Positions 1 to 64,000 of a stretch of 64,000 bases of DNA are shown piece after piece. The notes beneath the pieces were generated by a model, which had not been told where the DNA came from, searched no databases, and saw only the letters and a list, made by a program, of their open reading frames with translations. Within the stretch, counting starts at the first letter, position 1; every line of letters begins with the position of its first letter. The position numbers and the translations under genes were made by a program. The DNA comes from Candidatus Anderseniibacteriota bacterium. Its GTDB lineage: Bacteria > Patescibacteriota > JAUYIX01. The DNA is taken from positions 9,331-73,330 of the forward strand of contig JAXLZM010000005.1 of the NCBI GenBank assembly GCA_046350855.1, given 5' to 3'.

Positions 1-1
1 C

Positions 2-928
2 TTTGATCTGCCCCGGACCTCCGACGAAAAAGTCGAGGACATCATCCGCACCAACATCGTGGCGCTCAAGGCGCTGATCGGCATCATGATCGGCCGCCTC
101 ACCCCCGAGGAAGACGCCTTGCTCGATCGCGCCCTCTACGACACCTACGCCAAAAAAGACATCACTCCCAACACCCAGAGTTTAGTTGAGGTGGAATTTC
201 CACTCATGCAGGACTTGCAAGAAGTCTTGGCCTCGACCGAGGGGTCTGAGAGTCTTGCCACGCGTCTGGCCAAGTTTACCGAGGGTACCTTTGCGGGGTT
301 GTTCAACAAGCCGACTAATGTGCAGATCAAAAAGCAGCTCGTGACCTTTAACATCCGCGACTTGGAGGATGAACTCCGACCGATTGGTATGTTCCTGGTG
401 CTCAACTTTATGTGGAACACCGTCCGGGCTGAACTCAAAAAGCGCATCCTGGTAATTGATGAAGCCTGGTGGATGATGCAGTACGAGGACAGCGCGCGCT
501 TTTTGTTCTCGATCGCTAAGCGGGCACGTAAGTACTACTTGGGCGTGACGACTATCTCGCAAGACGTGGCCGACATGTTGGCCTCCGACTTTGGTCGCGC
601 GGTCGTGTCCAACTCCTCGATCCAGATGCTGTTGCGACAATCGCCCTCGACCATCGATCAAATTCAAGAAGTGTTCCACCTGACTGATGGCGAAAAATTC
701 TTGCTACTTGAGAGCGATGTTGGAGAGGGAATCTTTTTTGCTGGACTCAAGCACGTCGCCATCAAAGTGGTCGCCAGCTACAGCGAGGACCAGATCATCA
801 CCTCCGACCCCAAACAGATCCTCGAGATCGAAAAAGCGAAGCGTGACTTTGCTGCTGAGGAGGAGCAAGGGGGCGCGCAACAAGCAGAGCCACCGGTTGA
901 GCCAGCGGGCGGCCCAGGAGGTGCCTAG
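2..928 (+). CDS. VirB4/TrbE/CagE-family type IV secretion ATPase, C-terminal fragment (gene continues upstream of window)
   Basis: Reading frame is open from base 2 with no upstream stop. It contains ILVIDEAWWMM (the VirB4 DEAW Walker-B-region motif) followed by RKYYLGVTTISQ (RK..TQ motif) and a C-terminal fold pattern typical of VirB4. Confidence 0.75.
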   Translation, partial: FDLPRTSDEKVEDIIRTNIVALKALIGIMIGRLTPEEDALLDRALYDTYAKKDITPNTQSLVEVEFPLMQDLQEVLASTEGSESLATRLAKFTEGTFAGLFNKPTNVQIKKQLVTFNIRDLEDELRPIGMFLVLNFMWNTVRAELKKRILVIDEAWWMMQYEDSARFLFSIAKRARKYYLGVTTISQDVADMLASDFGRAVVSNSSIQMLLRQSPSTIDQIQEVFHLTDGEKFLLLESDVGEGIFFAGLKHVAIKVVASYSEDQIITSDPKQILEIEKAKRDFAAEEEQGGAQQAEPPVEPAGGPGGA

Positions 929-3009
929 TGCGCACGCGGGCGGTCGGAGTACCGGTTTTGTTAGCGATTTTGTTGAGCAGTTTGCTCACGCTCGGTTTGC
1001 CGTTGCGCTCCTCGGCCCAACTCGAAAAAGACAACGACAGCGATGCCTACGATCAAGAAACCTGTAACGGCGTCTCGGAGGACGAGATGGAGGCCACCAA
1101 AGATGGTGCGGTCGAAAATCCCTTTGGGCCGATCGATTTACCGGGCAGCTCCTCTCGTAACGGCGGTAACGATCCGGATGCCTTTAGTCCTTTTCCTAAT
1201 GGGAGCTTTCAGCTGCCCTTTGAATTAGACTTTGGTGGCCAACAGGGAGGTGGCGGCGGTGGAGGAGGGGGTGGCCAAGCTTTTTCGTTTGTTCCGACCT
1301 ACACCAGTGACGAGGATAAACGGGTCAACGCTTCCTTTTACCCAGAGCCACAAGTCTCGCTGCAATTGGCCGATCCGACCGCCGTCCAGGGCGAGGAGGT
1401 CACCGCGACCGTCCAATATGACAGTTTTGCCGATCAGAGTGTTCCGGGACAAAACTTTTACACGGTCGCCTTTGTGGACGGTGTGTTTCTTAACGGCCAC
1501 ATGGCGGGTGGTAGCGCAGAAGCCCTCCAAGAGCTCAGTGTCGGTGGCGGCGGAGCGCGCGGGGACTGCAGTACGGTGAGCCGCAAGACGCAGAGCGACT
1601 CCGATGGTGATGGGATGGACGACGATTGGGAGATTCGCTACGGCCTCAACCCCAACGACCCGGGGGATGCCGGACAAGATCCGGATAAGGATGGCTACCT
1701 AGCCAACAATTTTATTAATCTCGATGGCGAGGCGGTTCAGCCCGCACCTCCAATTGCCGGGGCAGAGCTCGGGGATGGCAGCTTTAGCAACTATGAGGAG
1801 TACGTCTTGGATACCGACCCGCGCAATCCGGATACGGATGGAGATGGCACGCCCGATGAGGCGGATGCGGTTGGTTTGGGTCAGAGCGTCATCAAGTTTC
1901 CGGCCACCAAAACGCTGGGAGAACCGGCCTACAACCTGCACGTCATCGTTGTGGGGCGCACCCAAAAGAAGAACGAGGACGGTGACACGTTGATCAAGAT
2001 TGATTCGGCCACGCGCCAAGTCCAGACCGGCACGCGCGAGAACCTCCAAGTGCAATTGCAGTTACTCTCGGCTGCCGCCCCTGGCCAGACTTTGGTCGTG
2101 ACCTCTGAGCCCACCGGCACCGATCAGCGTGATTTACTCAATACCTACCGCTGGTCGATCGCTGGGCAACTCAACACCCAATCCAGCGGCCAAGGTCGTC
2201 GGACCCTCGAGTACCCTATCGATCGGGGAGTAGCAGTCGGCACCAAACTCCCTATTACTCTCGAGCTGATTAACAGCAAGACTGGGCAACTTGCTAAGGG
2301 TGCTCTCGATGTAGTGGTCGGCGACACGGTCTTGCTCAACTACGATCCGCTTACGGTCGAACAAAACGGTACAGCTCAAATCCAAGCACTGCTAACCGCC
2401 GAGCAACCGCGCGACGATTTTTTGTTCAACTGGACGGTTAACGATCAGCTCGTGCCAACCGCCTCGCGAGTAGGCGCTGATACGTTTGATTTGCCCATAG
2501 CTGGTCGGGGTGGCCAAGAACAAACGGTCAGCGTGACGGTCTATCGCACCTCTGACAGTGCCTTGATCGGCCAGAGTATGACCACACTCACCGTGCTTGA
2601 ACCAAGCGTGCAACTGGTGCTTACACCCGAGCAGCCCCGTAGCGGCGATCACCCGGTCTTGGAGATCACGGCCCAACATTTTGGCTCTAATACGCTCCAG
2701 TACTCCGCAACCGTAGATGGCAAAAAGCTCGAGACGACCGGCCCCTTAGTCAGCTTGCCCGCGGTCACCCAAGGAGAACACCATTTGGCGGTGACCGTGC
2801 GTTCGACCGAGACACCCGCCAGCGTCGCTAACGCGGAGCTTGTCTTTAACGTCACCGGTGCAGTCGTGATTAGCGCCCGTTCACGTACACCCAACGTGCA
2901 AGCGAGCTTGGTCAGCACTCCAGTTTTGGGAGCTGCCTCAGCCATCGCAGTGGGAGTCATTATGCTGGTCTTGGTCTATAGCAACCGCACTAAAGCCCAT
3001 CCCGCATGA
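928..3009 (+). CDS. Tail-anchored secreted/surface protein with thrombospondin type-3-like Ca-binding repeats, paralog 1 of 3
   Basis: Has an N-terminal signal peptide, a CNGVSEDE motif, a Gly-rich tract, DSDGDGMDDDWEIRYGLNPNDPGDAGQDPDKDGY and DTDPRNPDTDGDGTPDE (DxDxDG-type repeats), and a C-terminal TM helix. Start overlaps the upstream stop; ATGA coupling to the next gene. Confidence 0.7.
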   Translation: MRTRAVGVPVLLAILLSSLLTLGLPLRSSAQLEKDNDSDAYDQETCNGVSEDEMEATKDGAVENPFGPIDLPGSSSRNGGNDPDAFSPFPNGSFQLPFELDFGGQQGGGGGGGGGGQAFSFVPTYTSDEDKRVNASFYPEPQVSLQLADPTAVQGEEVTATVQYDSFADQSVPGQNFYTVAFVDGVFLNGHMAGGSAEALQELSVGGGGARGDCSTVSRKTQSDSDGDGMDDDWEIRYGLNPNDPGDAGQDPDKDGYLANNFINLDGEAVQPAPPIAGAELGDGSFSNYEEYVLDTDPRNPDTDGDGTPDEADAVGLGQSVIKFPATKTLGEPAYNLHVIVVGRTQKKNEDGDTLIKIDSATRQVQTGTRENLQVQLQLLSAAAPGQTLVVTSEPTGTDQRDLLNTYRWSIAGQLNTQSSGQGRRTLEYPIDRGVAVGTKLPITLELINSKTGQLAKGALDVVVGDTVLLNYDPLTVEQNGTAQIQALLTAEQPRDDFLFNWTVNDQLVPTASRVGADTFDLPIAGRGGQEQTVSVTVYRTSDSALIGQSMTTLTVLEPSVQLVLTPEQPRSGDHPVLEITAQHFGSNTLQYSATVDGKKLETTGPLVSLPAVTQGEHHLAVTVRSTETPASVANAELVFNVTGAVVISARSRTPNVQASLVSTPVLGAASAIAVGVIMLVLVYSNRTKAHPA

Positions 3010-5036
3010 GTAAGCGTCTGACACAGTTTGCCGTCTTGCTGATCGTCCTCACCCTGGCGCTCGGAGTACCGCGTCTCTCGCGTGCGACCGACCAGGATGA
3101 TTTGAGCGACGCACACGGTCAGGGTCCCTATGATGAGGTCTCCTGTAACGGTGCCAGTGAGGATGAACTCGACACGGGGGACCCGGCCGAGGATTTCTTT
3201 CCGCCTTTTCAGTTTGATACCAATGAACAGCACAACGACGGAGGTGGTTCGTTTACGGGGCAATACACCTTTCCGTTTAGCGACCAAGAAGTCTTTCAGT
3301 TGTTCAATCGGCGCTCCGAGCAGGCCACCGAGCCGCACGTCAATGTCACGATCGCACCTACCGAGGTCGAACCCGGCCAACCCGTCAGTCTGATCGCAAG
3401 CCTGGCCGACTTTAAAGACAACGGCAGCGCGCAAAACCTACAGTACGCAGTGGGGTTCTCGGTCGATGAGATCAGTCTGCAGGGCATTATGGCCGGTGGT
3501 AAAAAATTGCCGGAGAGTCCGACCGGCTCAAGCTGTGGACTGGTGACCCGTACACCCCAGGTGGATGGCGATGGCGACGGCATGGATGACAACTGGGAGG
3601 CCGCACACGGCCTCAATCCGACCGACCCGAGTGATGCCTTTGCGGACCCTGACAACGACTCGGCTGCGCAGTTTTATACCAACGGGGATGACGAGGAGCT
3701 CCAGGTTACGCCCGAGACGGCCGGTGGCCCAACCGGCGTCATGAACAACCTGGCCGAATTTACCTTTGACACTGACCCTAATCGGGCCGATACGGATGGC
3801 GACAGCATTACCGACGGTATGGAGATTATCGGGTTTGGTGGGCCGGCCGTTACCTTTAGTATCGAGCGACCGGTTGGTTCTGCCGTACAGGTACGCGCCT
3901 TTGCGGTGGGGGTCTCGGCCAAGCAAGATGCCGAGCAAGAGTTTAAAAATATCGTCAAACTCGATTCTTCGACCCGCACCTTTTTTATCAGCAATGGGGA
4001 GCACCTCAAGGGCCAGACTAAGACCCTCGAAGCCTTTACCGCGCCGGGCCAGACCGCTGTGATCGAGGCCCAGTTTGTCGGTTCCGAGGCCGAGCCTGAC
4101 TCCTTTGCCTATAGCTACGAGGTAGACGGTCAAGAGATCACTAATCCATCGCCCGCGCGCCATCGTTTGGAGGTTGCGGTCGATCCGACTCGGACACCCG
4201 GCACGACCATTCCGTATCAGATCGAAGCGGTCAACCCGGCTACCGGACAACTCGCGACCATGCGGGGGGTGATCCAGGTAGGGGAGCACCTGACCCTTGA
4301 GACCGATCCGGTCGAACCCGTCGCAGGTGGGCCGGTCACGGTGCGGGCGGTGTTGGCCTCGGGCCAAGATCCATTGCACTACTTGTACGAGTGGTCGCTC
4401 AACGATCAATTGGATGAACAAGCCTCTGGTATTGGCCGTAACGCGATCGAATTGACCGCTCCGGCGGCAAGTGGTGACGCGGTCACGGTGAACCTACGTT
4501 TGTTTTTAGTCGACACCAGTCAGCTGGTGGGGCAGGCGGCGTTGGATCTAGCGGCCAGTACACCGAGCGTAGCGCTCGAGGTGATCCCCGAGTCTCCCAA
4601 GCCTGGCGAGACCGTCACGGTCTTTGCACGGCCTAAGAATTTTCCGGTCAACTTTGATAGTGACGGCAACGGTGACAACGATGCGACACTACTTCGCTAT
4701 AGCTGGAGTGTGGATGGGAGCGAGCAACCCGTGCAGGAGAGCGCGGCGGGGTTCTCGAGCATCACTCTACCGGCGGGTGACCTCAATCAACAGCACAGTC
4801 TGAGTGTCCAGGTGCGCTCTGTCGGGGCTCACAGTGAGACGGCCGGAGCCGAGGCGAGCTTTACGACCGGGGTGGGCGTGACCGCTATCTCCGCACGGGC
4901 CCGAGCTGCGGGAGAAACTCTCTTGGCCTCGCTGGGTTCGGCCTTTCCACGCTACGGTGCGGCGGTGATTGCAGCCCTTGGTGTTGTCTCGCTACTCGGT
5001 TTGGCCTACTGGGGTCGCACACGGAGGACCGCATGA
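3006..5036 (+). CDS. Tail-anchored secreted/surface protein with TSP3-like repeats, paralog 2 of 3
   Basis: Has a signal peptide and the shared motifs CNGASEDELD, FFPPFQFD, VDGDGDGMDDNWEAAHGLNPTDPSDA and DTDPNRADTDGDSITDG, plus a C-terminal TM helix and basic tail. ATGA overlaps at both ends. Confidence 0.7.
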   Translation: MSKRLTQFAVLLIVLTLALGVPRLSRATDQDDLSDAHGQGPYDEVSCNGASEDELDTGDPAEDFFPPFQFDTNEQHNDGGGSFTGQYTFPFSDQEVFQLFNRRSEQATEPHVNVTIAPTEVEPGQPVSLIASLADFKDNGSAQNLQYAVGFSVDEISLQGIMAGGKKLPESPTGSSCGLVTRTPQVDGDGDGMDDNWEAAHGLNPTDPSDAFADPDNDSAAQFYTNGDDEELQVTPETAGGPTGVMNNLAEFTFDTDPNRADTDGDSITDGMEIIGFGGPAVTFSIERPVGSAVQVRAFAVGVSAKQDAEQEFKNIVKLDSSTRTFFISNGEHLKGQTKTLEAFTAPGQTAVIEAQFVGSEAEPDSFAYSYEVDGQEITNPSPARHRLEVAVDPTRTPGTTIPYQIEAVNPATGQLATMRGVIQVGEHLTLETDPVEPVAGGPVTVRAVLASGQDPLHYLYEWSLNDQLDEQASGIGRNAIELTAPAASGDAVTVNLRLFLVDTSQLVGQAALDLAASTPSVALEVIPESPKPGETVTVFARPKNFPVNFDSDGNGDNDATLLRYSWSVDGSEQPVQESAAGFSSITLPAGDLNQQHSLSVQVRSVGAHSETAGAEASFTTGVGVTAISARARAAGETLLASLGSAFPRYGAAVIAALGVVSLLGLAYWGRTRRTA

Positions 5037-7078
5037 GACGGTTTGTGTTGAGTTTGCTCGTCGTGCTCGTTGCAGGATTTTCTACCCTTGGTGGCCTGCT
5101 CCCGCTCCTGGTGCCACAAAAAGCCCAGGCCGTGCAAGCCCCAGAAAACGACGATATTTTTGATGTGGAGGCGTACAACGGAGCTCGCGAGGACGAGTTG
5201 ACTACCCGCCCCTTGGGCGAGTTCTTTCCGCCTTTTGATTTTAACTTTAGCTACAACTTTGACGTGGATGTCTCGGGAGGGGGCTTGTTTGGAGGCGGCG
5301 CCAACGCTGACGTCAACACTGATTTGCAATCCATTTTGCAGCCGCTCTTTACACCGCAAGAACAGTTCCAAAAACAGAGCAGCCGCTTTGAACCACCCCG
5401 GGCCAACATCACCCTCTCCACGGCCGGGATCCAGCCCGGAACGCAGCTCTCCGCTACCGCGCAGCCGCAATCGTTTAAGCAACAGGGCAGCGGCGAGGAC
5501 TTATTTTACGCCTGGGCTTTGGATACCGTCTCGCTCTCGGGGGTCGCGGCCGGGGCTGATCCGCTCGATCTCCCGCAAGCGTCCTCGCCGCGGGCCACGC
5601 ACTCTCGTGCAACTAAAACGGACAGCGATGGCGACGGAATGGACGACGATTGGGAGGTTCGCTATGGACTCAATCCCAATGATCCAAGTGATGCGGGGCA
5701 AGATCCCGATAGCGACGGCTACACTAACGACGTCTATAAAAACGAGAGCGGCGAGGTTTTGATTGTCGAACCCGCCACCTCGGCAGGACCGGCAGGCGGA
5801 CCCCTCACCAACCTCAAGGAGTACATTTGGGGCACCGATCCCCGTAATCCCGACACCGATGGCGATGGCTTTAGCGACGGCCAGGACATTGCCGGCTTGG
5901 GCCAGACTCAGATTTCGTTGACGGTTCCACCGGATGCCTCGGTTAACGATGCGCCAGTTTTGCGACTCACGATCTTGGGTCACTCACTCCAGGCCTTTGA
6001 ACAAGACAAGCCGCTCGTCAAACTCGACTCCAACACGGTTACGCTGACCGTGCGCGATGCCGAAAAACTTGATGTGCGCCTCGAGGCCAACAACGACGCG
6101 CCCGTGCCAGGGCAGGACGTCACACTCACGGCCACGCTTGGTCGTACGGATTTTCAGCCGGGGATTTTGTCCTACACCTGGTTTGTTAACAACGTGCCGC
6201 AGCAGGACGCCTCGGGGGAGAGTAAGTTCACCTATACCTACACTGTGCCAGAGACGGCTCAGCCGGGTGACGTAGTGTTGTTTAGTGTCACGGCGGTTAA
6301 CTTTGAGACCCGCCAGCAAGCCGAGGCGGAGCTCGAGATCCGTGTGGGAGAACTCGTGCAGCTCCAGTACGATCCGCAAAAAGTGGAGAGCGGTAAGGAT
6401 CTGACCGTGACCGCCACGATGGTCAATAACGCCGACCCAACCGATCTGGTGTTTCACTGGTCATTGGATGACCATGAACTCGACGATCAATCCGGTCAGG
6501 GTAAAACCTCGTTGACCGTGCCCATCCCCAAAGGTACGGGAGAAAAACACACCGTGGGCGTGCGCGTCACAACCCCCGAGGACTCAGCCGCTTTTGCCGA
6601 TAGCCAGACGACCTTGGAGGTGGCCCAACCCGCCATCAGCCTGGTCGTGGATCCGACCGCGGTCGCGCTGGGTGGTACCGTCACGGCCGTGGCCGTGCCG
6701 GAGCACTTTGCCTCGAGCGATTTACAGTTTTCTTGGACCATCGACAGCCAGCCCCAGCAGACCCAACCGAGCGAGAGTTCAATCGTGATTACAGCCAGTG
6801 ACTCCGGGACCCATACCGTTGGGGTACGGGTCCAGTCGGTGGGGCAGGGGGCCGAGAGTGCCACGGCCAGCGCTAGTTTTACCGTGGCGACTACCGCAGA
6901 GACGGCCTTGTCGGCCCCGGCCGGGTCTGGTGGTACTACTGCACCAGCTACCACGGTCGCCTCGGTGCGCCAGGCTTTTTTTGGTCGTCCGCTCAGCCTG
7001 GGGATCTTTTTTGGAGCGTTCTTTGTAGTGCTTGGTATAGTTACTGCGTTACTCATTCGCCGCAATGCGCTTTCTTAG
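5033..7078 (+). CDS. Tail-anchored secreted/surface protein with TSP3-like repeats, paralog 3 of 3
   Basis: Has a signal peptide, YNGAREDELT, FFPPFDFN, KTDSDGDGMDDDWEVRYGLNPNDPSDAGQDPDSDGY and GTDPRNPDTDGDGFSDGQD, plus a C-terminal TM helix (GIFFGAFFVVLGIVTALLIRRNALS). Confidence 0.7.
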   Translation: MRRFVLSLLVVLVAGFSTLGGLLPLLVPQKAQAVQAPENDDIFDVEAYNGAREDELTTRPLGEFFPPFDFNFSYNFDVDVSGGGLFGGGANADVNTDLQSILQPLFTPQEQFQKQSSRFEPPRANITLSTAGIQPGTQLSATAQPQSFKQQGSGEDLFYAWALDTVSLSGVAAGADPLDLPQASSPRATHSRATKTDSDGDGMDDDWEVRYGLNPNDPSDAGQDPDSDGYTNDVYKNESGEVLIVEPATSAGPAGGPLTNLKEYIWGTDPRNPDTDGDGFSDGQDIAGLGQTQISLTVPPDASVNDAPVLRLTILGHSLQAFEQDKPLVKLDSNTVTLTVRDAEKLDVRLEANNDAPVPGQDVTLTATLGRTDFQPGILSYTWFVNNVPQQDASGESKFTYTYTVPETAQPGDVVLFSVTAVNFETRQQAEAELEIRVGELVQLQYDPQKVESGKDLTVTATMVNNADPTDLVFHWSLDDHELDDQSGQGKTSLTVPIPKGTGEKHTVGVRVTTPEDSAAFADSQTTLEVAQPAISLVVDPTAVALGGTVTAVAVPEHFASSDLQFSWTIDSQPQQTQPSESSIVITASDSGTHTVGVRVQSVGQGAESATASASFTVATTAETALSAPAGSGGTTAPATTVASVRQAFFGRPLSLGIFFGAFFVVLGIVTALLIRRNALS

Positions 7079-7481
7079 ACTTTCCACTATTAGTACAAGC
7101 GTCAGCCTGAGCGTAGGCCTGTTCTTGGGTGCGACTCCCTTGGTGACGCACGCCCAGCAGCAAACCGATGCTTTTTGCATCAATCAAGCTTTTTATGCGC
7201 GCATCAGCCAGTACTACAACCTGGCGGTAGCCTTTGCGATTTTGGCGGCCATTTTTATGATCGTCTATGGCGGCTATCGCTTGGTCGTCTCGATCGGTCG
7301 CCCCGGTCTCATCGAGCAGGGCAAAAAGATGATCCAAAATGCCCTCATTGGTCTAATCATTGCGATCGTCTCGGCCGTGATCTTAAACATCCTCAACCCG
7401 CGCATTCTCAACCAAAATGGTGAACAGTGCGGCGCCGCCCCCAGTGCACTACATATTCAGACGGAGGTACTCTCAGCATGA
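7065..7481 (+). CDS. Small pilin-like protein (VirB2/TrbC-like topology: signal peptide plus two hydrophobic helices)
   Basis: 138 aa. Signal peptide ends THA/QQ. The mature part has helix LAVAFAILAAIFMIVYGGY, a basic loop IGRPGLIEQGKKMIQ, and a second helix ALIGLIIAIVSAVILNIL. It lies directly after the VirB4-like/surface-protein cluster. Confidence 0.5.
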   Translation: MRFLRLSTISTSVSLSVGLFLGATPLVTHAQQQTDAFCINQAFYARISQYYNLAVAFAILAAIFMIVYGGYRLVVSIGRPGLIEQGKKMIQNALIGLIIAIVSAVILNILNPRILNQNGEQCGAAPSALHIQTEVLSA

Positions 7482-8785
7482 GACGCTCGTATTTTTTCTT
7501 GATCGTAATCGTGGGAGGTATTCTGGCCGTCTTGACCACGCTCTTTTTTGTCTTTGACAACCCCTATCGCCGTCTCAACCCTGAGCCAACTCCCGTCGTT
7601 ACGGCCCCAACCCTGGACGATCAGCTGCCACCCAGTGCGGGCGAGGCCACCGACACCGAGTTGATCACCGTCCTGGAGCTACCGACCATTGGGTTGACCA
7701 CAGGGGTGGATGGACTGCGCTTAGTATTTTACGACAAGGACTCCAGCAAGATCGAAGTGACCGAGTTTGACGGCACCGGCCTACAAGAACTCTCCGACAC
7801 ATTGCTCGGGGTCGAGGCCATGGAGTTGTCTCCCGCCAAAGACAAGGCCTGGATGCGCTTGACCGACCCAGAGACCAAAGACCTAATCACACTGGTCTAT
7901 GACTTTAGGGCTAAAGAGGCGGTTCGGCTAGAGAATGGGATCAAGGCGATTGACTGGTCACCGGACGGGAGTGAACTGCTCTACTACGTCGACCGCAGCG
8001 GTAGCGCCCCGGCCCTCAAGCGCGTCAAAGCTAACGGCGTCGAGCCGCGTACCGTGCGCCAGGGCTTTACCGTACAAAACCCGGTCTTGGCCTGGTATGC
8101 CGAGGATCAGCTGGCCTATTGGCTGAGTCCCTCCTCGACCCGTCCGTCCTCCATCATCACGATGAACCTCTCTGGTAACAATGCCGTCGAGTTGGCCGCC
8201 ACGGCCCCTGCCGCCCAAGCTCTTTTTTCACCCGACGGCACCTACGCTCTGCTCGCCCAAAACAACCCCACCACCGGTAAGCCGCAACTTGCTCTCAGCA
8301 CGACCGCCGACCGTACCACTAGTGCCTTGCCGTTGACCACCTGGCTCGATAAGTGCACCTGGATGAACGACAGCGCCCGCATCCTCTGTTTTGTCCCGCG
8401 CGATCTGCCCGGAAACTTTGTCTACCCTGAGAGTGACACTGGAGCCAACGCCTACCGTGACCAGCTCTGGGTTATCGATGCCGCTACCGCCAAACCACAA
8501 TTGATTTACGACGTGCCGGGCTCGATCACGGACGCGACCAAGCCCTTTGCCTCCACCAACGGTAGCCGGCTGAACTTTATCTCCCGTGCCAGTGGCACGG
8601 TTGTCAGTCTGGAACTCGCCGATAAATTAGTGGCGCCCACCACGCCCAACGCTTCCACCAACCTGATCACTCCCGCCGGTGCCACGACCGCTCCCGGTAC
8701 GAGCTCGAGCTCAGGCGGGAGCGGTTCTGGTACGGGCAGTCTGCCAACCGGCAGTAGCACCAGTGGCTCAGGCACGACTTATTAA
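7478..8785 (+). CDS. Membrane-anchored WD40-like (PD40/TolB-type) beta-propeller protein with Ser/Gly/Thr-rich C-terminal tail
   Basis: ATGA overlap with the upstream gene. Has an N-terminal TM anchor and repeated DWSPDGSELLYY / FSPDGTYALLAQ PD40-like motifs. Start chosen at MRRSYFF (7478) rather than the 7427 ORF start. Confidence 0.6.
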   Translation: MRRSYFFLIVIVGGILAVLTTLFFVFDNPYRRLNPEPTPVVTAPTLDDQLPPSAGEATDTELITVLELPTIGLTTGVDGLRLVFYDKDSSKIEVTEFDGTGLQELSDTLLGVEAMELSPAKDKAWMRLTDPETKDLITLVYDFRAKEAVRLENGIKAIDWSPDGSELLYYVDRSGSAPALKRVKANGVEPRTVRQGFTVQNPVLAWYAEDQLAYWLSPSSTRPSSIITMNLSGNNAVELAATAPAAQALFSPDGTYALLAQNNPTTGKPQLALSTTADRTTSALPLTTWLDKCTWMNDSARILCFVPRDLPGNFVYPESDTGANAYRDQLWVIDAATAKPQLIYDVPGSITDATKPFASTNGSRLNFISRASGTVVSLELADKLVAPTTPNASTNLITPAGATTAPGTSSSSGGSGSGTGSLPTGSSTSGSGTTY

Positions 8786-8802
8786 TTTTGAGTAAAAGAA
8801 AA

Positions 8803-8828
8803 GGGCCACAGGATGAATCCTGTGGCCC
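8803..8828. terminator. Hairpin between convergent genes (bidirectional terminator candidate)
   Basis: Hairpin gggccacagg-atgaat-cctgtggccc. A T-rich run follows on the minus-strand reading, and an A/T-rich tract precedes it on plus. Confidence 0.5.
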
Positions 8829-8854
8829 AGTAAATAGCGAGGTTCTCGCTTAGG

Positions 8855-9322
8855 TTATCTCAACTGACGAGCCAAGTTGTTGGCCTGGCGGGTCTGTCGA
8901 GCTTGATGTCGCTTGAGCTCCTCCTTGTTGTAGGTCTCACGCGTCAGCCGCGCAGCCTGTTGCCCTCTCGTGGTCATCCGGTGTTCCACCCGGTTGCCCA
9001 GGTTCTCCACCGGATCCGTTGCCGCGATCACACTGGAGGTGATCGCGTACAGTCCAGGGTGCTGGAGCAACAGCTTGGCAGCACGGTTGTCCTGCAGGAT
9101 GACCTTGTACCTCTCGGTGATCTCCTTGAAGTCCCGGTTGGCCTCCGCCGTATACGGCATGACGATGTGTCGCCGATACGGTGCAAGCCGGTGAAAGAGC
9201 TCCTCCGCGACCAAGAGTTGGTTCTCTCGTTTTTCTGCCAACTCTTTGAGTTGTAGCGGTGTTTTGAGACGCAGTTCACGCTTTGTGGGCGTGACCAGGT
9301 GCAGTGCACTTGAACCTTCCAT
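8855..9322 (-). CDS. Hypothetical protein
   Basis: 155-aa ORF bounded by the hairpin terminator. No recognisable domain. Confidence 0.45.
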   Translation of the reverse strand: MEGSSALHLVTPTKRELRLKTPLQLKELAEKRENQLLVAEELFHRLAPYRRHIVMPYTAEANRDFKEITERYKVILQDNRAAKLLLQHPGLYAITSSVIAATDPVENLGNRVEHRMTTRGQQAARLTRETYNKEELKRHQARQTRQANNLARQLR

Positions 9323-9389
9323 TGCTACCTCTAGTACCTAGCCGAACCTTGCCAACGTGTGGATTGCTCGATAGGGTCTCCTTTCCGGG

Positions 9390-9977
9390 TTACTTTTCGA
9401 CATGTAGATGGCAACGTTGTCGTGCCGGACCGTAGTGCTGGCACTCCGCGTCGTCAAAGACATGTCGTAGGATTTCGCTCTCACACACTTCGCACTTGTT
9501 GTGGCCGGCAGAACTGGCCAGCCAGATGAGCGCAGCGAGTCGGTCGAGACCGGGTTTTCCGGCGTGTGGCCATTCGACGAGTGACCAGGTCAGTGCCACG
9601 ATCCGATCAGTCTTGAGACAGCGTCGTTGTAGTTCATCCTGAACCAGATCGAGATCTGCAAAAGGACTGTCGGGGGCCGGCTCAAAGTGGGCAAACAAAT
9701 CGATCGGCAGGGTCTCACTCCAAAACGTGCTCTTGTCGATGCGGGGTCGATCGATCGTGTACGAATCCTCCTGTATGGAGAGGACTCCGACGATTTGCCC
9801 GGGCAGGTACTCAAAGCTGGAGTGTACCTTAGTAAGGTGCTCGACGATTTGGGGACTCTCGTTAACCTTTTTAAAGGTCGCGAGGCCAATGAGACGGTGA
9901 GGATAGTGAGGTGCCGTTTTTTGTTCGATAGTAGTGACACCGCCCGGAAGAACCCGGAGCGGTTTAGTGCTCAGCAT
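9390..9977 (-). CDS. Hypothetical protein with C-terminal Cys/His cluster (putative zinc-binding)
   Basis: ORF trimmed to the internal ATG (MLSTKPL) to avoid overlap with the recG 3' end. C-terminal HNKCEVCESEILRH...CQH...C pattern. Confidence 0.45.
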   Translation of the reverse strand: MLSTKPLRVLPGGVTTIEQKTAPHYPHRLIGLATFKKVNESPQIVEHLTKVHSSFEYLPGQIVGVLSIQEDSYTIDRPRIDKSTFWSETLPIDLFAHFEPAPDSPFADLDLVQDELQRRCLKTDRIVALTWSLVEWPHAGKPGLDRLAALIWLASSAGHNKCEVCESEILRHVFDDAECQHYGPARQRCHLHVEK

Positions 9978-10086
9978 GGTTGGTCTCCCTTGGGTTGGGT
10001 GCCTTGTGTGTATATGGGCTTGGTAAAGGGCGGCGGAACAGCGACCGGAGATTCTGCAACAGTTATTCGCGTAGGTCAAGTCTACT

Positions 10087-12177
10087 TTACTCGAGGTGCA
10101 ACTGCGTGGCAACGCGACCGACTCGCTGTTTGAGGAGCGGCCACTGACGTAGGCTCGGATCGGCCTGGAGTACGGCCACGGCGGCCTCTTTGGCCTGGGC
10201 TAAAATTCGTGAATCGAGGACCGTCGCAAACTTAAAACTGACCTGACCATGTTGGCGAGTACCAAACGGTTCACCCGGACCGCGTAGCTCGAGATCCGCC
10301 TCAGCTAGGCGAAACCCATCGTTGGTGGTGCAGAGGAGTTGCAGACGCTTGCGGGTCTCGGGGGTGGCGGCATCCGGTACCAGCAAACAGAGCGAGGCTT
10401 TACTGCCGCGGCCGACCCGACCGCGGATCTGGTGCAGCTGAGCCAGTCCAAAACGGTCCGCACTCAGGACAACCATCAGTGTGGCGTTAGGGATGTCGAT
10501 CCCGACCTCGATCACGGGGGTGGTAGCGAGCACCTGGTAACGGCCGGCCCTAAAGTCTCCGATCACTTGGTTTTTTTCTTGGTCGCTCATGCGACCGTGC
10601 AACAAGCCAACCCTGATTGGTTGAGGGGCGCTGCCGAGCTGTTTTTGTAATTCTGCGTACTCTGCTAAGACTGCCCGGGCTTGTAACTTGTCACTCGCCT
10701 CGATGAGCGGGAACATCACAAAAACCTGTTGGCCGCCCGCCACGGTTTTTTTAATCGTCTTGAGTAAGGTTGTGTGCGCTTTTTTTGGAACAATTTTGGT
10801 GGTGATTGGGGCGCGTCGCTTAGGTTTTTGATCGAGGACCGAGAGATCCAGATCACCGTAGAGGGTGAGAGCCAGGGAGCGGGGGATCGGTGTAGCGGTC
10901 ATGGAGAGCAAGTGTGGTAAATGATTGGGTAAACGCACTTTGGTCTTAAGGAGCTGCCGCTGTTTGACCCCAAAACGGTGCTGCTCATCTACAACGACGA
11001 GGTGTAATTGTTTAAAGGTAACGCGCGGCTGCAAAATGGCGTGCGTGCCGACCACCACCGAGAGCGTGCCAGCCGCGAGTTGTTTTTTGAGGGCTACGGT
11101 CTCGGCTGAACTACTCACCAGGAGCGCCACCGTGATGCCAAACGGTTTGAGGAGCGTCGTCAGGGTCGTGTAATGCTGCTCGGCCAAGATCACGGTTGGT
11201 GCTAAAACCGCCGCTTGACCACCACTGCGTGCCACCGCCAGTAAGGCCATAGCCGCGACTACGGTTTTCCCCGAGCCAACGTCGCCCTCAAGCAGGCGGT
11301 TCATGGGGTGAGGCTTGGCGAGGTCTTGCACGATTTGCCAGGCTGCTTTGCGCTGCGCGTCGGTCAGTGTATAGGGGAGCTTGGCGACAAACTCTTGTAG
11401 GAGCTCCGGTACGACCGGAGTAGGGCGCGCCTGCACCTGGATCAGGGAGGCCCGCTCGCGTAAGACAAAGAGAGAGAGCAAAAACAGCTCTTCAAAAGTC
11501 ATACGCAGGCGCGCCCGGTCCAAGGCCTCTGGGTTCGACCCCGGAAAATGCAATTGTGTGAGCGCCAGGCTACGGTCGAGCAGGTCGTACCGCTTGCGTA
11601 CACTCGGCGGTACCACATCGGGGGTGTGCTGGACCGTTTGCAAGGCCTGCTTGATCCAGTACCGCATTTGCTTAGTCGTGATCCGCCCGGTCAGGGGATA
11701 GATCGGCTGCAGCGCCCCCTTACCAAGGGCGATGGCCGGATCACGCACCACCTCCGGGCTCTCCAACGTCAGTCGACCCTTGTAGCGACTAATCTTGCCA
11801 CGTAAAAAAGCGATCTTGCCCGCGAGTGCCTCCACCAGGTACGGCTGGTTGAACCAGGTTACCGCGAGACTACCTGTCTCATCATTGAGCAACCCCTCTT
11901 GGATGGTTAGTCGTCGCCTAAAACTGCGTCGATTGGTAATCGAGACTACTTGCGCACAAATGAGAACCGGCTGTCCGTTAGCCCCGGTCGGTATACCGAT
12001 CGACCCAATCGAAACCGGTCGACCGTAGTGCTCGTGGCGGCGGGGGAGATGTTCGGCCAACTCTTGTACGGTCCGGATACCCAAGGTTTGTAACTCACGC
12101 ACCGCGGCGGGTCCCACACCGTGCAGACGTGAGACTGGGTCGCTGGGTACTACACGCTGAGTCAGGGTTACGGACAT
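10087..12177 (-). CDS. recG: ATP-dependent DNA helicase RecG
   Basis: GDVGSGKT Walker A, DEQHRFGV Walker B, wedge/OB N-domain and C-terminal RecG helicase motifs. Start trimmed to MSVTLTQ (12177) so it does not overlap the tRNA. Confidence 0.9.
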   Translation of the reverse strand: MSVTLTQRVVPSDPVSRLHGVGPAAVRELQTLGIRTVQELAEHLPRRHEHYGRPVSIGSIGIPTGANGQPVLICAQVVSITNRRSFRRRLTIQEGLLNDETGSLAVTWFNQPYLVEALAGKIAFLRGKISRYKGRLTLESPEVVRDPAIALGKGALQPIYPLTGRITTKQMRYWIKQALQTVQHTPDVVPPSVRKRYDLLDRSLALTQLHFPGSNPEALDRARLRMTFEELFLLSLFVLRERASLIQVQARPTPVVPELLQEFVAKLPYTLTDAQRKAAWQIVQDLAKPHPMNRLLEGDVGSGKTVVAAMALLAVARSGGQAAVLAPTVILAEQHYTTLTTLLKPFGITVALLVSSSAETVALKKQLAAGTLSVVVGTHAILQPRVTFKQLHLVVVDEQHRFGVKQRQLLKTKVRLPNHLPHLLSMTATPIPRSLALTLYGDLDLSVLDQKPKRRAPITTKIVPKKAHTTLLKTIKKTVAGGQQVFVMFPLIEASDKLQARAVLAEYAELQKQLGSAPQPIRVGLLHGRMSDQEKNQVIGDFRAGRYQVLATTPVIEVGIDIPNATLMVVLSADRFGLAQLHQIRGRVGRGSKASLCLLVPDAATPETRKRLQLLCTTNDGFRLAEADLELRGPGEPFGTRQHGQVSFKFATVLDSRILAQAKEAAVAVLQADPSLRQWPLLKQRVGRVATQLHLE

Positions 12178-12213
12178 AGGCAACAGTGTACACCGCACTA
12201 CTTGGTGCGGCAC

Positions 12214-12290
12214 TGGTGTGCCCGGGAGGATTCGAACCTCCGACCCCCAGCTCCGCAAGCTGATGCTCTAATCCACTGAGCTACGGGCAC
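12214..12290 (-). tRNA. tRNA-Arg (anticodon GCG read from loop TTGCGGA)
   Basis: Cloverleaf GTGCCCGTAGCTCAGTGGATTAGAGCATCAGCTTGCGGAGCTGGGGGTCGGAGGTTCGAATCCTCCCGGGCACACCA on the minus strand, with encoded CCA. Confidence 0.8.
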
Positions 12291-12324
12291 GAGATGTATG
12301 TGCGTGTGCTGGAAGTTCTGCCAA

Positions 12325-12564
12325 TTAGAGCTTAAACGTCCGCGCCACCAGATCCACGTGACTTTCTTCTTTACTGGGATCTTCGGGCAACAATGGTAAC
12401 AGGATGTCGCGGATTTTCAAGGGGTTCTCGTTGAGCAGCTCAATAGACAGCTCGTTGATCACCCGCGTGCGGCGTTGCAAGTGGAGTTGTTTGAGGGTGG
12501 GTGGTTCATACAAAATCCAAAATTTGGAGAACTCACGCCAGGGGTAGAACTGCTCGTTGAGCAT
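12325..12564 (-). CDS. Small hypothetical protein
   Basis: 79-aa ORF following the tRNA. No domain recognised. Confidence 0.3.
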   Translation of the reverse strand: MLNEQFYPWREFSKFWILYEPPTLKQLHLQRRTRVINELSIELLNENPLKIRDILLPLLPEDPSKEESHVDLVARTFKL

Positions 12565-12656
12565 GAGTCCCAGACTAAAAAGCGTACGCGCAGACGTTTG
12601 TTTTTACGGTGACACTGGTAAAAAGGACCAAGGCGAGGTGAGCCAAGACGGCAGCA

Positions 12657-14422
12657 CTAAGGTAGAGACGCAGGACGATCGTGAGGGCCACCAGACCGGC
12701 AAAGACGCCGACAATATATTGATAAACCAACCGCGTAGCGCGCCGCGGTTGAGTGAACTCTCACCTGTAAATGGGAACACCCCGCTGGGCCGCGGACTGC
12801 GTATCGCCGTTTTTGGCCCTTTCGATCAGACGACCGCCTTCCGTCGATGACGGGTTGCCCGCTACCGTCTCGCTCATGGCGCGATTGGGCGCTCCAGGAG
12901 TGATGGTTTGGGCGTTGACCTGCTTGGTAAGATTGGCCGTGCCTTGCCCGGTGGCGGCAGCGGCTCAGGCTTTTTTTTACGATTAAAATGAGGCCCATGG
13001 CGCGTTTGGTTTAGCATGGCTTAGCGCCGACTTGCCGAGACCGCAGTGCCGCCCGCGACGATAGTGGTATGGTTGACCCTGCTCGGGGCTCGTAGAGCGC
13101 GTTTGGGTAACTCGGGCACAATCGTGAACTGGTAAGGATTTCAGCGAAACTGACCTGTTCGATCGCGTCTAACTCTTTGCGCTGGTCTGGGGTCGTCGCA
13201 ACGAGATGGCATGACCACCCGCCCCGGTCGGGCGCAGGGTTCGCTGGGTGCGGCACGTAGTCCCTTAGGTGTTAGTGGGTAACCAAAGCCGAGCACGAGC
13301 TCGAACCCGGTCACGTCGATGCCGCGCGAGGCGATGTCCTCACGGCGACCAAGACTCGGTACTTACCATCAGCGCCCGCCAGCGCGTCGCGGCGTTGTCC
13401 GAGGGAGCGGTTGGCGTAACTCGGCTGCGGTGTGGCCGAGATCACGGATCTTACGGGTCAGTTTTTTGGCACCGTACAATTTCAGGTGTGTAAAGATCAG
13501 CGTTGTGCCGCGGTACTTCGTATATTTGGCTGCGAGATCCAACTTAGACTCTTTTAAACATAAAGATTTCTTGGGTAACGCGCTCGGCGGTGAGCCTGCG
13601 GGGCTACCTCGATACGGATCGGTAGCCGCATGTAGCGCTTGGCCATACGCATGATTTGTCCGGCACGGTGGCCGAGAACAGTACAGAAGGTCTGTCGCTC
13701 GTAGGCTGCTCAGAAAACTGTTCGATCTGCGGGCAAACCCCATATCGAGCATACGATCAGCCTTACTCAACACGACGATCCGCGTGGCGTCTAAGCACCG
13801 TTCTTTGTTGTAGGTGATCGTTGAGCTGACCGCGTTGTTGAGGATCACGACGTGCGGATTTTTGCAGGCAGCGCACCGTTAGTGTCCGCATCGAGGCGCC
13901 TCCGATTAGACCGCCGTGCGCAGCCAAAATCCGGCGCCGACTGTACGTGGAGCGCCTCGTCCACTTGCAGAGCGAGTTCCCGAGCTGGCAGGATGATCAA
14001 CCTGGACCGCGCGCACTTTATCGAGCTGCAGCAGCGGGATCCCGGGTGCGCCAAGGTTCAACGGTGCTGTCGGCAATGCCGTCTACATCTTTACCTTCGA
14101 TCGCCACGGGAATAGCCTGCCGCGTTGACGGGCGTGGGGGTGGCGTAGTTGAGTTGTGCGAGTTTACCGAGGAGGGTTTTGCGCGATGCCGAGTCCCGAA
14201 AATCCAGAAATGGCAAGGGCTGATACTGCACTAGCTGACGATACTGGTACTGGTTGAACAAAGTTCGAAGAAAAGAGAGCTACCGATGTTCCGGTAGCTC
14301 AGGTCGTGTTGTGGGTCTGACTTAGGCGGCGTAGGCGCGTCGCCGTCGCCGCAGCAGGGCGAGCGGCTCGCGAGTGGCGAGAGAAAGAGCTCCAGTGCCT
14401 CCTGGTCGTTGTGCCTGACCAC
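12657..14422 (-). pseudogene. Degraded DEAD-box RNA helicase (frameshifted, catalytic motifs mutated)
   Basis: Consecutive minus-strand ORF fragments carry, in order, AHPGSRCC (motif I GSGKT ruined), LIILPARELALQV (motif Ia), VVLSKADRMLDMGF (motif II DEAD changed to SKAD), LVATTPDQRKELD (motif V remnant) and CRHRARHGQ (motif VI remnant). They are split over at least five frames. Confidence 0.6.
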
Positions 14423-14445
14423 GTGTCGGGTCTGACCGATTGCCC

Positions 14446-15402
14446 TTACGTTTTTCCTGGATCAAGACACTGGCGGCTTGCAGGAGACCGACACGATAAC
14501 GAGCGAGCGCCTGCCGTGGTCCAGGCGTTCGATGGCGCGCATGGCCGTGTCAGGGTTATTCGAGCAGATACGCGGATATATTCGCCCTGCGCCAACATTC
14601 TCGGGCGCATGGGGAGCGTTTCGCACGCTGCGAACGGTCGCGCCCGGTCAAAGTCGATCATGACCAGCGAGGTTCCGCGCATGCGTGCACTTGAGCAACA
14701 CACTGGCGTTGCAGTTGTTGGCGAGGCGGGCAGCGTGTTCCAGTAGCCGACCGGGTAGCTGGTCAAAGGCCTCCCGGTTGATCTGCAGTCTGATCTTTCT
14801 CGTGAGGGTCGCGTGATACCATCGATAAGGTGCAACATGGTGTGCTGCACACTCCTGGTACCGTACCCAGGTTCCCAACGTTCCTGATCGTAAAGGCGCG
14901 CACGGCGTCTTGAAAACCGCGCGTCTCCTTAATCCGTATTTGCATGGCGTTCTTCCTCGCTTTTAAATGAGCATCAAAACTAGGCGCTACCCTACCCGAT
15001 CTTGGCGCACGACGCAATCTTTGGCAGCATGACCCAATGGTCGTACGCAATTGGTGGCACCTGGTTCAATACACAGGGCGTACCGGCCTTCGGAGCCGGC
15101 GTTGCGCTGGCGGTTACCACAGCAGTCCTCAATCTCTGAACCATCCCTCGGCTGATACTTCGTATGCCAGCCCACGTGGTCGAGCGCGGCTTTTGCCTAA
15201 CCAGGTTTGGTACTTTGCATTTGGGCCGGATTTGCAATACCGTAGCTAATTTTGTGACCTCGCTCACGCCGATTGTGGTAAGTACTGACAGGAACTGTTC
15301 CATCCCCGTCATTACGCCCACGGTGTCGCTCGGTGATGACGGTCTCGCCTCGTCGAGCCAGGTAGTGCTGCGTCGAATCAATCGTTCAAAATCGTAGATC
15401 AA
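14446..15402 (-). pseudogene. Unidentified degraded gene (overlapping frameshifted minus-strand ORF fragments)
   Basis: Four overlapping minus-strand ORFs of 76-136 aa in different frames form one ~1 kb fragmented reading unit. No confident family assignment. Confidence 0.3.
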
Positions 15403-16048
15403 GCCCAGCTACCAAAGGTGTTTATCTTGTGCTGCTCGTAACCATTTCAGATGTTAGTCGGCAGAGTCCCCTTTATCGGCATCCAGCTTCGGTGGCGGCC
15501 GTCTCCTGCTCACGCCCTGTTCTGGCTTCAACTCGGTGGATCGCCGGACGCGAGCCCTGGAATGCCGCCCGGCATTACCGGCTGATCAGCGCTTCGCCTT
15601 CGTAGCGACGGGACGACCGTGGCGAGATGGTGCCGATGGTCACGAGTACACCCGGCGGACGAGTGCGCCGGTGTATCGACGGTTCAAACGATGGGTGGAT
15701 TTAAGGCGAAATCGCTTTGCTCGTCGATCTCAGGAAAGAGCGTCGCGGCGACCGTATTCCCGGTGTACCTGGTCGCCGAGCTTCGTCCAGCGGCAAAGAG
15801 CCTACTGCACAGAAAGGCGTTATGCATTGGGTTTTTTTTTTTTTATTAGGGGGATCTGTCGCAGGGAGCCTGAGTCACGCGGACAGGCAAACACGCATAC
15901 TGTTTGCTCACGTGCCAGGTGCCACACATTACTTCCCGCGCGCCGAAAGAGCACTTGGCAAAATTGTTTGGATCTATTCCCGCCTTCGGATGTTTGGGCT
16001 GGGCTTGTGCACGGGATTGGATACCCTCCCGGGTCTGTTGCCGCGGTG

Positions 16049-16519
16049 ATGACCCCCGGAGCTGGCACACGGCCGGGTCGCACGGTCAACACCTATACCA
16101 TTGTGTTGGTCCTCTCAATTTTTGGAGTGTTGGTCCATCTGGCTTGGTATGTGCTCCACCGCCTCAAGCACTACGCGCAGCTCCCGCACAATACGCAAAC
16201 GATTCTGCGTACTTTTTGGCTGCGACCGATCTGGCTCGTCGGTTGTCTACTTGCGCTTGGTTGGGTACTCGCTAGTCCCAAGTCACATATCGGTCTGGCC
16301 TGGCGTAATGTGCTCTCTGGGAGCGCCATACACTATGACCGACAACTGCTCGATCGCTACGCACACATTAAAAATAGTTCCGAGCAGGACGTGTTGGTCC
16401 CGGCCCTAACTGATGTGCCGACCACGCTCTTTTTTGATGACATCACCAGCGATCCGCTCGATTGGCGTAATACCAGCTACGCACGTTTTTTTGGCAAACG
16501 AACTATCATCCGTCGCTAG
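16049..16519 (+). CDS. Hypothetical membrane protein (two predicted TM helices)
   Basis: C-terminal 156 aa of a long Arg-rich spurious-looking ORF. This part has a plausible hydrophobic profile (IVLVLSIFGVLVHLAWYVL; IWLVGCLLALGWVLA). Confidence 0.3.
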   Translation: MTPGAGTRPGRTVNTYTIVLVLSIFGVLVHLAWYVLHRLKHYAQLPHNTQTILRTFWLRPIWLVGCLLALGWVLASPKSHIGLAWRNVLSGSAIHYDRQLLDRYAHIKNSSEQDVLVPALTDVPTTLFFDDITSDPLDWRNTSYARFFGKRTIIRR

Positions 16520-17174
16520 CCGCAGCGCGTACCGCCGCAACAAAGGCAGCAACTTTTTTTAAATCTTTGCGCGTCCCATCCGGTGCATCGGTTTTACTTT
16601 TGCAATCGACGCCCGCTGGATGGCTGGTCGCAATCGCAGCCGCGACGTTATCGGGTCCTAGGCCACCCGCAATAACCACCGGGATCTTGACGCTCTCGAC
16701 GATTTGCCGATCGAGGTTCCAGTCGTGGGTTTTGCCGGTGGCGCCGATGATGGTCCCTTTAGGTAGCACGGTATCGGTCAACAAAAAATCAGCGATGCCA
16801 TCATAGCGCTTGGCTTCCTCAATGCTCTCGGGTCCGGTCACGGGGATCACGCGCATTAGCTGGACCGTGGGACACTCTTTTTTGAGCCAACCTGCATCCT
16901 CCGGCGAGAACTGGTCCGGAAACGTCCCAATCTGCACGATGTCCGGCTTAAGTTGTTTGAGAATCTCCGCCATGTAGTGTCGATCGTGCGACAAAAATAG
17001 TGCCACCCTTTTTGCCGGAGGCCTCACCGTTGCAAAAATCTCCTGTGCCTCGGTGCTCGATTTTTCTCGGGGGAATTTTCCTTCACCAACTAATACTCCA
17101 ATGTGATCCACCCCAGCCTTGACCAGGGCGCGGGCTTCTGTGGCGGATTGGGTTTCGTAGATCTGGATAAGCAT
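16506..17174 (-). CDS. trpF: Phosphoribosylanthranilate isomerase
   Basis: MLIQIYETQSATEARALVKAGVDHIGVL and a C-terminal GGLGPDNV...GVDCKSKTD...KD..K match the PRAI TIM-barrel pattern. Start set at the internal ATG. Confidence 0.75.
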   Translation of the reverse strand: MLIQIYETQSATEARALVKAGVDHIGVLVGEGKFPREKSSTEAQEIFATVRPPAKRVALFLSHDRHYMAEILKQLKPDIVQIGTFPDQFSPEDAGWLKKECPTVQLMRVIPVTGPESIEEAKRYDGIADFLLTDTVLPKGTIIGATGKTHDWNLDRQIVESVKIPVVIAGGLGPDNVAAAIATSHPAGVDCKSKTDAPDGTRKDLKKVAAFVAAVRAAASDG

Positions 17175-17199
17175 TGTCTTAGCGTACACTAATCGCCAG

Positions 17200-17574
17200 C
17201 TACTTTTTGTGGTAGGCACCCGCCCGGTTTTCTTTGAGGCGTAGGGTGACGACTTTTTTGATCAGGGCGACTGGCAACGGTCTGTCGTGAGCAAACTGTA
17301 AGGTACCAACCGAGGTTTTGTAGGGTTTGAGTTCCGCCCTGAGTTTTTTATGCATCCCGGTCGAACCACCCGGAAACAAACTGCAATGTTTTTTAAACGC
17401 CCCAAAAGCTATCAACATGCCGTTGTATTTGTAGTAGGGGATTTGGTAGCTAATACCTTCGCTGGCCTTAGGTGCGACCGCCCGAATCACTGTGCGCAGC
17501 TGCCTGAGGTGCGCTTGAGCCTCTTTGGGCGCGGCCGCGATGTAAGCCGTCACGGTTTTGGGAGCTTTGTGCAT
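17200..17574 (-). CDS. DUF1801-family (YdhG-like) protein
   Basis: 124 aa with the pattern typical of DUF1801 proteins (AYIAAAPKEAQ...ISYQIPYYKYNGMLIAF...). Confidence 0.5.
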   Translation of the reverse strand: MHKAPKTVTAYIAAAPKEAQAHLRQLRTVIRAVAPKASEGISYQIPYYKYNGMLIAFGAFKKHCSLFPGGSTGMHKKLRAELKPYKTSVGTLQFAHDRPLPVALIKKVVTLRLKENRAGAYHKK

Positions 17575-17577
17575 GCC

Positions 17578-18624
17578 CTAAGTGTACCGCACCAGCCGTT
17601 GCACGATTGCTCGCGCGTCCCGGCCAACGCCACTGAGTAACCCCGAGCTTACGGTCGCTTGAAATTTAAGTCCCACAAAATAGAGTCCCGGTATGGTCGA
17701 ACTACCCGTGCGGTGTACGGGTAGTTTGTCCGGATCCAGCCCCGGGATTTTGATCCAAGAGTAGTTGGGCACAAATCCCGTCGCCCAAATAATACTAGTA
17801 AAATGCTCTTTGGTTTGGTCGGCAAAAAGGAGTGCATCCCCAGAGACCCCCACGACGGCTGGCTTTAGGTGCACTTTTTTATTTTTGAGCAGATCGCGTA
17901 GTTCTGTGCCGATAATCGGCTCAGGTCGACGAGCTAGGGCAGAACCCGGCCAATGGCTGACCGAAGCTCTGAGGAGTCCAAGTCTTTTGAGCCAAACCAT
18001 CCAACTCTTCCCCAAAATAATTTGCCGGATAAAACGAGGTTGCGTACGAGAGGCAACCGTGACCGGATGGGTCGGGGCGAGTTCCACCGCAATTTGCGCT
18101 CCCGAGTTACCGAGGCCAACTACGAGCACGCTGCCTTTTGGAATCTGTCTGGGGGTACGGTAATTCGCGGTATGTATTTTAAAAACCCGTGCGCTGAGTG
18201 AGGCAGCAAAGGGCGGAACGTACGGTTTTTGGAACGGCCCGGTCGCAACAATTACATTTTTTGCCTCGTAGGTGCCCTGGGTTGTGTCTATGACAAAGTG
18301 GTCTGCCTGTTTTTGTAGGGTGCGGACCTGGGCCTGCAACTGGATCGGTAGCGCAAACCGCTTGGCGTACGATTGTAGGTAGGCCGCGACTTGATCTTTA
18401 CTTGGGTACTCATCTGGGCGACCAGGAAAAGCGAGTCCCGGTAACGCGTTAAAGGCGTTGGGCGAAAATAGTCGTAAGCTGTCGTAGCGTTGCCTCCAAC
18501 TCTGTCCGAGCGCGCTAGCTTGGTCCAAAAGCAAAAAAGACAACTTAGTTTGTCGTAGGTAATATCCCGTTGTGAGACCTGCTTGCCCTGCCCCGATAAC
18601 GATCACGTCGTACTGAGTCGACAT
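17578..18624 (-). CDS. FAD-dependent monooxygenase / NAD(P)-binding oxidoreductase (FMO/CzcO-like)
   Basis: N-terminal DVIVIGAGQAGL Rossmann motif and a second GLGNSG dinucleotide motif. 348 aa. Confidence 0.7.
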   Translation of the reverse strand: MSTQYDVIVIGAGQAGLTTGYYLRQTKLSFLLLDQASALGQSWRQRYDSLRLFSPNAFNALPGLAFPGRPDEYPSKDQVAAYLQSYAKRFALPIQLQAQVRTLQKQADHFVIDTTQGTYEAKNVIVATGPFQKPYVPPFAASLSARVFKIHTANYRTPRQIPKGSVLVVGLGNSGAQIAVELAPTHPVTVASRTQPRFIRQIILGKSWMVWLKRLGLLRASVSHWPGSALARRPEPIIGTELRDLLKNKKVHLKPAVVGVSGDALLFADQTKEHFTSIIWATGFVPNYSWIKIPGLDPDKLPVHRTGSSTIPGLYFVGLKFQATVSSGLLSGVGRDARAIVQRLVRYT

Positions 18625-18628
18625 GGCT

Positions 18629-18940
18629 TTAGGATTTTGTACTTCGTTTTGCTAGCACTCCTCTAACAGAAGGACTGAGCGCTTTATCTTTGCGGTGAAT
18701 ACAGCCGATCCAACAGCACGGTCGTCGCATGCCCTCTTTGAGCTCGCTGATCGTGCGTCGCACGTGGTCAGCGCGTGTCGCGTCCTGCTTGACAAAGGTG
18801 ACCCAGCAAATCCACTCGTTGCGGGCGAGTGGCGTGAGACTTTTCCATTCTGTCAGTGCTTCTCGATCGGCTGACAAAGCTTTTTTTAAATCCGTCGGGA
18901 GCGCATGAACCGTACCGCCCGCGACACTTTTTGTGCTCAT
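18629..18940 (-). CDS. YdeI/OmpD-associated family protein (short)
   Basis: LPTDLKKALSADREALTEWKSLTPLARNEWICWV pattern. Start trimmed to MSTKS to clear the tRNA-Ser. Confidence 0.45.
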   Translation of the reverse strand: MSTKSVAGGTVHALPTDLKKALSADREALTEWKSLTPLARNEWICWVTFVKQDATRADHVRRTISELKEGMRRPCCWIGCIHRKDKALSPSVRGVLAKRSTKS

Positions 18941-19002
18941 GAGAGTACTGTACCAAATTAAGACGATACTGTTTGTTCGTATTGTACCTAGCAGCCATGT
19001 GG

Positions 19003-19092
19003 TGGCGGAGAGGGTGGGATTCGAACCCACGAGACCCGTAAAGGTCTAACAGTTTTCAAGACTGCCGCCTTCAACCGCTCAGCCACCTCTCC
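19003..19092 (-). tRNA. tRNA-Ser (anticodon TGA), long variable arm
   Basis: GGAGAGGTGGCTGAGCGGTTGAAGGCGGCAGTCTTGAAAACTG...GGGTTCGAATCCCACCCTCTCCGCCA on the minus strand. Confidence 0.85.
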
Positions 19093-19204
19093 GTGCGATG
19101 ATCTTGCCGTAGTCCGTTCATCTTGACAATGCTGGTTTGGCACGTTACTTTAGCCCGTTGCTCTTTAATACAAGGGCACACTATCTCAGCCAAGGAGGTA
19201 ACAG

Positions 19205-19726
19205 ATGAACCCCGAAGAACGTGCCGAACACTGGCGACTTGCGCGCAAAGTGGCGCAACGCGAGATACGGCTTGAGAGAAATCAGAGACTGGCCAAAAAA
19301 GATCGGATGATGCGTGCGGTTGTCAGGGAAGACAAGCGGCTCTTGAACGATGCGCTCGTCGCACTCACCGTACAGGCACGGGCAATGCTCGACGCCGCTC
19401 GATCGGTCGAACAAATACTCCAAGATCGCAGTGACGCCTTGGATGCTTCTTTGTTAGGAAGTTTCTTGGAGGCGGCCCAGGACTGGGCACATCGACTGAA
19501 TGCTGATTTGTTGGATGATCCGGCGGGTGATGAGCAATACTTCGCCGATCGGCAGGATTCCGAGAATGCCGAGCGTTGGGCACAGTTCAAGCTGGACGTC
19601 GAAGCCGGTAAAGTAGAAAAGATAGCAGAGAAGCTCTTCTTGATCTTTGCCAGTATCCGTCAAGACTTGCACGGCGAGCTAGAGCTCCCACCGTTCCCCA
19701 AACTCGATCCGCCTACCCTAGAGTAG
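19205..19726 (+). CDS. Hypothetical protein
   Basis: 173-aa ORF followed by a strong intrinsic terminator. Confidence 0.5.
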   Translation: MNPEERAEHWRLARKVAQREIRLERNQRLAKKDRMMRAVVREDKRLLNDALVALTVQARAMLDAARSVEQILQDRSDALDASLLGSFLEAAQDWAHRLNADLLDDPAGDEQYFADRQDSENAERWAQFKLDVEAGKVEKIAEKLFLIFASIRQDLHGELELPPFPKLDPPTLE

Positions 19727-19744
19727 TGTTTGGTCAGACAGTCC

Positions 19745-19775
19745 GACGAACGGCACACCGTTCGTCTTTTTTTAT
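19745..19775 (+). terminator. Rho-independent terminator
   Basis: gacgaacgg-cacac-cgttcgtc hairpin followed by T7. Confidence 0.75.
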
Positions 19776-19795
19776 CTCAAAAAGAAAACCGCAGG

Positions 19796-20140
19796 TCAGG
19801 TTTTTGTTTGTTTGAGGGCCGTGAGACCTGCCTTGGTCATTTTGCCTTGCGTGATCAGGCGTTTAACACGCGCTTGGTTTGATTTAGAAAAGTTTCCTCC
19901 AGGTTTTCTCGGGGAGAACCGCTGAGCATATCGCTCTGCATCGATGCCCTTATCTTGTCCATCAATCCAGCCATAGCAAAGGGCTTCCTCCACGGCAGCG
20001 TCATACTCGATCGTAGGTTTGCCGGTTGCTTTTTTATAATAGATCAACCAAATCTCTTTGCTTGTTTTGTGATGCTTGGACAGCCACTTGCGCCAAGCGG
20101 TTCGGCTAGTAAGGTACAGTGTTTTGCCTACTTCCATCAA
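19796..20140 (-). CDS. YdeI/OmpD-associated family protein
   Basis: WRKWLSKHH...IWLIYYKK...AVEEALCYGWIDG...RFSPRKPGGNFSK matches the YdeI-family pattern. Confidence 0.6.
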   Translation of the reverse strand: MMEVGKTLYLTSRTAWRKWLSKHHKTSKEIWLIYYKKATGKPTIEYDAAVEEALCYGWIDGQDKGIDAERYAQRFSPRKPGGNFSKSNQARVKRLITQGKMTKAGLTALKQTKT

Positions 20141-20144
20141 AATA

Positions 20145-20600
20145 TTATTTAGACCCAGCTTCTTTTTTAAACAAGCCTTGTTTTTCGTTCCATTCCGTAA
20201 AGGTTTTTTTGAGCACTGCTCTCGCCATGCGGCCGATGTTCTGCGTATCCCATCCCGCGATTCTAGTCCAGGCGATTGCTTCTTTTTCGTTTACCAGTTC
20301 GAGGGCATTACTATAAAAGCGCACCAAGGCTGTTCCAAAAGTATCCTGAGCTTCTTTGGGTGAACTCGGTTGTAAATCAAAATGGTCAATCTTGCCGGTC
20401 ACTCGATCAACAAATGCCAAAGCACCCCAGGCTGGGTAGGAGCCTTCGTCAGTTTGTATATTGCCTGCATTGCCACCCCATGATTCATTCGCACCTAGTT
20501 TTTCGATTACCTCCTGGATCAAGGCGTGATTAGATTGAACTATCTCGCGTGAAGAAAAGCCTTGACGAGACTCTTGCTGAGCTGGTTGTTCTGGGTTCAT
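20145..20600 (-). CDS. Hypothetical protein
   Basis: ORF with start placed at MNPEQP. No domain recognised. Confidence 0.4.
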   Translation of the reverse strand: MNPEQPAQQESRQGFSSREIVQSNHALIQEVIEKLGANESWGGNAGNIQTDEGSYPAWGALAFVDRVTGKIDHFDLQPSSPKEAQDTFGTALVRFYSNALELVNEKEAIAWTRIAGWDTQNIGRMARAVLKKTFTEWNEKQGLFKKEAGSK

Positions 20601-20642
20601 GCAATTAGTGTACAAGAAAAGGCCACTAGTTGGAGCTAGTGG

Positions 20643-21065
20643 CTAGGCAATGACGATCTCTCGCTTGATCAGATCCGGCAGGATCTTGTTGCGGATGATG
20701 GGGGAGACGTTCTCGTTGTTGAGATCTTTGGCGCCGATCCAGTGCAATTTCTTGATCTCGTTGGAAGGTTTAGGTTCTCCAGCGAGCGTTCCCTCGTAGA
20801 GCTGGATGGAAACGTCGCGATCCGGTTGTCCAGCCGCGACATCGGTGTAGGTTCCGATGGGCTTGAGCGACTTGGCGTCGACGATGGTCGAAAGTTCTTC
20901 CTCGATCTCACGTACGATGGTCTGTTCGGCCGACTCACCAGCCTCGATACTGCCGCCCGGCATGATGAACTGTGCAGTCACATCGTCCGGGGACTTTTGA
21001 CAGACCAGGAATGAGCGACGATCACTTGAAAGAACCAGTAATCCTGCTTTGTTGTAGTAGGCCAT
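20643..21065 (-). CDS. NUDIX hydrolase
   Basis: Nudix box GGSIEAGESAEQTIVREIEEELS. Confidence 0.75.
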   Translation of the reverse strand: MAYYNKAGLLVLSSDRRSFLVCQKSPDDVTAQFIMPGGSIEAGESAEQTIVREIEEELSTIVDAKSLKPIGTYTDVAAGQPDRDVSIQLYEGTLAGEPKPSNEIKKLHWIGAKDLNNENVSPIIRNKILPDLIKREIVIA

Positions 21066-21161
21066 GGATACTCCTGCAAAGAGCCTGCGCTTTGGTGCGG
21101 AGACTGTCAATCTAAAAAATCATCTGAGAAATAGAGGCCTTTTGCTTAGTATTTAATTTTC

Positions 21162-21257
21162 TGGCGGTGAGGGAGGGATTCGAACCCTCGCGGCGCAGTG
21201 AAACTACGCCCTACAGGTTTAGCAAACCCGCCTCTTCAACCACTTGAGTACCTCACC
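21162..21257 (-). tRNA. tRNA-Ser (anticodon GCT), long variable arm
   Basis: GGTGAGGTACTCAAGTGGTTGAAGAGGCGGGTTTGCTAAACCTG...GAGGGTTCGAATCCCTCCCTCACCGCCA on the minus strand. Confidence 0.75.
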
Positions 21258-21276
21258 CGGGTCGACCATGAGCGTA

Positions 21277-22023
21277 CTATCCAATGGCGGCATGGGCAAG
21301 TGTAGCGGCCCTAATGCTCGCAATGCCGGCGGCTTGCAAGGTCATGGCGCAGGTCTCGAGTGTCGCTAAGCTGGTGGCCACATCATCGATAAGTAAAACG
21401 CCACGTCGCTTTGCGTCGACGAGGTCTTGTTTTTTTGAGATGCCATACACCCCCTTGAGACTCTTACGGCGTGCCAAAATGCCTAATTCTTTTTGGCTGG
21501 CAGAACGAGTTCGTCCTCGAGTGAGCAATGGCTGGTAATCGAGTTTGAGTTTGTGGGAGACGTACCGCGCGAGTAGTTCTGCCTGATCAAAACCGCGTAT
21601 GCGCTTACGCTTAGTGCTGCAGGGGATTGGTACGACGATGGGCCGCACATTCTTTGGAAGATTTGCTTGCAGTGCGCCGCACAACCGTGTGCCAAGTAGC
21701 CGCGAGAGGTCTCGTCGGCCACGCTCTTTGTAGCCTGCTAAAACTCGGTGAAAGACACGCGACTCATAGCTACAAGCGCAGATGAGTTGCGCGAGCGGCA
21801 CGCAAAGCTCGGTGCAATTGCTGCAGCGCAGGCCGTGCTCGCTCGGTTGTAGGCAGCTTGGACAAACCAGTTCTTGAGCAGGTGCGAGTTCTAAGTTGCA
21901 GCTTCTACAGAGACCAACTGCATCGCGACCGCAGCCAATGCAGATAGGTGGACTGATGTATTCGGTGCAATAGCGGAGTGCTTCTTTGGCGTTTGTGCGA
22001 GCGATCGCGAAGAGGCGGTTCAC
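21277..22023 (-). CDS. comFC: ComF-family protein (double zinc ribbon plus phosphoribosyltransferase domain)
   Basis: N-terminal CxxC..CxxC pairs and a C-terminal PRTase motif VLLIDDVATSLATLETCA. Confidence 0.75.
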   Translation of the reverse strand: MNRLFAIARTNAKEALRYCTEYISPPICIGCGRDAVGLCRSCNLELAPAQELVCPSCLQPSEHGLRCSNCTELCVPLAQLICACSYESRVFHRVLAGYKERGRRDLSRLLGTRLCGALQANLPKNVRPIVVPIPCSTKRKRIRGFDQAELLARYVSHKLKLDYQPLLTRGRTRSASQKELGILARRKSLKGVYGISKKQDLVDAKRRGVLLIDDVATSLATLETCAMTLQAAGIASIRAATLAHAAIG

Positions 22024-22066
22024 CCAGGCGCTATAGCAGAGTCAGCTTAAGAAAAGCTTAAATCAA

Positions 22067-24553
22067 TTAGACGATGGAGACGACGGTTTTTTGCCCCTGG
22101 AGGTCGACCACAAAGTACAGGGCCTTTGGCTGAGCGACACGCAGACGGGCGAGTTGGGGCTCGATGTGATCTTGGATAAAGGTCCGGATGAACCGGGCAC
22201 CCGTGTCTTTGTTGCGCTCGAACAGGGCTTTTTTGAGGAGCGTTGATTTGATCTCGATGCGGGTACCCTTAGGCAGGCGCGCGCGGAGTTTATCCATCTC
22301 GAGCTTAAAGATTTTGGCGAGTTCACTCTCGGTAAGGGGATGGAAGGCGATGACTTTGTCGATGCGACCGAGGAGCTCTGGTCTAAAGTGATCTTGGAGT
22401 GAGCGTTTGAGGTCGAGTTCTTGGCGGCGAGTCTGGGTTGCCGGAGCGCGGTCGCCGTTGAAGCCGATCAGTTCACCCCGACCCATGTAGCGGTTGCCAA
22501 TGTTGCTGGTCATGATGCAAATCGTGTTGCGAAAGTCGACGGTGCGGCCGCTGGCATCGGTCAGGCGACCATCCTCAAAGAGCTGCAGCAAAATATGGAG
22601 CACATCGGGGTGCGCTTTTTCGACTTCGTCAAAGAGGACCACACTGTAGGGTGCGCGCCGGACCGCCTCGGTCAACCGACCGCCCTCGCCGTAGCCGATG
22701 TAGCCAGGAGGGGAGCCGAGCAGGCGCGAGACCATATGGCGTTCGCCAAACTCGGACATGTCGATGCGGATAAAGGCCTCGGGGCGCCCGTAAAAAAGTC
22801 GCGCCAGAGCGCGCGCCAGCTCGGTTTTGCCGACACCCGAGGGGCCCATAAACAAAAAGGTACCGAGCGGTCGGTTGGGATCAGAGATCCCGGCGCGGGC
22901 GCGCAGCAACGTGTCGACCACGGCGGTAATGGCGTGGCGCTGACCGATTAAGCGTTGACCCAATTGACGCTCCAGTGCGGTGAGGCGCTCGGTGTCGGTA
23001 TGCAGAATTTGCTCGAGCGGAATCCCGGTCATCCGTGCAACCACCACGGCGATGTCTGAGCGTTCGATCCTGAGAGCTGGTTCCGCGAGTGCTACATCCA
23101 GTTTGCCGTGAGTTTTGACCGACTCACCCGCATTGCCGCTCGGCGAAGCACGCAAGCGTAGTCGCGCAATCCGACGTTGGCTGCGTAACGCCTCGGCGTA
23201 GTGTTCTTGCCCAATCAAGCGCTCGGTCTCGCTCTCAAGGTGGGCCAGTTGCTGTTCTGCCAAAACTTTGCCTGACTTAACGGTCTTGAGTTGCAGCACT
23301 TTTTTGTGTGACATGGCCTCGTCGACCAAATCGAGGGCCTTGTCCGGCAAAAAGCGCTCAGGCAAATAGCGCACGGATAACTCGACGGCAGACTCGAGGG
23401 CAGAACGCGAAACCTGCACCCCATGAAATTGCTCGTACAACTTTTGTAGCCCGGTCAAAATTTGGGTGGCCTGTTTGGGCGAAACCTCGCGCACGGTCAC
23501 GACTTGAAAACGTCGTTCCAGCGCCGGGTCGCGCTCAATATATTGCTTGAACTCCTGCGGTGTGGTCGCACCGATCATGCGGATTTCACCGCGCGCCAAG
23601 GCCGACTTGAGCATGTTAGCGGTATCGAGTGATCCACCCACGCTCCCGGTCCCGACGATCGTATGCACCTCGTCGATAAACAAAATAACGTTGCCGACTT
23701 GTTCTACCTCGGCAAGGAGGCCGCGTAGACGCTCTTCAAAATCACCCCGGTAGGAGGTGCCCGCCAGCAAACTAGTTAGGTCGAGCTGGATCACACGTTT
23801 GTCGGCCAGAGGCTTACCCACTAATCCATGCACGATGTTGTGTGCCAGGCCTTCGACGATGGCGGTTTTGCCGACACCGGGTTCACCCACCAAGAGCGCA
23901 TTGTTTTTAGTGCGACGCTCGAGTACATCGACCAAACGGGCGAGTTCGTCCGAGCGACCGATGACGGGGTCAACCTTATGTGCCGAGGCGCGGGCGTTGA
24001 GGTCGATACCGTACTCGTCGAGTAACGGCGTGTGTGTTTTGCTGGCAGAACTCGGCGGGGCCACACGCAGGTGCAAGGTCTCGGTGATATCTGGAAAATG
24101 CGTCGTGCCATGCAGCACCAACTTGAGCTGCTGGCGAATGGCGGCAAGATCAACTTTGAGTTCGGTCAGCACTTTGCGAGCCTGGCTCTCGCGCTGCAAC
24201 AACAAAGCTGCCAAAAGGTGCTCGGTCCCTACAAAGTGATGGCCGTACTGACCCGCAGTCCAGGTTGCCTTGATGACGGCCCGTTTGGTTTGTCCGGTGT
24301 AGAGCGGTCGACGAGCCGTGCCGCTGGTCCGCACGGCATGATTTTTTTGCACCGCCGCGCGCAAAGCCTCAACCGTAATTTTACCCGACTTTAAAATCTC
24401 CGCGGCGACCGACCCTTGATACAAACGCAAGGCAAATAACATGTGATCGGTATCGACCACGCTGTGGCCCAAAGATTCGGCAGTTTCTTCGGCCGTGGCT
24501 AAGACCTGCTTAAGTCGGGTTGAGAATTTGGCTGTAATCGAGCTCTCCTGCAT
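22067..24553 (-). CDS. clpC: AAA+ ATPase chaperone ClpC/ClpB family
   Basis: Two Clp_N repeats. NBD1 has GEPGVGKTAIVEGLA, and NBD2 has GPSGVGKTELARALA plus the sensor regions. A short middle domain and 828 aa favour ClpC. Confidence 0.85.
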   Translation of the reverse strand: MQESSITAKFSTRLKQVLATAEETAESLGHSVVDTDHMLFALRLYQGSVAAEILKSGKITVEALRAAVQKNHAVRTSGTARRPLYTGQTKRAVIKATWTAGQYGHHFVGTEHLLAALLLQRESQARKVLTELKVDLAAIRQQLKLVLHGTTHFPDITETLHLRVAPPSSASKTHTPLLDEYGIDLNARASAHKVDPVIGRSDELARLVDVLERRTKNNALLVGEPGVGKTAIVEGLAHNIVHGLVGKPLADKRVIQLDLTSLLAGTSYRGDFEERLRGLLAEVEQVGNVILFIDEVHTIVGTGSVGGSLDTANMLKSALARGEIRMIGATTPQEFKQYIERDPALERRFQVVTVREVSPKQATQILTGLQKLYEQFHGVQVSRSALESAVELSVRYLPERFLPDKALDLVDEAMSHKKVLQLKTVKSGKVLAEQQLAHLESETERLIGQEHYAEALRSQRRIARLRLRASPSGNAGESVKTHGKLDVALAEPALRIERSDIAVVVARMTGIPLEQILHTDTERLTALERQLGQRLIGQRHAITAVVDTLLRARAGISDPNRPLGTFLFMGPSGVGKTELARALARLFYGRPEAFIRIDMSEFGERHMVSRLLGSPPGYIGYGEGGRLTEAVRRAPYSVVLFDEVEKAHPDVLHILLQLFEDGRLTDASGRTVDFRNTICIMTSNIGNRYMGRGELIGFNGDRAPATQTRRQELDLKRSLQDHFRPELLGRIDKVIAFHPLTESELAKIFKLEMDKLRARLPKGTRIEIKSTLLKKALFERNKDTGARFIRTFIQDHIEPQLARLRVAQPKALYFVVDLQGQKTVVSIV

Positions 24554-24619
24554 AGACGTGCAATGCTAACACCATACTGGATGAACGTGAAAGACCTATG
24601 GAACTGCTAGTATAGTTGT

Positions 24620-25087
24620 ATGAACGACACCGCCTACGAGGCCGCTCTGCGGATCTTGGTGCGTCGGCCCCATGCCGAGGGAGAACTCGCAGCTAAACTG
24701 CGTAAAAAGGAGTTCCCCCCAGAAGAAATCGCTGTGACGCTCGCACAACTCCGCACGGAAAAACAACTCAACGATCCCAAATTGGCCCGTGAGTACGTAC
24801 AGTGGCACCTCGACTACAAACCCATGGGTCGGCGGGGGATCGTGCAGCGGTTGCGGCTGCGTAAGTTTAAAGAGCCCGATATCGAGGCGGCGGTTGGTGA
24901 GTTGGTCACCCCAGAGGCAGAGCGTGCGGGTGCTCTGCGACTGCTCGAGTCACGTTTGCAGCACTCAGATCTCGCAAAGCTCCCACCCGCAAAAAAGCGT
25001 GATCGATTGGCACGCTACTTACTCGCACGGGGCTTTGATACCGAGCTCGTATTGTCCCTGCTCGATTCTACGCCAGCGGTGACTTGA
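24620..25087 (+). CDS. recX: Recombination regulator RecX
   Basis: 155 aa with three-helix repeat pattern (ALRILVRRPHAEGELAAKLRKK...). Confidence 0.65.
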   Translation: MNDTAYEAALRILVRRPHAEGELAAKLRKKEFPPEEIAVTLAQLRTEKQLNDPKLAREYVQWHLDYKPMGRRGIVQRLRLRKFKEPDIEAAVGELVTPEAERAGALRLLESRLQHSDLAKLPPAKKRDRLARYLLARGFDTELVLSLLDSTPAVT

Positions 25088-25988
25088 GCCCCGCCATCTC
25101 ATAGAGTGCTTTGACGCGTTCTTCGACCGGGGGGTGATCGGCCAAAATACGACTGAGGTACGAGCTACCCTGGAGTTTGGAGACGTCCGCAAAATAGAGC
25201 GGTGAGGTTGCCGCGTTAGCAAAGCGTGCGGGCTGATCGTACTTAGAGATTTTAATCAGCGCATCGGCGAGTTTTTCGGGCTGGCGCGTAATCTCGGCCC
25301 CCTTAGCATCAGCCAACGCCTCACGCTTGCGCGAGATAGCTAGCCGCGTCAATGTCGCTGCGATCGGCGCCACGATTGCAACCGCAAGTCCGATCACAAA
25401 AAAGAGCGCGCCCGCGTTGTTGTCACGACTGCGTCGTCGGCCGCCACCATACCAGCTAAAGCGCAAAAAGAACTCCGACATCAGCACAATCAAGCCGGAC
25501 ATCACGGCCACGATGGTCATAAAGCGTGTGTCGTAGTCGCCGACATGAGCGAGTTCGTGGGCGATAACACCCTCTAGTTCTTGCTTGTTGAGCCGGCTGA
25601 GCAACCCGCTCGTGAGCGCGATAGAAGCCTTGCGTGGTTCACGTCCCGTCGCAAAAGCATTGGGCGCATCGTCGGGGATGATGTAAATCTTGGGCGTGGG
25701 CAGTCCCGCCGTAATGCAGACGTTCTCGACCGTGTTGTAGAGCTCACGGTTGGTTTCGAGTTCAACCTGGTGCGCTCCATTGACCGCCAGGGCAATTTTG
25801 TCGCCCGCAAAGTAGCCGATCAAGGTCGACGGCACACCCACCAGTGCAGCAACCACGATAGCGGCCACGCCGTAATCCGCTGCGTAAGCAAAAATCGCCC
25901 CGATCCCCAGTACAAACAAAAATGTCAGGAGCACCATGACGATACTCTTAAACTTGTTCGACCGAATGTGCGTATAAACGGTGGCCAT
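25068..25988 (-). CDS. htpX: Zinc metalloprotease HtpX
   Basis: HELAHV HExxH motif, N-terminal TM helices and M48 peptidase topology. Confidence 0.8.
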   Translation of the reverse strand: MATVYTHIRSNKFKSIVMVLLTFLFVLGIGAIFAYAADYGVAAIVVAALVGVPSTLIGYFAGDKIALAVNGAHQVELETNRELYNTVENVCITAGLPTPKIYIIPDDAPNAFATGREPRKASIALTSGLLSRLNKQELEGVIAHELAHVGDYDTRFMTIVAVMSGLIVLMSEFFLRFSWYGGGRRRSRDNNAGALFFVIGLAVAIVAPIAATLTRLAISRKREALADAKGAEITRQPEKLADALIKISKYDQPARFANAATSPLYFADVSKLQGSSYLSRILADHPPVEERVKALYEMAGLKSPLA

Positions 25989-26066
25989 GCTTGACGTTGC
26001 TGAAGGCTAAGCCTAGTGTGCAGGATCCTTCTTGGCAAGAGAAGGTCGATCTTTTGTGGGAGGAAC

Positions 26067-26342
26067 ACCATGGCAGAGACAACGACCGCGCTCAAGCTCG
26101 TCAAACTGTCGAACTTTCCTCGCAAGCGGCAACTTGCGCCGGGAGACGCCATCATCTACGACCCGAGCCGACCCTCACTCTTGATCCTGCAAGGTGCGGG
26201 ATCAACGTTTTGCAAGCAGGAGGTGGAACTCTCGGTTGCCCTGCCCGTAGGCGATCTGGCCAAGATCATTCGTGCTCTCGGCCTCCAGGTTCATCAGCGC
26301 AAAGGCGACCACTTGGGCAAAAAATACTTCAGGGTCTTTTGA
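26067..26342 (+). CDS. Hypothetical small protein
   Basis: GGAGG 7 nt upstream of the ATG. 91 aa. Confidence 0.4.
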   Translation, partial: TMAETTTALKLVKLSNFPRKRQLAPGDAIIYDPSRPSLLILQGAGSTFCKQEVELSVALPVGDLAKIIRALGLQVHQRKGDHLGKKYFRVF

Positions 26343-26429
26343 CACCCTTCTCCATCCAAGTTAAAACGCGGCCCCCTCGGGACCGCGTTCTTCTTTATGT
26401 ATAGAGTAAGAGGAGCCCCTTAGTTCTGC

Positions 26430-26999
26430 CTAGAACTTAACCTCAGGAACATCGCGCTCTTTGGCGACTTCCTCGGGGGTGCCTTCGATCTGGAAGAACT
26501 CTTCTTTCTTAAAGCCAAACATGCCAGCCAGCATGTTGTTTGGGAACACCTCGAGTTTGGTGTTGTAATCACGCACGGTGCCGTTGTAAAAGCGGCGAGC
26601 AGCTTGGATTTTGTCCTCGGTCATGGAGAGTTCATGCTGTAAGTCCAAAAAGTTTTGATTGGACTTGAGATCAGGATAGGCCTCGGCCACCGCAAACAAG
26701 CTCTTGAGGGCATCGGTCAGCATGTTCTCAGCTTTGCCGTGTTCGGCCGGAGTTTTGGCATTGATGGCCATGGCACGGGCTTTGGTGACGTTCTCGAGCA
26801 CACTCGACTCTTGTTTAGCGTAGCCCTTAACGGTCTCCATCATGTTGGGGATGAGGTTGTAGCGGCGCTTGAGCTGGACATCGATCCCACTCCAGGCATC
26901 ACGCACCTGATTACGCAGCGAGATCAGTCGGTTGTAGACCGCGATCACAAAAATCGCCAAGACAATGAGGATACCGAGGATAATCCAAAGGATAAGCAT
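26430..26999 (-). CDS. lemA: LemA family protein
   Basis: N-terminal TM helix, then NRLISLRNQVRDAWSGIDVQLKRRYNLIPNMMETVKGYA (the LemA signature). Start set at the internal ATG. Confidence 0.8.
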   Translation of the reverse strand: MLILWIILGILIVLAIFVIAVYNRLISLRNQVRDAWSGIDVQLKRRYNLIPNMMETVKGYAKQESSVLENVTKARAMAINAKTPAEHGKAENMLTDALKSLFAVAEAYPDLKSNQNFLDLQHELSMTEDKIQAARRFYNGTVRDYNTKLEVFPNNMLAGMFGFKKEEFFQIEGTPEEVAKERDVPEVKF

Positions 27000-27101
27000 G
27001 AGAGAGGGGTTACTAGTAGGTTGGGTACAGAATAGCGCTGGGGACTCTGGCGTCAAGGCTGGTGGCAAAACCACCCACGTGGCACAATAGCGGCACTTTC
27101 T

Positions 27102-28043
27102 ATGCCCAGGGCACACAAGGCTACGCGCCATGCTTCGCGCCGGTTACTCGGCCTCGATTTTGGGGCGCACTCACTCAAACTTGCCGAGGTAGAACACGGA
27201 CCGCTCGGTCCGGTGATCAAGACTTTTGGGGTGGCACCCTACGAGACGGACGGATCCGGTCGAGCTGATTTGGTTAAAACGCTCGAGGACCTCTTGCGCT
27301 CGGCACGTGTCACGACGCGGGAGGCCATCTTGACCGTGCCCGAGACGGACGCCTGCATCATCGATACCGGACACACACCCGATCAACTGCGCAGCAAGCT
27401 TGACCCGCGCCTTGCCGCGGTAGCGGTCTGCTGGCCGGTTGGGGAGCGTCTACTGACCTTGCCACGCTGGATCTATGATTTTTATGAGTCGATCATTACA
27501 ACTGCCGGGCTGTCATTGGGTGGTGTACAACATGTTTCTTCTGTGCTCGGTCGCAGTGTGACGGACCGGGGCCGAGCTGCCGTGCTCGACCTAGGGGCCG
27601 AATCCACCGGCTGGTACGTCTATGATCATGGGCAGCTGGTCCAGCGCGCGACGCTGCCGTACGGCGGCGAGGCTCTGACCAACGCTCTGGCTCTCGCCCA
27701 CGGTTGGACCCGTGAGCACGCCGAGCAACACAAGCGTAAACTGAGCGGTGACCCGCACCTCTGGCCCGATGAGACTCGCCTGGTCTTGCAAACCTTTTTG
27801 GAGCGTTGGTGGTCCGATCTGCATCAGTATCTGGCAGAACAACCGGCCCACCTCACCCAGGTTACACTCGTGGGTGGGGGAGCGCGATCGGCGCCACTAC
27901 GAGAGTTTGTGTTCGGCCAGCTCGGTTTGTTACCGCAAGAGTGGCAACTACCCGTGAGTGCGCACGTGGCGGAGCCGTTGCGTCCCTATCTGGACCCGAG
28001 TTTGCACCTGTTGGCCAATAGCTTGTCGCACCTGGTATACTAG
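27102..28043 (+). CDS. Actin-like ATPase domain protein, PilM/FtsA-like
   Basis: N-terminal LLGLDFGAHSLKLAEV phosphate-1 motif of the ASKHA superfamily. Size and pattern resemble type IV pilus PilM. Confidence 0.45.
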   Translation: MPRAHKATRHASRRLLGLDFGAHSLKLAEVEHGPLGPVIKTFGVAPYETDGSGRADLVKTLEDLLRSARVTTREAILTVPETDACIIDTGHTPDQLRSKLDPRLAAVAVCWPVGERLLTLPRWIYDFYESIITTAGLSLGGVQHVSSVLGRSVTDRGRAAVLDLGAESTGWYVYDHGQLVQRATLPYGGEALTNALALAHGWTREHAEQHKRKLSGDPHLWPDETRLVLQTFLERWWSDLHQYLAEQPAHLTQVTLVGGGARSAPLREFVFGQLGLLPQEWQLPVSAHVAEPLRPYLDPSLHLLANSLSHLVY

Positions 28044-28068
28044 CGGCGTTACCGTTTAACGCATCCCC

Positions 28069-28458
28069 ATGGCCGACGCTAAAAAAACTATCTTTTTGGT
28101 CGAAGACGATCTGTTTTTGTCCGACATGTACCGCACCAAGTTTGAACTCTCGGGCTACGCTATGCCACACGTCGAGGATGGCGAGTCCGCGGTGCGCATG
28201 ATTAAGGATACTAAACCGGATTTGATCTTGTTGGATATCGTCTTGCCCAAAAAGAGTGGTTTTGATGTCCTCAAGGAGCTCAAGGCTGATCCCGAGTTGG
28301 CCAAAATCCCCGTGATCTTGCTGACCAACCTCTCACAAAAGGATGATGTTGATCGGGGCTTTAAGCTCGGGGCCAACGACTACATCATCAAGGCGCACTT
28401 TACGCCGGCCGAGGTCGTGGCTAAGGTCGAAAAAGCGCTCGGCGCTGCCGTCAAATAA
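28069..28458 (+). CDS. Single-domain response regulator (CheY-like receiver)
   Basis: IFLVEDD...LILLDIVLP...GANDYIIK receiver motifs. Confidence 0.8.
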   Translation: MADAKKTIFLVEDDLFLSDMYRTKFELSGYAMPHVEDGESAVRMIKDTKPDLILLDIVLPKKSGFDVLKELKADPELAKIPVILLTNLSQKDDVDRGFKLGANDYIIKAHFTPAEVVAKVEKALGAAVK

Positions 28459-28572
28459 CTAGTCGACCCCTGACGCATCGTAGTTTTTGGGGCTTTACTT
28501 TTGCCCGCAAAGCTTGACAAGAGCGGTTTTTGCTGGTATAGTGGGTAGTTACAAACTTCCCAAAACAAAAGG

Positions 28573-29607
28573 ATGAAAAACAACCCACGTCTTAAAGTAG
28601 CGGCAAGCATTTTAGCCCTTTTGACCATTCTGGTTGGTTCAGGTCTTGTGTATGTCGGTCTACAACAAAACGGCACGCCGCTTCCGACGACTTCGGTCGG
28701 AACGGTTACAACGACGCAAGTGGCAAAGAGTGCTCCGGTCGAGACAAACCCGGGTAACGCTGCGGTTACACAGACAAATCAAAATGGGGCACAACCTGCG
28801 TCAACGGTAGCAGTGAGTCAGATAGCCGACGAGATGAAGGTTCTGCCAGCCGTAACGACGATAGGAGCAGCTAGTACACTGAGCCTTCGGGCGTTGCTGG
28901 GCGAAGGGCTTCAATTGGCCACGCCCAATCACACCTATGCAGTTAGTGCGGGAGAACTTGGCTCGTGGATTAATCCGGATGGTCTAACTTGGAATGACGC
29001 GATGATCCAAAAAAAGATTCGCGGGATCGCGCGTGAGCAAGATCGTGCCGCCATGCCCACAAAGGTCATCGGCAATACCGACGAGATCGTTGAACAGGGA
29101 ACGACCGGTCTCAAAGTTGATCAAGACGCTGCCTATGAGATCGTCGTTAAAGCGCTTTTGACTGGACTGACCAATCGCAACCTCACGATCCCAACCGCCA
29201 TAACGCAACCCGAGCGTGTAGCAGTTTCTTCGAGCGCTGCGCCGACCATTACGACCGGCAAGCAAATCGTTGTCGTTTTGGCCGAACAACGTCTGTATGC
29301 TTGGAATAATGGTCATCTCGACAAAAGTTATCTGATCTCGTCTGGATTGACCGGGCCAACGCCACTCGGAGATTTTGCCATCCAGACTCGTTACCCCGTT
29401 GGCTGTATGTCGGGGCCGGGCTACAACCTCTGCAATATTCACTGGATCCAATACTTTACCTCGGCCGGCCACTCGTTTCATGAAAAATGGTGGAACGAGA
29501 TTTACGGTCGACCCTCGAGCCACGGGTGCATCAACATGACTTACGAGGCCTCACACTGGCTCTGGGATTGGGCGACCTACGGGACTCCCGTGCACATCGT
29601 CAATTAG
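28573..29607 (+). CDS. L,D-transpeptidase (YkuD domain) with N-terminal TM anchor
   Basis: Catalytic SSHGCINM motif in the C-terminal domain. Confidence 0.75.
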   Translation: MKNNPRLKVAASILALLTILVGSGLVYVGLQQNGTPLPTTSVGTVTTTQVAKSAPVETNPGNAAVTQTNQNGAQPASTVAVSQIADEMKVLPAVTTIGAASTLSLRALLGEGLQLATPNHTYAVSAGELGSWINPDGLTWNDAMIQKKIRGIAREQDRAAMPTKVIGNTDEIVEQGTTGLKVDQDAAYEIVVKALLTGLTNRNLTIPTAITQPERVAVSSSAAPTITTGKQIVVVLAEQRLYAWNNGHLDKSYLISSGLTGPTPLGDFAIQTRYPVGCMSGPGYNLCNIHWIQYFTSAGHSFHEKWWNEIYGRPSSHGCINMTYEASHWLWDWATYGTPVHIVN

Positions 29608-29683
29608 TTGGCGGAACCAATCCGCTGGCAAAAATCCGAGTGACCAGGTAGGGTGCGCCTGGATCTTTTAGAGGAGAATCGCC

Positions 29684-30124
29684 ATGTCTGGGTATCCAAC
29701 CAACCTCGTGCGTCACGCACACTTTGCTTCCGTGGCAGGCTATTTAACGGAGGACAACTTTCCGGTGGTTCTGCCACTGGAAGAACATCCCGACTACCGT
29801 CTCATCAACCCGGGCGCCGTGTCTACTGCCGCGATCTTGGAGCAGATGCAGGCAGAACGGCAACGCGCGCCTTCGCTGTACGAGCTGATCACCTGGGCCG
29901 TCGAGCATCCCGAGGCTGGACTCAAGCAGTGGGTGATCGCTTTGGGTCAGTCTATCCCTGGCGAAAATAAGAATCGCGGCTACCCGTGCGCGCGACCCGA
30001 TCGGCGCGGCATGCGTGATCTGGCCTGCGCGTGGGAGCGTCCCATTGGCCGACCGTGGGGCGCGGAGGATCTGTTCTTGGTTGTGCAGGAGCCGCCTCCC
30101 GGATTCAAACTCACCTTTGCGTGA
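29684..30124 (+). CDS. Paralog of the DGR target protein (no TR-matching VR)
   Basis: RAPSLYELITWAVEHPEAGLKQWVIALGQS aligns with the target's RPATLYELLVWAAKNPLEGTQYWVVALEQY. Its C-terminal region has no DNA match to the TR. Confidence 0.55.
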   Translation: MSGYPTNLVRHAHFASVAGYLTEDNFPVVLPLEEHPDYRLINPGAVSTAAILEQMQAERQRAPSLYELITWAVEHPEAGLKQWVIALGQSIPGENKNRGYPCARPDRRGMRDLACAWERPIGRPWGAEDLFLVVQEPPPGFKLTFA

Positions 30125-30299
30125 GAGTTGTAGTGCTACTAGTGGGCTCGATCTCTGATCGAGCCCCTCTTTTTGTGCAAGTTGACAAAAGAGCCTTTTT
30201 AGTGTAAGGTGTGTGTTTGCTCTTTAACTGGTACGTCTAGAACCCGTGGCATGGTGCTGTGGGTTGTCGGACAAGCCAAGTACCAAGGAGAACACTCAA

Positions 30300-30971
30300 A
30301 TGGCAAAGGCCAAGACCGCAAAGAAGAAGTCGGAGACGGCTTCTGCGATCGGTGTGTACGCCAAGATCTGGATCGCGATCGAGGCAGCCGTGCTCGCCAA
30401 GGGCGGCACGTACAACGACCTTTACTCGCTCAGCGAGACCAAGGACGCCACCCTGATCAACAAGTTCGCGGAACTCGTGGTCACCTCCAAGAATGGCGCC
30501 AAGAAGGTTGCCGATAAGGTCGTCGACGTGATGGCCGGTTACCTCCAGCGCCTGACCGTTGCCTGCAACTTCTCGTACGTGTGGGACGGCATCACGGAGG
30601 CTCGCTTCCCGATGCCGACCAAGCCCGTGAGTGAGAAGCTCGAGTACGTGGTCTACTCCATCAAGCAGGCCATGAACCGCGCTGAAATCATCGCTGCCAT
30701 GGCTGCCGAGGGACTGCGGCCCGCCACCCTGTACGAACTGCTGGTCTGGGCTGCCAAGAACCCGCTCGAAGGCACTCAGTACTGGGTGGTTGCTCTTGAG
30801 CAGTACTTCACGGATTCCGGCGGCAGCCTCGACTTCGCCTACATCAACCCCTATGGCTACGGCAGGCGCGAGCTCGACTACGGCTGGATCAACCGCCTCA
30901 GCGATCGGTGGAGCGCCGACGGTCGTTTTCTCGCCGTCCGCAAGTCGAGCGACGAGCCCTTGGCCACTTAG
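30300..30971 (+). CDS. DGR target (variable) protein with C-terminal VR
   Basis: AAGGAG 8 nt upstream of the ATG at 30300. The C-terminal 144 nt equal the TR except at TR adenines. Confidence 0.8.
   Translation: MAKAKTAKKKSETASAIGVYAKIWIAIEAAVLAKGGTYNDLYSLSETKDATLINKFAELVVTSKNGAKKVADKVVDVMAGYLQRLTVACNFSYVWDGITEARFPMPTKPVSEKLEYVVYSIKQAMNRAEIIAAMAAEGLRPATLYELLVWAAKNPLEGTQYWVVALEQYFTDSGGSLDFAYINPYGYGRRELDYGWINRLSDRWSADGRFLAVRKSSDEPLAT
30804..30947 (+). repeat. DGR variable repeat (VR)
   Basis: 144-nt match to 31278..31421 with 21 differences, every one at a TR adenine. Confidence 0.85.
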
Positions 30972-31277
30972 TTCCTTGGAACTCATAGAGACCACCTGGT
31001 CTCTTGGTTCCCGCCCTCGGAAGACACATGTCTTCCGAGGGTATTTTTTATCTGCTACTATTTTTTGGGATCGCGACTAGTCAGGCTACAGCTTGACCAA
31101 TCAAAATCTCGGTTCATTCTAGGCCAGGATCCCGTCGGTCAAGACTTACGGGAGCGTGCTTGCAGTGAGCCAAATAAAACATGACTTGGTGTAGTTAGTT
31201 GGAGAGCTTGCAGCTCCAAACATAGATTCAGTCGGGAGATATTCAACCGACGGTGACACGGATGGCTTTCTACACAC

Positions 31278-31421
31278 AACTTCACGGATTCCGACGGCAA
31301 CCTCAACTTCGCCTACATCAACCCCAATGGCAACGGCAGGCGCAAGCTCAACTACAACTGGATCAACCACCTCAGCAATCAGTGGAACACCGACAATCGT
31401 TTTCTCGCCGTCCGCAAGAAA
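31278..31421 (+). repeat. DGR template repeat (TR)
   Basis: Invariant A-rich copy (AAC codons) of the VR. Lies between the target gene and avd/RT. Confidence 0.85.
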
Positions 31422-31432
31422 TGTTTTATCTA

Positions 31433-31852
31433 CTATGAGGGCCCGTAACCAAACGTTGCGGGCTTTTTAGTAGCCGATTTTTGCCATCCGCCCAGCATGC
31501 GTCCTACTTCAGCAAGCGGCGTACTGATATGTGCATATTTTTTGTGATCAATCAATTTGAGTTCCCACGCAATTTGTAAAAAGAATTTGAGTGTATCAAG
31601 TGTGCTGCTTGCTGCGCGTATAAGGTCTGCTTTACGCTTTGGGCTGGCAAAACAGGCCTGCAATAATCGAGTAATTAAATCTAAAAAAAGAGTCTCGATC
31701 CGTCCGCCAATTCCTTGGTGTGCTAGCCGTGGTAAGTTTGGCAGCGTTCCATACCAGGTTTTATATGCTAATGATGCACGTTGTAGAATTGGCGCATCTG
31801 GAGATGGCTGGGGGGGGGTATTCCAAGCACTATGAAACGGTTGCTGAACCAT
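31433..31852 (-). CDS. avd: Avd-like accessory variability determinant (four-helix-bundle protein)
   Basis: ASSTLDTLKFFLQIAWELKLIDHKKYAHISTPLAEVGRMLGGWQKS matches the four-helix-bundle / 23S-rRNA-IVS protein family used as DGR Avd. It is on the opposite strand to the TR and RT. Confidence 0.6.
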   Translation of the reverse strand: MVQQPFHSAWNTPPQPSPDAPILQRASLAYKTWYGTLPNLPRLAHQGIGGRIETLFLDLITRLLQACFASPKRKADLIRAASSTLDTLKFFLQIAWELKLIDHKKYAHISTPLAEVGRMLGGWQKSATKKPATFGYGPS

Positions 31853-32830
31853 ACGTTTGAGCAGGCTATATCACTTGAGAATTTACTGCTAGCTTGGCAG
31901 GAGTTTGCTACTGAAAAGCGTTATAAGCTGGACGTGGCCCATTTTAGTTTGAGGTTATTTGAAAATGTTCAGCAGTTGCAAAAGGAGCTTGAGGATGCCT
32001 CGTATCAGCACGGTGGGTATTATCGGTTCCGAGTGTGCGATCCAAAACCACGTGTAATTCATAAAGCAACTGTGCGCGATCGACTGTTACATCACGCATT
32101 GTATCGCGTGCTCTATCCATTTTTTGAGGATACGTTTTGCAGCGACGTGTTTTCTTCTCTCAAAAATAGGGGCGCTCATGCGGCACTCTCTCGTTTTGCG
32201 CATTTATACAATAGGGTAAGTCATAATAGTACGCGGACTTGCTGGGTCCTAAAATGCGATATCGCAAAGTTTTTTGACACAATTGATCACGAGATTCTTA
32301 AAAAACTACTCGAGGCTAGAGTCGAGGACAAAAAGCTACGTGTGCTCTTAAGCACGGTTATTGATAGTTTTTCGGTCCTACCTGGTAAAGGTCTACCGCT
32401 CGGCAACTTAACTTCACAATTGTTCTGCAATATTTATTTAAGTCACTTCGACAACTTTGTTAAACATTCGGTGCGTGCAAAGACCTATATTCGTTACGCA
32501 GACGATTTTGTAGTTATGTCGGATCGACGTGATTTTTTAGAGACACTTATTCCAAAGTTTGCAGATTTTCTGCAAAAAGAACTTAGACTCTCGCTGCATC
32601 CGCGCAAAGTGTCAATCAGCACAGTCGCATCAGGTGTCGACTTTTTGGGGTGGGTGCATTTTCCACATCACCGAGTCTTAAGGACCAAGACAAAAAATCG
32701 TCTACTGCGTCATGTCGCGATCTCTCCTCATACACCAACGATTGCATCATATCGAGGCTTACTAAAGCATGGTCATGCTAGACGCATTGAGCAAAAGCTT
32801 GCCTCGATTGAACTCTTTGGCAGGCTGTAA
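31832..32830 (+). CDS. DGR reverse transcriptase
   Basis: RT motifs VLKCDIAKFFDTIDH, LPLGNLTSQLFCNIYL (the DGR-specific SQ..N motif), YIRYADDFVV (YxDD) and GVDFLGW. Confidence 0.9.
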   Translation: MKRLLNHTFEQAISLENLLLAWQEFATEKRYKLDVAHFSLRLFENVQQLQKELEDASYQHGGYYRFRVCDPKPRVIHKATVRDRLLHHALYRVLYPFFEDTFCSDVFSSLKNRGAHAALSRFAHLYNRVSHNSTRTCWVLKCDIAKFFDTIDHEILKKLLEARVEDKKLRVLLSTVIDSFSVLPGKGLPLGNLTSQLFCNIYLSHFDNFVKHSVRAKTYIRYADDFVVMSDRRDFLETLIPKFADFLQKELRLSLHPRKVSISTVASGVDFLGWVHFPHHRVLRTKTKNRLLRHVAISPHTPTIASYRGLLKHGHARRIEQKLASIELFGRL

Positions 32831-32869
32831 AAAACAATTGAAAAAACCGCTCAAAACGGCTAGCATCGG

Positions 32870-34978
32870 TTGGTTATGAGCCGTGTGGTTCTGCCAAAAA
32901 ATCAGGCTAAAACGCGGGTTACAAAGCTGCATGAACTGATCAACAAAGAGCGCTACAACGTGCACGTGCTCGATCGCTCGACCATGTCCGAGGCGGCCCT
33001 CGACTCGCTTAAAAAAGAGCTGTTTAATTTGGAGCAGGCCTATCCGGATCTCGTGACGCCCGACTCGCCGACCCAGCGCGTGGCGGGTAAACCCTTGCCA
33101 GCGTTTACTAAGGTTCGGCAGCCGGTGCGGATACTCTCACTCAACGACGCGTTTAGTTTAGAGGATCTGCAGGAGTGGGAGACCCGTCTTAAAAAGGTAG
33201 AACCGCGCGGAGACTACTCGTATTTTTGTGAACTCAAAATCGACGGGCTCGACATCGTGCTCAAGTACGAGGACGGCATGTTTGTGCAGGGTGCCACGCG
33301 CGGGGATGGACAAGTGGGAGAGGATGTCACCCAAAACTTACGAACCATCGATGCGATTCCGCTGCGACTTGATGTAGAAGCCTTCGAGAAAAAGTTCAAA
33401 CGTAAGTTACCGCGTACAGTCTACGTGCAAGGTGAGATTTATTTGCCGATCAAAGAGTTTGAACGCATCAACGCGGAGCAAAAAGCCAAGGGCGGTACGC
33501 TCTATGCCAACCCGCGCAACACCGCCGCGGGGTCGATTCGGCAACTGGATGCCAAATTGGTGGCTGACCGTCGACTCTCTATTTTTATTTTCAATATTTT
33601 GACGGACTTGGGTCAGCGTACGCACGAGGAGCTGCACGAGATGGCGTTTACCCTGGGTTTGCCGGTGGAACCGCACAGCAAACTGTTTAAATCGATCGAG
33701 GCGGTGGATGCGTATCTCAAAGAGTGGGACAAAAAGCGCAAGGGCTTGCGCTACCAAACGGATGGGGCGGTGGTGCAAGTAAATGATGCGCGTTTGTTTG
33801 CCACACTGGGCGTGGTTGGTAAGGCGCCACGTGGCGCTATGGCCTACAAATTTGCTGCAGAAGAAGCGACCACAAAAGTGCGCGAGATTATGATCTCTGT
33901 TGGTCGTACCGGTGCCCTCACCCCGATCGCGGTCATGGATCCGGTGCTCGTGGCAGGTACGACGGTCTCGCGCGCCTCGATGCACAACGAGGACGAAGTG
34001 CGCCGCCTCGACGTGCGGGTCGGTGACACGGTCATCATCCGTAAAGCGGGGGATATTATTCCGGAAGTGGTGCGCGTGCTCAAAGAGTTGCGACCGGCCA
34101 ACGTCAAAGGTGACAAAAAACAATTTACGATGCCCAAGACCTGTCCAATGTGCGGGGGCAAGGTGGTCAGGCGTACGGGCGAGGCGGCGCACTACTGCGC
34201 CAATCCAAAATGCTTTGCGATCGACCGTGAGCGCGTGATCCATATGATTTACGCCTTTGATATTTATTTTGTCGGGCCCAAGCTGATCGACAAATTGTTT
34301 GATGCAGAACTGATCCGCGATGCCGGCGACATCTTTAGCCTCAAAGTGGGTGATTATGAAGGCTTGCCAAACTTTGGCGAAGTATCCGCGCGCCGTGCGT
34401 ATGACGCAGTCGCCGCAAAAAAGAAAATCGAACTCGCTCGCTTGCTCTGGGGGCTCGGTATCAGACACGTGGGCGGGGAGACCGCGACCGACCTAGCTCG
34501 TCTGATCGTTGCGATGTGGCACAAGCGCGCAAACGGTAAAACCAAAAGCGGTTCTGCCGGACCAATGCTCTCCGACCTGATCGACTTTTTGCCTTCGGTC
34601 ACGCTCGAGGGCTGGATGAACACCGAAGGCATCGGCGATGTGGTCGCCAAAAGCTTGCAGGCGTATTTTGCCAACAAAGAGAATCTCAAATTCCTCAAAA
34701 AACTGCAGGCGGCGGGGGTTGCGATTGTTCTGCCAAAGCGTCAAAAAACAAAGCTGGCGGGCAAGACCTTTGTACTGACCGGTACGCTCGAAAAATTCTC
34801 GCGCGAGGTGGCCAAGCAAAAGATCGAAGACTTGGGCGGCTCGGTAGCCAGCAGCGTTTCGAGCCACACGGACTATGTAGTGGTTGGGGCAGAGCCGGGT
34901 TCAAAAGCTAAAAAGGCTAAAGAATTGGGCGTCAAAACTCTCACGGAAGCGCAATTTGTTACCATGCTCGGGTCATGA
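32870..34978 (+). CDS. ligA: NAD-dependent DNA ligase
   Basis: KxDG adenylation motif (ELKIDGLDIV), Zn finger CPMCGGKVVR...C, HhH and C-terminal BRCT. 702 aa. Confidence 0.9.
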   Translation: MVMSRVVLPKNQAKTRVTKLHELINKERYNVHVLDRSTMSEAALDSLKKELFNLEQAYPDLVTPDSPTQRVAGKPLPAFTKVRQPVRILSLNDAFSLEDLQEWETRLKKVEPRGDYSYFCELKIDGLDIVLKYEDGMFVQGATRGDGQVGEDVTQNLRTIDAIPLRLDVEAFEKKFKRKLPRTVYVQGEIYLPIKEFERINAEQKAKGGTLYANPRNTAAGSIRQLDAKLVADRRLSIFIFNILTDLGQRTHEELHEMAFTLGLPVEPHSKLFKSIEAVDAYLKEWDKKRKGLRYQTDGAVVQVNDARLFATLGVVGKAPRGAMAYKFAAEEATTKVREIMISVGRTGALTPIAVMDPVLVAGTTVSRASMHNEDEVRRLDVRVGDTVIIRKAGDIIPEVVRVLKELRPANVKGDKKQFTMPKTCPMCGGKVVRRTGEAAHYCANPKCFAIDRERVIHMIYAFDIYFVGPKLIDKLFDAELIRDAGDIFSLKVGDYEGLPNFGEVSARRAYDAVAAKKKIELARLLWGLGIRHVGGETATDLARLIVAMWHKRANGKTKSGSAGPMLSDLIDFLPSVTLEGWMNTEGIGDVVAKSLQAYFANKENLKFLKKLQAAGVAIVLPKRQKTKLAGKTFVLTGTLEKFSREVAKQKIEDLGGSVASSVSSHTDYVVVGAEPGSKAKKAKELGVKTLTEAQFVTMLGS

Positions 34979-35658
34979 TTGGGGAACTAATCGCACGCAT
35001 CGCAGAGTGGGTCACGCACGTCATCAGCGTCACTGGATACGCCGGCGTGTTTGGGTTGCTCTTTATAGACGCCATGAACATCCCGCTCCCGTCCGAGATC
35101 TCATTGGGATTTGCGGGGTACTTAGTCTCGACCGGACGCTTTACGTTTGTACTGGCCGTTTTGGTTGGTACGCTCGGTTACACCGCGGGCGCCGCGCTCT
35201 CGTATTGGATCGGACTCAAAGGTGGACGCCGCGTGGTCGAGCGCTACGGCCGCTTTTTACTCATCTCAAAGCGCGACCTGGCCCGGGCGGACAAACTCTT
35301 TAAAAAATACGGCAACGCCATCGCGTTTTTCTCGCGCATGTTGCCGGTTCTGCGCACCTTTATCTCGCTGCCAGCCGGCGTGTTTAAAGTGCCCTTTGGT
35401 CGCTACATTAGCTATACGTTTGTGGGTTCACTCTTGTGGTCGATTGTATTTGTCTACTTAGGTCAATTGGTCGGGGAGAACTACGAGATTCTGGCCGAAA
35501 AAATGCACGGGGTGGAATACGTGGTGGTCGGCGTGCTATTGCTGGGTGCGATCTACTGGGTCTACCACTTTATTAAGGAGCAGCGCGAGATTAAGCGAGA
35601 GTTGGCGACGGGTACGGCGGTTCAGCCAGCGGATGACAAGTCTGGTAGGACCCGCTAG
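34975..35658 (+). CDS. dedA: DedA/VTT-family membrane protein
   Basis: ATGA coupling to ligA. Typical DedA N-terminus and multi-TM profile. Confidence 0.75.
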   Translation: MIGELIARIAEWVTHVISVTGYAGVFGLLFIDAMNIPLPSEISLGFAGYLVSTGRFTFVLAVLVGTLGYTAGAALSYWIGLKGGRRVVERYGRFLLISKRDLARADKLFKKYGNAIAFFSRMLPVLRTFISLPAGVFKVPFGRYISYTFVGSLLWSIVFVYLGQLVGENYEILAEKMHGVEYVVVGVLLLGAIYWVYHFIKEQREIKRELATGTAVQPADDKSGRTR

Positions 35659-35667
35659 GATCTGCAC

Positions 35668-35958
35668 ATGGCAATTACCCCGCAGCAGGTAGAACACGTG
35701 GCGACCCTGGCGCGTATTGGACTGACCCCGGAGCAAGTCAAACACTACACCGAGGAATTACGTAAGATTTTGGCCTTTGTGGAACAGCTCAAAGAAGTCG
35801 ACACTACCGATGTGCCGGAGACCTCGCACGTGACGGGACTGAATAACGTCACGCGTCCCGATGCGACGTTGCCACCCCTCGATCGCGAGACGTTTTTGGA
35901 TGGGGCACCCGCGCACCAAGATGGACAGCTAAAAGTTAAGGGAGTCTTTAGCGCATGA
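35668..35958 (+). CDS. gatC: Asp/Glu-tRNA amidotransferase subunit C
   Basis: 96 aa, ITPQQVEHVATLARIGLTPEQV... Confidence 0.8.
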   Translation: MAITPQQVEHVATLARIGLTPEQVKHYTEELRKILAFVEQLKEVDTTDVPETSHVTGLNNVTRPDATLPPLDRETFLDGAPAHQDGQLKVKGVFSA

Positions 35959-37436
35959 GCGGGGATTTGACGCGTCTGGGGGTGTTGGAGAGTGCGACCG
36001 GGCTTGAGCGGGGTCAGTTTTCTAGTGTCGAGTTGTTACAGGCCTATCAAAAGCGGCGTGCCGAGCTCGATCCCAAAGTCGCAGCTTTTTTACAGACTTT
36101 GGATGAACCAGCCCTCGAGCAGGCCAAGCACGTGGACCAACGCCGCGCCAAAGGGGATCGCTTACCCTTGTTGGCCGGAGTACCGATCGCGGTTAAAGAC
36201 AACTTTAATGTGCTTGGCTCCGAGACGACCTGCGGTAGCAAGATTCTTAAGGGCTACGTCTCGCCCTACGACGCCACCGCCGTTGCTAAACTCAAGCAAG
36301 CCGGTGCGATTATCGTAGGCAAAACCAATTTGGATGAATTTGCCATGGGTTCCTCGACCGAGAACTCAGCCTTTAAACCCACCAAAAATCCCTGGGACCT
36401 GACGCGGGTGCCGGGTGGTTCATCCGGTGGAAGTGCCGCGGCGGTAGCGGCTGATTTGTGTGCGGCCGCTTTGGGCTCCGACACGGGCGGCTCGGTGCGC
36501 CAGCCAGCGGCTCTGACCGGAACGGTCGGACTCAAGCCCACCTACGGACGGATCAGTCGCTACGGGCTCTTATCGTTGGCCTCGAGCTTAGACGTCGTTG
36601 GCACACTGACCAAAACGGTCGGCGATGCGGCGCTCTTACTCCAAACTATAGCCGGCGAGGATCCACATGACGCCACCTGCCACCGAGAGTATCCGCCCGA
36701 GTATCTCAACCTTTTAACCGCCGCCTCGGTCAAGGGACTGCGCATCGGGCTACCTAAAGAGTATTTTTCACAAGGGCTCGATCCGGCGGTCGAGGAGCAG
36801 GTCCGGTCGGCGGCCAAGGTACTCGAGCAGGCCGGGGCAAAACTTGTCGAAGTCTCTTTGCCGCACTCCAAATACGCTCTCGCTACCTACTACATTATTT
36901 TGCCCTGCGAGGCTTCCTCCAACTTGGCCCGCTACGATGGTATCCGCTACGGCGCCTCGGCTATGCGCGAGGGTGGTTCTGCCAAGGACTTGGTACAGGT
37001 GTATATGCAGTCTCGTGCGCGTGGTTTTGGGGCAGAACCAATCCGCCGCATCATGCTCGGCACCTACGCGCTCTCATCCGGGTACTACGACGCGTACTAC
37101 CGCCGTGCGCAAAAAGTCCGCACCCTGGTCCGCCGCGACTTTTTGCAAGCCTTTAAAAAAGTGGATCTGCTCCTGACCCCGACCGCGCCAACTACCGCCT
37201 TTAGGCTTGGCGAAAAAAAGCACGACCCCTTAGCCATGTACCTCAACGATATTTTAACGGTGGCGGTTAATGTGGCCGGTGTGCCCGCTCTCTCACTGCC
37301 CTGTGGCTTTGCGGGGGGCTTGCCGGTCGGCCTGCAGTTGATCGCCCCAGACCTCAACGAGGAGGCTCTCTTTAAAGCTGGTCACGTCTACCAGAGCCAG
37401 ACCAATTGGCATACTAAAAAACCCGCTCTACACTAA
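35955..37436 (+). CDS. gatA: Asp/Glu-tRNA amidotransferase subunit A
   Basis: Amidase signature GGSSGGSAAAVA. ATGA-coupled to gatC. Confidence 0.9.
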   Translation: MSGDLTRLGVLESATGLERGQFSSVELLQAYQKRRAELDPKVAAFLQTLDEPALEQAKHVDQRRAKGDRLPLLAGVPIAVKDNFNVLGSETTCGSKILKGYVSPYDATAVAKLKQAGAIIVGKTNLDEFAMGSSTENSAFKPTKNPWDLTRVPGGSSGGSAAAVAADLCAAALGSDTGGSVRQPAALTGTVGLKPTYGRISRYGLLSLASSLDVVGTLTKTVGDAALLLQTIAGEDPHDATCHREYPPEYLNLLTAASVKGLRIGLPKEYFSQGLDPAVEEQVRSAAKVLEQAGAKLVEVSLPHSKYALATYYIILPCEASSNLARYDGIRYGASAMREGGSAKDLVQVYMQSRARGFGAEPIRRIMLGTYALSSGYYDAYYRRAQKVRTLVRRDFLQAFKKVDLLLTPTAPTTAFRLGEKKHDPLAMYLNDILTVAVNVAGVPALSLPCGFAGGLPVGLQLIAPDLNEEALFKAGHVYQSQTNWHTKKPALH

Positions 37437-37463
37437 TTGGCAGAACCACTAACCGCGTAGCAT

Positions 37464-38249
37464 ATGGGTCGAGAACGACAAGCGCGCCTCGAGCGCAAAG
37501 AAATTCGGCAAGAACTCCTCGCACAACAGCGGGCGCGTCGGCGTAACTTTTGGCCATTGCTCCTGTTATTAGTGATCGGCATTGGTGGGGGAACGGCACT
37601 GGGCTATCACTACCGCTCACAGTCCACAACTCCGGCTCAACAAACTAACGGTTCAGCCGCTACCAAAAATACGGCGCCTACAGAAAATAAAACCGCACAA
37701 CCTACTCAATCAACTAACGCAAAAACTATGACCGCAGTTATTAAAACCGACAAAGGCGACATCACCCTGGAGCTCGACCGCAAGGCCGCGCCTAAGACCG
37801 TCGACAACTTTGTAAAACTCGCCAAAGAAAAGCTGTATGACGGCACAACGTTCCACCGGGTAATTGCAGACTTTATGATCCAAGGTGGTGATCCGCTGAG
37901 CAAAGACGCTGACCCCAGCAACGACGGAACGGGCGGTCCAGGCTACACCTTTGCGGATGAGATCAACCCACGCTCACTCGGTGTGGCCGAGGATCTGATT
38001 AAGCAGTACGAGGCGCAGGGCTATACCTACAACTATGATTTGCAATCGATTAAGATCGATCCGGGCGTAATCGCTATGGCCAACTCCGGCCCCAACACCA
38101 ACGGTAGTCAATTTTTTATCGTGACCACGCAACCGCAGGCGCACCTCTATGGCAAGCACACCGGTTTTGGCAAAGTCACGGCCGGTATGGACGTGGTGCT
38201 CAAAATCGCGCAAGGCGATAAGATCAACACCATCGAAATCGTCGAGTAA
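37464..38249 (+). CDS. ppiB: Cyclophilin-type peptidyl-prolyl isomerase with N-terminal TM anchor
   Basis: FHRVIADFMIQGGDP and the cyclophilin core. Confidence 0.85.
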   Translation: MGRERQARLERKEIRQELLAQQRARRRNFWPLLLLLVIGIGGGTALGYHYRSQSTTPAQQTNGSAATKNTAPTENKTAQPTQSTNAKTMTAVIKTDKGDITLELDRKAAPKTVDNFVKLAKEKLYDGTTFHRVIADFMIQGGDPLSKDADPSNDGTGGPGYTFADEINPRSLGVAEDLIKQYEAQGYTYNYDLQSIKIDPGVIAMANSGPNTNGSQFFIVTTQPQAHLYGKHTGFGKVTAGMDVVLKIAQGDKINTIEIVE

Positions 38250-38305
38250 CACTAGAGTTGAGGCAAGTTGCACGGGCAGCCACTTACGGCTAGACTCGTG
38301 GGCCG

Positions 38306-39196
38306 ATGGTACAGTCGCATTCTAAGACACCGCAAATCTGGTTTTTAGCTGCCGTGGCGCTGCTCGTGGTTTTTGTATTGGGATTTGTGGTGCGGGTCGC
38401 CGCTAAAGGTCAACTGGGAGAACTTGCGCAATTTTTGATCGATCGACGAGAGGGTGCCGGTCAAACGCAGCCCGACCGCGGAGCAACCTGTCTCTATGAT
38501 TTGGACGGACAAACGCTCGTTGTCCAACGCAAGGCACATGGCGAGACCGAGACGCACCGTCTGGAACTTGCTGATCGTCCACTCTCAGCGCACTTTGCGG
38601 GGCAGCAGGCTTTGGTCGAGACGGCCCGCAGCGCTGATACCTACAACTGCATCAACGCTGAGTTTTTGTCTCATGCCATTAGCGGGGACCCAGCTGATCC
38701 AATCCGGGTGGTTTTGTTGAGTTCAACCGGTCGCAACGCGGCGATCGTCGTACAGGGCGATGCTGGGGAGCAGGTCGAGGTTTTTAGCTTTAAAGCCAAC
38801 CCAGGAGAGTCAACCTGGAACGCCAACCTCAAACCTATCCAGCAAGACCCGGACCAGGCGCAGCCGATCTTGGCACAACTGGTGGGAGAGTCGTTGCTGG
38901 TGGCCGTCCAGGTTGGGGACGAGGTCGAGATCCACACCTACAATTTTAGAGCGAGTCACAAAAAGCGCCCCTGGAATGAGTTCAGCCTGGAGCAAACCCC
39001 CCTGAGGCTCAGTGGGCTCAGGGGAGCGCCGGTCTTTAGTGACCGCGGTAAAAAAGTTGCGCTCACCACGACAGAACCCGTCGGGACGGTGCACTACTCG
39101 TTTGAGTTTACCTGTCAGCAAAACCCTAAGCCCAACGATCCCAAGGCTAAGCCCTGCGTCTGGCAGCGCGAGGTTAGTCCTGCACAGGTGCAGTAA
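38306..39196 (+). CDS. Hypothetical membrane-anchored protein
   Basis: N-terminal TM helix. 296 aa with no domain recognised. Confidence 0.5.
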   Translation: MVQSHSKTPQIWFLAAVALLVVFVLGFVVRVAAKGQLGELAQFLIDRREGAGQTQPDRGATCLYDLDGQTLVVQRKAHGETETHRLELADRPLSAHFAGQQALVETARSADTYNCINAEFLSHAISGDPADPIRVVLLSSTGRNAAIVVQGDAGEQVEVFSFKANPGESTWNANLKPIQQDPDQAQPILAQLVGESLLVAVQVGDEVEIHTYNFRASHKKRPWNEFSLEQTPLRLSGLRGAPVFSDRGKKVALTTTEPVGTVHYSFEFTCQQNPKPNDPKAKPCVWQREVSPAQVQ

Positions 39197-39223
39197 CCAC
39201 AGACCCTATGGTAGAATTCTGCC

Positions 39224-39871
39224 ATGGCTGAGGTCACCCTGATCGAGAATCGCCACAAGCGTGCCAAAAACTTTTGGACCGGCTTTGTGATTGGTGTCGT
39301 TTTTATGCTGATTGGTGTTGCCGTTTTTTGGTTTTTGGGTTTGATCGACATTTTTCCGGCGCCTAAGGCCGCCGAGCCAACCCGCAACAACGCCATCGTC
39401 ACTAACGAGACCTCTACTGAGAGCAACACCCAAAACAACCTGACCAACTCGACCAACAACACCGACACAACCGAGAACAACACGGCCAACGAGGCTAACA
39501 CTACGGACAACAACACTACTAAAACTACCAACACAACTGGCAGCTCCAGTGCTGGCGTAACTTTGACGGTTGCTAAAAATGTGGATGATTCTGCCAAGCC
39601 GGTTGATCCTACCGACCAGTTTAGCGCGGATGATGATCGTTTTTACGTGATTGTCGAGTTTGATAGCACGATCGACCTCGGTAAAGACGCGACCGTCTCG
39701 GTCGAGTGGTTTAAAAACGACGCCCACCTCTCGGATTTTGACTATGACTTACCCGAGAACCAAACCCGCGTGTACTTCTACCAAAACAATGCGGGCGTGG
39801 GCGACTATGAGGTCGCCATCTCACTCAACGGTAAAGAAATCGGTCGCGAAGCCTTTACGGTTGGCAACTAG
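39224..39871 (+). CDS. Hypothetical membrane-anchored protein with Asn/Thr-rich low-complexity linker
   Basis: TM helix followed by an NTxN-rich tract and a folded C-terminal domain. Confidence 0.5.
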   Translation: MAEVTLIENRHKRAKNFWTGFVIGVVFMLIGVAVFWFLGLIDIFPAPKAAEPTRNNAIVTNETSTESNTQNNLTNSTNNTDTTENNTANEANTTDNNTTKTTNTTGSSSAGVTLTVAKNVDDSAKPVDPTDQFSADDDRFYVIVEFDSTIDLGKDATVSVEWFKNDAHLSDFDYDLPENQTRVYFYQNNAGVGDYEVAISLNGKEIGREAFTVGN

Positions 39872-39883
39872 TAGGCTAGGCGA

Positions 39884-40120
39884 CTAGGGTTGCGGGGCAG
39901 GTAGGTACGGAAAAACCGTTTCTAGATTGGCGTCTTTGGGCAGCTCCAGTCGTTTGGCCGTGTCGATGTGTTGGGCAGGGCTACGCTCGAGTTGTGTATA
40001 GATCGTTTTGTCGACCGTAAAGCGGTGCGCCAGTGTGATCAAGACCAGTACGACGAACGCTGAGATCGTCCACCAAAAATACTTCATCAGCGTGACTCCT
40101 GTTGGTAGGCGCTTACCCAA
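39884..40120 (-). CDS. Small hypothetical membrane protein
   Basis: 78 aa with one TM helix. Confidence 0.3.
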   Translation of the reverse strand: MGKRLPTGVTLMKYFWWTISAFVVLVLITLAHRFTVDKTIYTQLERSPAQHIDTAKRLELPKDANLETVFPYLPAPQP

Positions 40121-40611
40121 ATATCCAAGTCCGATTTGTGTTCGGCCAGGATCGCGGAGAGGGGAAGATCAAGTACCAGAGCTTGGAGCGTTCCATCGGC
40201 ACGGGGGTTTTTACGTAAGCCCACAAAGGCTCGGATTGATTTGCCACGTTCGGACAACACAATTGGACTAGCATGGGTTGAGACCGCTCCGTTCACTCGA
40301 TCCGCTTTGACCGCTTGGATCGTAGTACCCGTGCGCTCGGGAATGCTCGGCACACTCACGCTAGCCTCAAGTTGTGCATCTCCGTGCAGCGTAACTTGCA
40401 CCACGCGATCCTCGATCCCGTCTCGATTTGTATCAAAATTAAATTGGTAGAGCGTAGCGGGATCCAGAGTGGTCAGAGTTGCTGCCACGATCAGACGTTG
40501 TTCGTCCTCGGGGTTAGTAAACACTAAGACATCCGTAATCTGCGGAGAAGATGCTAAGGCCAGGCTAGGCTGAAAACTAAGCAGACTCAAAAGTAATACA
40601 AGTAGGGTCAT
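40087..40611 (-). CDS. Hypothetical secreted protein
   Basis: Signal peptide MTLLVLLLSLLSFQPSLALA. Confidence 0.5.
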   Translation of the reverse strand: MTLLVLLLSLLSFQPSLALASSPQITDVLVFTNPEDEQRLIVAATLTTLDPATLYQFNFDTNRDGIEDRVVQVTLHGDAQLEASVSVPSIPERTGTTIQAVKADRVNGAVSTHASPIVLSERGKSIRAFVGLRKNPRADGTLQALVLDLPLSAILAEHKSDLDIWVSAYQQESR

Positions 40612-40620
40612 AGAAATCGC

Positions 40621-40697
40621 TGGCGGGGCAGACGGGATTCGAACCCGCGGTCTCCTCCGTGACAGGGAGGCGCGTTAGGCCACTGCGCTACTGCCCC
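40621..40697 (-). tRNA. tRNA-Asp (anticodon GTC)
   Basis: GGGGCAGTAGCGCAGTGGCCTAACGCGCCTCCCTGTCACGGAGGAGACCGCGGGTTCGAATCCCGTCTGCCCCGCCA on the minus strand. Confidence 0.85.
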
Positions 40698-40775
40698 AAG
40701 CCGTTTTAGCTATTTTGCTGCCCGCACAATCTAACGCAAGTTGCCCGTAAACAAAAGGGTGGGCGGTTTTGGCCA

Positions 40776-40820
40776 CACGGAAAATAGAAAAACCGTCCGC
40801 AGCACAAGCCACGGACGGTT
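40776..40820 (-). terminator. Rho-independent terminator (minus strand)
   Basis: 9-bp stem aaccgtccg/cggacggtt followed by a T-rich run on the minus-strand reading. Confidence 0.55.
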
Positions 40821-40831
40821 GAAGAGTGGAG

Positions 40832-41053
40832 CTAGACGACGAGAGCGAGCTGCATGAGCCCGATCAGCAGCAGTGAGCGCCGTGCCGCCCGCGGAGTCAT
40901 CCGCAGCGGCTGTCGCGCCTCGCGCAAGAGCAGGGGACCAGCAACAAAGGGCTGATAGCTCCCATTGGCCAGCGCAAAATTGACGCGCGAGCCGGGGGCG
41001 TTGTGTGATCGAAAGGTGCGACGCGAGACACGACGGGTGAACCGGTGGGTCAA
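40832..41053 (-). CDS. Small Arg-rich basic protein (weak N-terminal resemblance to ribosomal protein L34)
   Basis: 73-aa ORF. RRTFRSH...ALANGS loosely recalls L34 KRTF..HG..ATKNGR. It is followed by its own terminator. Confidence 0.3.
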   Translation of the reverse strand: MTHRFTRRVSRRTFRSHNAPGSRVNFALANGSYQPFVAGPLLLREARQPLRMTPRAARRSLLLIGLMQLALVV

Positions 41054-41164
41054 ATCGTTCTCCTCCTCGAGAAGTATCCGACTATCGCTAGCCTAGCGCG
41101 CGATCTTGGGAGTGGCAAGTTACAGAGTTTTTTGGCATGCTACGCGCGGTTCCTTAGGAGGCCC

Positions 41165-41353
41165 ATGAAAAGTAGACAGGCCAAACAGACGCTTAAGTTC
41201 ATCAAGTTGGCTGTGCAGATCTGGATAGACAAGCAGGGTCACGACCGCTGCTGGTACTACCCCGAGATCTTTGCGGTCATCGTCGACGCGCTCGGTATCA
41301 AGGCCCAACTGCAACCCGCCCTCCCGCCGCTCCCAGAATTCAAGGGGGGCTGA
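41165..41353 (+). CDS. Small hypothetical protein (62 aa)
   Basis: AGGAGG 5 nt upstream of the ATG. Followed by the terminator at 41445. Confidence 0.4.
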   Translation: MKSRQAKQTLKFIKLAVQIWIDKQGHDRCWYYPEIFAVIVDALGIKAQLQPALPPLPEFKGG

Positions 41354-41444
41354 ACCCGCTACCAAGAAGACCAGTATGGTCTCAAGCGGTGTCGCAAAAA
41401 AGCCAAGTGCAAACAGTCGCGCAAAAAGTCAGTCAAACACTAAC

Positions 41445-41477
41445 CCGCCCATGGAACTTCCGTGGGCCTCTTTTTTA
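41445..41477 (+). terminator. Rho-independent terminator (plus strand)
   Basis: gcccatgg-aacttc-cgtgggc followed by T6. Confidence 0.6.
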
Positions 41478-41505
41478 GATACAAAAACAGCCGCCCTCAG
41501 GCGGC
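41475..41505 (-). terminator. Rho-independent terminator (minus strand) after the tRNA pair
   Basis: gccgcc-ctca-ggcggc hairpin with a T-rich run on the minus-strand reading. Confidence 0.5.
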
Positions 41506-41516
41506 GGCCTTACTAT

Positions 41517-41591
41517 TGGTTGCGGGGGCGGGACTTGAACCCGCGACCTCCAGGTTATGAGCCTGGCGAGCTGCCACTGCTCCACCCCGCG
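41517..41591 (-). tRNA. Initiator tRNA-fMet (anticodon CAT)
   Basis: CGCGGGGTGGAGCAGTGGCAGCTCGCCAGGCTCATAACCTGGAGGTCGCGGGTTCAAGTCCCGCCCCCGCAACCA. C1:A72 mispair, typical of bacterial initiators. Confidence 0.75.
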
Positions 41592-41618
41592 TCGACCAAT
41601 TTTTTATCCTTTCCCCGA

Positions 41619-41693
41619 TGGTAGCGGGGCCGGGGATCGAACCCGGGACCTTGGGCTTATGAGTCCCACGCTCTACCAACTGAGCTACCCCGC
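41619..41693 (-). tRNA. tRNA with CAT anticodon (elongator Met or Ile2)
   Basis: GGCGGGGTAGCTCAGTTGGTAGAGCGTGGGACTCATAAGCCCAAGGTCCCGGGTTCGATCCCCGGCCCCGCTACCA. Confidence 0.75.
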
Positions 41694-41825
41694 CACAAAT
41701 CCCGGACGCGAGGACTCTAGCATTATTGGCCTGACAAAGCAATAAAAACGGCTTTACTGCTTTGCCACTCGCTTGACGGGGTGGTTCATCCGGCGTAGCC
41801 ATACGGATACGTCGCTCTTTGGGAG

Positions 41826-42467
41826 GTGCATATGAAGTCTCTGGTGGCCTTGATCGCCTCACTGGTGCTCGGTGCAACGGGTCGCGCTGCCGAAAAATCG
41901 GAGTCGCCGTTGCCCAAGCACGGACCAGTCATGGTGCAGCTGCAGCAGTTTACGATGCTCGAGGGTGTGACGACGACCCTCATCGTTATCACGATTCGTG
42001 ATGCCGAAAAGCTCTCGGACGATGAGTACAACCGGATCTTCGATTTTTATGCGCACCGTCACATCGCCAAGTGGCACGAGGACAATCCCGGTCACGACCA
42101 GTGCGCGGCTAAAGCGATTCTGGGGTCGCGTCGAGTAGTGCATGGTAAAGAGGAAGGGTTCTTTGATGCACCGATCGGCATCTTGCTGCAATGTCGGACT
42201 CCTGAGTCGGCAGAACCGACCACGCCCCCGCCGTCTCCGCAACACGAGCCAAATCCAACGTTCAATCTAGAACCACTGCCCGCGACCTCTGCGTCCGCGG
42301 GCTTTTTTTGTTCAACGGTTCAGCCAAAGAAAAACGCTCGACTCCCAAAAGGAAATCGAGCGTTGCGGTCTAGCAGTCATCCTGAGTCTCGAGCTCGCTT
42401 GCGATCCAGGCGTTATCGAAAGCCCGGATATAGAGATACGTGCGGTTGGCTGATCGCGCCAACGTGA
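41826..42467 (+). CDS. Hypothetical secreted protein (3' end uncertain)
   Basis: Signal peptide MKSLVALIASLVLGATGRAAE. An intrinsic-terminator-like hairpin plus T7 sits inside the last ~180 nt of the ORF, and the tail is Arg-rich and non-protein-like. Confidence 0.45.
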   Translation: MHMKSLVALIASLVLGATGRAAEKSESPLPKHGPVMVQLQQFTMLEGVTTTLIVITIRDAEKLSDDEYNRIFDFYAHRHIAKWHEDNPGHDQCAAKAILGSRRVVHGKEEGFFDAPIGILLQCRTPESAEPTTPPPSPQHEPNPTFNLEPLPATSASAGFFCSTVQPKKNARLPKGNRALRSSSHPESRARLRSRRYRKPGYRDTCGWLIAPT

Positions 42468-42990
42468 GGAGCAGGCCATGCAAGCGGTACGAGGTCTCGT
42501 GATTACAATGCGCCCAGTCGACTTCGTAGCGCGCCACAAGTGCGGCCATGCTACAGAGTAAGTTTCTCGACGCGTCGATATCTGCCATGGGCATGTCTTG
42601 GGTTTTATCGTCGTAGGTGGGTAGACAAGCATCCGCAGGTGCCGTGTCGCTCTTGCCCTGGATAAACTCGAGCCAGATCCAGGCTCGCTCTTGGTCGAGC
42701 GCGACCTTCCAGCCAGCCTGAGCTACCGCTACGTTGAGGTACGTGCACCAGCCTTTCTTGAGTTCGTTGAGGCGTTCCTCCAGCTCGGCGCGGTGTTCTT
42801 CTGTAGCGTACTTGGAGTCAATAAAGCGGTAGCAAATCCCGCAGCGATCGCAGTAAAAACCGTCAACGACCGTGTCAGCGTGACTTCGCGAACCTGGGCC
42901 GATAGGGATCGGTCCATGGCGGCGAGGCACGACACGTCGCTCTACGATGTTGCCATCACACACTCTGCAGCGGCCGACTTTTTTGGGCAT
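42370..42990 (-). CDS. Hypothetical protein with N-terminal zinc-ribbon-like CxxC pairs
   Basis: AGGAGG upstream of the internal ATG (MPKKVGRCRVCDG...). 206 aa. Confidence 0.45.
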   Translation of the reverse strand: MPKKVGRCRVCDGNIVERRVVPRRHGPIPIGPGSRSHADTVVDGFYCDRCGICYRFIDSKYATEEHRAELEERLNELKKGWCTYLNVAVAQAGWKVALDQERAWIWLEFIQGKSDTAPADACLPTYDDKTQDMPMADIDASRNLLCSMAALVARYEVDWAHCNHETSYRLHGLLLTLARSANRTYLYIRAFDNAWIASELETQDDC

Positions 42991-43055
42991 CGGGCCTCCT
43001 GTTTGAGATAAAAGGATCCGCCGTCGTTCTAGCAAATACGGACTCACTTGGCCAG

Positions 43056-44285
43056 GTGTGCTATCGTATCTCTCTTATGAACCTCCTCGTTGCCTCGATC
43101 ATCGCTGTTGCGATCGTGCTTGCTGCCGGGATTTTTGCCTGGTCCCGGCGTCGGCCAGGTGTCTCTGCCAATGGAGAAACTACGGAGATGGTAGCTGCTC
43201 AAGCGGCCCAACAAGCGCACGTCGCCCAGCAAATGTTGCAGGCCATGCAGACCACCCAGGCCGAACTTGCCCGTCAGCGCGACAGCTTGCAGCAAGCCTT
43301 AGCTCATCAGCGTGAGACTACGACCGCTGACCAAGCACGTTTGCGCGAGGAATTGCGAAAGTCGCTCGGTGATAACCAACAGGTCTTGCAGCAGCGTTTG
43401 TCCGAGGCTAACCAGACCATCAACGTGCGCCTCGGCCAGGCTGCCAAGATGTTTAATGAGATCAACCGCGGACTGGGAACGGTCTCGGAGTTCTCCAAGC
43501 AGCTCACCAACTTGCGCGATGTGTTTCAATCGCCCAAATTGCGCGGCAATATTGGTGAGGAGATTCTCAAGCAGTTGCTCGAACAGGTTCTGCCGACCAG
43601 CCATTTTGCCATGCAGTTTAAGTTTAGGGAGGGGCAAGTGGTGGATGCCATCGTCAAAACCAAGCAGGGATTGATCCCGATCGACAGTAAGTTTCCGCTC
43701 GAGAATTATCGGGCGCTGCAGCAGCGCGAGGTGGATGAACCCACGGCACGCCGGGCTTTTGTGCGCGACGTCAAAAAGCATATCGACGCCATCCGCACTA
43801 AATATATTTTGCCGGAGCAGGGGACGGTGGATTTTGCCGTGATGTACGTCCCGAGCGAGGCGATTTACTACGAGATCGTACAAAATTCGCAGGAGCTACT
43901 GGATCACGCCAGCGAACACAAAGTCTATTTAGTCTCGCCCAACACGTTTTATTATTTCTTAAAGGTGATTTTGATCGGGCTTGAGGGTGCGCGTATGGAA
44001 GAGCTCTCTCGGCAGGTGCTCTCGTTGCTGCGGACGGTGCAAAAAGATGCCGGTGCCTTTGGTGAGGAGTTGAGTGTCATGACACGTCATATTACCAACG
44101 CTAAAAATGCGAGTGATCGCGTGACCGGTAAGTTTGAACGCCTTGCCGGTACACTTGATAATGTTCGGTTGTTGGATACACCTGGTGCAAAACCGCCGGT
44201 GGTCGAGGCGCAGGCAGCCCAGGCCAAGCCGAGCGTTGATGCTACGCAGCAAGAGCTGATCGTCGACTTGCCGGACAATGGCTAA
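43056..44285 (+). CDS. rmuC: DNA recombination protein RmuC
   Basis: N-terminal TM helix, long coiled coil, and a C-terminal RmuC nuclease-like domain (VDFAVMYVPSEAIYYEI). Confidence 0.75.
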   Translation: MCYRISLMNLLVASIIAVAIVLAAGIFAWSRRRPGVSANGETTEMVAAQAAQQAHVAQQMLQAMQTTQAELARQRDSLQQALAHQRETTTADQARLREELRKSLGDNQQVLQQRLSEANQTINVRLGQAAKMFNEINRGLGTVSEFSKQLTNLRDVFQSPKLRGNIGEEILKQLLEQVLPTSHFAMQFKFREGQVVDAIVKTKQGLIPIDSKFPLENYRALQQREVDEPTARRAFVRDVKKHIDAIRTKYILPEQGTVDFAVMYVPSEAIYYEIVQNSQELLDHASEHKVYLVSPNTFYYFLKVILIGLEGARMEELSRQVLSLLRTVQKDAGAFGEELSVMTRHITNAKNASDRVTGKFERLAGTLDNVRLLDTPGAKPPVVEAQAAQAKPSVDATQQELIVDLPDNG

Positions 44286-47200
44286 GACGACCGCGGTTCA
44301 GCAAGCGATCGAGCTGCCGCAGGTCGTTGATGCCAAATCGACACAAGATCTAACGCCGGCGCAGAGTAGTGCGGTCACACACGGAGCTGGGCCATTGCTG
44401 ATTATTGCTGGGGCAGGCAGCGGCAAAACCATGGTCATCACGCGGCGACTGGGGTATCTCCTTACCGTCGGGCTCAAAAATCCCAAGGGTTCAACCGAAA
44501 AATTGACCGGCGACCAGATTTTAGCCGTGACCTTTAGCAACAAGGCTACTGAGGAGATGGAAGAACGCCTCGACAAGCTCATGCCGGTTGGGTTTGACGA
44601 GCCCTGGATCAATACCTTTCATGCTTTTGGTGAGCGGGTGTTGCGTGAGAACGCGCTGGCCCTCGGCCTCGATCCGGGCTTTACCGTGCTGACTCCGGCG
44701 CAGCAGCATGTCTTGCTCCGTCGTAACCTCGATCAGTTTGAACTGGACTTTTACCGGCCCTCTGGTAACCCGACCAAGTTTATTAGCGCGCTGATTCAGC
44801 ATTTTAGCCGAGCCAAAGATGAGGCGGTCTCACCGGCCGAGTACGTCAAGTGGGCCGAAGGTGCCGTCGAGCGGGCGGCTAAAGCGCCGGGTTCTGCCGA
44901 TGAGAGAGCCGCAGCACAGGAGGAGGCAGCCAGACAACTCGAAGTCGCCAAGGCCTACCAAGCCTACGAAAAAGTCCTGGTGCAGGAAGGTGTCTTAGAT
45001 GTTGCGGACTTAATCACTAAGACGCTCGAACTTTTTACCCGTCGGCCATCCGTCCTGGCCAAGTATCGTAGGCAATTTAAGGCGATCTTGGTGGATGAGT
45101 TTCAGGACACTAACACTGCCCAGTACGAGTTAATCAAATTGTTGGCGCATCCGGGCAATAATCTTGTCGTGGTTGCCGATGATGATCAGGCCATCTATCG
45201 CTGGCGCGGGGCCTCGGTCGCAAACGTGCTGCAGTTTATGTCTGATTTTCCTAAGGCCAAACAGGTCGCCTTGATCGATAACTTTCGCTCGCGCCAGCCA
45301 ATACTCGATGCGGCGTATCGCGTAGTTCAGCATAACAATCCGGATCGCCTGGAGCACAAACTCAAAATCAATAAAAAACTGACGGCCGTCCGCGGAGGAG
45401 GGGACGCCGGTAACGCACGCTCAAGCATTCCGGTGCACTACCAATCGCAAACCCTCGAGCACGAGGTCATGCATCTCACGCAGTTGCTGATCGAGCGTAA
45501 CCAAGCCGGCTTGTCGTGGTCTGAGATGGCTGTGCTTGTACGCTCCAATGCGGCCGCCGAGCCGCTCATTGCCGGTTTGGCGCAAGCCCACGTGCCCTTC
45601 TCCTTTATGGCGAGCAAAGGCCTGTTTGCCCGACCGGAGATTTTAGATTTGCTGGCTTGGCTCCGTGTTGTTGCCGACTACCACGACTCAACCTCGCTCT
45701 ATCGTTTGCTCTCCTCTGACATTTGGCGCATTCCGTCCCTCGAACTCATCGCCCTGATGCATTATGCAAGGCGCTACAGCCAAACGTTGTTTGAGGCGGT
45801 TCGGGCGGCTGCTCAAAACACTACTACTGCTCCGGATGAACAAGACGCTCAACCCACCCCAGTGATCGATCCGGGCACACGCGCGCGGTTACTCAAATTT
45901 CTCAAAGTGCACGAGCAGCAGGTCCAACTCAGCAGCACCAAGAGCGCCGGCGCCATGTTGCTAGCCTATCTCTCCGCGACCAAATTGCTCGACGTCTTAG
46001 AAAAACGCCAAACCGCGGACGACACCGACAAGATTCTCAACATCAATCAGCTGCTTAAGCTCATTCTCGACTTTGAGCGCGATGCCAAGGACAAATCTGC
46101 CCGAGCTTTTTTGGAATTTTACGAACTCCTGCTCGCGGCGGGGGAGAGCCCAGCGCCCGCAGACATCGAGGCGCATCCCGATGCCGTGCGCATTTTGACC
46201 GTGCACGCTTCTAAAGGCTTGGAGTTCTCACTGGTTGCGCTCTTCCACGCAGTTGAACAGCAATTTCCCTCCCGCGCGCGACGTGACCCGATCGCTTTAC
46301 CGCTAGAGCTAGTTGAGCGCCACGAGCACCTCGGTCTCCCCGACGAAAAAACCGCGCATCTCGCAGAAGAACGCCGACTCTTTTATGTTGCCTGTACCCG
46401 TGCACGTGATGAGCTGATCGTCACGACCTCGCTCGACGACGGCGGGGTACGCAAACGTAAGCCTTCGCGCTTTATCGCCGAGGCCGGCATCGCAACCCAA
46501 GCTACACCCGAGCAAGCCTTGATCAGGTTAGTTCAGCCAAAGACGGAAGCGGAGAGCGACCCGAGTACAAAACGCAAAATAAAATTACCGCTGCCCAAAC
46601 GGTTTAGCTACACGCAGCTGACCGTGTTTGATACCTGCCCACTCCAGTACAAGTACGCCCACATCTATAAGATTCCGTCGCTCGGGAGCCACGTGTTCTC
46701 ATATGGTAAGAGTCTGCATGAGACCATGGCCGCTTTTTATCGTGAGCTCGGTACGGCTGAACCCACGGTAAAAAGTAATCCTGGTTGCGACCGCCTCTTG
46801 GAGCTACTCGACCACTACTGGATCAACGAGTGGTACCAGTCGCCGGCCCATGAGCGGCGTCGCAAGACCGAGGCTCAGGTGGCTCTCAAAAAGTGGTTTG
46901 AGACAGAGGGCCAGTCCGCCGTACCCGCCTTTTGGGTTGAACAAGATTTTACGCTCAAAATCGGGCAATACTCGCTGCATGGTCGCATCGACCGGGCCGA
47001 CAAACTTCCAGATGGCACACTTGAGATCATCGACTATAAAACCGGCCAACTCAAAAAAGAAGCCACCAAAAAAGAGCGGGAAAAACGCGAAAACCAACTA
47101 GGCATCTACGCCCTGGCCGCGCAAAAAACCTTTAAGCTTAAAGCGAGCAAGTTGACCTGGATCTACCTCGACGCTGGACAAAAAGTTTCTACAATGTTCC

Positions 47201-47352
47201 CGCCCGAGCGTTTGGCCGCTCTTGAGCAAGAGATCGATACACGCATCAAAAGTATTTTGGGCAGTGAGTTCATCCCGACACCAGGGTTCCACTGCAAGTT
47301 TTGTGACTTTAAGAACATCTGCGAAGTCGGCCAAGCCAGCGGCTACGTCTAA
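44278..47352 (+). CDS. UvrD/PcrA-family helicase fused to a C-terminal PD-(D/E)xK nuclease with Cys cluster (AddA/Cas4-like)
   Basis: GAGSGKT Walker A, UvrD motifs (TFHAFGERVL, VDEFQDTN, a TVHASKGLEF-type motif VI), and a C-terminal nuclease with CKFCDFKNIC. 1024 aa. Confidence 0.8.
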   Translation: MAKTTAVQQAIELPQVVDAKSTQDLTPAQSSAVTHGAGPLLIIAGAGSGKTMVITRRLGYLLTVGLKNPKGSTEKLTGDQILAVTFSNKATEEMEERLDKLMPVGFDEPWINTFHAFGERVLRENALALGLDPGFTVLTPAQQHVLLRRNLDQFELDFYRPSGNPTKFISALIQHFSRAKDEAVSPAEYVKWAEGAVERAAKAPGSADERAAAQEEAARQLEVAKAYQAYEKVLVQEGVLDVADLITKTLELFTRRPSVLAKYRRQFKAILVDEFQDTNTAQYELIKLLAHPGNNLVVVADDDQAIYRWRGASVANVLQFMSDFPKAKQVALIDNFRSRQPILDAAYRVVQHNNPDRLEHKLKINKKLTAVRGGGDAGNARSSIPVHYQSQTLEHEVMHLTQLLIERNQAGLSWSEMAVLVRSNAAAEPLIAGLAQAHVPFSFMASKGLFARPEILDLLAWLRVVADYHDSTSLYRLLSSDIWRIPSLELIALMHYARRYSQTLFEAVRAAAQNTTTAPDEQDAQPTPVIDPGTRARLLKFLKVHEQQVQLSSTKSAGAMLLAYLSATKLLDVLEKRQTADDTDKILNINQLLKLILDFERDAKDKSARAFLEFYELLLAAGESPAPADIEAHPDAVRILTVHASKGLEFSLVALFHAVEQQFPSRARRDPIALPLELVERHEHLGLPDEKTAHLAEERRLFYVACTRARDELIVTTSLDDGGVRKRKPSRFIAEAGIATQATPEQALIRLVQPKTEAESDPSTKRKIKLPLPKRFSYTQLTVFDTCPLQYKYAHIYKIPSLGSHVFSYGKSLHETMAAFYRELGTAEPTVKSNPGCDRLLELLDHYWINEWYQSPAHERRRKTEAQVALKKWFETEGQSAVPAFWVEQDFTLKIGQYSLHGRIDRADKLPDGTLEIIDYKTGQLKKEATKKEREKRENQLGIYALAAQKTFKLKASKLTWIYLDAGQKVSTMFPPERLAALEQEIDTRIKSILGSEFIPTPGFHCKFCDFKNICEVGQASGYV

Positions 47353-47355
47353 TCT

Positions 47356-47790
47356 ATGCCTATGAAGCCTTTTAAATTTTCCGTAGCACTGGTGGTGAAG
47401 AATGCCGCAGGAGAGATTTTGGCCGTAAAAAGACCTCCTCATGACGAGAGCTTGCCTACTGTCTGGGGTTTGCCCGCAGTCACAATAAAACCGGGTGAAC
47501 TTCCAGAAGATGCTGCCCGGCGGGTCTGCACGGAGAAACTTGCCTGCACGGCTAAGCTCATAGATTTTGTCGGTATTAAGTCAGCAGACCAAGGGGTATA
47601 TCGGTTGATCCTAATGGACATCGAAGCACGTGTTGCGTCTGGTTCACCCAATGTCGACGGCGCACAAACGACTGGAACTAAGTATGTCGAACAAAAATGG
47701 ACAAGCGACCTTTCAATCTTTGCTGATGCCGCTAGAAAAGGTTCTCTTTGCTCGCAAGTCCTGTTGGATGTTGCAGGCATTGCGTATTAG
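47356..47790 (+). CDS. NUDIX-like hydrolase domain protein (degenerate Nudix box)
   Basis: GLPAVTIKPGELPEDAARRVCTEKLAC approximates Gx5Ex7REUxEExGU. Confidence 0.35.
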   Translation: MPMKPFKFSVALVVKNAAGEILAVKRPPHDESLPTVWGLPAVTIKPGELPEDAARRVCTEKLACTAKLIDFVGIKSADQGVYRLILMDIEARVASGSPNVDGAQTTGTKYVEQKWTSDLSIFADAARKGSLCSQVLLDVAGIAY

Positions 47791-47839
47791 TTCCCCATGC
47801 CAGCTCTGAGTAAACTAATCGTGCTAAAGTAAAAACCGC

Positions 47840-48040
47840 ATGGAGTTGCTCAAAGAGTACCGCTGCAACAGTTGCCGTAAGCTGCTTTTTAAGGGCGTCT
47901 TGATCGACAGTGCCGTCGAGATCAAGTGCAAAAACTGCAAAATGGTGACCGCTTTTACGGGCGAACCCGCCAGTAAGTACGTCTGCCTGGTCTATCCGTG
48001 TCAAAATCGTGTCACAGCTCTTGCGTCGCAAAAAAAGTAA
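47840..48040 (+). CDS. Com-like zinc-ribbon small protein
   Basis: MELLKEYRCNSCRKLLFKG...VEIKCKNCK resembles the Mu Com family (CxxC...CxxC). Confidence 0.45.
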   Translation: MELLKEYRCNSCRKLLFKGVLIDSAVEIKCKNCKMVTAFTGEPASKYVCLVYPCQNRVTALASQKK

Positions 48041-48122
48041 GCTATACTGGTAATCACTAGAAGCTCTTGAAGCTCGAGGCCAATAACGGCCGCGGGCAAT
48101 TTTTTTATTAACTTCCACCTTC

Positions 48123-49391
48123 ATGACGACCAGTACAGTCTCAACTAAGACCATAAAGCAGCCGACCGTCATTAAGCGGGACGGTTCGGCCGTGCCTTTT
48201 AACAAGGAACGTATCGCAAATGCTATCGCTAAAGCGGGTGCTGCAACCGGAGAAATTGGCAGGGCTGAAGCTTCAAAACTAGCCGAACGTATCACACATT
48301 TTATCGTTCGCTCGTACTCTGCGGGTCAACATAAAATAAAACCGGTGCAGGCCAGGGTTACGGTCGAACAGATTCAGGACATCGTCGAGTTCGCCCTAGC
48401 CAACGCCGGGCACTTTAAGACCGCACGGGCCTACATCGTCTACCGCGAAAAACGTGCCCAAGCCCGCTCGGTCGGAGGCGTCGCCGTCGAGGTAGAAAAA
48501 ACCATTGGCGAGTACGTTGATAAGCAAGACTGGCGCGTCAATGCCAACGCCAACCAAGGCTATTCACTAGGCGGCCTGATCCTCAACGTCTCTGGCAAAC
48601 TTATCGCCAATTACTGGCTGAACTTTGTCTACACCAAAGCCATTCGTGATGCACATGTCGACGGAGATATGCATATTCATGATCTGGATATGTTCTCGGG
48701 CTACTGCGCCGGCTGGAGCTTACGACAACTGCTAGAAGAAGGTTTTAACGGGGTCCCGGGTAAATGTGAGTCCGCTCCGCCTAAACACCTCGAGACGGCC
48801 GTCGGACAAATGGTTAATTTTTTGGGCACCCTCCAAAACGAGTGGGCTGGGGCACAAGCTTTTTCGTCCTTTGATACGTATTTAGCCCCATTTGTAAAAA
48901 TAGACAAGCTCGATTTTGAGCGGGTTAAACAGTGTGTCCAGCAGTTTGTCTTTAACCTCAATGTGCCCTCACGCTGGGGCACCCAAACGCCCTTTACCAA
49001 CATCACCCTCGACTGGACCGTGCCCGAGGATTTAGCATCCAAGCATCCGGTTATCGCCGGCGTCACACAAAAATTTACCTATGCCGATTGCCAAGCCGAG
49101 ATGGATTTGCTCAATCGTGCTTTTATCGAGGTCATGACCGAGGGCGACTCCAAGGGTCGGATTTTTACCTTTCCGATTCCGACCTATAATCTCACCAAGG
49201 ATTTTGATTGGGAGAGTGACAACGCCAAAGTACTGTTTGAAATGACGGCTAAGTTTGGCATCCCGTACTTTCAAAACTTTATCAACTCCTCGCTCAAACC
49301 TCAGATGTGCGTAGCATGTGCCGCCGACTGCAACTCGATTTGCGAGAACTCCGCAGTCGGGGCGGGGGACTGTTTGGTTCGGCCGAAATGA
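48123..49391 (+). CDS. nrdD: Anaerobic ribonucleoside-triphosphate reductase NrdD, N-terminal ORF segment (gene interrupted by frameshift)
   Basis: ATP-cone and class III RNR core. Conserved sequence runs to ...FINSSLKPQMC, then the frame is lost. Confidence 0.8.
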   Translation: MTTSTVSTKTIKQPTVIKRDGSAVPFNKERIANAIAKAGAATGEIGRAEASKLAERITHFIVRSYSAGQHKIKPVQARVTVEQIQDIVEFALANAGHFKTARAYIVYREKRAQARSVGGVAVEVEKTIGEYVDKQDWRVNANANQGYSLGGLILNVSGKLIANYWLNFVYTKAIRDAHVDGDMHIHDLDMFSGYCAGWSLRQLLEEGFNGVPGKCESAPPKHLETAVGQMVNFLGTLQNEWAGAQAFSSFDTYLAPFVKIDKLDFERVKQCVQQFVFNLNVPSRWGTQTPFTNITLDWTVPEDLASKHPVIAGVTQKFTYADCQAEMDLLNRAFIEVMTEGDSKGRIFTFPIPTYNLTKDFDWESDNAKVLFEMTAKFGIPYFQNFINSSLKPQMCVACAADCNSICENSAVGAGDCLVRPK

Positions 49392-50275
49392 CCGGCAGTA
49401 TCGGGGTGGTTACGCTCAACTTAGCGCGCATCGGGTACTTAGCTAAGAGCAAGGAGGACTTTTTTGCTCGAGTGGGACGACTGATGGATCTGGCCAAAGA
49501 CTCGCTCGAACTCAAACGCAAAGTGGTGGCCGAGAACATCGAGCGGGGCCTCTTGCCCTTTACCAAACGCTACTTACCGAGTCTGCACAACCACTTTGCC
49601 ACCATCGGGATCAACGGTGCCAATGAGGCCTGCCTCAACTTTTTGGGTAAAAACCTTGCAGACCCTGAGTCGACAGCACTCATCACCGAGCTCCTCGGCT
49701 ACATGCGCACGCGACTCGCGGATTACCAAGAAAAAACCGGTAACCTGTACAACTTAGAAGCCACGCCGGCCGAGGGCACAACCTATCGCTTTGCCAAAGA
49801 GGATCAAAAGCGTTTTCCGGGGATCGTGCAGGCGGGTACCGATATGGCGCCCTACTACACCAATTCAACACATCTCCCGGTCGACTTTACCGACGATCCA
49901 CTCGGCGCACTCGATCATCAGGATCCACTCCAGACTAAGTACACGGGCGGTACGGTTCTCCATCTCTTTTTGGGTGAACGTGTTCACGATTGGCAAACCT
50001 GCCGCGCTTTTGTGCGCAAGGTGGCCGAACATTACAAACTGCCCTACTTTACGATCACGCCTACCTTTAGCATTTGTCCGACGCATGGTTACTTGTCCGG
50101 CGAACAGTCGCACTGTTCGATCTGTAATGCAACCTGTGAGATCTGGTCACGGATTGTGGGCTACTTTAGACCGGTCGAACAATGGAATAAAGGCAAAAAA
50201 AGTGAGTATGTGGATCGCCTCGAGTACTCCGCTCAAAAAGCGACCGCGCAAAAAACGACAGAGGTTGCTCGATGA
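49307..50275 (+). CDS. nrdD: NrdD C-terminal ORF segment (continues the conserved sequence in another frame)
   Basis: MCRRLQLDLRELRSRGGGLFG...SIGVVTLNLARIG, then a zinc ribbon C...CxxC and the glycyl-radical motif RIVGYF. Confidence 0.8.
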   Translation: MRSMCRRLQLDLRELRSRGGGLFGSAEMTGSIGVVTLNLARIGYLAKSKEDFFARVGRLMDLAKDSLELKRKVVAENIERGLLPFTKRYLPSLHNHFATIGINGANEACLNFLGKNLADPESTALITELLGYMRTRLADYQEKTGNLYNLEATPAEGTTYRFAKEDQKRFPGIVQAGTDMAPYYTNSTHLPVDFTDDPLGALDHQDPLQTKYTGGTVLHLFLGERVHDWQTCRAFVRKVAEHYKLPYFTITPTFSICPTHGYLSGEQSHCSICNATCEIWSRIVGYFRPVEQWNKGKKSEYVDRLEYSAQKATAQKTTEVAR

Positions 50276-50961
50276 TCATTGGGGGGTTACAAAAGTTGAG
50301 CCTCGTTGATTACCCAGGCAAGGTTTGCTCGATCGTCTTTACGCAGGGTTGCACCTTTAGATGTAGCTACTGTCACAATCCGGCTCTCGTAGTTGGCCCG
50401 GCCCCAAAAGCTTTGAGCATGAAGCGTGTGCTGGACTATCTAAAAAAACACGCCGACATGCTTGATGCGGTGTGTGTCACGGGTGGTGAGCCGACCCTAC
50501 ACCGCGACCTGGATATGTTTTTGCGCCAGATTAAAAAGAGTGGGCTCAAGGTCAAGCTTGATACCAATGGCCTCAATCCCGAGACGATCCAGCGTTTTAT
50601 CCAGGAGGGCTTAGTCGACTATTTTGCCATGGATATCAAGGCGCCCTGGCGCAAGTACGGCACCGTGATGCAAACGTCTCAGACCATCGGGATCGAGCGC
50701 TGTAAAAAAACCTTTGCCGTGATCCAAAACTCCGGAGTTGCCCATGAGTTTCGTACCACCGTCTTTCCTAGCGTACACACCGAACCAGATTTTATGGAGA
50801 TGGTGAGCTACCTCAAGCCGGGAGAACACTACTACCTCCAAAACGTTCGCTATGCGGTTACCTTGGATCCAAAAATTGATCGCACGATCCACTTGGATGT
50901 GCCGGCCATCGCCCAAACATTGCGTCAGCGTTACCCTGAGATCATAATCATCGAGCGATGA
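50272..50961 (+). CDS. nrdG: Anaerobic RNR activating protein (radical SAM)
   Basis: CTFRCSYCHNP CxxxCxxC motif. ATGA-coupled to nrdD. Confidence 0.85.
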   Translation: MIIGGLQKLSLVDYPGKVCSIVFTQGCTFRCSYCHNPALVVGPAPKALSMKRVLDYLKKHADMLDAVCVTGGEPTLHRDLDMFLRQIKKSGLKVKLDTNGLNPETIQRFIQEGLVDYFAMDIKAPWRKYGTVMQTSQTIGIERCKKTFAVIQNSGVAHEFRTTVFPSVHTEPDFMEMVSYLKPGEHYYLQNVRYAVTLDPKIDRTIHLDVPAIAQTLRQRYPEIIIIER

Positions 50962-51425
50962 ACAGCAAAGCTGCAAAAATCACTCTGTTAGTGCTGCGTC
51001 TGGTACTGGGTTGGCTCTTTCTGTATTCGGCCGTAACCAAACTTGCAGATCCCAGCTGGACGTCGGCGGCGTATCTTGAAAGTGCTAACACATTTACCCC
51101 GTTTTACCATTGGCTGGCGAGTTCATCTGTTATACCGCTCGTAGATGCTCTCAATGTATGGGGGCAGTTGCTACTCGGGATTTCGTTGGTACTCGGGGTA
51201 GGGGTGCGGATTAGCGCGACGCTGGGGGCCCTGCTCATGCTGCTTTATTACTTTCCGATCTTGCAGTTTCCGTATCCGGACGCGCACTCCTACCTGGTGG
51301 ACGAACACATTATCATCGCCGCCGTCTTGGTCTTTTTTGTCGCGGTCCGCGCGGGCCGCTATTGGGGTATCGATGCGCTCCTCGCAAAAAAGTTAGACAG
51401 CCGTTTTGTACGTACACTTGTTTAG
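50958..51425 (+). CDS. DoxX family membrane protein
   Basis: LRLVLGWLFLYSAVTKL and four TM helices. Confidence 0.65.
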   Translation: MNSKAAKITLLVLRLVLGWLFLYSAVTKLADPSWTSAAYLESANTFTPFYHWLASSSVIPLVDALNVWGQLLLGISLVLGVGVRISATLGALLMLLYYFPILQFPYPDAHSYLVDEHIIIAAVLVFFVAVRAGRYWGIDALLAKKLDSRFVRTLV

Positions 51426-51442
51426 CTGTGCTTGCTTGATCG

Positions 51443-52159
51443 GTGGCCCGCGGGGCTACCCGAGCGTATGCTAAAATCCTGGCAATGAAACGCTACGTCG
51501 TCGGTTTGGTCGTGGCCGCCGTAACTTCCGGTGCCGCGCTGGCCGTGGTACTCGTCTTTCTTAATCCGTACAGCGCCGGTTGGCTCGGCGTGACGTTGCT
51601 TTTGGTCAGCGTCTTTTTTATGGCGGCCAGTGTGTTCACCCTGATTGGGTTTACTTTGCGGGTCCTACGGAGTCGCAAAGAAATCGTCTACGCGCATCTC
51701 ACGACGGCCTTTAGGCAGGGCTTGCTGCTGGCGGTTCTGGTCGACGGCATGCTCTTGTTGCAGGTCTACCGTATCTTTAATATATGGAGTGCGTTACTGT
51801 TTGTGGCAGCGGTGGTGCTGATAGAATTGGCTTTTGCGAGCCATACCAGCAGTCTCGAGCGCCGCGAGCGCGGTCCGCTGCACCCCCTCAATCCCAACCA
51901 TCCCAACCGCAAATTAAACGATATCAACGCTAAGTCACCCACGCCTCAGGCTGAACCATGGAAAACCCGCTTCCTCACAAAAAAACAAGAAAGTCCAAAA
52001 CTAGCCGAGCCGGCCAAGCTGGAGCCCCCAACCTCGGAGCCAAAGTTGGACCAACCGGTGGAGCCAGTGCCAGTGGAGATCAAGCCCAAAGTAAAGGTGC
52101 GGCGGATCCCGGTCCGGTCCCTGGACGGGCCACACCCTCCCTCGACGTCCAAAAATTAA
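51443..52159 (+). CDS. Hypothetical membrane protein with Pro/Glu/Lys-rich C-terminal tail (3' end overlaps the pheS ORF)
   Basis: Four TM helices in the first ~135 aa. The tail overlaps the pheS 5' extension by about 200 nt in a different frame, so one of the two is over-called. Confidence 0.45.
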   Translation: MARGATRAYAKILAMKRYVVGLVVAAVTSGAALAVVLVFLNPYSAGWLGVTLLLVSVFFMAASVFTLIGFTLRVLRSRKEIVYAHLTTAFRQGLLLAVLVDGMLLLQVYRIFNIWSALLFVAAVVLIELAFASHTSSLERRERGPLHPLNPNHPNRKLNDINAKSPTPQAEPWKTRFLTKKQESPKLAEPAKLEPPTSEPKLDQPVEPVPVEIKPKVKVRRIPVRSLDGPHPPSTSKN

Positions 52160-53196
52160 TTAGCGACGCTCAGGCAAAGATTGCTGCGGCCACATCGACC
52201 GATCAACTCGAGTCGGTGCGTTTGTCATTGGTCGGACGCAAGGGCGTTCTGCCGTTGGCCTTACGCGACCTCAAAGATCGTACAGTAGAAGAAAAGCGCG
52301 CACTTGGTCCCGCGCTCAACAAAGCACGTCAACAAGTAGAGGACTCGATTCAAGCTCGCAGTCGACAACTCTCCAGCAAATCCTACGAGGCATTGATCGA
52401 CCAAGAAAAAATTGACGTCACCGAGCCGCTACCGCACCAAAAACTTGGACATATTCATCCGACCGAGCAAGTCCGGCGCGAGGTAGAGGATATTTTTCGC
52501 TCGATGGGGTTCGAGGTTGTACGCGGCCAAGAGATCGACGATGAGGAGAACAACTTTGATCTGCTCAACATCCCCGCTAGTCACCCGGCGCGTGATCTGT
52601 GGGATACCTTTTGGCTTAAAAAACCGGAAAGCTTTAAAGAGAGCTCGGTTCAACCGACAAACAACCAACTCCTCCTGCGTACACACACCTCCAACATGCA
52701 GGTGCGCGTAATGCGTGAGCGCAAACCACCCTTACGAATCGTCAACATCGGCCGCGTCTACCGCTACGAAGCCACCGACAAAACGCATGAGTCGACCTTT
52801 AGCCAGATCGAAGGCTTTATCGTGGACGAGAGCACGACCATGGGTGATTTGCGTGGCATCCTCCACACACTCTTTGAGACGATCTTTGGCCAAAAACTCA
52901 CCACTCGTCTGCGCCCCTCGTATTTTCCGTTTACCGAGCCTTCGGTCGAACTCGATATGTCCTGTCTCTTTTGCAAAGGCAAGGGCTGCTCGGTCTGCAA
53001 AAAAACGGGCTGGCTTGAGATCGGCGGAGCCGGCATGATCCACCCCAATGTGCTCAAAAATGGCGGCTTCAACCCTAATAAGTATCAGGGGTTTGCCTTT
53101 GGGATGGGACTGGATCGGATCACGATGCTCAAATATGGGATCAATGACATCCGCTGGTTGCTCTCGGGCGATCTGCGTTTTTTGGAGCAATTTTAA
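51958..53196 (+). CDS. pheS: Phenylalanine--tRNA ligase alpha subunit (start uncertain)
   Basis: The class II aaRS core and the FRPSYFPFTEPS motif are present. Homology to PheS begins near 52140 (LDVQKLISDAQAKIAAA), but there is no ATG/GTG/TTG there. The ORF's ATG at 51958 adds a ~60-aa low-complexity extension. Confidence 0.8.
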   Translation: MENPLPHKKTRKSKTSRAGQAGAPNLGAKVGPTGGASASGDQAQSKGAADPGPVPGRATPSLDVQKLISDAQAKIAAATSTDQLESVRLSLVGRKGVLPLALRDLKDRTVEEKRALGPALNKARQQVEDSIQARSRQLSSKSYEALIDQEKIDVTEPLPHQKLGHIHPTEQVRREVEDIFRSMGFEVVRGQEIDDEENNFDLLNIPASHPARDLWDTFWLKKPESFKESSVQPTNNQLLLRTHTSNMQVRVMRERKPPLRIVNIGRVYRYEATDKTHESTFSQIEGFIVDESTTMGDLRGILHTLFETIFGQKLTTRLRPSYFPFTEPSVELDMSCLFCKGKGCSVCKKTGWLEIGGAGMIHPNVLKNGGFNPNKYQGFAFGMGLDRITMLKYGINDIRWLLSGDLRFLEQF

Positions 53197-53226
53197 CCGG
53201 ATGAACAGCACCTGCGAGGTTCAACC

Positions 53227-54918
53227 ATGAAATTAAGCTACAACTGGCTCCAAGAATTTGTCCCGCTTGACGTAACGCCCCAAAAATTGGCGGATTTATT
53301 GACCATGAAGGCCGCCGAAGTTGAGGGCGTCGAGATTTTGGGGCAAGACATTACTAAGGTCATCGTCGGTGAGATCCTCGAGATCCGGCCACACCCCAAG
53401 GCTGACAAATTGCAGCTCACCAAGGTCTCGATCGGCAAAGATATCTTAGAGATCGTGTGTGGGGCCAAGAATATTCGGGTCGGGCAAAAGGTGCCGACCG
53501 CCATCAATGGCGCGACATTACCGGGTGGCGTACAGATTGTGGCTAAGGAGTTACGCGGAGCTAAGTCGGAGGGCATGTTGTGTTCGGCCGATGAGTTGGG
53601 CTTGCCAGGCGTTGGCCCTGACGGAATCTTGATCCTCGATCCACAGTCGCCGGTGGGGGAGGACGTGCGTAAGGTCTTGGGGCTCGAGGAGGCCATACTT
53701 GACATCAAAGTCTTGCCGGACCGCTCGTACTTGCTCTCGCATGTGGGTGCGGCGCGCGACATTTCTGCGATGCGGGCAAAGACCCTCATGCTCGACAGCT
53801 ACGGCAAGACCGGGGCCGAGGCGATTACACATAGCCAAATTCCCAACGGCGGTTCGGTCAAGATTTTGGATCAGGTGCACTGCCCCCGCTACTCGATGAT
53901 TATGCTCTCCAACTTGCGTATCACCGCGAGTCCAGCCTGGCTCTCGACGCGGCTCAAACAGCTGGGTGTCAGACCGGTCAATAACCTGGTCGACCTCACC
54001 AATTACGTTATGCTCGAGCTGGGTCAGCCCCTGCATGCTTTTGACTCGGCTAAATTGCAGGGTCGTAAGGTAACGGTGCGGCGTGCTAAGGCGGATGAAC
54101 AGCTCACCACTCTAGACGGCGTCGCGCGTAAACTTGATCCGGAGGCCTTGGTCATTGCGGATGGCTCAAAACCAATCGCGCTCGCCGGAATCATGGGCGG
54201 TAAAGAGTCTGAGATCGGTAATCTGACCTCAGGTGCGTTGATCGAGTCCGCCAACTTTGAACCAAAAGGGATTCGCGCTACGGCCCAGCGGCTCAAACTG
54301 CGCACCGACGCCAGCATGCGCTATGAGCGGGGAGTGGACCCTAACTTGACCGCCGTCGCACTCGCTCGTCTGGTCGAGCTACTCCCGCGTGCTGGTCTGA
54401 TAGAGGCGCAATCAAGTCAAATCATCGACGACTACCCGGCCCCGCTCGTGCGCCAACCCGTGCGCTATAAACCGACCGAAGTCATGCGTCTGACCGGCAT
54501 CGATGTACCCCTCTCCGAGCAAATTCGCTTGCTGCAAGGTCTGGGGATGGCCATTGATGATCGCAACTTTGCCATTGAGCACGAGTTGTTCATCACGCCG
54601 CCCTCATTTAGACAAGATGTCACGACCAGCGCGGACATCGTAGAAGAAATCGTGCGTCTCTGGGGCTACGAGCGCATCCCGCTCACCCTCCCCTCCGCCA
54701 AGCTCCTCCCACAACCCTATGACGTCGATCGCCACTGGTCGCGCCGCGCCAAAAATATTTTGCGTGGGGCCCGCTTTAGCGAGGTTGAGACCTATAGTTT
54801 TGTCAGCAAGCAGCTACTCCAAACACTCCATTTTGATCCGCGCGAGCACATCGCCCTCGCTAACCCATGTCACCTGAGCAAGCCTACTTGCGCTCGAGTT
54901 TGGTCCCAAACCTCCTGA
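53227..54918 (+). CDS. pheT: Phenylalanine--tRNA ligase beta subunit, N-terminal ORF segment (frameshifted gene)
   Basis: tRNA-binding domain, B3/4 and B5 domains. The frame is lost after ...ALANP. Confidence 0.85.
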   Translation: MKLSYNWLQEFVPLDVTPQKLADLLTMKAAEVEGVEILGQDITKVIVGEILEIRPHPKADKLQLTKVSIGKDILEIVCGAKNIRVGQKVPTAINGATLPGGVQIVAKELRGAKSEGMLCSADELGLPGVGPDGILILDPQSPVGEDVRKVLGLEEAILDIKVLPDRSYLLSHVGAARDISAMRAKTLMLDSYGKTGAEAITHSQIPNGGSVKILDQVHCPRYSMIMLSNLRITASPAWLSTRLKQLGVRPVNNLVDLTNYVMLELGQPLHAFDSAKLQGRKVTVRRAKADEQLTTLDGVARKLDPEALVIADGSKPIALAGIMGGKESEIGNLTSGALIESANFEPKGIRATAQRLKLRTDASMRYERGVDPNLTAVALARLVELLPRAGLIEAQSSQIIDDYPAPLVRQPVRYKPTEVMRLTGIDVPLSEQIRLLQGLGMAIDDRNFAIEHELFITPPSFRQDVTTSADIVEEIVRLWGYERIPLTLPSAKLLPQPYDVDRHWSRRAKNILRGARFSEVETYSFVSKQLLQTLHFDPREHIALANPCHLSKPTCARVWSQTS

Positions 54919-54955
54919 GTGTGGTCAAAAAAATATCGCCACGGGCCAAGGCGCC

Positions 54956-55660
54956 ATGTCCATCTACGAGCTCGGCCGGACCTTTAGCTATATCCGTAAT
55001 AAGCCCTACCCGCACGAGCCACTCATGTTGACCCTCGCCACCGTCTCGGCTGAGCCCCGCCCCGCCAAAGCGCGCCTCCAATCCGCTGCCACTCCGGCAG
55101 AACGTACGCAGCTCGCCGTAGTACTTGAGGATCTTCTGTTCCACTTTGGGCTCGATCCCAAAGTACTCGTGCGCAAACCCTTTACGGCCAATCCGGCTGA
55201 TTTTCATCCTGGCCGCACCGCGCTTCTCGAAATCAAGGGCGAGGACATCGGCTATTTGGCGGAGGTGCATCCGGCGGTGCTGTCTGCGCTCGATATCAAT
55301 AGGACCGTAGCAATCCTCGATCTTGAGTTTGCTAAACTAATTACGCTGGCCAAGGACGAACGCACCTTTAATGAGATCCCAAAGTATCCAGCCGTCCGTC
55401 GCGATCTGTCGCTCGTGGCCTCGCTTGAGCTCCCCGCGGCCGATCTGATCGAGACCATCACGACCGCAGGCGGGGAGTTACTCACCGATGTTGAGTTGTT
55501 CGACCGCTACCAAGGCGGCAAAGTCGGTGCGGGCAAAAAGAGCTACGCTTTCCATCTGACTTTTCGCTCGGACAAGCAGAGCCTGACCGACTCCGAGGTT
55601 GAACCACTCCTCAAAAAAATCTCGAGCGCGCTATCAAATAAGTCCGTTTTGGTTCGTTAG
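54956..55660 (+). CDS. pheT: PheT C-terminal ORF segment (FDX-ACB domain)
   Basis: The conserved motif continues as SIYELGRTF... in the third frame. C-terminal ...VELFDRYQG...SYAFHLTFRS. Confidence 0.85.
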   Translation: MSIYELGRTFSYIRNKPYPHEPLMLTLATVSAEPRPAKARLQSAATPAERTQLAVVLEDLLFHFGLDPKVLVRKPFTANPADFHPGRTALLEIKGEDIGYLAEVHPAVLSALDINRTVAILDLEFAKLITLAKDERTFNEIPKYPAVRRDLSLVASLELPAADLIETITTAGGELLTDVELFDRYQGGKVGAGKKSYAFHLTFRSDKQSLTDSEVEPLLKKISSALSNKSVLVR

Positions 55661-55698
55661 TTTCGAATCCATCCTGTGGATTAGTCTACACGTTCTCT

Positions 55699-55733
55699 GC
55701 TTGCATAAGGGGGGGGGTCTATATACTAGTTAT
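55699..55733 (+). promoter_or_regulatory. Putative promoter with a G9 homopolymer in the -35/-10 spacer; leaderless start
   Basis: TTGCAT, then a 15-nt spacer containing GGGGGGGGG, then TATACT, then 6 nt, then ATG at 55734. Confidence 0.35.
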
Positions 55734-56882
55734 ATGAAAAAATTACTTTCTAGCCTATTGTTCGCTGTCGTTACGACTGTCTTTTTTAACAACAGTAACC
55801 AAGCCCAAGCCGCCTTTAATGGCATCAAGCGCCTAGAAGGCGCAGATCGCTTTTTGACCGCTGTGGAGATTTCTAAGGAGGCATTTTCTGCGGACGGTTC
55901 TGCGGCCGTGGTCTATCTATACAACTCAGACAACCCAATAGATGCGTTATCTGCAGTTCCTCTGACTCAATTCGATAAAACCCAAGATCCAGCCTTTGGC
56001 GTTTCATACCAAGGCCCACTCTTGCCAGTAGAACATGGGACTACCATAACCACTGAAATTGCTGCAGAAATTAGTCGAGTTTCATCCCTGAGTGCTGGTA
56101 ATAGAGTAACAATTTTGGGAGGACCAAACGCGGTCTCTTCGATGGTTGAATCACAGTTAACCAGTCAAGGACACGTTGTTAATCGCATTGCTGGACTCAA
56201 TCGTTATGGTACGGCGGCCGAAATTGCATCTATGATTAAAAGTTTGGTTGCACCTAATGTTCCGGATATTTTTGTCGTCAACGGCGAATCCATTGCCGAT
56301 GCACTCGCCGTCTCGCCTCTCGCTGCTTCGTTAACATATACTACTGATCCTTCTTTCAATAACTATGGCGATGTAATCCTATTGACTTATAAAGATGCTG
56401 TTCCCAACGAGTCCAAGGTCTACATTAACAGCCAAAGCGGGGGCACCTTGACGATGGTCGGTGGCACGAGCGTCATTAGTAAGCCAGTTGCAGAGCAACT
56501 GGCCGAACGTCACTGGGGGGACCCAAGTAACTATTCCCGCTTTGATGGAAAAGATCGTTTCCACACTGCGCGGATAATCGGAGATAGATTTACCGATAGT
56601 GGTAGCTCCAATATGGCTTTTGGTGTTGGGCTCGCCAATGGACTCACAATGGCCGATGCACTACCCGCGGGCGTTTTGCTTGCGCAACAGTATATGCCTT
56701 TACTTCTAACCTCGGGCGAAAACATTAACTGTGATACCGCTCGTTATGTTGAGCGGTACGAATTACTTTTTGACCGCGGCTACGTGTTTGGCGGTTCTGC
56801 TGCAGTCTCGGTTACAGCTGAGGATCAGTTACAATCTCTTACGAACGGCGATACTAATGCCGCTAATCTCGGCTGTGTCTAA
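55734..56882 (+). CDS. Cell-wall-binding repeat (CW_binding_2-like) surface protein with signal peptide
   Basis: Three R..G.DR(F/Y).TA..I repeats (RLEGADRFLTAVEI, RIAGLNRYGTAAEI, RFDGKDRFHTARII). Signal peptide MKKLLSSLLFAVVTTVFF. Local GC is visibly lower than its surroundings. Confidence 0.65.
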   Translation: MKKLLSSLLFAVVTTVFFNNSNQAQAAFNGIKRLEGADRFLTAVEISKEAFSADGSAAVVYLYNSDNPIDALSAVPLTQFDKTQDPAFGVSYQGPLLPVEHGTTITTEIAAEISRVSSLSAGNRVTILGGPNAVSSMVESQLTSQGHVVNRIAGLNRYGTAAEIASMIKSLVAPNVPDIFVVNGESIADALAVSPLAASLTYTTDPSFNNYGDVILLTYKDAVPNESKVYINSQSGGTLTMVGGTSVISKPVAEQLAERHWGDPSNYSRFDGKDRFHTARIIGDRFTDSGSSNMAFGVGLANGLTMADALPAGVLLAQQYMPLLLTSGENINCDTARYVERYELLFDRGYVFGGSAAVSVTAEDQLQSLTNGDTNAANLGCV

Positions 56883-56901
56883 AGTGGAGACCACTTAGAT
56901 C

Positions 56902-58293
56902 ATGACACCGCACACCAAAGGTCGCCTCCTGGGATCTCTTGCAATCGCTGGAGGGCTCGGTCTCGGAGTTGTGTTTGGTTTTCTACTTTTTCGTTCCGGA
57001 ACGAATTCGAGCACCGCGCTCTTTGGTGGCCCAATACCACGTCATGGATTCTATACTGCAAGTGGAGCAATGGGCCTCGATCCAATCTTGAGCAAATCGA
57101 ATCTTGAAGATAGAAATCCATCCATTGCTCTCGATAAAAATAATCATCCTTACGTGGTTTGGTCTGTTTTAGCGAGTCCAACGGCAGATACAGCTGACAT
57201 CTTTTTTACTCGATGGAATGGGAGCAACTGGGTTGGAATGTCTGGTAGTTCTGCCGATAATTTGAGTAGTCCTCAAGGTGCACTGGACATCACAAAAGAT
57301 ATTGCGCCACAAATTAAACTAGATAACTCTGGTAATCCCTATGTGCTCTGGACATTGGAAACTGGATCTGGAAAAAAGTTTTTACTATCACATTACGATG
57401 GTACTAAGTGGACCGGCTTAATCGATCAAACCGGCAAACCTGATACAGTTACTACGGTCGGTAATTCGCTCATAAAAGACTTTGCTGTTGACGGTCAAGG
57501 CAGGCCCGCAGTGGTTTTTGATGAACAAAACGGAAACTCGAGCGACGTGTATCTTGTACGGTTTGATGGTAGTAAATACTCTGGATACATTGATCCTACG
57601 AGGGACCTTTTGACTTTTGGGACGCACGAAGATTTTGTCTCCGCACCTACCGTCCGATTTGCAAGTGGACCAAATGTTTCAAACCAGTCAGCTATTATCC
57701 TCTTTAAGGACGAGATACAGTCCTCGCCCGAGACCGGTACGATTTATTTACGTATGTGGGATCCGACTACCCGGAGCTATAAAGGCTTGAAAGATCAACA
57801 AGGTGATCGAGTATTAACCAGCGACTTTTTGCAAGACCTAGTGCTGTCTCTGGATGCCTCGGGTGGACCTCAGATCGCCTATAGCGTTGCTGACATGTAC
57901 AATTTTTCTATTCCTGCGGCAGCAAAATTTGTGCACTGGAACGGCTCGGGCTATGTCGGCAATCTGGGCCCAAACCCCGATATAATTCGTGAAGAGCGCC
58001 GTACGACTCGAGTAGTTAATCTTGGAGCACTCAATAGCAATAGATCAGATAAACCGTATTTTCTATTGCTTTCTCATGACCTAACACCGCCCAGTGGCTT
58101 TCAGGTGCTGATTATGCGCTGGGATGGGACACAGTACGTCGGCTTGGATTCAAACAGTCCTACGGTGGTTCCGATTCCGACGATGCCCGTCGATTTGGGA
58201 ATGGAGCTCGACACGTTAAATCGACCCAATATTACTGGTATGCAGTTTGGGTCTAATTATTTTGGAGATGTGTTTTTTACCCATTGGCTTTAG
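56902..58293 (+). CDS. Membrane-anchored repeat (beta-propeller-like) surface protein
   Basis: N-terminal TM helix and five (R/H)(W/F/Y)(N/D)G(S/T).(W/Y).G repeats. Lies in the lower-GC islet. Confidence 0.55.
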   Translation: MTPHTKGRLLGSLAIAGGLGLGVVFGFLLFRSGTNSSTALFGGPIPRHGFYTASGAMGLDPILSKSNLEDRNPSIALDKNNHPYVVWSVLASPTADTADIFFTRWNGSNWVGMSGSSADNLSSPQGALDITKDIAPQIKLDNSGNPYVLWTLETGSGKKFLLSHYDGTKWTGLIDQTGKPDTVTTVGNSLIKDFAVDGQGRPAVVFDEQNGNSSDVYLVRFDGSKYSGYIDPTRDLLTFGTHEDFVSAPTVRFASGPNVSNQSAIILFKDEIQSSPETGTIYLRMWDPTTRSYKGLKDQQGDRVLTSDFLQDLVLSLDASGGPQIAYSVADMYNFSIPAAAKFVHWNGSGYVGNLGPNPDIIREERRTTRVVNLGALNSNRSDKPYFLLLSHDLTPPSGFQVLIMRWDGTQYVGLDSNSPTVVPIPTMPVDLGMELDTLNRPNITGMQFGSNYFGDVFFTHWL

Positions 58294-58359
58294 AGATCCG
58301 TAGGTAACTCAAAACACAACTTATCTTTCGCATTTTTCAGAATAGTTTTTTCTTGCTAG

Positions 58360-60555
<2,196 letters not shown>

Positions 60556-60581
60556 GTAATTTTGTGCTACGTTCGTAACCT

Positions 60582-60932
60582 ATGGGACTGCGAGACCGTT
60601 TAGAAGAATTACGTAAGGGGCCTGGTGCGACGAGCAACGGAGCAGCTGCTCCAAAAGAAAAACGGGAGCGCGTAGGGCCGCTCCGCTATTTGCGCGAGGT
60701 GCGCGACGAGCTCGTTAAAGTGAGCTGGCCCAAGCGCAGACAGGTCGTGCGTGGCACCGTGCAAGTACTGGTCGTTTCGCTTATTTTTGTGGTTGTGCTG
60801 GGTGGCTTAGATTTGGCTTTTCAACTTGGGCTTAAGGAGTTGCTCAAGAAAGATCTGCCGGCCACGCCACCTACGGCGACAACTACGTCAGCACCCGCTA
60901 CCGACTCAACACCCGCTGCAACTGCTCAGTAG
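60582..60932 (+). CDS. secE: Preprotein translocase subunit SecE
   Basis: LRYLREVRDELVKVSWPKRRQVVRGTVQVLVVSLIFVVVLGGLD and a single TM helix, with an N-terminal extension. Confidence 0.7.
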   Translation: MGLRDRLEELRKGPGATSNGAAAPKEKRERVGPLRYLREVRDELVKVSWPKRRQVVRGTVQVLVVSLIFVVVLGGLDLAFQLGLKELLKKDLPATPPTATTTSAPATDSTPAATAQ

Positions 60933-61147
60933 GTGCCTATGCAGCCCACGCCCACTCCAGCAGCCTCTGCGACCACGAGTGCTCCGCGGCGTAAGCGCCT
61001 GCCTTGGCCCCGCCGCACGCCGGCCCGCTCAACGCCATTAAAGTAATTGGCGGAACCGCGGCCGTCTCTGACGCCGTGGCACAAGAAGCGCTCCAACGGA
61101 TCCAGTAGCGCTCGCGCAAAAGCGTGGGGCGTAGAGCCCACTCTCAT

Positions 61148-61185
61148 CCGCCGGCGGGCAGACCCCGCCGGCGGAATTGTTTGTG
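61148..61185 (+). terminator. Perfect palindromic GC hairpin (candidate terminator or regulatory structure)
   Basis: ccgccggcgg-gcagacc-ccgccggcgg (10-bp self-complementary arms) followed by aattgtttgtg. Confidence 0.35.
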
Positions 61186-61271
61186 CCTCCGTGCTAGAGT
61201 AGGGGCATGGTGTAGCCCAGTTCTCAATAGGTTTAGTTCGTTCTTACCAACTAACTCATTAGGGAACTGTC

Positions 61272-61622
61272 ATGGATACAATTTACGTCAACAACCTCGA
61301 ACTATTTGCTACCCACGGGGTCTATAAAAAAGAGCACGATGCCCCACAGCGCTTTAAGGTGAGTGTGCGTGTCTGCGTGGCGCCGCCCCTCCGTCGTCAC
61401 GACCAAATTGGGGGAACCCTCGACTACCGCTTTTTGCGACAGGCGGTTTTGCAGGTCATGCATGGGCCGCACGTGCAGCTGATCGAGGTGCTGGCCGAGC
61501 ATATCGCCGCCCTCCTCTTTACCGACAAGCGCGTTTTGAGCTGCGAGGTTGAAATCCAAAAGCTAGATCTCTGGACCAACGGACAGCCAGGCGTGCGGAT
61601 CCAACGAGTACGTGCGGAGTAA
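61272..61622 (+). CDS. folB: Dihydroneopterin aldolase
   Basis: 116 aa with the FolB pattern (IYVNNLELFATHGVYKKEHDAPQRF...LDYRFL...QLIEVLAEHIA). Confidence 0.7.
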   Translation: MDTIYVNNLELFATHGVYKKEHDAPQRFKVSVRVCVAPPLRRHDQIGGTLDYRFLRQAVLQVMHGPHVQLIEVLAEHIAALLFTDKRVLSCEVEIQKLDLWTNGQPGVRIQRVRAE

Positions 61623-61661
61623 GCGCCCCTGATTGAACAAAAAGAAAGAGACCGACTATGT

Positions 61662-62267
61662 TCAATCGGTCTCGGATTGCTTGCAGCACATCGTGCAAAC
61701 CAGGCGCTCTTCGGTGATGTTCTCCACAAAGTGGTAGGGGCGATAGTTTCTGCCAAAGAGTCCAGGAGCTCGCAGCAAGATCAGATCACCCGGCTTGGGC
61801 TCAAAAGTCCGTAGGTTGGTGCGATCCGTGTCATCGCAGACTCCGACGGTCGCGCTACCCTTGAGCATAAAGATGGCGATGAGATTGCGGAGGTTGGATG
61901 GATCTTTGTGTGGCTCGATCCCGATCTCGCCGGGTGGATAGCGTTGAAGACGGACGGTATTCAAGACAAAGGGCTGTTCAAACGGCTCTTGTGGGCGGGC
62001 CGCAGCGAAGGCTTGCAGCCAAGCCTCAAACTGGGCATGCAGTTCCCAAAAAAAACTTTTTTGGGGGAGCCGGGCTACCGCCGCCATGCGTTGCTTTACA
62101 CGACGAAGCCCCATTTCTGGCGCGGCCCACGTGTAGTGGTACGTCTCGGCCTCGATCGCTAAGAGTTCACGAGCCTCTGGTCGCAGCACCGGCGTAACAA
62201 GCACGCCCTCCTGACTGAGTGACTTAAAGAGCTGGTCGGCGGTGAGGGTGGATTGTAAAAAGTTCAT
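61662..62267 (-). CDS. Hypothetical protein (possible Fe(II)/2OG-dioxygenase-like cupin)
   Basis: 201 aa. HKD...H spacing suggestive only. Confidence 0.4.
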   Translation of the reverse strand: MNFLQSTLTADQLFKSLSQEGVLVTPVLRPEARELLAIEAETYHYTWAAPEMGLRRVKQRMAAVARLPQKSFFWELHAQFEAWLQAFAAARPQEPFEQPFVLNTVRLQRYPPGEIGIEPHKDPSNLRNLIAIFMLKGSATVGVCDDTDRTNLRTFEPKPGDLILLRAPGLFGRNYRPYHFVENITEERLVCTMCCKQSETD

Positions 62268-62446
62268 TTCGTAACCTCCAAAACCGGGTATCGCTAGCGT
62301 AGGAGGCTAGCCAGCCCGGGTCAACTAGGTTTGCTACTTGCACGATTTACCGTGGCGTGGTACAAACCAGGCGTGCCCCGGGAGGGGTATTTTTAAAACC
62401 GCTAATTCCTTGATAGACCAAAGCGGTTAATGCATAACACACGCAC

Positions 62447-62992
62447 ATGGCACGACAATTAGGCAAAAAAGAGCGCAACTGGTACGTCCTCCACACCTAC
62501 AGTGGCTACGAGGAGAACGTGACTCGAAACCTCAAACAGCGTATCGAATCCCTCGATATGGCCGATAAGATTTTTACCGTGCTCGTGCCTAAAGAGAAGA
62601 AAATCAAGATCAAGGGCGGTAAGCGCGTCACTGTAGAAGAGAAGATTTTTCCGGGCTACGTCTTTGTGGAGATGATCGTGACGGATGACTCTTGGTACGT
62701 CGTGCGCAACACGCCGAGCGTGACCGGCTTTGTGGGTAGTGGTACCATCCCGACCCCCGTGGACCGAGAGACGGTCGACAAGCTGCAGAAGCGCATGGGT
62801 GTGGCCGAGCCTAAGTACAAGATCGACGTCAAAGCAGGGGATGCGGTCAAGATTACCGATGGTCCCTTTAAGGACTTTGATGGCAAGGTCAGTAATGTTA
62901 ACGAAGAAAAAGGCCAAGTTAAGGTCTTGGTTAACATGTTTGGTCGCGAGACACCGGTTGAACTGGACTTCTTGCAGATTCGCAAAATCTAA
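62447..62992 (+). CDS. nusG: Transcription termination/antitermination factor NusG
   Basis: NGN domain WYVLHTYSGYEENV and a C-terminal KOW (GDAVKITDGPFKDFDGKV). Confidence 0.9.
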   Translation: MARQLGKKERNWYVLHTYSGYEENVTRNLKQRIESLDMADKIFTVLVPKEKKIKIKGGKRVTVEEKIFPGYVFVEMIVTDDSWYVVRNTPSVTGFVGSGTIPTPVDRETVDKLQKRMGVAEPKYKIDVKAGDAVKITDGPFKDFDGKVSNVNEEKGQVKVLVNMFGRETPVELDFLQIRKI

Positions 62993-63016
62993 CGTAGCCT
63001 ACGAACCTCACTAGCC

Positions 63017-63436
63017 ATGGCAAAAAAGATCAAAGTACAAGTTAAATTACAGCTCGCCGCGGGCAAAGCCACGCCGGCTCCTCCCGTCGCAACGGCCCTT
63101 GGACCCCACGGTATTAACTTGCCGCAATTTACTAAGGATTTTAACGATAAAACTAAGGGTCAAAACACTACGATCCCAGTGGTCGTGACGATTTACGAGG
63201 ATCGCTCGTTTACGTTTATTCTCAAGACTCCGCCCGCTGCTGATTTGCTCAAAAAAGCTGCCAAGATCGAGAAGGGCTCGGGTGAACCCAACAAAACTAA
63301 AGTTGGCACCGTGAGCAAAGCGGATGTTAAGAAAATCGCTGAGCTCAAGATGAAGGATCTCAACGCCAACGATATCGAGGCTGCCATGAAGATCATCGAG
63401 GGTAGCGCGCGCAGTATGGGACTCAACGTTAAATAG
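63017..63436 (+). CDS. rplK: 50S ribosomal protein L11
   Basis: [34 protein letters not shown]... Confidence 0.9.
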
Positions 63437-63447
63437 TTCATCTGGAT

Positions 63448-64000
63448 ATGCCGCACAGCAAACGCTACAAAGCACTCGTCACTCAAGCCCCCAAAGAAAA
63501 AGTCTCGATCAGCGAGGCCTTGACCTTTATTAAAGAAAAGTCGACGGAGAAATTTGACGCGACGGTTGAGTTACATGTGCGCTTGGGGATCGATCCCAAG
63601 CAGTCGGATCAGACGGTGCGTGGCTCGGTCGCCCTGCCAGCCGGCACCGGTAAAACCATGCGTGTTGCGGCCGTGGTCTCGAGCAACAAAGAAAAAGAAG
63701 CTAAAGAAGCCGGCGCGGATTTGATTGGCGAGAGCATTATCGATCAGATCAAGGCCAATAAAATGGATTTTGATGTGTTGGTGGCAACGCCCGATATGAT
63801 GTCAAAGCTTGGTCGCGTGGCCAAAGTGCTCGGACCTCGTGGTCTCATGCCAAACCCCAAGACCGAGACGGTTGGTCCGGACGTAGCTCGCATGATCAAG
63901 TCTATTAAGGCCGGTAAAGCTAACTTTAAAAACGACGAGTACGGGATCGTACACATGGGTGTTGGTAAAAAGTCGTTCAAACTAGAAGACTTGGTCAAAA
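63448..64000 (+). CDS. rplA: 50S ribosomal protein L1 (partial, runs off window end)
   Basis: Manual translation from the ATG at 63448: MPHSKRYKALVTQAPKEKVSISEALTFIKE...DPKQSDQTVRGSVALPAGTGKTMRVAAV. No stop before the window end. Confidence 0.85.
   Translation, partial: MPHSKRYKALVTQAPKEKVSISEALTFIKEKSTEKFDATVELHVRLGIDPKQSDQTVRGSVALPAGTGKTMRVAAVVSSNKEKEAKEAGADLIGESIIDQIKANKMDFDVLVATPDMMSKLGRVAKVLGPRGLMPNPKTETVGPDVARMIKSIKAGKANFKNDEYGIVHMGVGKKSFKLEDLVK

Follow-up and report, generated by a model that had tools for sequence, protein, structure and literature searches.

Three paralogous predicted surface proteins and a beta-propeller protein encoded in the distal half of a chromosomal type IV secretion operon of 'Candidatus Andersenbacteria'

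Introduction

Why should a type IV secretion system (T4SS) operon carry three large, related and apparently secreted proteins between the genes for its ATPase and its pilin? The question is raised by positions 1–8785 of a stretch of DNA of 64 000 nucleotides (here called the window) from 'Candidatus Andersenbacteria', a lineage of the CPR/Patescibacteria. The T4SSs of the Patescibacteria have been described in work published between 2023 and 2025 (reviewed in PMC12857230). They are marked by a distinct VirB4 clade that occurs with PrgI, TrsD, VirB6 and VirB2-like pilins, and in the class ABY1 the loci lie near recG, radA and comF (PMC12102498). Southlakia epibionticum cannot grow as an epibiont without its T4SS and pilin array (PMC10633639), and nucleotide acquisition has been raised as a possible role of such systems (PMC11665869). 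Here we describe the Andersenbacteria locus, the part of the operon that can be read from its relatives, and the role that its additional surface proteins may have.

Results

Layout of the locus

Positions 1–8785 hold six overlapping genes on the plus strand, all with intact reading frames. The first is the 3' part of virB4 (2..928), which encodes the last 308 aa of the T4SS ATPase. Its stop codon shares one base with the GTG start codon of paralog A (928..3009, 693 aa), the junction reading TAGTG at 926–930. Paralog A is joined to paralog B (3006..5036, 676 aa) by an ATGA overlap at 3006–3009, and paralog B to paralog C (5033..7078, 681 aa) by another at 5033–5036, the three proteins being of the same architecture. 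Paralog C overlaps by 14 nt (7065–7078) the gene of a VirB2-like T4SS pilin (7065..7481, 138 aa), which in turn shares an ATGA at 7478–7481 with the gene of a membrane-anchored beta-propeller protein (7478..8785, 435 aa). Apart from the start of the propeller gene (see below), the coordinates of the first-pass annotation were correct, as was its observation that the ATPase stop overlaps the start of three coupled paralogs. Within the operon some 6.1 kb separate the virB4 stop from the pilin gene that follows, and the GC content is even, with no compositional break. The genes nrdD, pheT and that of a DEAD-box helicase are split, whether as pseudogenes or through indels in the assembly.

A GC-rich palindromic hairpin (8803..8828, no strand assigned) separates the end of the operon from a convergent minus-strand gene of 155 aa. 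This hairpin had been taken for the terminator of the operon. The hairpin exists, but the T-run accompanies it on the minus strand; the convergent 155-aa gene therefore has a canonical terminator in it, whereas to the plus-strand operon it offers just a hairpin without a tail.

The ATPase and the upstream half of the operon

The ATPase fragment carries the Walker B motif DEAW (residue 153) and RKYYLGVTTISQ. It matched Pfam P-loop_TraG (2.9e-15) and the NCBIfam models conju_CD1110 (NF045971; 3e-46), TraC-F-type (TIGR02746; 8e-30) and VirB4_CagE (TIGR00929; 4.5e-15). The fragment is 95% identical to the C-terminus of a 712-aa VirB4 encoded in the syntenic locus L002. The half that would carry Walker A falls outside the window. 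In the L002 ortholog the alignment to P-loop_TraG covers positions 27–343 of the model, and the full-length protein scored 368.7 bits (cut-off 325) against NF045971, 'VirB4-like conjugal transfer ATPase, CD1110 family'. Among PDB sequences the L002 protein matched VirB4 4ag5 with 1.2e-44, TrwK with 3.5e-6 and HerA with 0.0074, and on the difference between VirB4 and HerA an FtsK/HerA identity was rejected. By these profile and PDB matches the ATPase belongs to the VirB4 family, as had been proposed from its motifs, and is a VirB4 of the Gram-positive (CD1110/MPF-FATA-like) kind. A search for homologs returned 3482. The top matches were mostly labelled VirB4/TraC or ATP-binding protein, and most of those naming an organism came from CPR/Patescibacteria; beyond two close relatives, the top matches listed were at most about 67% identical. 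The best relatives on plasmids came from Gram-positive conjugative plasmids, at 30–40% identity.

The upstream half of the operon, which would lie outside the window and is predicted here by synteny, was read from the syntenic relatives L002/L086 (868-kb contig) and L083 (1.22-Mb contig). Exact-sequence look-ups gave no record for paralogs A, B and C, and for the pilin and the propeller a single 6-kb Logan contig that stops short of the upstream genes; a DNA-pattern scan of metagenome contigs for the start of L083 gave no match. The operon comprises 12 genes on the closest of the long contigs, where it begins after ksgA and ends convergent with recG; the 5' boundary at ksgA is seen in L086, and the recG end in L002, L086 and L083. 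The proximal genes encode, in order, a TSP3 membrane protein, a 264-aa secreted protein, a VirB6/TrbL-like polytopic protein, a 297-aa soluble protein, PrgI/VirB3, TrsD and VirB4. PrgI (PF12666) and a TraC-like/TrsD N-terminal VirB4 homolog were found in L002/L086, L083 and L085, and PF04610 (TrbL/VirB6) scored 26.9 bits in the syntenic loci (gathering score 25.9). The upstream genes in these relatives are therefore T4SS genes and not unrelated housekeeping genes, in keeping with the first-pass assignment of the locus to such a system. The same proximal order (TSP3 protein, another gene, VirB6, another gene, PrgI, TrsD, VirB4) recurs in a locus from Saccharibacteria (L075) and in another from Andersenbacteria (L027), and the flanks of the operon are common to genomes that are 50–67% identical.

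The pilin and the beta-propeller protein

The 138-aa product passed the gathering score of Pfam PF18895, T4SS_pilin (29.6 against 26.6 bits). It has a signal-like N-terminus ending THA/QQQ and hydrophobic helices at 53–71 and 92–110, all of which agrees with its earlier listing as a pilin candidate of VirB2/TrbC topology. The ortholog in L042 also gave a weak TrbC/VirB2 Pfam match; a search of PDB sequences with the pilin gave no meaningful match. The position of the pilin gene is kept in L002, L083, L042, L084 and L085, and in each of these a propeller ortholog lies downstream of it.

The propeller gene most likely starts at ATG 7478 (435 aa), as it is called in both NCBI and Logan; the alternative GTG at 7427 would give 452 aa. 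In its AF2 model (pLDDT 81.3, pTM 0.72) a helix at residues 3–25 is followed by about 30 strands between 62 and 379, arranged in about seven blades, and the protein ends in a disordered Ser/Thr/Gly-rich tail. Foldseek returned 7-bladed propellers (TMt up to 0.71) and TolB (E about 1e-11), and the NCBIfam TolB propeller model matched with 1.2e-4. The PD40 match was weak, at 15.4 bits against a gathering score of 20.9. The earlier description as a membrane-anchored PD40 propeller is retained on the predicted fold and on orthologs that do pass the threshold; the GTG 7427 start is not retained. An identity with TolB was rejected, since TIGR02800 reached 21.1 bits against a cut-off of 343 and the two have the fold class alone in common. 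Both are propellers of extracytoplasmic type, but TolB has six blades, and its N-terminal domain is replaced here by a transmembrane anchor, with no Tol-Pal partner genes.

The three paralogs

Pairwise alignments that span almost the whole of paralogs A, B and C show 32–33% identity (E 1e-68 to 1e-75). Each has one hydrophobic segment at the N-terminus and one at the C-terminus, and in the AF2 model of paralog C both are helical (residues 2–21 and 656–679), which bears out the signal peptide and C-terminal tail anchor annotated before. Between these ends follow an acidic N-terminal motif, a Gly-rich linker, a beta-sandwich, two TSP3 motifs and an Ig-like stalk. Four Ig-like domains are indicated per paralog by the AF2 model of paralog C and by matches to Ig-like folds. 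In 17 proteins examined, the last 80 residues contained no LPXTG-like motif and no PEP-CTERM, so that a sortase or exosortase sorting signal was rejected in favour of a plain tail anchor. From sequence and model, then, the three paralogs are type I membrane proteins, extracellular by prediction.

The first-pass annotation had also assigned calcium-binding repeats like those of thrombospondin type 3 (TSP3). Pfam TSP3_bac (PF18884) matched the window proteins weakly, with 18.1 bits (paralog A) and 20.7 bits against a gathering score of 25. Each protein, however, has two DxDxDGxxD motifs that do not vary among 30 homologs, and precomputed PF18884 matches exist for several orthologs. It is on these motifs and on the orthologs passing the threshold that we base the provisional TSP3 assignment, and not on the Pfam scores of the window proteins. 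The columns of the N-terminal motif are likewise invariant across the 30 homologs. Conservation peaked at the tip motif (0.63) and in the TSP3 module (0.71) and fell to 0.27–0.37 in the last Ig domain, linker and anchor.

Fold searches identified generic adhesion-type Ig domains and no likeness to any known T4SS part. A tblastn search of 72,556 plasmids with the paralogs gave no match, hence no PrgB-like homolog there, and a survey of the CPR found no adhesins in their T4SSs (PMC12102498). The earlier remark that these proteins have no counterpart in canonical systems is upheld by both. The full-length family is tiny: at E<=1e-30 it comprises just 11 of the 50%-identity cluster representatives, among 1.84 billion. 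A scan of contigs with the paralog alignment was keyed on the TSP3 motifs and returned mostly unrelated TSP3 proteins from many phyla; the useful loci from it were L027, L033, L042 and L075 only.

Where the locus of a family member can be read, it is in every case a T4SS operon. Paralog A corresponds to the first gene of the triplet in L002 (59% identity) and L083 (46%), and paralog B to the second (75% and 56%, respectively). In the more distant CPR loci L084 and L085 the interval from virB4 to the pilins is occupied by triplets of about 1000 aa, and a homologous propeller comes after; L042 and L033 have a single paralog-like copy in that place, with a propeller in L042; and in L027 no copy follows virB4. 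Five divergent loci preserve the location of the paralog genes, flanked by virB4 and the pilin gene and with codons overlapping, and matches to paralogs and propeller are found largely on the same contigs. By bit score, the ~680-aa and ~1000-aa paralogs are closer within a clade than across clades, and the two triplications may therefore be independent. Bit scores between the two kinds of triplet do not settle orthology, and we do not claim a single ancient triplication.

Discussion

A proposed role in episymbiosis

We consider it rather probable that positions 1–8785 are the distal half of a chromosomal Patescibacteria-type T4SS operon whose machine serves episymbiosis, with the paralogs as its contact part. 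The VirB6/VirB3/TrsD/VirB4 platform would spend ATP to pull pilin from the membrane, and the pilin would be assembled into a short pilus, or a conduit, crossing the monoderm envelope. The C-terminally anchored paralogs would project stalks of Ig-like domains, roughly 15–25 nm long, which calcium-bound TSP3 motifs would stiffen and which would present the conserved acidic N-terminal motif at the tip. Standing around or alongside the conduit, the paralogs would be its wall-spanning, contact-making part, with the propeller as an extracytoplasmic scaffold. By analogy with the Saccharibacterial system, such a machine may support the episymbiotic lifestyle through exchange of protein, DNA or other material with the host cell, and not through conjugation. 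That the operon makes a filament or adhesion apparatus, as the first-pass annotation put it, is something that we too infer.

Across genomes the order of the three copies is preserved, as is their 1:1 orthology, and conservation is strongest in the parts farthest from the membrane. For these reasons we favour a fixed hetero-oligomeric component over a set of interchangeable variable adhesins. A bolder version, which we offer tentatively and hold to be less likely than not, is that the paralogs, perhaps with the propeller, make up a fixed hetero-oligomeric extracellular stalk or collar, built into the T4SS of this CPR branch as a structural part, that replaces the missing envelope-spanning and contact parts of the VirB8/9/10 type or the PrgB/PrgC type and turns a conserved calcium-dependent tip towards the host. 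If true, this stalk or collar would add a class of its own to the known T4SS components and would give a handle on how episymbionts dock an essential secretion machine.

Alternative explanations

The machine might instead be a ComB-like or Ced-like device for DNA uptake or exchange, importing host or environmental DNA for RecG, RadA and ComF. This would suit the gene neighbourhood, as recG is the conserved convergent neighbour, RadA is encoded directly after the propeller in L084, a ComF-like double-zinc-ribbon ORF lies at 21277..22023 of the window, and recG, radA and comF are associated with the T4SS loci of ABY1 (PMC12102498); the suggested role in nucleotide acquisition (PMC11665869) would suit it too. 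Yet recG is on the opposite strand in a separate transcription unit, and no DNA-binding component was identified in the operon. The VirB4 did match NCBIfam CedB weakly (5.7e-9), but with 35 bits against a cut-off of 700. Furthermore, in Southlakia ComEC is dispensable whereas the T4SS is essential (PMC12857230, citing Wang 2023). We regard DNA uptake as unlikely. Transfer by conjugation, with the locus as the mating-pair-formation module of an integrated element or plasmid, appears extremely unlikely, even though the VirB4 is of the conjugative CD1110/TraC type and conjugative plasmids account for 2137 of its 2777 matches in the plasmid database. The first-pass annotation proposed a search for a relaxase, and neither a relaxase nor a coupling protein (T4CP) was found among the window ORFs of at least 400 aa, a search that covered the 55 kb downstream, or in the 3.4 kb that precede the operon in L086, although either may be encoded elsewhere in the genome; these window ORFs were housekeeping genes or had no T4SS-related match. 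Relaxases are mostly absent from Patescibacteria T4SSs in general (PMC12102498). From this absence and the conserved chromosomal synteny, the system is probably not conjugative. The even GC content, the housekeeping flanks ksgA and recG conserved across genomes, and the lack of any plasmid match for the paralogs led us, with the missing relaxase and T4CP, to reject a mobile-element origin as well.

Another possibility concerns the accessory proteins only: paralogs and propeller could be ordinary adhesins or envelope proteins that happen to be co-transcribed with the T4SS. Their confinement to T4SS operons in all readable loci, with the propeller largely on the same contigs, speaks against this, as do the kept place between virB4 and pilin with overlapping codons and the tiny size of the full-length family. 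The distal tip is, moreover, conserved and not variable. On the other side, the Ig-like folds are generic adhesion folds, surface proteins combining TSP3 and Ig domains are common in many bacteria and archaea, and the copy number varies between lineages from three to one to none (L027). We judge co-transcription of ordinary adhesins to be quite unlikely, and retain the paralogs as the probable contact part of an episymbiosis machine.

Comparison with known systems

The pilin shares with the VirB2/TrbC pilins of Gram-negative bacteria its small size, signal peptide and two hydrophobic helices. It differs in matching the CPR-rich family PF18895 alone, and the Andersenbacteria system has no VirB5-like tip protein and no outer-membrane core complex. 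With the MPF-FATA systems of Gram-positive bacteria (pCF10 Prg/Pcf, CTn2 CD1110-type, pGO1 Trs) it has in common the VirB4 family, PrgI, TrsD, a VirB6-like protein and a monoderm envelope. It lacks a recognisable relaxase, T4CP, VirB1-like hydrolase or VirB8-like protein, and has a VirB2-like pilin, which Gram-positive T4SSs do not. The T4SS operon of pCF10 also encodes surface proteins, PrgA, PrgB and PrgC, which are a functional analogy to the three paralogs. The paralogs, however, are anchored by a transmembrane segment without LPXTG, and, judged from the plasmid search, they show no sequence kinship to PrgB.

The closest likeness is to the T4SS of the Patescibacteria, exemplified by SEML1_0006-0019 of Southlakia epibionticum ML1 (Wang et al. 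2023, PMC10633639; Quinonero-Coronel et al. 2025, PMC12102498). The two have in common an MPF-FATA-like VirB4, PrgI/VirB3, TrsD, VirB6 and VirB2-like pilin(s), and both are chromosomal, adjoin ksgA and have no relaxase or T4CP in the locus. They differ downstream of virB4, where genes for a peptidase and a lysozyme and six arrayed pilins are reported for the Saccharibacterial system, whereas the Andersenbacteria locus has one pilin, preceded by three tail-anchored Ig/TSP3 proteins of ~680 aa and followed by a propeller. By gene content and order, therefore, the system is a known Patescibacteria-type chromosomal T4SS, and the presence of a T4SS as such is not new; the three paralogs and the propeller are an undescribed, lineage-specific accessory set. 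Patescibacteria commonly carry this T4SS on the chromosome, and the one species in which its role was tested cannot do without it. The accessory set gives concrete targets within it, and its members are the evident candidates for a part that spans the wall or touches the host in the Andersenbacteria/ABY1 branch.

Organisation of the operon in the window

An ORF listing over positions 1..14000 gave an unbroken plus-strand series: an ATPase ORF that is already open where the window begins (frame 2) and, from its translation, ends at 928; paralogs A (693 aa, 928..3009), B (676 aa, 3006..5036) and C (681 aa, 5033..7078); a 138-aa pilin ORF (7065..7481); and a propeller ORF listed as 452 aa (7427..8785). 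Successive genes meet at TAGTG, ATGA, ATGA, a 14-nt overlap and ATGA. Since the last junction is ATGA, the true propeller start is taken to be ATG 7478 (435 aa), as in the NCBI and Logan gene calls. These coordinates and codon overlaps bear out the six-gene overlapping operon of the first-pass annotation, whose observation and interpretation were both essentially correct. All six genes are intact, unlike several broken housekeeping genes of the window. The proposed hairpin terminator exists as a hairpin, at 8803–8828. Its T-run belongs to the minus strand, so that the hairpin is canonical as a terminator of the convergent 155-aa gene but tail-less with respect to the operon.

In NCBI, a 'Candidatus Andersenbacteria bacterium' MAG encodes, on a 79,666-bp contig, proteins with 100% identity to paralog C and the propeller; this genome belongs to the CPR (Patescibacteria). 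The remaining window is housekeeping chromosome (recG, Clp ATPase, ligA, gatA, rmuC, an AddA-like helicase-nuclease, nrdDG, pheST and gyrB), with even GC content along its length.

Broken housekeeping genes lie at 12300–15500, 48123–50275 and 53227–55660. Matches to a DEAD-box helicase (13031–14177) are spread across all three minus-strand frames, with no intact ORF of at least 180 aa in 12.3–15.5 kb; the nrdD sequence falls into two ORFs of 422 and 322 aa, and that of pheT into two of 563 and 234 aa. These are either MAG indel errors or real pseudogenes. The window also holds a textbook diversity-generating retroelement (30246–32830), with a variable repeat (30805–30944) at the 3′ end of a 241-aa ORF (30246..30971, +), a template repeat (31279–31418) and a reverse transcriptase (31832..32830; Pfam RVT_1, 5.8e-25); at each of the 16 positions where the repeats differ, an adenine of the template is replaced by G or T. 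Two adjoining genes at 55599–58293 encode probable surface proteins: the CWB2 cell-wall-binding repeat occurs three times in one of them (6.5e-37), and the other has a weak BNR-repeat match.

VirB4, pilin and propeller

The ATPase fragment carries the motifs DEAW and RKYYLGVTTISQ, and matches Pfam P-loop_TraG (2.9e-15) and the NCBIfam VirB4 models (CD1110 family, 3e-46; F-type TraC, 8e-30; VirB4_CagE, 4.5e-15). Its full-length ortholog in the related Andersenbacteria locus L002, 95% identical across the fragment, exceeds the curated cut-off of NF045971 (368.7 vs 325 bits) and matches the solved Thermoanaerobacter VirB4 (4ag5) at 1.2e-44, against only 0.0074 for HerA, so the VirB4-family identity proposed earlier stands. 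The nearest plasmid-borne relatives are VirB4/TraC/TraE genes of Actinobacteria and Firmicutes plasmids (30–40% identity). The 138-aa pilin candidate has the VirB2 topology ascribed to it, and passes the Pfam T4SS_pilin threshold (29.6 vs 26.6 bits). The AF2 model of the propeller is good (pLDDT 81.3, pTM 0.72): an N-terminal membrane helix leads through a short disordered linker to about seven blades, and the protein ends in a Ser/Thr/Gly tail that is likewise disordered. Foldseek matched the model to 7-bladed propellers and TolB, in keeping with the predicted membrane-anchored beta-propeller. A TolB ortholog was ruled out (21 vs 343 bits).

The upstream half in syntenic relatives

The upstream half of the operon is described here from syntenic relatives. 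In L002/L086, an 868-kb contig whose paralogs are 59–75% identical to those of the window, 12 genes run from the ksgA side to the convergent recG side: a 328-aa TSP3 (thrombospondin type 3-like calcium-binding repeat) membrane protein, a 264-aa protein, a VirB6/TrbL-like 775-aa polytopic protein, a 297-aa protein, PrgI/VirB3, TrsD (a VirB4 N-domain homolog), VirB4, paralogs A, B and C, the pilin and the propeller. Beyond the operon end lie two small convergent genes and then recG. L083 (1.22-Mb contig, ~50% identity) matches this order from the VirB6-like gene onward, its upstream end being cut off. The proximal half up to VirB4 recurs in another Andersenbacteria locus, L027, and a Saccharibacteria locus, L075, has the same ORF-size series with TSP3 and VirB4 matches at corresponding positions. 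The first-pass annotation proposed a look upstream for VirB6/VirD4/VirB11-like genes; in the relatives, VirB6/TrbL-like, PrgI/VirB3 and TrsD genes lie there.

Just after ksgA, the first operon gene encodes a protein of 317–354 aa that is hydrophobic in an N-terminal segment and carries TSP3 motifs. It is present in two Andersenbacteria loci (L086 1632–2618; L027 9926–10879), and a TSP3-matching 354-aa ORF occupies the corresponding position in L075 (9779–10843). TSP3 motifs therefore recur in several CPR T4SS-locus proteins. At the other end, two hypothetical minus-strand genes (8855–9322 and 9390–10112) separate the window operon from recG. Neither matched Pfam; the second is conserved (30% identity to a 222-aa L002 gene in the same place), and gene pairs of like size fill this gap in L002/L086 and L083.

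Architecture and linkage of the paralogs

The three large proteins are indeed paralogous (32–33% mutual identity over nearly full length), each with a single hydrophobic segment towards either terminus. The architecture of paralog C was read from an AF2 model (30-sequence alignment, mean pLDDT 78.9) together with the alignment, in which the signal peptide, C-terminal anchor and TSP3-like DxDxDG repeats claimed previously are all seen. A cleavable-looking signal peptide (AQA|V) is followed by a conserved acidic motif, ENDDxFD..YNGxxEDEL..FFPP (residues ~38–68), a disordered Gly-rich linker, a helix and beta-sandwich (105–189), a module with two invariant, predicted calcium-binding DxDxDGxxD motifs (190–292), four Ig-like sandwiches (293–620), a disordered linker, and a TM helix (656–679) with a short basic tail.

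At full length, this family is very small. A word-indexed search gave 29 full-length relatives (639–705 aa) on about a dozen contigs. When 1.84 billion representatives were scanned exhaustively in HMMER with an Ig-stalk profile, only 11 clusters reached E<=1e-30, ten of them 639–694 aa and the remaining one a 311-aa fragment; below these came a gap and then generic Ig repeats. The propeller is equally narrowly distributed, largely on the same contigs.

Overlapping stop/start codons tie the paralogs to the T4SS genes. Each paralog resembles its counterpart in the L002 and L083 triplets (A the first gene, B the second, C the third) far more closely than it resembles the other two, and gene order and 1:1 orthology are kept across all three loci. 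More distant CPR loci also have genes in the slot that separates virB4 from the pilin gene(s). L085 (GCA_042570845.1) and L084 each have three 931–1021-aa paralogs, then pilins, then a 410–416-aa propeller homologous to that of the window (followed in L084 by radA and then recG), while L042 and L033 have one ~1000-aa protein, with pilins and propeller next in L042. All slot proteins share a signal peptide, a TSP3 pair, an Ig-like region, a C-terminal anchor and a juxtamembrane 'LAAxxS..P' motif; the N-terminal head differs. Members of the ~680-aa and ~1000-aa triplets could not be paired one-to-one, which leaves room for two independent triplication events. The paralog/propeller module is absent from L027.

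In L042 (7999–8670) and L033 (854–1531) an Rce1-like/CPBP intramembrane protease gene (Pfam PF02517, 23.3 bits vs a gathering score of 22.4) lies directly upstream of the ~1000-aa protein, which raises the possibility of C-terminal anchor processing; the gene is absent from the window operon. L084 (9627–11099) and L085 (14008–15600) encode giant 'pilins' of 490–530 aa, with a T4SS_pilin core between long cysteine-rich extracellular extensions, alongside shorter pilin paralogs.

Proposed mechanism and alternatives

The gene identities, predicted topology, operon structure, synteny and lack of conjugation-specific genes nearby are the observed basis of the following proposal. VirB6, VirB3, TrsD and VirB4 would form a membrane platform. 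Driven by VirB4, the VirB2-like pilin would be extracted and would polymerise as a short pilus or conduit. The three Ig stalks, stiffened by calcium and anchored at their C-termini, and the propeller, anchored at its N-terminus, would make up the extracytoplasmic scaffold and contact part, and the purpose of this monoderm machine would be host interaction, not conjugation. T4SS identity is near certain, and we consider the package as a whole fairly probable. Its weakest link is a hetero-oligomeric structural role for the paralogs, which is doubtful.

We regard a conjugative element as very improbable; no coupling-protein or relaxase domains were found in window ORFs of at least 400 aa. The paralogs could instead be anchored adhesins that are merely co-transcribed. 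Among paralog C orthologs, mean pairwise identity is highest in the tip motif (0.63) and TSP3 module (0.71), and lowest in the membrane-proximal Ig domain, linker and anchor (0.27–0.37). This gradient, strongest far from the membrane, is opposite to the usual pattern of host-range-variable adhesins and suggests that the tip has a conserved partner; co-transcribed adhesins seem quite unlikely. A DNA-uptake device linked to recG, radA and comF would accord with T4SS loci of class ABY1, which lie near these genes (PMC12102498), and is an unlikely but somewhat less strained alternative to the host-interaction machine preferred here.

Comparison with published Patescibacteria T4SSs

The locus is a Patescibacteria-type T4SS. 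In Southlakia epibionticum such a cluster, together with its pilin array, is essential for epibiotic growth, as Wang et al. showed; they also remarked that it lacks relaxase and coupling protein (2023, PMC10633639). In the phylum-wide survey of Quinonero-Coronel et al. (2025, PMC12102498), VirB4 of Patescibacteria forms a clade of its own with a relationship to the MPF-FATA class, neighboured by TrsD, PrgI, VirB6 and VirB2-like pilins; the loci are chromosomal and often near ksgA, and relaxases are rare. The window agrees with this description point by point, including the recG neighbour and a ComF-like ORF. The latter (21277..22023, minus strand; double zinc ribbon DZR_2, 4.2e-5) lies downstream of the T4SS locus, as does a PilM-like type IV pilus assembly ORF (27102–28043, plus strand; 7.3e-9). 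Adhesins such as PrgB were not detected in the survey, and reviews call the function of Patescibacteria T4SSs unknown (PMC12857230, PMC11665869). The three paralogs and the propeller, undescribed in the literature on these systems, make good candidates for a contact apparatus. The system is of a known kind, published in 2023–2025, and the window carries a lineage-specific variant of it.

Follow-up and report, generated by a model that had tools for sequence, protein, structure and literature searches.

The T4SSs of Patescibacteria resemble the conjugation systems of monoderm bacteria, have VirB2-like pilins, and mostly lack relaxases. One cultivated species requires its T4SS for epibiotic growth, and PrgB-like adhesins have not been detected in these systems (PMC12102498, PMC10633639, PMC12857230). 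Homologues of VirB8, VirB9, and VirB10 are generally not found in these systems, and in a Saccharimonadia model, homologues of a peptidase and a lysozyme have been reported just downstream of virB4 (PMC12102498). Here we describe three tandem genes, A, B, and C (the trio), which lie inside a cluster of the MPF-FATA-like type reported for Patescibacteria (Quinonero-Coronel et al. 2025, PMC12102498; Wang et al. 2023, PMC10633639), a cluster type with PrgI/VirB3, TraC-like/TrsD, VirB4, VirB6-like, and T4SS_pilin genes. The published inventories of Patescibacteria T4SSs that were consulted contain no component that matches the trio proteins (PMC12102498, PMC10633639), a search of the literature on Patescibacteria and Andersenbacteria T4SSs found no description of the family, and the three-gene block is apparently undescribed. 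Since peptidase and lysozyme homologues are reported at this place in the cultivated Saccharimonadia model, the trio is not universal in Patescibacteria T4SS loci.

Comparable proteins are PrgA, PrgB, and PrgC of pCF10 and TraO of pIP501, which are likewise large Sec-exported surface proteins in monoderm-type T4SS clusters and are thought to mediate cell contact. The trio differs from these proteins in having no detected sequence similarity to them, in combining Ig-like domains with TSP3 repeats, in its C-terminal transmembrane (TM) anchor, and in consisting of three paralogs in fixed order. Neither LPxTG nor a loose sortase-like motif was found beside the C-terminal helix in any of 21 trio proteins. 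The lone loose sortase match, LPSAA, is in the second trio protein of locus L086, about 30 residues upstream of the helix.

The window is the whole 64-kb stretch of DNA that was analyzed, which belongs to a Candidatus Andersenbacteria MAG. The trio and its neighbors are arranged within it as follows.

59 to 928, plus strand: 3' part of a virB4-type T4SS ATPase gene (Pfam P-loop_TraG, E 2.8e-15); the 5' part is outside the window.
928 to 3009, plus strand: A, an open reading frame of 693 aa with a GTG start (NCBI MFO0705062.1, "hypothetical protein").
1591 to 1878, plus strand: TSP3-type repeat region of A, putatively Ca2+-binding (counterparts at 3558 to 3836 in B and 5621 to 5899 in C).
3006 to 5036, plus strand: B, an open reading frame of 676 aa (NCBI MFO0705063.1, "hypothetical protein").
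5033 to 7078, plus strand: C, an open reading frame of 681 aa (NCBI MFO0705064.1, "Ig-like domain-containing protein").
7065 to 7481, plus strand: VirB2-like T4SS pilin of 138 aa (Pfam T4SS_pilin PF18895, E 7.3e-07, 29.6 bits versus a cut-off of 26.6).
7478 to 8785, plus strand: PD40/TolB-like beta-propeller protein of 435 aa with an N-terminal TM (weak PD40 and TolB matches; identical NCBI entry, MFO0705066.1).
8803 to 8828, no strand: GC-rich palindromic hairpin of 11 bp, from a terminator-like scan.

Each gene junction from virB4 through A, B, C, and the pilin to the propeller is an overlap of 1 to 14 nt. The TAG stop of virB4 (926 to 928) shares one base with the GTG start of A (928), and AGGAGG precedes this junction (sequence 916 to 930). 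ATGA overlaps at 3006 to 3009 (A/B) and 5033 to 5036 (B/C) confirm the coupling of three co-directional genes that an earlier note on this DNA had described, and the coupling also reaches virB4, the pilin, whose start overlaps C by 14 nt, and the propeller, through a further ATGA at 7478. The propeller gene is the last of the operon and is kept 3' of pilin genes in related loci; the hairpin, situated between the end of the operon and a convergent minus-strand open reading frame, is likely a bidirectional terminator. Because stops and starts overlap within one operon, the layout favors cotranslation of the trio genes and production of A, B, and C in equal amounts.

A, B, and C align end to end, beyond their low-complexity parts, with 33 to 36% identity in a three-way MAFFT alignment, and BLASTP with composition adjustment gave E values of 1e-75 (A/B), 4e-68 (A/C), and 3e-74 (B/C) at 31 to 33% identity. 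The proposed tandem triplication is therefore real, and the family HMM found exactly three copies within the window. The earlier note had suggested that the copies serve antigenic or host-range variation, that is, that they form a cassette of alternative surface variants. A tandem set of diverged genes for an exposed protein would suit such a role, and the VirB2 pilin arrays of Patescibacteria, Bartonella, and Anaplasma, which are also diverged, tandem, exposed, and T4SS-linked, have been interpreted as variation (PMC12102498). However, those arrays range from 2 to 11 copies, whereas in the trio the number stays at three and both order and tips are conserved. Nucleotide comparison of the window paralogs, which are 44 to 47% identical with a longest run in common of 18 nt, yielded no gene conversion tracts among A, B, and C, and same-genome paralogs are no closer to each other than are paralogs from different genomes. 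Bootstrap support was 100/100 for every one of the three ortholog clades, within which identities are 43 to 60% (A), 51 to 75% (B), and 49 to 74% (C), and the order A-B-C is kept in other genomes; on this phylogenetic evidence, the triplication is ancient. Moreover, conservation is highest at the exposed tip of the proteins, where surface variation would predict the reverse, and the trio diverges at rates similar to those of neighboring structural genes (49 to 75% identity between genomes, as for the pilin and propeller, versus 87 to 94% for VirB4). The suggestion of variation is thus not supported, and we consider it very unlikely.

Homologues adjoining VirB4, for which the earlier note had recommended a search, were found in other loci. 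Eight loci were examined, seven of them seen in full (the window, L001, L002, L004, L084, L086, and L088); the eighth, L005, is a 5.4-kb contig that is cut at both ends and carries three consecutive family open reading frames. Exactly three tandem family genes lie between virB4 and the pilin in 7/7 complete loci, and all of their products match the family HMM with E values of 1e-48 or lower. In the six complete loci outside the window, virB4 adjoins the trio in the same orientation and the pilin is at the same position. The VirB4 part encoded in the window is 94% identical to the full-length protein of L001 and 87% identical to that of L002. The full order of the relatives' loci is TSP3 protein, unknown, VirB6-like, unknown, PrgI/VirB3, TraC-like, VirB4, trio, pilin, and propeller; the PrgI and TraC-like genes are accompanied by weakly matched TrbL/VirB6-like genes, and KsgA is near the T4SS cluster. 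No relaxase was seen in the T4SS clusters of the window or the relatives. Protein searches returned thousands of matches confined to the TSP3 repeat, and such repeat-only matches (P0015 to P0120 and most of those from the representative search) were rejected as family members; an example is P0017, a pure TSP3-repeat protein from an unrelated context. The operon's own upstream TSP3 protein has the repeat alone in common with the trio. Likewise, among the 80 loci listed by a contig search on the TSP3 motif, 78 encoded unrelated TSP3 proteins, and L004 and L005 were useful.

Four of the complete loci (L004, L084, L086, and L088) are divergent, and the cut contig L005 is a fifth divergent locus. 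The four also have exactly three tandem members at the same operon position, yet the proteins of this group are about 1000 aa long, mostly with a ConA-like lectin tip, and trio identity between the two lineages is only about 25%. Within this longer group, position-specific clades were recovered with support of 93 (position 1), 100 (position 2), and 65 (position 3; 100 without L004), and Dayhoff recoding gave the same clades. A sparse neighbor-joining tree that grouped the L004 paralogs together was set aside, since the position-specific clades appeared after three loci were added; an amino acid composition artifact behind the two-lineage split is unlikely, judging from Dayhoff recoding and a GC comparison. 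The trees suggest that the longer group arose by a separate triplication or underwent concerted evolution. The persistence of the locus also bears on the idea that the trio proteins are surface-layer-type proteins that are unrelated to the T4SS and merely share its operon. They carry Sec signals, which means that the T4SS is not needed for their export, and an archaeal S-layer protein of Ig-like domains is among the Foldseek matches. On the other hand, the operon position has been kept across lineages in which trio identity has fallen to about 25%, and the trio is tied to its neighbors, virB4 and the pilin gene, by overlapping reading frames. We regard this idea as highly improbable.

The domain architecture of A was taken from an AF2 model and hydropathy, and those of B and C were taken from alignment and hydropathy.

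A, residues 1 to about 30, signal peptide; residues 31 to 56, N-terminal motif (D.DAYDQETCNGVSEDEM) (AF2, hydropathy).
A, residues 57 to 136, Gly-rich low-confidence linker; residues 137 to 221, Ig-like domain D1 (AF2).
A, residues 222 to 317, TSP3-type repeats; residues 318 to 646, beta-sandwich domains D2 to D5 (AF2).
A, residues 666 to 684, TM; tail SNRTKAHPA (hydropathy).
B, architecture as in A; TM at residues 651 to 669; tail GRTRRTA (alignment, hydropathy).
C, architecture as in A; TM at residues 657 to 675 with GxxxG (GIFFG); tail RRNALS (alignment, hydropathy).

The model of A has five beta-sandwich domains and the repeat region, with a pLDDT of 69 overall and low confidence over the 110 residues that follow the signal peptide. 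A check for coiled coil and beta-solenoid, as the earlier note had advised, found neither in the AF2 secondary structure of A, which consists of beta-sandwich domains instead. B has a clade-specific insert, HG(Q/L)GP, within its N-terminal motif, and its final beta-sandwich domain carries an additional insert, DSDGNGDND. Fold-level likeness to the Aureispira GhpA grappling-hook fragment, phage Hoc, the archaeal S-layer protein, and complement/A2M macroglobulin domains is generic (6 to 17% identity), and such likeness to Ig-like/FN3/PKD "beads-on-a-string" proteins carries no functional information. Searches of A, B, and C against Pfam, NCBIfam, and PDB sequences returned sub-threshold TSP3, PKD, and Ig matches only, with no match to the T4SS profiles of Pfam and NCBIfam and none to known adhesin domains in any of the three databases.

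The C-terminal hydrophobic helix and short basic tail were confirmed in all three copies (mean Kyte-Doolittle over 19 residues, 1.95 to 2.65; K/R tails without acidic residues), and a single C-terminal TM (1.5 to 2.9) followed by a K/R tail is present in 21/21 trio proteins. The N termini of A, B, and C are signal-peptide-like, with a positive n-region, a hydrophobic core, and small residues at -3/-1 (an AxA-type site). Given this N-terminal region and the positive tail after the TM, A, B, and C are predicted to be type I membrane proteins with an extracytoplasmic bulk; the description "tail-anchored" holds for the C-terminal TM and fails in its strict sense. The TM helices are rich in small-xxx-small motifs, and a juxtamembrane motif, [GL]-[LA]-A-x-[VL]...(I/V)P..(F/Y)(R/K), is conserved. 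These features could suit a collar or channel that spans the envelope and serves the VirB2-like pilus, standing in for the VirB7/9/10 core without a ligand-binding role: Gly/Ala-rich TM helices and the juxtamembrane motif would allow helix packing, the membrane anchor carries a long, rigid-looking ectodomain, virB4 and the pilin gene flank the trio in every complete locus, and a place for it is left by the general lack of VirB8/9/10 homologues (PMC12102498). Nevertheless, conservation peaks at the membrane-distal tip motif and TSP3 region and falls to its lowest in the TM and membrane-proximal domains, Ig arrays of the beads-on-a-string kind are not known to form channels, and a pure conduit would not readily account for the lectin-like tips of relatives. 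A purely structural role of this kind is, in our view, quite unlikely.

Asp makes up 7.5 to 8.2% of residues in the trio proteins (D+E, 13 to 14%) and is concentrated in the TSP3-type repeats, of which there are two to three per protein and whose motifs are DSDGDGMDDDWE..YGLNPNDP.DA.QDPD.DG ... N.EEY...TDP...DTDGDG..D. The proposed DGDGMDD..WE island was borne out, as its core consensus, DxDxDGMDDxWE...NP...D, is invariant in A, B, C, and relatives; the same motif occurs in TSP3-repeat surface proteins (PF18884; MtsD and CglD of Myxococcus). Similarity to MtsD and CglD extends over about 90 residues, the NCBIfam matches being weak, local, confined to the repeat region, and far below the family cut-offs, whereas neither the remaining sequence nor the T4SS setting is related. 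Pfam TSP3_bac (PF18884) scored 18.1 bits for A and 20.7 bits for C, below the 25-bit cut-off, with no match listed for B; some orthologs carry a precomputed PF18884 match, and the AF2 pLDDT is about 90 at residues 222 to 250 of A. Because these scores are below the cut-off, it is the motif that points to calcium binding by the Asp-rich loops.

The earlier note had placed a conserved Cys/acidic module near the N terminus, and this module proved to be the best-conserved part within ortholog groups (68 to 80% identity). Its CNG..EDE island holds for A and B, which have the Cys, and breaks down in C, which has a Tyr (YNGAREDEL); similarly, FFPPF is exact in B and C and is replaced by FSPFP in A. 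C is free of Cys, and the partner Cys that precedes the Asp-rich repeats is also absent from it. The two Cys residues covary: 32 proteins have both, 8 sequences have neither (including one 311-aa fragment in which neither region is present), and 0 have a single one. In A and B, a disulfide probably ties the tip back to the repeat region.

We propose, with moderate confidence, that A, B, and C are three subunits of the surface module of a T4SS-like machine, forming a mixed stalk or adhesin for host contact. Of the functional options in the earlier note, "heteromeric fibre" is the one that agrees with the data. Each protein would be exported by Sec and stay anchored to the cytoplasmic membrane through the C-terminal helix, its basic tail facing the cytoplasm. 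The ectodomain, of roughly 620 residues, would project outward from the membrane as four beta-sandwich domains, the TSP3 repeats, one Ig-like domain, and the acidic N-terminal tip. A, B, and C may then come together laterally as a mixed A:B:C stalk beside the pilus, which would pass through the wall and surface layer and help the machine to grip the surface of the host cell or to be positioned there. Hetero-oligomer formation, the role in host contact, and physical association with the T4SS are all inferred, and the Sec-exported trio might instead form a surface structure of its own that has nothing but the operon in common with the T4SS.

In longer relatives from other Patescibacteria, the corresponding tip carries a ConA-like lectin domain. 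It was likened to the clostridial neurotoxin Hc N-domain, the lectin domain of Vibrio cholerae sialidase, legume lectins, and LamG and has no sequence-level matches. A, B, and C of the window do not have this domain, and the absence of the feature that supports adhesion in relatives counts against the stalk. Lectin tips are also part of the case for three independent membrane-anchored adhesins, each with its own ligand, that would play a PrgA/PrgB/PrgC-like part without an A:B:C complex. Ig-like stalks that bear binding modules at the far end are typical of adhesins, the Myxococcus adhesion proteins to which the trio has weak local matches (MtsD and CglD) also contain TSP3 repeats, and Gram-positive T4SSs depend on surface adhesins (PMC12102498). 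If the trio were independent adhesins, however, their number and order would vary; instead, there are three in fixed order in 7/7 complete loci despite deep divergence. The tip and repeats are strongly conserved between paralogs, identity peaking at 52% in the TSP3 region versus about 25% elsewhere, which argues for a shared partner rather than different ligands, and the tight translational coupling suggests stoichiometric production. Independent adhesins are therefore an unlikely account of the trio.

Returning to the three-subunit stalk, a stronger version is possible, and we offer it tentatively as improbable on present evidence: an obligate A:B:C, pseudo-threefold, calcium-stiffened stalk that spans the envelope beside the pilus, representing an unrecognized class of core structural component that docks the epibiont on its host, with three copies having arisen independently twice or having been kept by concerted evolution in two deep lineages. 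If true, the presence of three in both deep lineages would point to a geometry that strictly requires three subunits.

Few machines have been shown to be essential to Patescibacteria living as epibionts; the T4SS-like system is among them, and the trio bears on its role and on its route to the host through the monoderm envelope. Published inventories contain neither an adhesin nor an envelope-spanning component, and the trio, whose relatives in some lineages have lectin tips, is a concrete candidate for such a part. The family HMM and the operon signature are usable for subtyping Patescibacteria T4SSs, and the copy number of three, which two lineages seem to have reached or kept separately, offers a clue to how the machine is built.

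Three consecutive large ORFs (A, B and C) lie between a virB4 gene and a pilin gene.

59-928: C-terminal part of a VirB4-type ATPase (P-loop_TraG, E 2.8e-15)
928-3009, + strand: ORF A, 693 aa
3006-5036, + strand: ORF B, 676 aa
5033-7078, + strand: ORF C, 681 aa
7065-7481: VirB2-like T4SS pilin of 138 aa, single copy in the window (PF18895, above the Pfam cut-off)
7478 onward: PD40/TolB-like propeller, the last operon gene
8803-8828: strong palindromic hairpin, 3' of the last operon gene

The ATGA stop/start overlaps that the earlier note had described are present in the sequence at 3006-3009 (A/B) and 5033-5036 (B/C). The upstream ORF ends in a TAG (926-928) whose final base doubles as the G of A's GTG start, and AGGAGG is found six bases 5' of that start. 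The gene 3' of C begins at 7065, within the end of C, and a further ATGA at 7478 provides the start of the propeller gene after the pilin. Since coupling extends on both sides, A, B and C form the middle of a tightly packed operon. The exact proteins are deposited at NCBI as MFO0705062-64 from a Candidatus Andersenbacteria MAG, two annotated as 'hypothetical protein' and one as 'Ig-like domain-containing protein'.

The remaining window is ordinary chromosome, encoding RecG, a ClpB/C-type ATPase, LigA, a UvrD/AddA-type helicase-nuclease, GyrB, a GatA-type amidase, PheT, NrdD and six tRNAs. Further features were observed there.

12214-12290, - strand: tRNA-Arg (GCG), overlapping the 5' end of the longest RecG ORF (10087-12258, - strand, TTG start at 12258)
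48123-50275, + strand: nrdD (anaerobic ribonucleotide reductase) as two overlapping ORFs in different frames, 48123-49391 (ATP-cone and NRDD profile positions 2-262) and 49307-50275 (NRDD positions 260-562)
53227-55660, + strand: pheT (beta chain of Phe-tRNA synthetase), divided between ORFs 53227-54918 and 54956-55660, with a break in the tRNA_synthFbeta domain between profile positions 67 and 98
55599-56882, + strand: protein with three CWB2 cell-wall-binding repeats
56902-58293, + strand: protein with a weak BNR-like match, directly after the CWB2 protein

Because of the tRNA overlap, the true RecG start must be further downstream. For nrdD, the break may reflect a frameshift, an indel introduced during assembly or a gene that is truly split; a second essential gene, pheT, is also broken in the window, which suggests assembly errors. 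The CWB2 protein and its BNR-like neighbor (55599-58293) are possible wall or surface-layer proteins of a monoderm cell.

The proposed tandem triplication is borne out by a three-way alignment that spans the full length of A, B and C, beyond the low-complexity parts, at 33-36% identity. BLASTP with composition correction gave E values of 1e-75, 4e-68 and 3e-74 for the three paralog pairs, indicating similarity that is far beyond chance and not due to the Asp-rich stretch alone. Only these three copies were detected by the family HMM within the 64-kb window. Two of the islands described as strictly conserved are less uniform: CNG..EDE has its Cys in A and B and a Tyr in that place in C, and FFPPF reads FSPFP in A. 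The suggested check for gene-conversion tracts gave no sign of them between the paralogs, whose DNA identity is 44-47% and whose longest shared run is 18 nt, within the invariant repeat motif.

By hydropathy, each protein has a signal-like N-terminus (a positive n-region and hydrophobic core, then small residues at -3/-1 preceding Q/T/V) and one TM segment near the C-terminus with a K/R tail behind it. These features predict a type I membrane protein with its bulk outside. The C-terminal helix and basic tail behind the label 'tail-anchored' are real, but with a signal-like N-terminus the proteins are not tail-anchored in the strict sense. A was modeled with AlphaFold2 from a 15-sequence family alignment (mean pLDDT 69).

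Residues 23-136: low confidence
Residues ~137-221: beta-sandwich domain
Residues 222-317: repeat region, pLDDT about 90 at its start
End of repeat region to residue ~646: four further beta-sandwich domains
Residues 666-688: TM helix

The repeat region shows the bacterial thrombospondin type 3 (TSP3) motif, DxDxDGMDDxWE...NP...D and then N.EEY...TDP...DTDGDG. It scores just below the Pfam threshold, and NCBIfam gives weak local matches to the Myxococcus adhesion proteins MtsD and CglD. About 10-15 residues N-terminal of the TM helix, all 21 trio proteins from the seven loci seen in full, in both lineages, carry a motif of roughly [GL]-[LA]-A-x-[VL]...(I/V)-P-x-x-(F/Y)-(R/K), found in the window at approximately 2896-2922, 4911-4955 and 6950-7000. 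It is not of the LPXTG type, no LPXTG signal occurs in the 21 proteins, and the motif might serve in docking or sorting. Many trio TM helices contain small-xxx-small patterns (e.g., GIFFG in C), which are compatible with helix packing against partners, although only suggestive.

In a first profile search, only 14 full-length homologs were found, all from Andersenbacteria-like or Parcubacteria MAGs; every other match was to the TSP3 repeat alone. The full operon is visible on two long JGI contigs (L001, 868 kb; L002, 1.03 Mb) in the order TSP3 protein, unknown, VirB6-like, unknown, PrgI/VirB3, TraC-like, VirB4, trio, pilin and propeller; KsgA precedes and RecG follows the operon, as in the window. 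The family falls into three clades, each with 100/100 bootstrap support, whose members hold a constant position from genome to genome; identity ranges over 43-75% within clades and about 30% between them. From these sequences, the triplication is judged old and ordered. Chance co-location of the trio with T4SS genes is largely excluded and was given very little weight.

In relatives, the T4SS operon opens with the gene of another TSP3-repeat protein, one with an N-terminal TM segment (L001 1632-2618, L002 1346-2338 and, in a more distant locus, L086 789-1925). This protein has only the repeat in common with the trio (hhalign over 30 columns), and the corresponding part of the operon lies before the window begins.

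When 1.84 billion cluster representatives were searched exhaustively by HMM, more members of 640-700 aa came to light, together with a second group of about 950-1040 aa whose N-terminus is extended by some 300 residues. Four loci of this long form, L084 being on a 1.14-Mb contig, share the order PrgI, TraC-like, VirB4, small ORF, three large family genes, one to three pilin genes and PD40 propeller; the propeller is seen in L004, L084 and L088, and L086 ends within the gene after the pilins.

Long-form loci
L004: small ORF 5756-6142; three-gene block 6187-14328
L084: small ORF 6635-7057; three-gene block 7073-15830; pilin genes 15827-17810
L086: small ORF 9423-10004; three-gene block 10001-18749; pilin genes 18746-21631
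L088: small ORF 5323-5796; three-gene block 5844-14870; pilin genes 14880-19207

The T4SS_pilin genes of L084, L086 and L088 are present in two or three copies and encode proteins of 193-530 aa, much longer than the window's single pilin. The small ORF (128-193 aa) has no Pfam match and is not found in the window, L001 or L002, where virB4 abuts gene A directly.

The large long-form proteins, which are about 950-1020 aa long in these loci, all match the Andersen-type family HMM (12/12, E 1e-48 to 1e-67), and a 5.4-kb contig, L005, carries three consecutive family ORFs. Long-form proteins also cluster by position, with bootstrap values of 93, 100 and 65 for positions 1, 2 and 3 (100 for position 3 without L004). 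The Andersen-type and long-form groups are each monophyletic (100/100), and pairing of A, B and C with long-form positions 1, 2 and 3 was recovered in 0/100 bootstraps, also after Dayhoff recoding. A composition artefact is unlikely, since locus GC overlaps between the groups (0.44-0.59) and recoding gives the same split. By clade-specific HMM scores, a third lineage (proteins P0126, P0129 and P0134) maps onto C, B and A, respectively, and the B-type indels of P0129 agree with its assignment. The simplest readings of these trees would be that triplication took place twice, separately, or once with homogenisation afterwards within both stem lineages; under either, the number three is kept.

Long-form positions 1, 2 and 3 have N-terminal extensions that are mutually homologous and lack a sequence match in Pfam or PDB. 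Modeling predicts a ConA-like lectin jelly roll, comparable to AbnA carbohydrate-binding domain 4, the tetanus/botulinum toxin Hc domains, the Vibrio cholerae sialidase lectin domain, legume lectins, ERGIC-53 and LamG. Many ConA-like domains of this kind bind carbohydrates or receptors. The domain is absent from A, B and C and from the position 3 protein of L004 (727 aa). That the trio represents three independent adhesins is a minority possibility, though the most probable of the alternatives.

Conservation by region (within ortholog clades; between paralogs)
N-terminal motif: 68-80%; 36%
TSP3 region: 66-76%; 52%
'Disordered' linker: 52-65%; 22%
Membrane-proximal domains D4 and D5: 37-51%; 30-32%
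Juxtamembrane segment and TM plus tail: 21-47%; 17-22%

Between genomes, the trio diverges about as much as the pilin and propeller genes, more than RecG and far more than VirB4. The earlier note had suggested antigenic or host-range variation, which predicts the reverse of what is seen here, where the exposed tip is conserved and the stalk varies; antigenic variation is largely excluded by the data and highly improbable. A purely structural envelope collar was considered unlikely, less so than variation. The tip-motif Cys and a second Cys immediately preceding the first repeat occur together in 32 of 40 family sequences, are both missing from 8 and never occur singly (0/40); the seven Andersen-type clade C proteins make up all but one of the 8, and the last is a fragment in which both regions are missing. 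In the window, the pair is Cys46 (1063-1065) and Cys214 (1567-1569) in A and Cys47 (3144-3146) and Cys177 (3534-3536) in B, and is absent from C. This perfect co-occurrence is good covariation evidence for a predicted disulfide tying the tip back onto the repeat region.

Patescibacteria T4SS are related to monoderm (MPF-FATA) conjugation systems, carry VirB2-like pilins, usually lack a relaxase and often lie close to KsgA and the origin; PrgB-type adhesins are reported as not detected in them (Quinonero-Coronel et al. 2025, PMC12102498). The text of that paper does not mention TSP3, Ig-like proteins or Andersenbacteria-specific components, and 'Andersenbacteria' appears only as a class in its genome list. 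In a Saccharibacterium, Tn-seq showed that epibiotic growth requires the T4SS cluster and its pilins (Wang et al. 2023, PMC10633639), as repeated in a 2025 review (PMC12857230). No description of the trio was found in the literature searched, in which coverage of papers was incomplete, and it is apparently undescribed.

These data identify a conserved block of three paralogous type I surface proteins in one type of Patescibacteria T4SS cluster. Its genes are ancient, ordered and translationally coupled, and the distal parts of the proteins are conserved. We propose that the cell makes A, B and C in equal amounts and that they join into a mixed stalk, which would be stiffened by calcium in the TSP3 region and, in most members, by the disulfide. 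The stalk would span the wall beside the pilus and take part in host contact, through the lectin domains in the long forms. We hold this composite to be about evenly poised. A heteromeric fibre was the better of the two readings offered earlier, its assembly still being putative. The trio would be an accessory T4SS surface module of putative function, built from common domain types in an unusual, conserved three-paralog organisation, and is relevant to CPR biology and T4SS architecture.

Follow-up and report, generated by a model that had tools for sequence, protein, structure and literature searches.

Layout of the locus

The locus was analysed within a window of 64,000 nucleotides, i.e. the whole stretch of DNA under study. 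The source record is a 79,666-nt contig of a MAG listed by NCBI as 'Candidatus Andersenbacteria', whose proteins MFO0705069-072 matched RecG, phosphoribosylanthranilate isomerase (PRAI) and two ORFs at the edges of the altered zone described below. The left flank was intact and comprised the genes of RecG (MFO0705069.1; 10087..12177, minus strand) and tRNA-Arg(GCG) (12214..12290, minus strand), the latter with the same sequence in Logan contigs L085 and L086. On the right, the trpF-like PRAI gene (MFO0705072.1; 16506..17174, minus strand) was likewise intact. Between a 79-aa ORF (12325-12564) and PRAI, the ORF map showed no intact gene and a mosaic of ORFs in all frames, as the initial annotation had described. 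The damaged zone itself spans 12577-16075, i.e. 3.5 kb, rather than the 12557-16520 first assigned to it. PGAP annotated no gene within this zone, and the locus tags U0517_03885 and U0517_03890, one on each side of it, are consecutive.

The Rfam search of the window returned tRNAs and matched no other family, which leaves the tract without the rRNA or ncRNA that might have explained it. The gene order of the tract was the same, gene for gene, in the relatives L081 and L082. This syntenic comparison, which had been suggested as a check, indicated an ancestral order and revealed no inserted element at the tract, contrary to the proposal that a relic of such an element lies here.

The four underlying genes

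Four wrecked genes were recognised in the tract, carrying in sum ~63 frameshifts and two stops. The leftmost (12328..12998, minus strand) encodes a 227-aa membrane protein with no function assigned, and all of its 10 frameshifts fall within 12577-12988. It showed 91% identity to the intact Logan protein P0252 in a frameshift-aware alignment, and 63% to the L081 orthologue. The annotated ORF 12325-12564 (MFO0705070.1), initially taken for a separate small gene, turned out to be the untouched C-terminal 79 codons of the 227-aa gene, 100% identical to the intact allele.

The second gene (13049..14211, minus strand) would encode an RhlE-like DEAD-box RNA helicase of 398 aa if intact; it contains 24 frameshifts and one in-frame stop. 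The initial annotation had seen on this strand a DEAD-box helicase in pieces, with more frame changes than a single indel would leave, and both observations held. The hand-stitched translation matched RhlE-like helicases with E=8.6e-102, 60% identity and 96% coverage, the best database relatives carrying the JGI name RhlE, and the frameshift-aware alignment over 14211..13049 gave 81% identity to the intact allele for residues 1-388 of 398. The homology to DEAD (PF00270) and Helicase_C (PF00271) proteins was full-length, with the motifs in canonical order. The window copy has no uninterrupted reading frame, and none of its single ORF fragments or frames reached the Pfam cut-off, the best E-values being 0.17 and 0.1.

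AQTGTGKT, PTRELA, DEAD, SAT and HRIGRTARAG are all present in the intact helicase allele. The frameshift-aware alignment, also proposed earlier as a check, showed that the window copy departs from the canonical sequence in motifs I, II and VI: motif I reads ADS-TV instead of AQTGTGKT, motif II SKAD instead of DEAD (VVLSKADRMLDMGF), and motif VI, at ~13240, CRTQRTLRPTG instead of HRIGRTARAG. Motif Ia corresponds to LIILPARELALQV, whereas SAT and DIASRGIDV are unaltered. The initial annotation had thus assigned LIILPARELALQV to motif Ia and VVLSKADRMLDMGF to a DEAD-to-SKAD change correctly. It misread two other strings. In AHPGSRCC, offered as the counterpart of GSGKT, the first two letters belong to the end of TLAH, aligned with TLAF directly behind the P-loop, and the remaining letters come from reading the next segment, GIPLLQ, in the wrong frame; CRHRARHGQ, offered for HRIGRTGR, comes from the neighbouring 227-aa gene, again out of frame. 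With its frameshifts, its stop and the altered motifs, the window copy as deposited cannot yield a helicase.

The third gene (14325..14945, minus strand) encodes a 210-aa hypothetical protein for which no Pfam family was found; it has nine frameshifts and is intact in L084. What had been described as a second minus-strand unit at 14446-15402 is a mixture of this gene, read from 14945 to 14325, with the antisense or out-of-frame N-terminus of the fourth gene. The latter (15037..16519, plus strand) encodes a 498-aa multi-pass membrane protein whose similarity to PF19528 (DUF6056 / GT_STM0557_N) is weak and below threshold. Twenty frameshifts and one stop interrupt this gene, with the final lesion at ~16075. 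Its terminal 147 aa match the intact allele at 100% identity, and the ORF 16049-16519 is annotated as MFO0705071.1. In the long Arg-rich ORF noted earlier at 15536-16519, the last 147-156 aa are therefore genuine, whereas the Arg-rich part is out of frame.

Comparison with an intact allele

Three Logan contigs of run SRR26348421, an independent assembly, form a tiling path across the locus, overlapping by 30 and 28 nt, and all four genes are intact in them. The differences in the zone were taken from a MAFFT alignment of the window with the merged contigs. Outside the zone, in the flanks and other loci, we counted 20 substitutions and one indel in 13,656 nt, so that the populations are 99.85% identical; the comparison population is hence not the same strain as the MAG, from which it differs by 0.15%. 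Inside the zone (12577..16075), we found 572 substitutions (16%) and 88 indels, i.e. 57 deletions and 31 insertions, over 3,621 alignment columns, of which ~21% differ. SRR26348421 was the sole near-identical data set found, and it carries the intact allele and not the lesions of the window. The scrambled allele gave no match in a 34-mer scan of JGI metagenomes, and accession SRR26348421 gave none in the literature.

Anatomy of the altered zone

Both edges of the zone are sharp and intragenic. The leftmost difference, at 12577, is a deletion that shortens an A6 run to A5, and the rightmost is a 12-nt insertion, GGCACACGGCCG (16064..16075, plus strand), which resembles a noisy copy of the following GGTCGCACGGTC and may be a join seam. 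Between these edges the reading frame is broken about every 55 nt. The damage is bursty, with 124 difference blocks in 13300-15059 vs 204±5 in shuffles, and perfectly identical runs reach 111 nt. The difference density climbs from left to right, from 11-20% to 30-49% near the right edge.

The transitions are strongly asymmetric between strands, with C>T 108 and T>C 128 vs G>A 59 and A>G 45 (C↔T 236 vs G↔A 104). Among the isolated substitutions, 20 of 22 are C↔T on the plus strand, in genes of both orientations, whereas the transitions among flank SNPs are balanced (seven pyrimidine vs eight purine). The per-site rate is higher for AT→GC (0.150) than for GC→AT (0.107), i.e. there is no AT bias. 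Of the 12 clean 1-nt deletions, 11 removed a base from a run of two or more (44% expected), predominantly from G runs. Despite the excess of deletions over insertions, the net length change is only -42 nt. We also confirmed, at exactly 15832..15844 (plus strand), the T13 homopolymer reported initially. Longer than any other homopolymer in the window, it lies in the most damaged part of the zone and has as its counterpart in the intact allele the non-repetitive sequence GGTGAGCGCGTTACGCAC; by this comparison, T13 is not ancestral.

Two further lesions of the indel type were observed in indispensable genes of the same contig. In nrdD, a C3 to C2 deletion at 49300 is accompanied by two T>C changes within 52 nt, and the gene is intact in Logan contig L087. 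In pheT, which lies beyond the Logan comparison (L088 ends at 53672), the frame shifts at an A7 run at 54927 and the Pfam domain is split over two frames.

Origin of the altered zone

The initial annotation rightly regarded the helicase copy as non-functional as deposited, but its explanation by ongoing erosion is contradicted by the intact population that is 99.85% identical. Old pseudogenes under ordinary neutral erosion, i.e. reductive evolution, or what is left of an inserted element would fit the numerous frameshifts, the altered catalytic motifs, the missing PGAP gene calls and the reduced genomes of Patescibacteria. Adjacent genes readable only by frameshift-aware alignment also make up tracts in Mycobacterium leprae, Rickettsia prowazekii and Sodalis glossinidius. 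The lesions in those reduced genomes are gene-unit-wise, neutral-paced and largely independent, with deletion and AT bias, and none of these traits was found in the altered zone. Its divergence is out of pace with that of the flanks, ~21% of alignment columns against 0.15% from a gene-intact population, and neutral decay within 12577-16075 would have to run at ~100 times its pace elsewhere. The decay does not follow whole genes, since 12577 and 16075, where the zone begins and ends, are positions within genes whose terminal 79 and 147 codons are unchanged; the changes are clustered and strand-asymmetric instead of independent and strand-symmetric, and neither a GC→AT bias nor a marked net deletion accompanies them. 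The perfect identity blocks of up to 111 nt show the tract to be of the same recent ancestry as its flanks, so that neither an imported allele that had decayed long ago nor a re-acquisition of intact genes by the other strain can account for it. Natural decay cannot produce 16% divergence beside 0.15%, and, given also the ancestral gene order, we regard this origin as extremely improbable.

The strand asymmetry, uniform across the zone irrespective of gene orientation, together with the sharp edges and the left-to-right gradient, would suit a real, recent and local event, in which one strand was exposed or re-synthesised over ~3.5 kb, for example during error-prone repair or break-induced-type synthesis, and clustered strand-coordinated mutations killed four genes. 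The four genes may be dispensable, and the tract is really present in the deposited record. Kataegis-like showers and the mutagenesis of break-induced replication likewise form localised, strand-coordinated clusters over a few kb. Those clusters, however, are directional (C to T), far sparser and free of scrambled multi-base replacements, whereas the zone shows two-way confusion in 11-49% of alignment columns. We know of no bacterial mechanism that would load a single stretch with 16% substitutions, 88 indels and scrambled multi-base replacements while its flanks stay at 0.15%. Moreover, C>T and T>C are about equally frequent, a pattern of base confusion and not of deamination or other directional damage; T13 arose out of non-repetitive sequence, and the run-length frameshifts in nrdD and pheT cast suspicion on data quality. 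Such an event is, in our view, unlikely. A further alternative is another kind of artefact, in which the assembly collapsed reads of different strains or species into a single consensus, or the draft was mis-polished with short reads of paralogues or orthologues from the community. The k=31 Logan graph does break at 12270 and 13309, at the tRNA and helicase motif regions, so the locus is repeat-like in the community, and within the zone perfect blocks alternate with divergent patches. Nevertheless, these patches are unlike any functional orthologue (DEAD to SKAD, KLLEEY to KYTKY), true orthologue differences would keep the frame and fall mostly in third codon positions, and the single-strand C↔T asymmetry is not predicted by collapse or mis-polishing. 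We consider this explanation doubtful.

The tract is likely to be an uncorrected, single-strand, low-accuracy 3.5 kb read patch in the deposited MAG, and not a product of genome erosion. One or very few uncorrected long reads from a single strand would have been used here for bridging or gap filling, and the patch would have been left unpolished; we infer a long read, gap fill and failed polishing as its technical origin. Most probably, the organism itself carries four ordinary intact genes at this position. An intact allele exists in the 99.85%-identical population, in an independent, accurate assembly that is clean and has matching flanks, and the differences from it are built like measurement noise: they come in bursts, with base runs called too short, spurious low-complexity sequence and two-way base confusion on a single strand. 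The substitution spectrum resembles a confusion matrix. Patches left by uncorrected long reads or by gap filling in hybrid or low-coverage metagenome assemblies are alike in their abrupt, gene-independent borders, bursty substitutions with small indels, under-called runs, spurious long homopolymer and single-strand asymmetry, as well as in the clean independent assembly and the further run-length frameshifts on the contig.

Two features of the zone are atypical of raw reads and speak against such a patch. Substitutions outnumber indel events by ~6 : 1, whereas typical raw long-read error is expected to be less substitution-rich; some of the mismatches may be scrambled indels in origin, converted by the aligner. 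The perfect runs of 60-111 nt are also long for a raw read at about 85% identity, and would call for a read that was partly polished or whose errors were very bursty. Given the 0.15% difference of the comparison population, a strain-specific real allele is possible.

Significance

The tract is most likely not a real biological feature and, as biology, most likely unimportant, four normal genes, the RhlE-like RNA helicase included, being probable here. Were local hypermutation the true cause, it would be extreme, strand-coordinated and of a kind undescribed in bacteria, in a genome otherwise 99.85% identical to sister strains. The low-accuracy patch that we favour is a matter of quality control, namely a public, PGAP-annotated MAG in which a garbled 3.5 kb hides four genes. 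Patches of this kind look like reductive evolution, and where genome reduction in Patescibacteria is studied they could raise the number of pseudogenes counted. The garbled stretch has already produced the truncated 'hypothetical proteins' MFO0705070.1 and MFO0705071.1, which are now in protein databases.

Annotation around the garbled tract

On the left, the garbled tract (12577-16075) is preceded by tRNA-Arg(GCG) (12214-12290, minus strand) and, beyond it, by intact RecG, whose ATG start is at 12177. On the right, it is followed by PRAI (trpF-like; 16506-17174). An identical copy of the tRNA, anticodon GCG, is present in the Logan contigs; the anticodon of bacterial tRNA-Arg is usually ACG. 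Between tRNA-Arg and PRAI, short ORFs overlap in every frame, forming the mosaic described in the initial annotation, and the T13 run was found exactly where it had been placed, at 15832-15844, being the longest homopolymer of the 64 kb window. The Rfam search of the whole window at gathering thresholds returned six tRNAs as the sole matches, which rules out an rRNA or ncRNA explanation of the tract, the alternative named alongside the proposed gene decay. Pfam searches of single ORF fragments and of whole frames (stops masked as X) gave a sub-threshold DEAD match and nothing more; a frameshift-aware test of the helicase reading was therefore required.

RecG with the ATG start at 12177 corresponds to MFO0705069.1, and PRAI is 100% identical to MFO0705072.1 (NCBI, MAG: Candidatus Andersenbacteria bacterium), which is encoded on a contig of 79,666 nt. 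As the NCBI proteins of the record match the window at the tract borders, the garbled tract belongs to the deposited record. The only proteins annotated between RecG and PRAI are a 79-aa ORF (12325-12564, MFO0705070.1, U0517_03885) and a 156-aa ORF (16049-16519, MFO0705071.1, U0517_03890), and their consecutive locus tags show that PGAP made no call inside the tract, pseudogenes included. Both "hypothetical proteins" are stubs, comprising the C-termini of the 227-aa and 498-aa gene products, respectively, and share protein-collection clusters with full-length Logan proteins.

Four genes underlie the tract

Gene order was taken from the loci of two relatives, L081 (an 868-kb ENA contig) and L082. 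Both show the order PRAI – 499-aa membrane protein – ~208-aa protein – DEAD-box helicase – ~225-aa protein – RecG, with the membrane protein, weakly similar to PF19528, on the opposite strand. In L081 only, nrdG/nrdD separate the ~208-aa gene from the helicase. Identity between the genes flanking the tract and their L081 counterparts is 76-82% (RecG 75.6%, PRAI 81.7%). Using a purpose-written frameshift-aware dynamic-programming alignment, we placed all four genes in the window: the 225/227-aa gene at 12998..12328, the helicase at 14211..13049 and the ~210-aa gene at 14945..14325 on the minus strand, and the ~498-aa gene at 15037..16516 on the plus strand. The tract contains no relic of an inserted element, the second origin proposed earlier. 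The "small ORF" of 79 aa is the C-terminus of the 225/227-aa gene; in the 327-aa "Arg-rich ORF", what is genuine is the C-terminal end of the ~498-aa gene. The "second minus-strand unit" corresponds in part to the 210-aa gene; the rest is antisense of the N-terminus of the 498-aa gene. In L082 (2781-4264; GCA_964537325.1), the orthologue of the 498-aa gene was called in two pieces (403 + 90 aa), and X runs in its translation point to masked DNA bases (N); the record may itself be faulty at this gene.

The initial annotation was right that a helicase lies on the minus strand: its hand-stitched translation matched RhlE-like DEAD-box helicases of Patescibacteria (E=8.6e-102, 60% identity, 96% coverage), and the gene as such is a normal DEAD-box helicase of the RhlE type. 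Every motif is present in the intact allele, whereas the window copy fails both the ORF test and the motif test. Several motif readings need to be corrected. In "AHPGSRCC", taken for the P-loop, AH is the end of TLAH (aligned to TLAF, just past the P-loop) and the remainder is the GIPLLQ segment read out of frame; the actual P-loop remnant is ADS-TV. "CRHRARHGQ", assigned to motif VI, is an out-of-frame reading located in the 227-aa gene, and motif VI of the window helicase is CRTQRTLRPTG at ~13240. The string "LVATTPDQRKELD" is the stretch past motif VI (...ISF-ATPDQRKELDAIE).

Comparison with the intact allele

A RecG-based scan of genome contigs gave only relatives of at most 44% identity, swamped by the universal VVDEQHRF motif, and blastx of the tract against the ORFs of the 80 loci from that scan found distant homologues of the 79-aa ORF alone. 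The best relatives of the frame-corrected 227-aa protein reached at most 63% identity. The close intact allele was reached through cluster membership, i.e., the cluster mates of the NCBI proteins matched above, which led to contigs of the Logan assembly of run SRR26348421. No match was obtained in JGI metagenomes scanned with a 34-mer taken from a block of perfect conservation. Three of the Logan contigs, L085 (window 6188-12270), L086 (1103 nt, between the other two) and L084 (window 13309-19028), tile the entire locus with overlaps of 30 and 28 nt; once merged, they give intact versions of all four genes (227, 398, 210 and 498 aa). Two further contigs, L087 and L088, cover window 49242-51820 and 51939-53672.

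Outside 12577-16075, the window and the Logan contigs differ by 20 substitutions and 1 indel in 13,656 nt (0.15%): 10 substitutions and no indels in 6389 nt of the left flank, 7 and none in 2953 nt of the right flank, 2 and 1 in the 2580 nt of L087, and 1 and none in the 1734 nt of L088. Within the zone, we counted 572 substitutions, 57 deletions and 31 insertions over 3,621 alignment columns. Relative to the intact proteins, the window copies carry 24 frameshifts and 1 stop in the helicase (81% identity after frame correction), 10 and none in the 227-aa gene (91%), 9 and none in the 210-aa gene (84%), and 20 and 1 in the 498-aa gene (70%).

Both edges of the zone are intragenic. Differences begin at 12577, where an A6 run has lost 1 nt, and end with 12 inserted nt (16064-16075) that resemble a noisy copy of the 12 nt after them; outside these edges, the remaining 79 and 147 codons match the intact allele at 100% identity. 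Between the edges, scrambled patches of 3-15 nt are interspersed with perfect runs, the longest of 111 nt. The differences fall into far fewer blocks than in shuffles, with 63 observed vs 110±4 at 12577-13300, 124 vs 204±5 at 13300-15059, and 163 vs 252±8 at 15060-16075. In 250-nt bins, 11-23% of columns differ until 14826 and 5.5% in bin 14827-15076, followed by 30%, 34%, 42% and 49% toward the right edge.

Pyrimidine transitions outnumber purine transitions in the zone (C>T 108, T>C 128 vs G>A 59, A>G 45). Read on the plus strand, 20 of the 22 isolated substitutions are C↔T, in genes of either orientation, whereas the 17 flank SNPs show a balance of transitions (7 pyrimidine, 8 purine). Each substitution class is about as frequent as its reverse, leaving base composition unaltered. 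Per site, AT→GC changes (223/1484 = 0.150) exceed GC→AT changes (221/2057 = 0.107); spontaneous bacterial mutation is AT-biased, and the zone spectrum thus runs in the opposite direction. Of the clean 1-nt deletions, 11/12 lie within runs of at least 2 (44% expected), mostly G runs. The T13 run stands in place of non-repetitive sequence of the intact allele.

Origin of the tract

The pattern in the zone resembles measurement noise, and we consider 12577-16075 to be probably an unpolished low-accuracy stretch. Its source would most likely be one or a few long reads of a single strand that served to bridge a spot at which the short-read graph is interrupted, a technical origin that we infer; the Logan graph (k=31) does break at 12270, in the tRNA, and at 13309, in the conserved motif V region of the helicase. 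The tract fits the known behaviour of uncorrected long-read patches, with three points against this reading: substitutions outnumber indel events by ~6 to 1, the perfect stretches are longer than a raw read would lead one to expect, and the comparison strain is not identical to the window strain. An artefact of another type, e.g., consensus collapse or mis-polishing, seems unlikely, and we regard a real, strand-coordinated local hypermutation, for which the C/T asymmetry might also speak, as equally unlikely. The only exciting reading, a real hypermutation shower of unprecedented density, is improbable. Our search of the literature on SRR26348421 and on Andersenbacteria long-read MAGs found nothing about the assembly method.

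Natural erosion, as proposed in the initial annotation, would account for the broken frames and lost motifs, but it is very improbable: it cannot explain ~21% of alignment columns differing beside 0.15%, zone ends that fall inside genes, or bursty, two-way C/T confusion on a single strand. The likeness to the pseudogene tracts of M. leprae, Rickettsia and Sodalis is superficial only, as the tract fails on each of the process-level criteria tested. Two other histories, in which an old decayed allele was imported or the sister strain regained intact genes, are both excluded by the perfect identity blocks of 40-111 nt, because these many blocks share the recent ancestry of the flanks. Phase variation at T13 was also rejected, as the intact allele lacks the run and 20 further frameshifts disrupt the gene.

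Other lesions and features of the window

Two housekeeping genes on the contig carry lesions of the under-called-run type. A single -1 frameshift divides the anaerobic ribonucleotide reductase gene nrdD (48123-50275), which is intact in L087: the C3 run at 49300 is shortened to C2. Downstream of this deletion come two T>C changes within 52 nt (lesion span 49300-49351), one of which makes CGC of the TGC Cys codon in the ...SMCCRL... stretch; the rest of the 2,580 nt is identical. In pheT (phenylalanyl-tRNA synthetase beta chain, 53227-55660), the frame changes at an A7 run (54927-54933), and the tRNA_synthFbeta Pfam domain is shared out between the two resulting ORFs. Adding one A links ...LLSVVKK with NIATGQGAMSIYELGRTF and restores the frame. 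This lesion, 1.26 kb beyond the end of L088 (53672), was assigned from the window sequence.

A 332-aa ORF with a reverse-transcriptase domain (RVT_1, E=5.8e-25) is located at 31832-32830 on the plus strand and could belong to a retron, a group II intron or a diversity-generating retroelement. It is flanked by an ORF-poor stretch (30995-31832) with a G9 run at 31810, and just upstream, at 30237-30995, ORFs overlap on both strands; the minus-strand ORF scanned there had no Pfam match. Diversity-generating mutagenesis of the tract by this enzyme was rejected, since the changes are not adenine-specific, include indels and span 3.5 kb; given this lack of adenine specificity, the ORF is unconnected to the tract.

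The nrdD-nrdG-72-aa cluster, flanked in L081 (6728-9920) by the 208-aa gene and the helicase and not there in L082, lies ~34 kb from that position in the window (47849-50958) and in the Logan allele, which is a rearrangement among close relatives. Three paralogues of ~680 aa stand in tandem at 928-7078 (plus strand); they share 31-69% identity with a 677-aa L081 protein and are followed at 7149-8785 by a T4SS-pilin-like small gene and then a 420-452-aa gene; this block is kept beside RecG in L081.

Follow-up and report, generated by a model that had tools for sequence, protein, structure and literature searches.

Among the diversity-generating retroelements (DGRs) described from CPR bacteria, architecture B3, defined by the order TR-(avd)-RT of template repeat, accessory gene and reverse transcriptase (RT) gene, makes up "90% of the CPR set" (Wu et al., 2018, PMC5758913), and Roux et al. 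(2021, PMC8144416) described a DGR "clade 2" of Patescibacteria. The prototype of these elements, the DGR of Bordetella phage BPP-1, is arranged in the order mtd-avd-TR-Sp-brt. The RNA on the 3′ side of its TR carries a primer strand with the priming adenosine, one strand of a "stop" duplex, a small stem-loop, adenosines, a single-stranded ring and a further stem-loop. Besides, the RT-associated structured RNAs RT-7 (RF03028) and RT-10 have been defined, the latter corresponding to the Sp region of BPP-1 (Weinberg et al., 2017, PMC5737381).

The window, i.e., the whole stretch of 64,000 nt from Candidatus Andersenbacteria (Parcubacteria) analyzed here, very probably holds a complete, chromosomal and recently active DGR of the kind typical of CPR bacteria (B3, Patescibacteria "clade 2"). 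[quoted passage not shown] Since both the TR-(avd)-RT layout and a target with "no signal peptide, no known domain" are the published norm in CPR bacteria (PMC5758913; PMC8144416), the element is an ordinary further member of the published type. With BPP-1 it shares the adenine-specific transfer from TR to VR, a bRT-like RT, an Avd protein, a target of (here predicted) C-type-lectin fold bearing the VR at its C-terminus, and a repeat whose GC-rich 3′ end is invariant. In contrast to BPP-1, avd is located here on the opposite strand and downstream of TR, and the target is a cellular protein and not a phage tail fibre. A minus-strand avd adjoins the RT gene in nearly all related loci for which enough upstream DNA is available, and adenine-biased TR/VR pairs (at least 80% of mismatches) are present in 57 of the related loci, in all but one of them (L049) with both repeats on the same strand. 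In one relative (L001), the RT is 66% identical, synteny is kept up to ligA, and the locus carries a TR/VR pair of its own, in which all 24 mismatches fall on TR adenines. The sequence-only reading had already taken the locus for a complete DGR, and every test it had named as suited for refuting this view turned out in favor of a DGR.

The VR (30804–30947, plus strand; core 30805–30944) forms the 3′ end of the target gene (30300–30971, plus strand), an ORF of 223 aa in which it occupies codons 169–216, precisely where it had been placed from sequence, while the TR (31278–31421, plus strand; core 31279–31418) is intergenic. Direct comparison of the two tracts gives 20 mismatches, correcting an earlier count of 21. 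The claim of an adenine-only divergence holds, as the TR base is A at 20/20 of these positions and mismatches at other TR bases amount to zero; opposite the mismatched adenines, the VR has 15 G, 4 T and 1 C. Four of the mismatches lie at the very ends of the tracts, one at the 5′ end and three at the 3′ end (AAA in TR, TCG in VR), and the ungapped core of 140 nt retrieved by a repeat search has 16 mismatches, again all at TR adenines (16/16; P about 2e-9, given an A fraction of 0.286 in the core). In the TR reading frame, the 41 adenines fall on codon positions 1 (20) and 2 (21) and never on position 3, and 9 of the 47 codons are AAC, in line with the TR having been described as rich in these codons. 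When both strands of the whole window were scanned with the TR adenines as wildcards, no second VR was found, the best unrelated site having 53 non-A mismatches of 100.

In the target protein, the N-terminal half is helical and modeled at low confidence, and residues ∼78–220 are predicted with high confidence to form a C-type-lectin-like domain carrying the VR, with matches to the C-type-lectin-like fold only. The model thus agrees with the fold that had been expected for the target C-terminus, and the VR is predicted to be displayed on it. No Pfam family matches the C-terminal domain. By exhaustive profile search, it was found to be common to about 4,900 sequence clusters; this type of search was needed for obtaining the true family size, as word-indexed searches with the target only retrieved 4–8 proteins. 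Accordingly, the closest target family is tiny (4 proteins at at least 56% identity) and the domain family is large. Upstream of the target gene, a paralogue of the C-terminal domain with 146 aa is encoded (29684–30124, plus strand; hypothetical protein U0517_03990 in the source), showing 31% identity to target residues 78–217 over 140 aa (BLASTP, E 2e-19). It was considered as second target of the TR and ruled out, since the wildcard scan did not reveal any TR match in this gene, which is therefore not diversified by this TR.

The last 21 nt of the VR core (CGTTTTCTCGCCGTCCGCAAG; 30924–30944, plus strand) are common to the TR, the VR of the window and the VR of an independent assembly described below, according to the alignments. 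This IMH-like segment contains two adenines, unmutated in every VR variant seen, and encodes RFLAVRK, which is conserved in target homologues. By analogy to BPP-1 (PMC5758913), we infer that it would take the role of the IMH. As TR and VR are the same across this segment, any IMH/IMH* distinction must sit farther downstream, and DGRs not showing such a distinction inside the repeat do exist (Wu et al., PMC5758913). A 7-bp hairpin (AGAGACC-ACCT-GGTCTCT; 30987–31004, plus strand) follows the VR at a distance of about 40 nt; it is conserved in the alignment with L001 and is a candidate counterpart of the IMH-adjacent hairpin/cruciform, which might also indicate its function. CYTTGR repeats are likewise present on the 3′ side of the VR. 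The next element is an intrinsic-terminator-like hairpin with T-run (31013–31049, plus strand), composed of a 13-bp stem with 8 G-C pairs and the sequence ATTTTTT, where the transcript of the target gene is predicted to end.

The value added by this locus lies in a conserved, strongly covarying RNA domain of about 210 nt directly 5′ of the TR (31067–31275, plus strand), which is found in 72 related loci. All on the plus strand, it comprises a hairpin P1 (31078–31099) with the loop GGCUAnnGCUU, a long hairpin P2 (31121–31161), an A-rich strand AUAAAACAU (31174–31182), followed by the nearly invariant A31184 and CUUGGUG, and a 12-bp stem (31189–31200 with 31264–31275) which ends 2 nt before the TR and has two hairpins inside (31202–31217 and 31231–31251). 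Evaluation by RNAalifold and pair counts established 96.0% of the cells of the domain as paired, compared to 72.1% for shuffled and 33–52% for slid controls, with 302 versus 83 double-change cells; for the 5′ half of the domain, pairing amounts to 94.2% versus 58.6%. The covariance model R1 derived for the RNA has a single match in the window (31160–31287; 81.7 bits, E 3e-16) and matches once per locus in the 72 related loci, on the TR strand throughout, including L049 with its TR module in inverse orientation to the RT gene. The score of the window is among the lowest of the loci, and its 12-bp stem has two U.U mismatches. The base corresponding to A31184 is A in 53 of 54 loci and, unlike in most of them, unpaired in the window; L038 is an example of a locus with the consensus pairing. 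In the related loci, the counterpart of the 12-bp stem ends a few nt before the TR. Neither the window nor any of 20 CPR loci examined has a match to an Rfam family at threshold, and a description of the 5′ domain was not found in Rfam or in the literature searched, a search that was incomplete, so that a prior description is possible. A small ORF starting with the ATG in AAAUGAAGA within the A-rich strand was rejected because many loci have ACG instead, accompanied by a compensating change in the pairing partner.

This pairing partner is the linker AUGUUUUAU (31421–31429, plus strand) just 3′ of the TR. In 54 loci, 87.8% of the cells of the linker/A-rich duplex are paired in register, compared to 66.7 ± 1.7% with permuted partners, where 0/2000 permutations reach the observed value, and to 49–57% when slid; the double-change cells number 84 versus 7–26. 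From reading the sequence, a terminal hairpin (GCCCGUAAC/GUUGCGGGC) plus U-run is found at 31441–31468 (plus strand), its G.U pairs pointing to this strand, and 56 of 58 loci have a hairpin with T-run at most 60 nt past the TR. The TR RNA probably ends with this hairpin, which might in addition correspond to the stem-loop bound by Avd in BPP-1 (bioRxiv 10.1101/2023.10.23.563531). At the opposite side, an extended –10-like box (TGCTACTAT; 31053–31061, plus strand) is a candidate for the promoter from which the TR RNA is transcribed, presumably starting near 31068. The promoter scan did not call this box; by eye, many related loci are seen to have boxes of the TGnTATAAT/TAAAAT type at the equivalent place, 7–8 nt ahead of the first helix. 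Promoter, RNA ends and priming site of the TR RNA are assigned here by analogy only.

The elements of the CPR RNA appear in the same order as in BPP-1, beginning with a primer-like strand and a 12-nt strand pairing with the segment just 5′ of the TR and continuing with a small stem-loop, adenosines, a single-stranded stretch and a stem-loop (bioRxiv 10.1101/2023.10.23.563531). The structured RNA is, however, located 5′ of the TR here and 3′ of it in BPP-1, and the RNA of the window probably ends about 50 nt past the TR. Hence, the RNA of CPR (B3) DGRs might represent the Bordetella phage DGR RNA in circularly permuted form, a tentative proposal which we consider a shade less probable than its opposite. 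If so, priming would start from the 2′-OH of A31184, where the duplex with the post-TR linker ends, and cDNA synthesis would stop at the 12-bp stem adjoining the TR. As R1 does not find a match in BPP-1, the proposed relation to the Sp RNA rests on the order of elements and not on sequence. Two other RNA types were compared. The segment 31123–31162 (GCCAG.AUCCCG..GGUCAAG..CGGGAG.GUGCUU) resembles the first hairpin of RT-7, with only this hairpin aligning at 25.8 bits versus a gathering score of 116.8; the partial match is seen in the window and L001 and is absent from 8 other CPR loci at a relaxed threshold. With the threshold relaxed for the window and 10 loci, this hairpin was the only Rfam match obtained. 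Membership in RT-7 (RF03028) was consequently rejected, on account of the score below threshold and the restriction to one hairpin. With retron msr-msd, the locus has in common a structured RNA 5′ of the template and a template 3′-end sequence pairing back to the 5′ part, which would bring a 2′-OH primer next to the template end. Unlike in retrons, the RT is outside the retron clade, the template matches a protein-coding VR, and a retron effector gene is not present.

The association of the 5′ domain with reverse transcription has one competitor, in which 31067–31275 acts as a 3′-UTR element of the target gene, as a leader for TR transcription or as an independent small RNA. The position between target gene and TR alone would allow for a 3′-UTR element or a leader, and the RNA elements of DGRs reported by Handa et al. 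extend no farther than 40 nt upstream and 100 nt downstream of the TR (bioRxiv 10.1101/2023.10.23.563531). With its upstream coverage confined to 40 nt, the published survey of such elements could not have detected the 5′ domain. Against such other roles, a terminator stands between the target gene and the domain, one helix of the domain stops 2 nt short of the TR in the window and a few nt short of it in related loci, and another segment pairs, with covariation, with the 9 nt right after the TR. In addition, each DGR has exactly one 5′ domain, which is always found on the TR strand, even in the inverted TR module of L049, and the order of elements past the A-rich strand matches the Sp RNA of Bordetella (bioRxiv 10.1101/2023.10.23.563531). 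A role outside reverse transcription is thus regarded as unlikely, and an RNA domain functioning in reverse transcription of the TR is preferred.

The activity of the element was judged by an independent assembly (L084, from Logan SRR26348421), which differs from the window at 14 positions in 2927 nt. Of these differences, 12 are inside the VR (30810–30922), and 11 of the 12 correspond to TR adenines. The TR is free of differences; the binomial probability for finding 12 of 14 differences in 140 of 2927 nt is 1e-14. The remaining VR difference corresponds to a TR cytosine (31368) and needs either an ordinary mutation or a rare error at a base other than A. With only 2 differences outside the VR and 12 inside, the VR has been rewritten after a very recent common ancestor, from which we infer a recently active element, by comparison of two assembled sequences and not from variation within one sample. 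The variation confined to the VR that had been called for is thus seen between assemblies. A dead fossil, with recognizable parts, no present sequence transfer and TR/VR differences of old age, would be in line with one related locus (L002) that keeps the target gene between ykuD and ligA and is devoid of TR, avd and RT, demonstrating that loss of the DGR core does happen in this lineage. In the window, however, the ORFs of RT and avd are intact with catalytic motifs present, and an old divergence does not agree with the distribution of differences to L084, rendering this explanation very improbable compared to a recently active DGR.

The RT (31832–32830, plus strand; 332 aa; RVT_1, E 5.8e-25) possesses both LGNLTSQLFCNIYL and YADDFVV. 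LPLGNLTSQ and YADD are invariant in 40 RT relatives and the (I/L)GxxxSQ motif is thus represented by LGNLTSQ. By far the closest solved enzyme is bRT of the Bordetella phage (8ub7, E 7.8e-40, residues 8–296), followed by a group-II-like RT at 3e-17. The best NCBIfam model is group_II_RT_mat with a score of 139.1 versus a cut-off of 300, retron St85 RT reaches 51.9 versus 235, and the scores of the DRT models are far under their cut-offs. More than 8000 relatives were found, mostly labeled as Patescibacteria, those with 52–59% identity numbering thousands. Judged by nearest solved relative and motifs, a grouping with the DGR enzymes is supported, in agreement with the earlier reading of an RT with DGR-specific motif and YADDFVV. 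The idea of a retron, group II intron or defence RT accompanied by a 140-nt repeat due to plain duplication or gene conversion, suggested by the labels "retron-type" or "group II intron reverse transcriptase/maturase" given to relatives by annotators and by the top-ranking group_II_RT_mat model, can practically be dismissed in view of the scores well below the group II cut-off and far lower for retron and DRT models, the outstanding similarity to bRT, the adjoining avd gene, the exclusive location of core mismatches at adenines and the failure of Rfam to find an intron RNA or retron family.

Regarding the accessory gene of this DGR, the prediction of an Avd-like gene just downstream of the TR was right as to its presence, and had overlooked its strand: avd (31433–31852; 139 aa as ORF) is encoded on the minus strand, opposite to TR and RT. 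The protein exceeds the cut-off of Pfam bAvd (PF22296; 49.5 bits, cut-off 40) and stays under that of the NCBIfam equivalog model DivGenRetAVD (65.3 bits, E 5e-18, cut-off 80); a phmmer search against PDB did not retrieve a solved relative at E up to 1. The gene is divergent from the RT gene, its ATG overlapping the start of the RT ORF by 21 nt. A G9 homopolymer tract (31810–31818, plus strand), corresponding to a C-run in avd codons 12–14, separates the avd domain from the start of the RT. G-runs of at least 6 nt (7–15, mode 9–10) precede the RT start in about 67 of 74 related loci, at a distance of 8–60 nt, mostly 15–35 nt. The in-frame poly-Pro considered as proof of a coding C-run was dropped as uninformative, because a C-run gives proline in every frame.

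In the mechanism proposed, the TR would be transcribed alone from a promoter just past the terminator of the target gene, resulting in an RNA of about 400 nt (∼31068–31468) that would consist of the ∼210-nt 5′ domain, the 140-nt template, the 9-nt linker pairing back and the terminal hairpin with U-tail. With RT and Avd bound to this RNA, the TR would be copied by them into cDNA with misincorporation opposite adenines, and the 12-bp stem 2 nt before the TR might mark the stop of copying. The cDNA would then replace the VR, with the invariant GC-rich segment 30924–30944 as putative homing boundary, yielding a target protein with a ligand-binding face variable at about 20 codons.

The presence of a DGR adds little in itself, because CPR genomes hold thousands of them and the layout and the kind of target have already been published. 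We know of no DGR from the CPR group that has been studied experimentally. With two assemblies near-identical except for the VR, the locus provides a clean natural case of recent activity. The pairing of the 5′ domain with both flanks of the TR gives a testable model for priming and stop in DGRs with an antisense avd downstream of the TR. Finally, the target belongs to a family of apparently non-secreted proteins with a predicted compact C-type-lectin-like fold, which bears on the question of what CPR bacteria diversify.

Base-by-base comparison confirmed the two near-identical tracts recognized in the sequence-only reading, the variable repeat (VR) at 30804-30947 and the template repeat (TR) at 31278-31421. 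Of the 21 mismatches counted there 20 were found, whereas their restriction to TR adenines holds (20/20), with the VR showing G at 15, T at four and C at one of these sites. The outermost mismatches, at the initial base and the three final ones (TR AAA versus VR TCG), are at the edge of the homology, and within the ungapped core (30805-30944 and 31279-31418) all 16 mismatches are at TR adenines, corresponding to a chance probability of about 2e-9 with adenine making up 28.6% of the core. A search of both strands of the entire window, with any base permitted at TR adenines, returned these two copies only and no further VR. In the target reading frame, the TR comprises nine AAC codons and all of its 41 adenines are at codon position 1 or 2. 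The adenine-only mismatches, a reverse transcriptase (RT) like that of the Bordetella phage BPP-1 (bRT), an Avd protein and VR-confined variation together uphold the interpretation as a diversity-generating retroelement (DGR); apart from the mismatch count and the strand of avd, what had been observed and concluded from the sequence alone is correct.

Recent activity can be deduced from L084, an independent assembly of the same locus represented by a 2927-nt contig from an unrelated sequencing run (Logan SRR26348421) and spanning window positions 30083-33009. TR is identical in both assemblies, and 12 of the 14 base differences are located in the VR (30810-30922), the other two being in the RT gene; this concentration within 140 of 2927 nt has a probability of about 1e-14. 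This VR-confined variation, listed as a test along with the sequence-only reading, was found between samples, not within one. Eleven of the VR differences coincide with TR adenines and the remaining one with a TR cytosine; this C/T difference at 30894 (TR 31368) reflects an ordinary point mutation or, alternatively, a rare RT error at a base other than adenine. Across all variants, the final 21 nt of the repeat stay unchanged even at their two adenines, as would be expected for a homing boundary analogous to the IMH of BPP-1. Evidently, the element was recently active, despite two U.U mismatches in the 12-bp stem of its template RNA and an unpaired A31184 in the window.

The RT ORF (31832-32830) matches RVT_1, and its closest solved relative is bRT (8ub7, E 7.8e-40; runner-up 3e-17). 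An identity as group II intron, retron or defence RT can be dismissed, as every such model scores far under cut-off. The predicted Avd-like four-helix-bundle gene indeed encodes a genuine Avd (Pfam bAvd above cut-off), but its orientation had been missed: avd (31433-31852) is encoded by the minus strand and divergent from the RT gene. In the window and in L001, a related Parcubacteria contig, the avd ORF extends 14 codons beyond the conserved C-terminal MLGGW motif, across the terminal hairpin of the TR RNA, so that the sequence 31433-31475 is common to both strands. Most of the other loci seem to have this hairpin past the conserved end of the Avd coding sequence. Besides, a G homopolymer tract is present at 31810-31818 (G9 in the window, of equal length in L084, and G10 in L001); of 74 related loci, about 67 have a counterpart of 7-15 nt (mode 9-10), positioned 8-60 nt (mostly 15-35) 5' of the RT start codon. 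On the opposite strand, it forms a C-run at or just ahead of the avd start, which in many loci is probably a TTG (conserved Leu of LPIIQK) 3' of the C-run; the window avd has its ATG upstream, placing the C-run within the ORF. The tract could serve as a slippage-prone on/off switch or as a translation signal. G+C content is 0.39-0.47 over avd and RT (window 31400-32800) versus 0.55-0.62 in the target gene and flanks, which suggests a foreign origin of the DGR core or a different constraint on it.

The VR forms the 3' end of the target ORF (30300-30971; 223 aa), whose product was correctly described as cytoplasmic-looking, an already known feature of the CPR group of DGRs. No family was recognized for the target by Pfam or NCBIfam, and word-indexed searches returned just a handful of relatives. 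An exhaustive profile search, however, retrieved 4891 cluster representatives, 2324 of them at E <= 1e-10. These proteins are mostly of 140-220 aa with the predicted C-type-lectin-like domain at the C-terminus, some bearing two or three copies, and ten representatives tested against Pfam gave no meaningful match. Immediately upstream of the target, 29684-30124 encodes a stand-alone paralogue of this domain (146 aa, 31% identity). An adenine-wildcard scan of the window did not reveal any TR match to it, and it may be an older copy that is now fixed. A similar short paralogue (P0126) is found on a different contig of the L001 genome.

The exact target protein is recorded as hypothetical protein of a Candidatus Andersenbacteria MAG. 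Housekeeping genes flank the locus, a YkuD L,D-transpeptidase upstream and the NAD-dependent DNA ligase downstream, and L001 shares the gene order target-TR-avd(-)-RT-ligA and possesses an adenine-only TR/VR pair of its own; hence, the element is chromosomal and inherited along the lineage. More than 8000 RT relatives were found, the best being 54-59% identical, and those with a named source are nearly all from Patescibacteria/CPR. For comparison, 80 related genome loci were retrieved. Avd is encoded on the minus strand abutting the RT gene in nearly all loci with sufficient upstream DNA, and 57 related loci yielded a TR/VR pair (at least 80% of mismatches at adenines), which, except for L049, shares the strand of the RT and has its TR end immediately ahead of the avd stop. 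As a DGR, the element is therefore ordinary, its kind being already known and well populated. In another related locus (L002 1-4158, ENA ERZ27256875), ykuD and ligA are kept together with a target homologue of 56% identity, and an unrelated 232-aa ORF takes the place of TR-avd-RT; apparently, the DGR core was lost or replaced and the former target retained. Unrelated to these findings, a group I catalytic intron (L068 5360-5612; Rfam, 72.6 bits) follows a related DGR at a distance of about 3 kb in a Saccharibacteria contig.

Window and L001 show unusually high conservation of the intergenic sequence that separates VR from TR, the length of which is constrained to 251-400 nt in all loci but one. 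For its 3' half, a consensus structure was derived from the 130 nt preceding the TR in 50 aligned loci. It consists of a 12-bp long-range stem (31189-31200 with 31264-31275), the 3' strand of which ends 2 nt ahead of the TR, of two hairpins enclosed by this stem, and of conserved single-stranded joins (UUGGUG, CCAAAUAnGAUACAG and GGUG). Compensatory changes are found at 20 of 22 pairs; column shuffling lowers the share of paired cells from 96.0% to 72.1% and sliding of the partner to 33-52%, and double-change cells number 302 versus 83 in the control. The 5' half adds two further covarying hairpins (94.2% paired versus 58.6%). As G.U pairs are frequent, the plus strand is the folded one. A covariance model of the 3' half gave exactly one match per DGR locus, without exception on the TR strand, amounting to 72 in 651 kb; of these, about 20 are from loci left out of model building. 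The 64-kb window contains a single match (31160-31287, E 3e-16). The match is on the TR strand also in L049 (2534-3240), the sole related locus in which TR, 5' RNA domain and avd have the opposite orientation to the RT; there, the model matches the minus strand, and the TR/VR mismatches, read on the plus strand, are at T. Given this inversion, the RNA module functions without co-orientation with the RT gene. Rfam holds no family for the 5' RNA domain (31067-31275); membership in RT-7 was rejected, with one hairpin only matching at 25.8 bits versus a threshold of 116.8.

Just ahead of UUGGUG, an A-rich strand (31174-31182, AUAAAACAU) is complementary to the 9-nt post-TR linker (31421-31429, AUGUUUUAU). 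The equivalent sites pair in most loci with differing sequences, for example, AUGAAGA/UCUUCAU, ACGAAGA/UCUUCGU, CAUACGA/UCGUAUG and AAAGAAAA/UUUUCUUU. Across 54 aligned loci, 87.8% of cells are paired in register versus 66.7 ± 1.7% with partners permuted among loci (0 of 2000 permutations reaching the observed value) and 49-57% when slid. The duplex-closing base is A in 53 of the 54 loci (A31184 in the window). After the linker, a hairpin and then a U-run follow in 56 of 58 loci (31441-31468 in the window), an arrangement that looks like a plus-strand intrinsic terminator.

Downstream of the VR end, YYTTGR motifs (CCTTGG, TCTTGG, CTTTGG) are repeated, both in the window (30945-31010, with three copies at 30958, 30974 and 31002) and in the 100 nt 3' of the VR in the related loci L004-L083. 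Their mean density there is 2.6 per 100 nt versus 0.41 in the remainder of the loci, and CTTGG and CCCTT are enriched 10-14 fold, the preferred spacing being 7-9 or 16 nt. The conserved CUUGG beside the primer-like strand of the 5' RNA domain is similar to this motif, which may be a target-site recognition element.

In BPP-1, cDNA is primed from the 2'-OH of A56 in Sp, the RNA region 3' of the TR, an adenosine that closes a short duplex with the TR 3' end. Sp 59-70, beginning two nucleotides further on, base-pairs with the sequence immediately 5' of the TR ('cPRT Stop'). Next come a small stem-loop, adenosines, the single-stranded 'thumb ring' and a stem-loop bound by the RT, while an Avd-binding stem-loop is situated directly after the TR (bioRxiv 10.1101/2023.10.23.563531). 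These positions were checked on the BPP-1 sequence. After the A-rich strand, the CPR RNA shows the same order of elements as Sp: the conserved A, four nucleotides, the 12-nt strand that pairs immediately 5' of the TR, a small stem-loop, AAA, a single-stranded stretch and a stem-loop. In contrast to BPP-1, all of these are 5' of the TR, and the CPR RNA appears to end shortly after it. The simplest description is that the CPR template RNA is apparently a circular permutation of the Bordetella DGR RNA. By element order, the conserved A closing the A-rich strand/linker duplex would be the counterpart of Sp A56, and the 12-nt strand that of Sp 59-70. The published survey of DGR RNA elements was limited to 40 nt on the upstream and 100 nt on the downstream side of TRs (bioRxiv 10.1101/2023.10.23.563531) and, hence, could not have found upstream partner strands; an earlier description of the 5' RNA domain, for example, in Paul et al., 2017, is conceivable. 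The locus is noteworthy for the evidence of recent activity, the large unannotated family of C-type-lectin-like targets and a template RNA domain that is conserved and apparently permuted. The permutation, if true, would explain how a DGR works with an antisense avd in the place of Sp.
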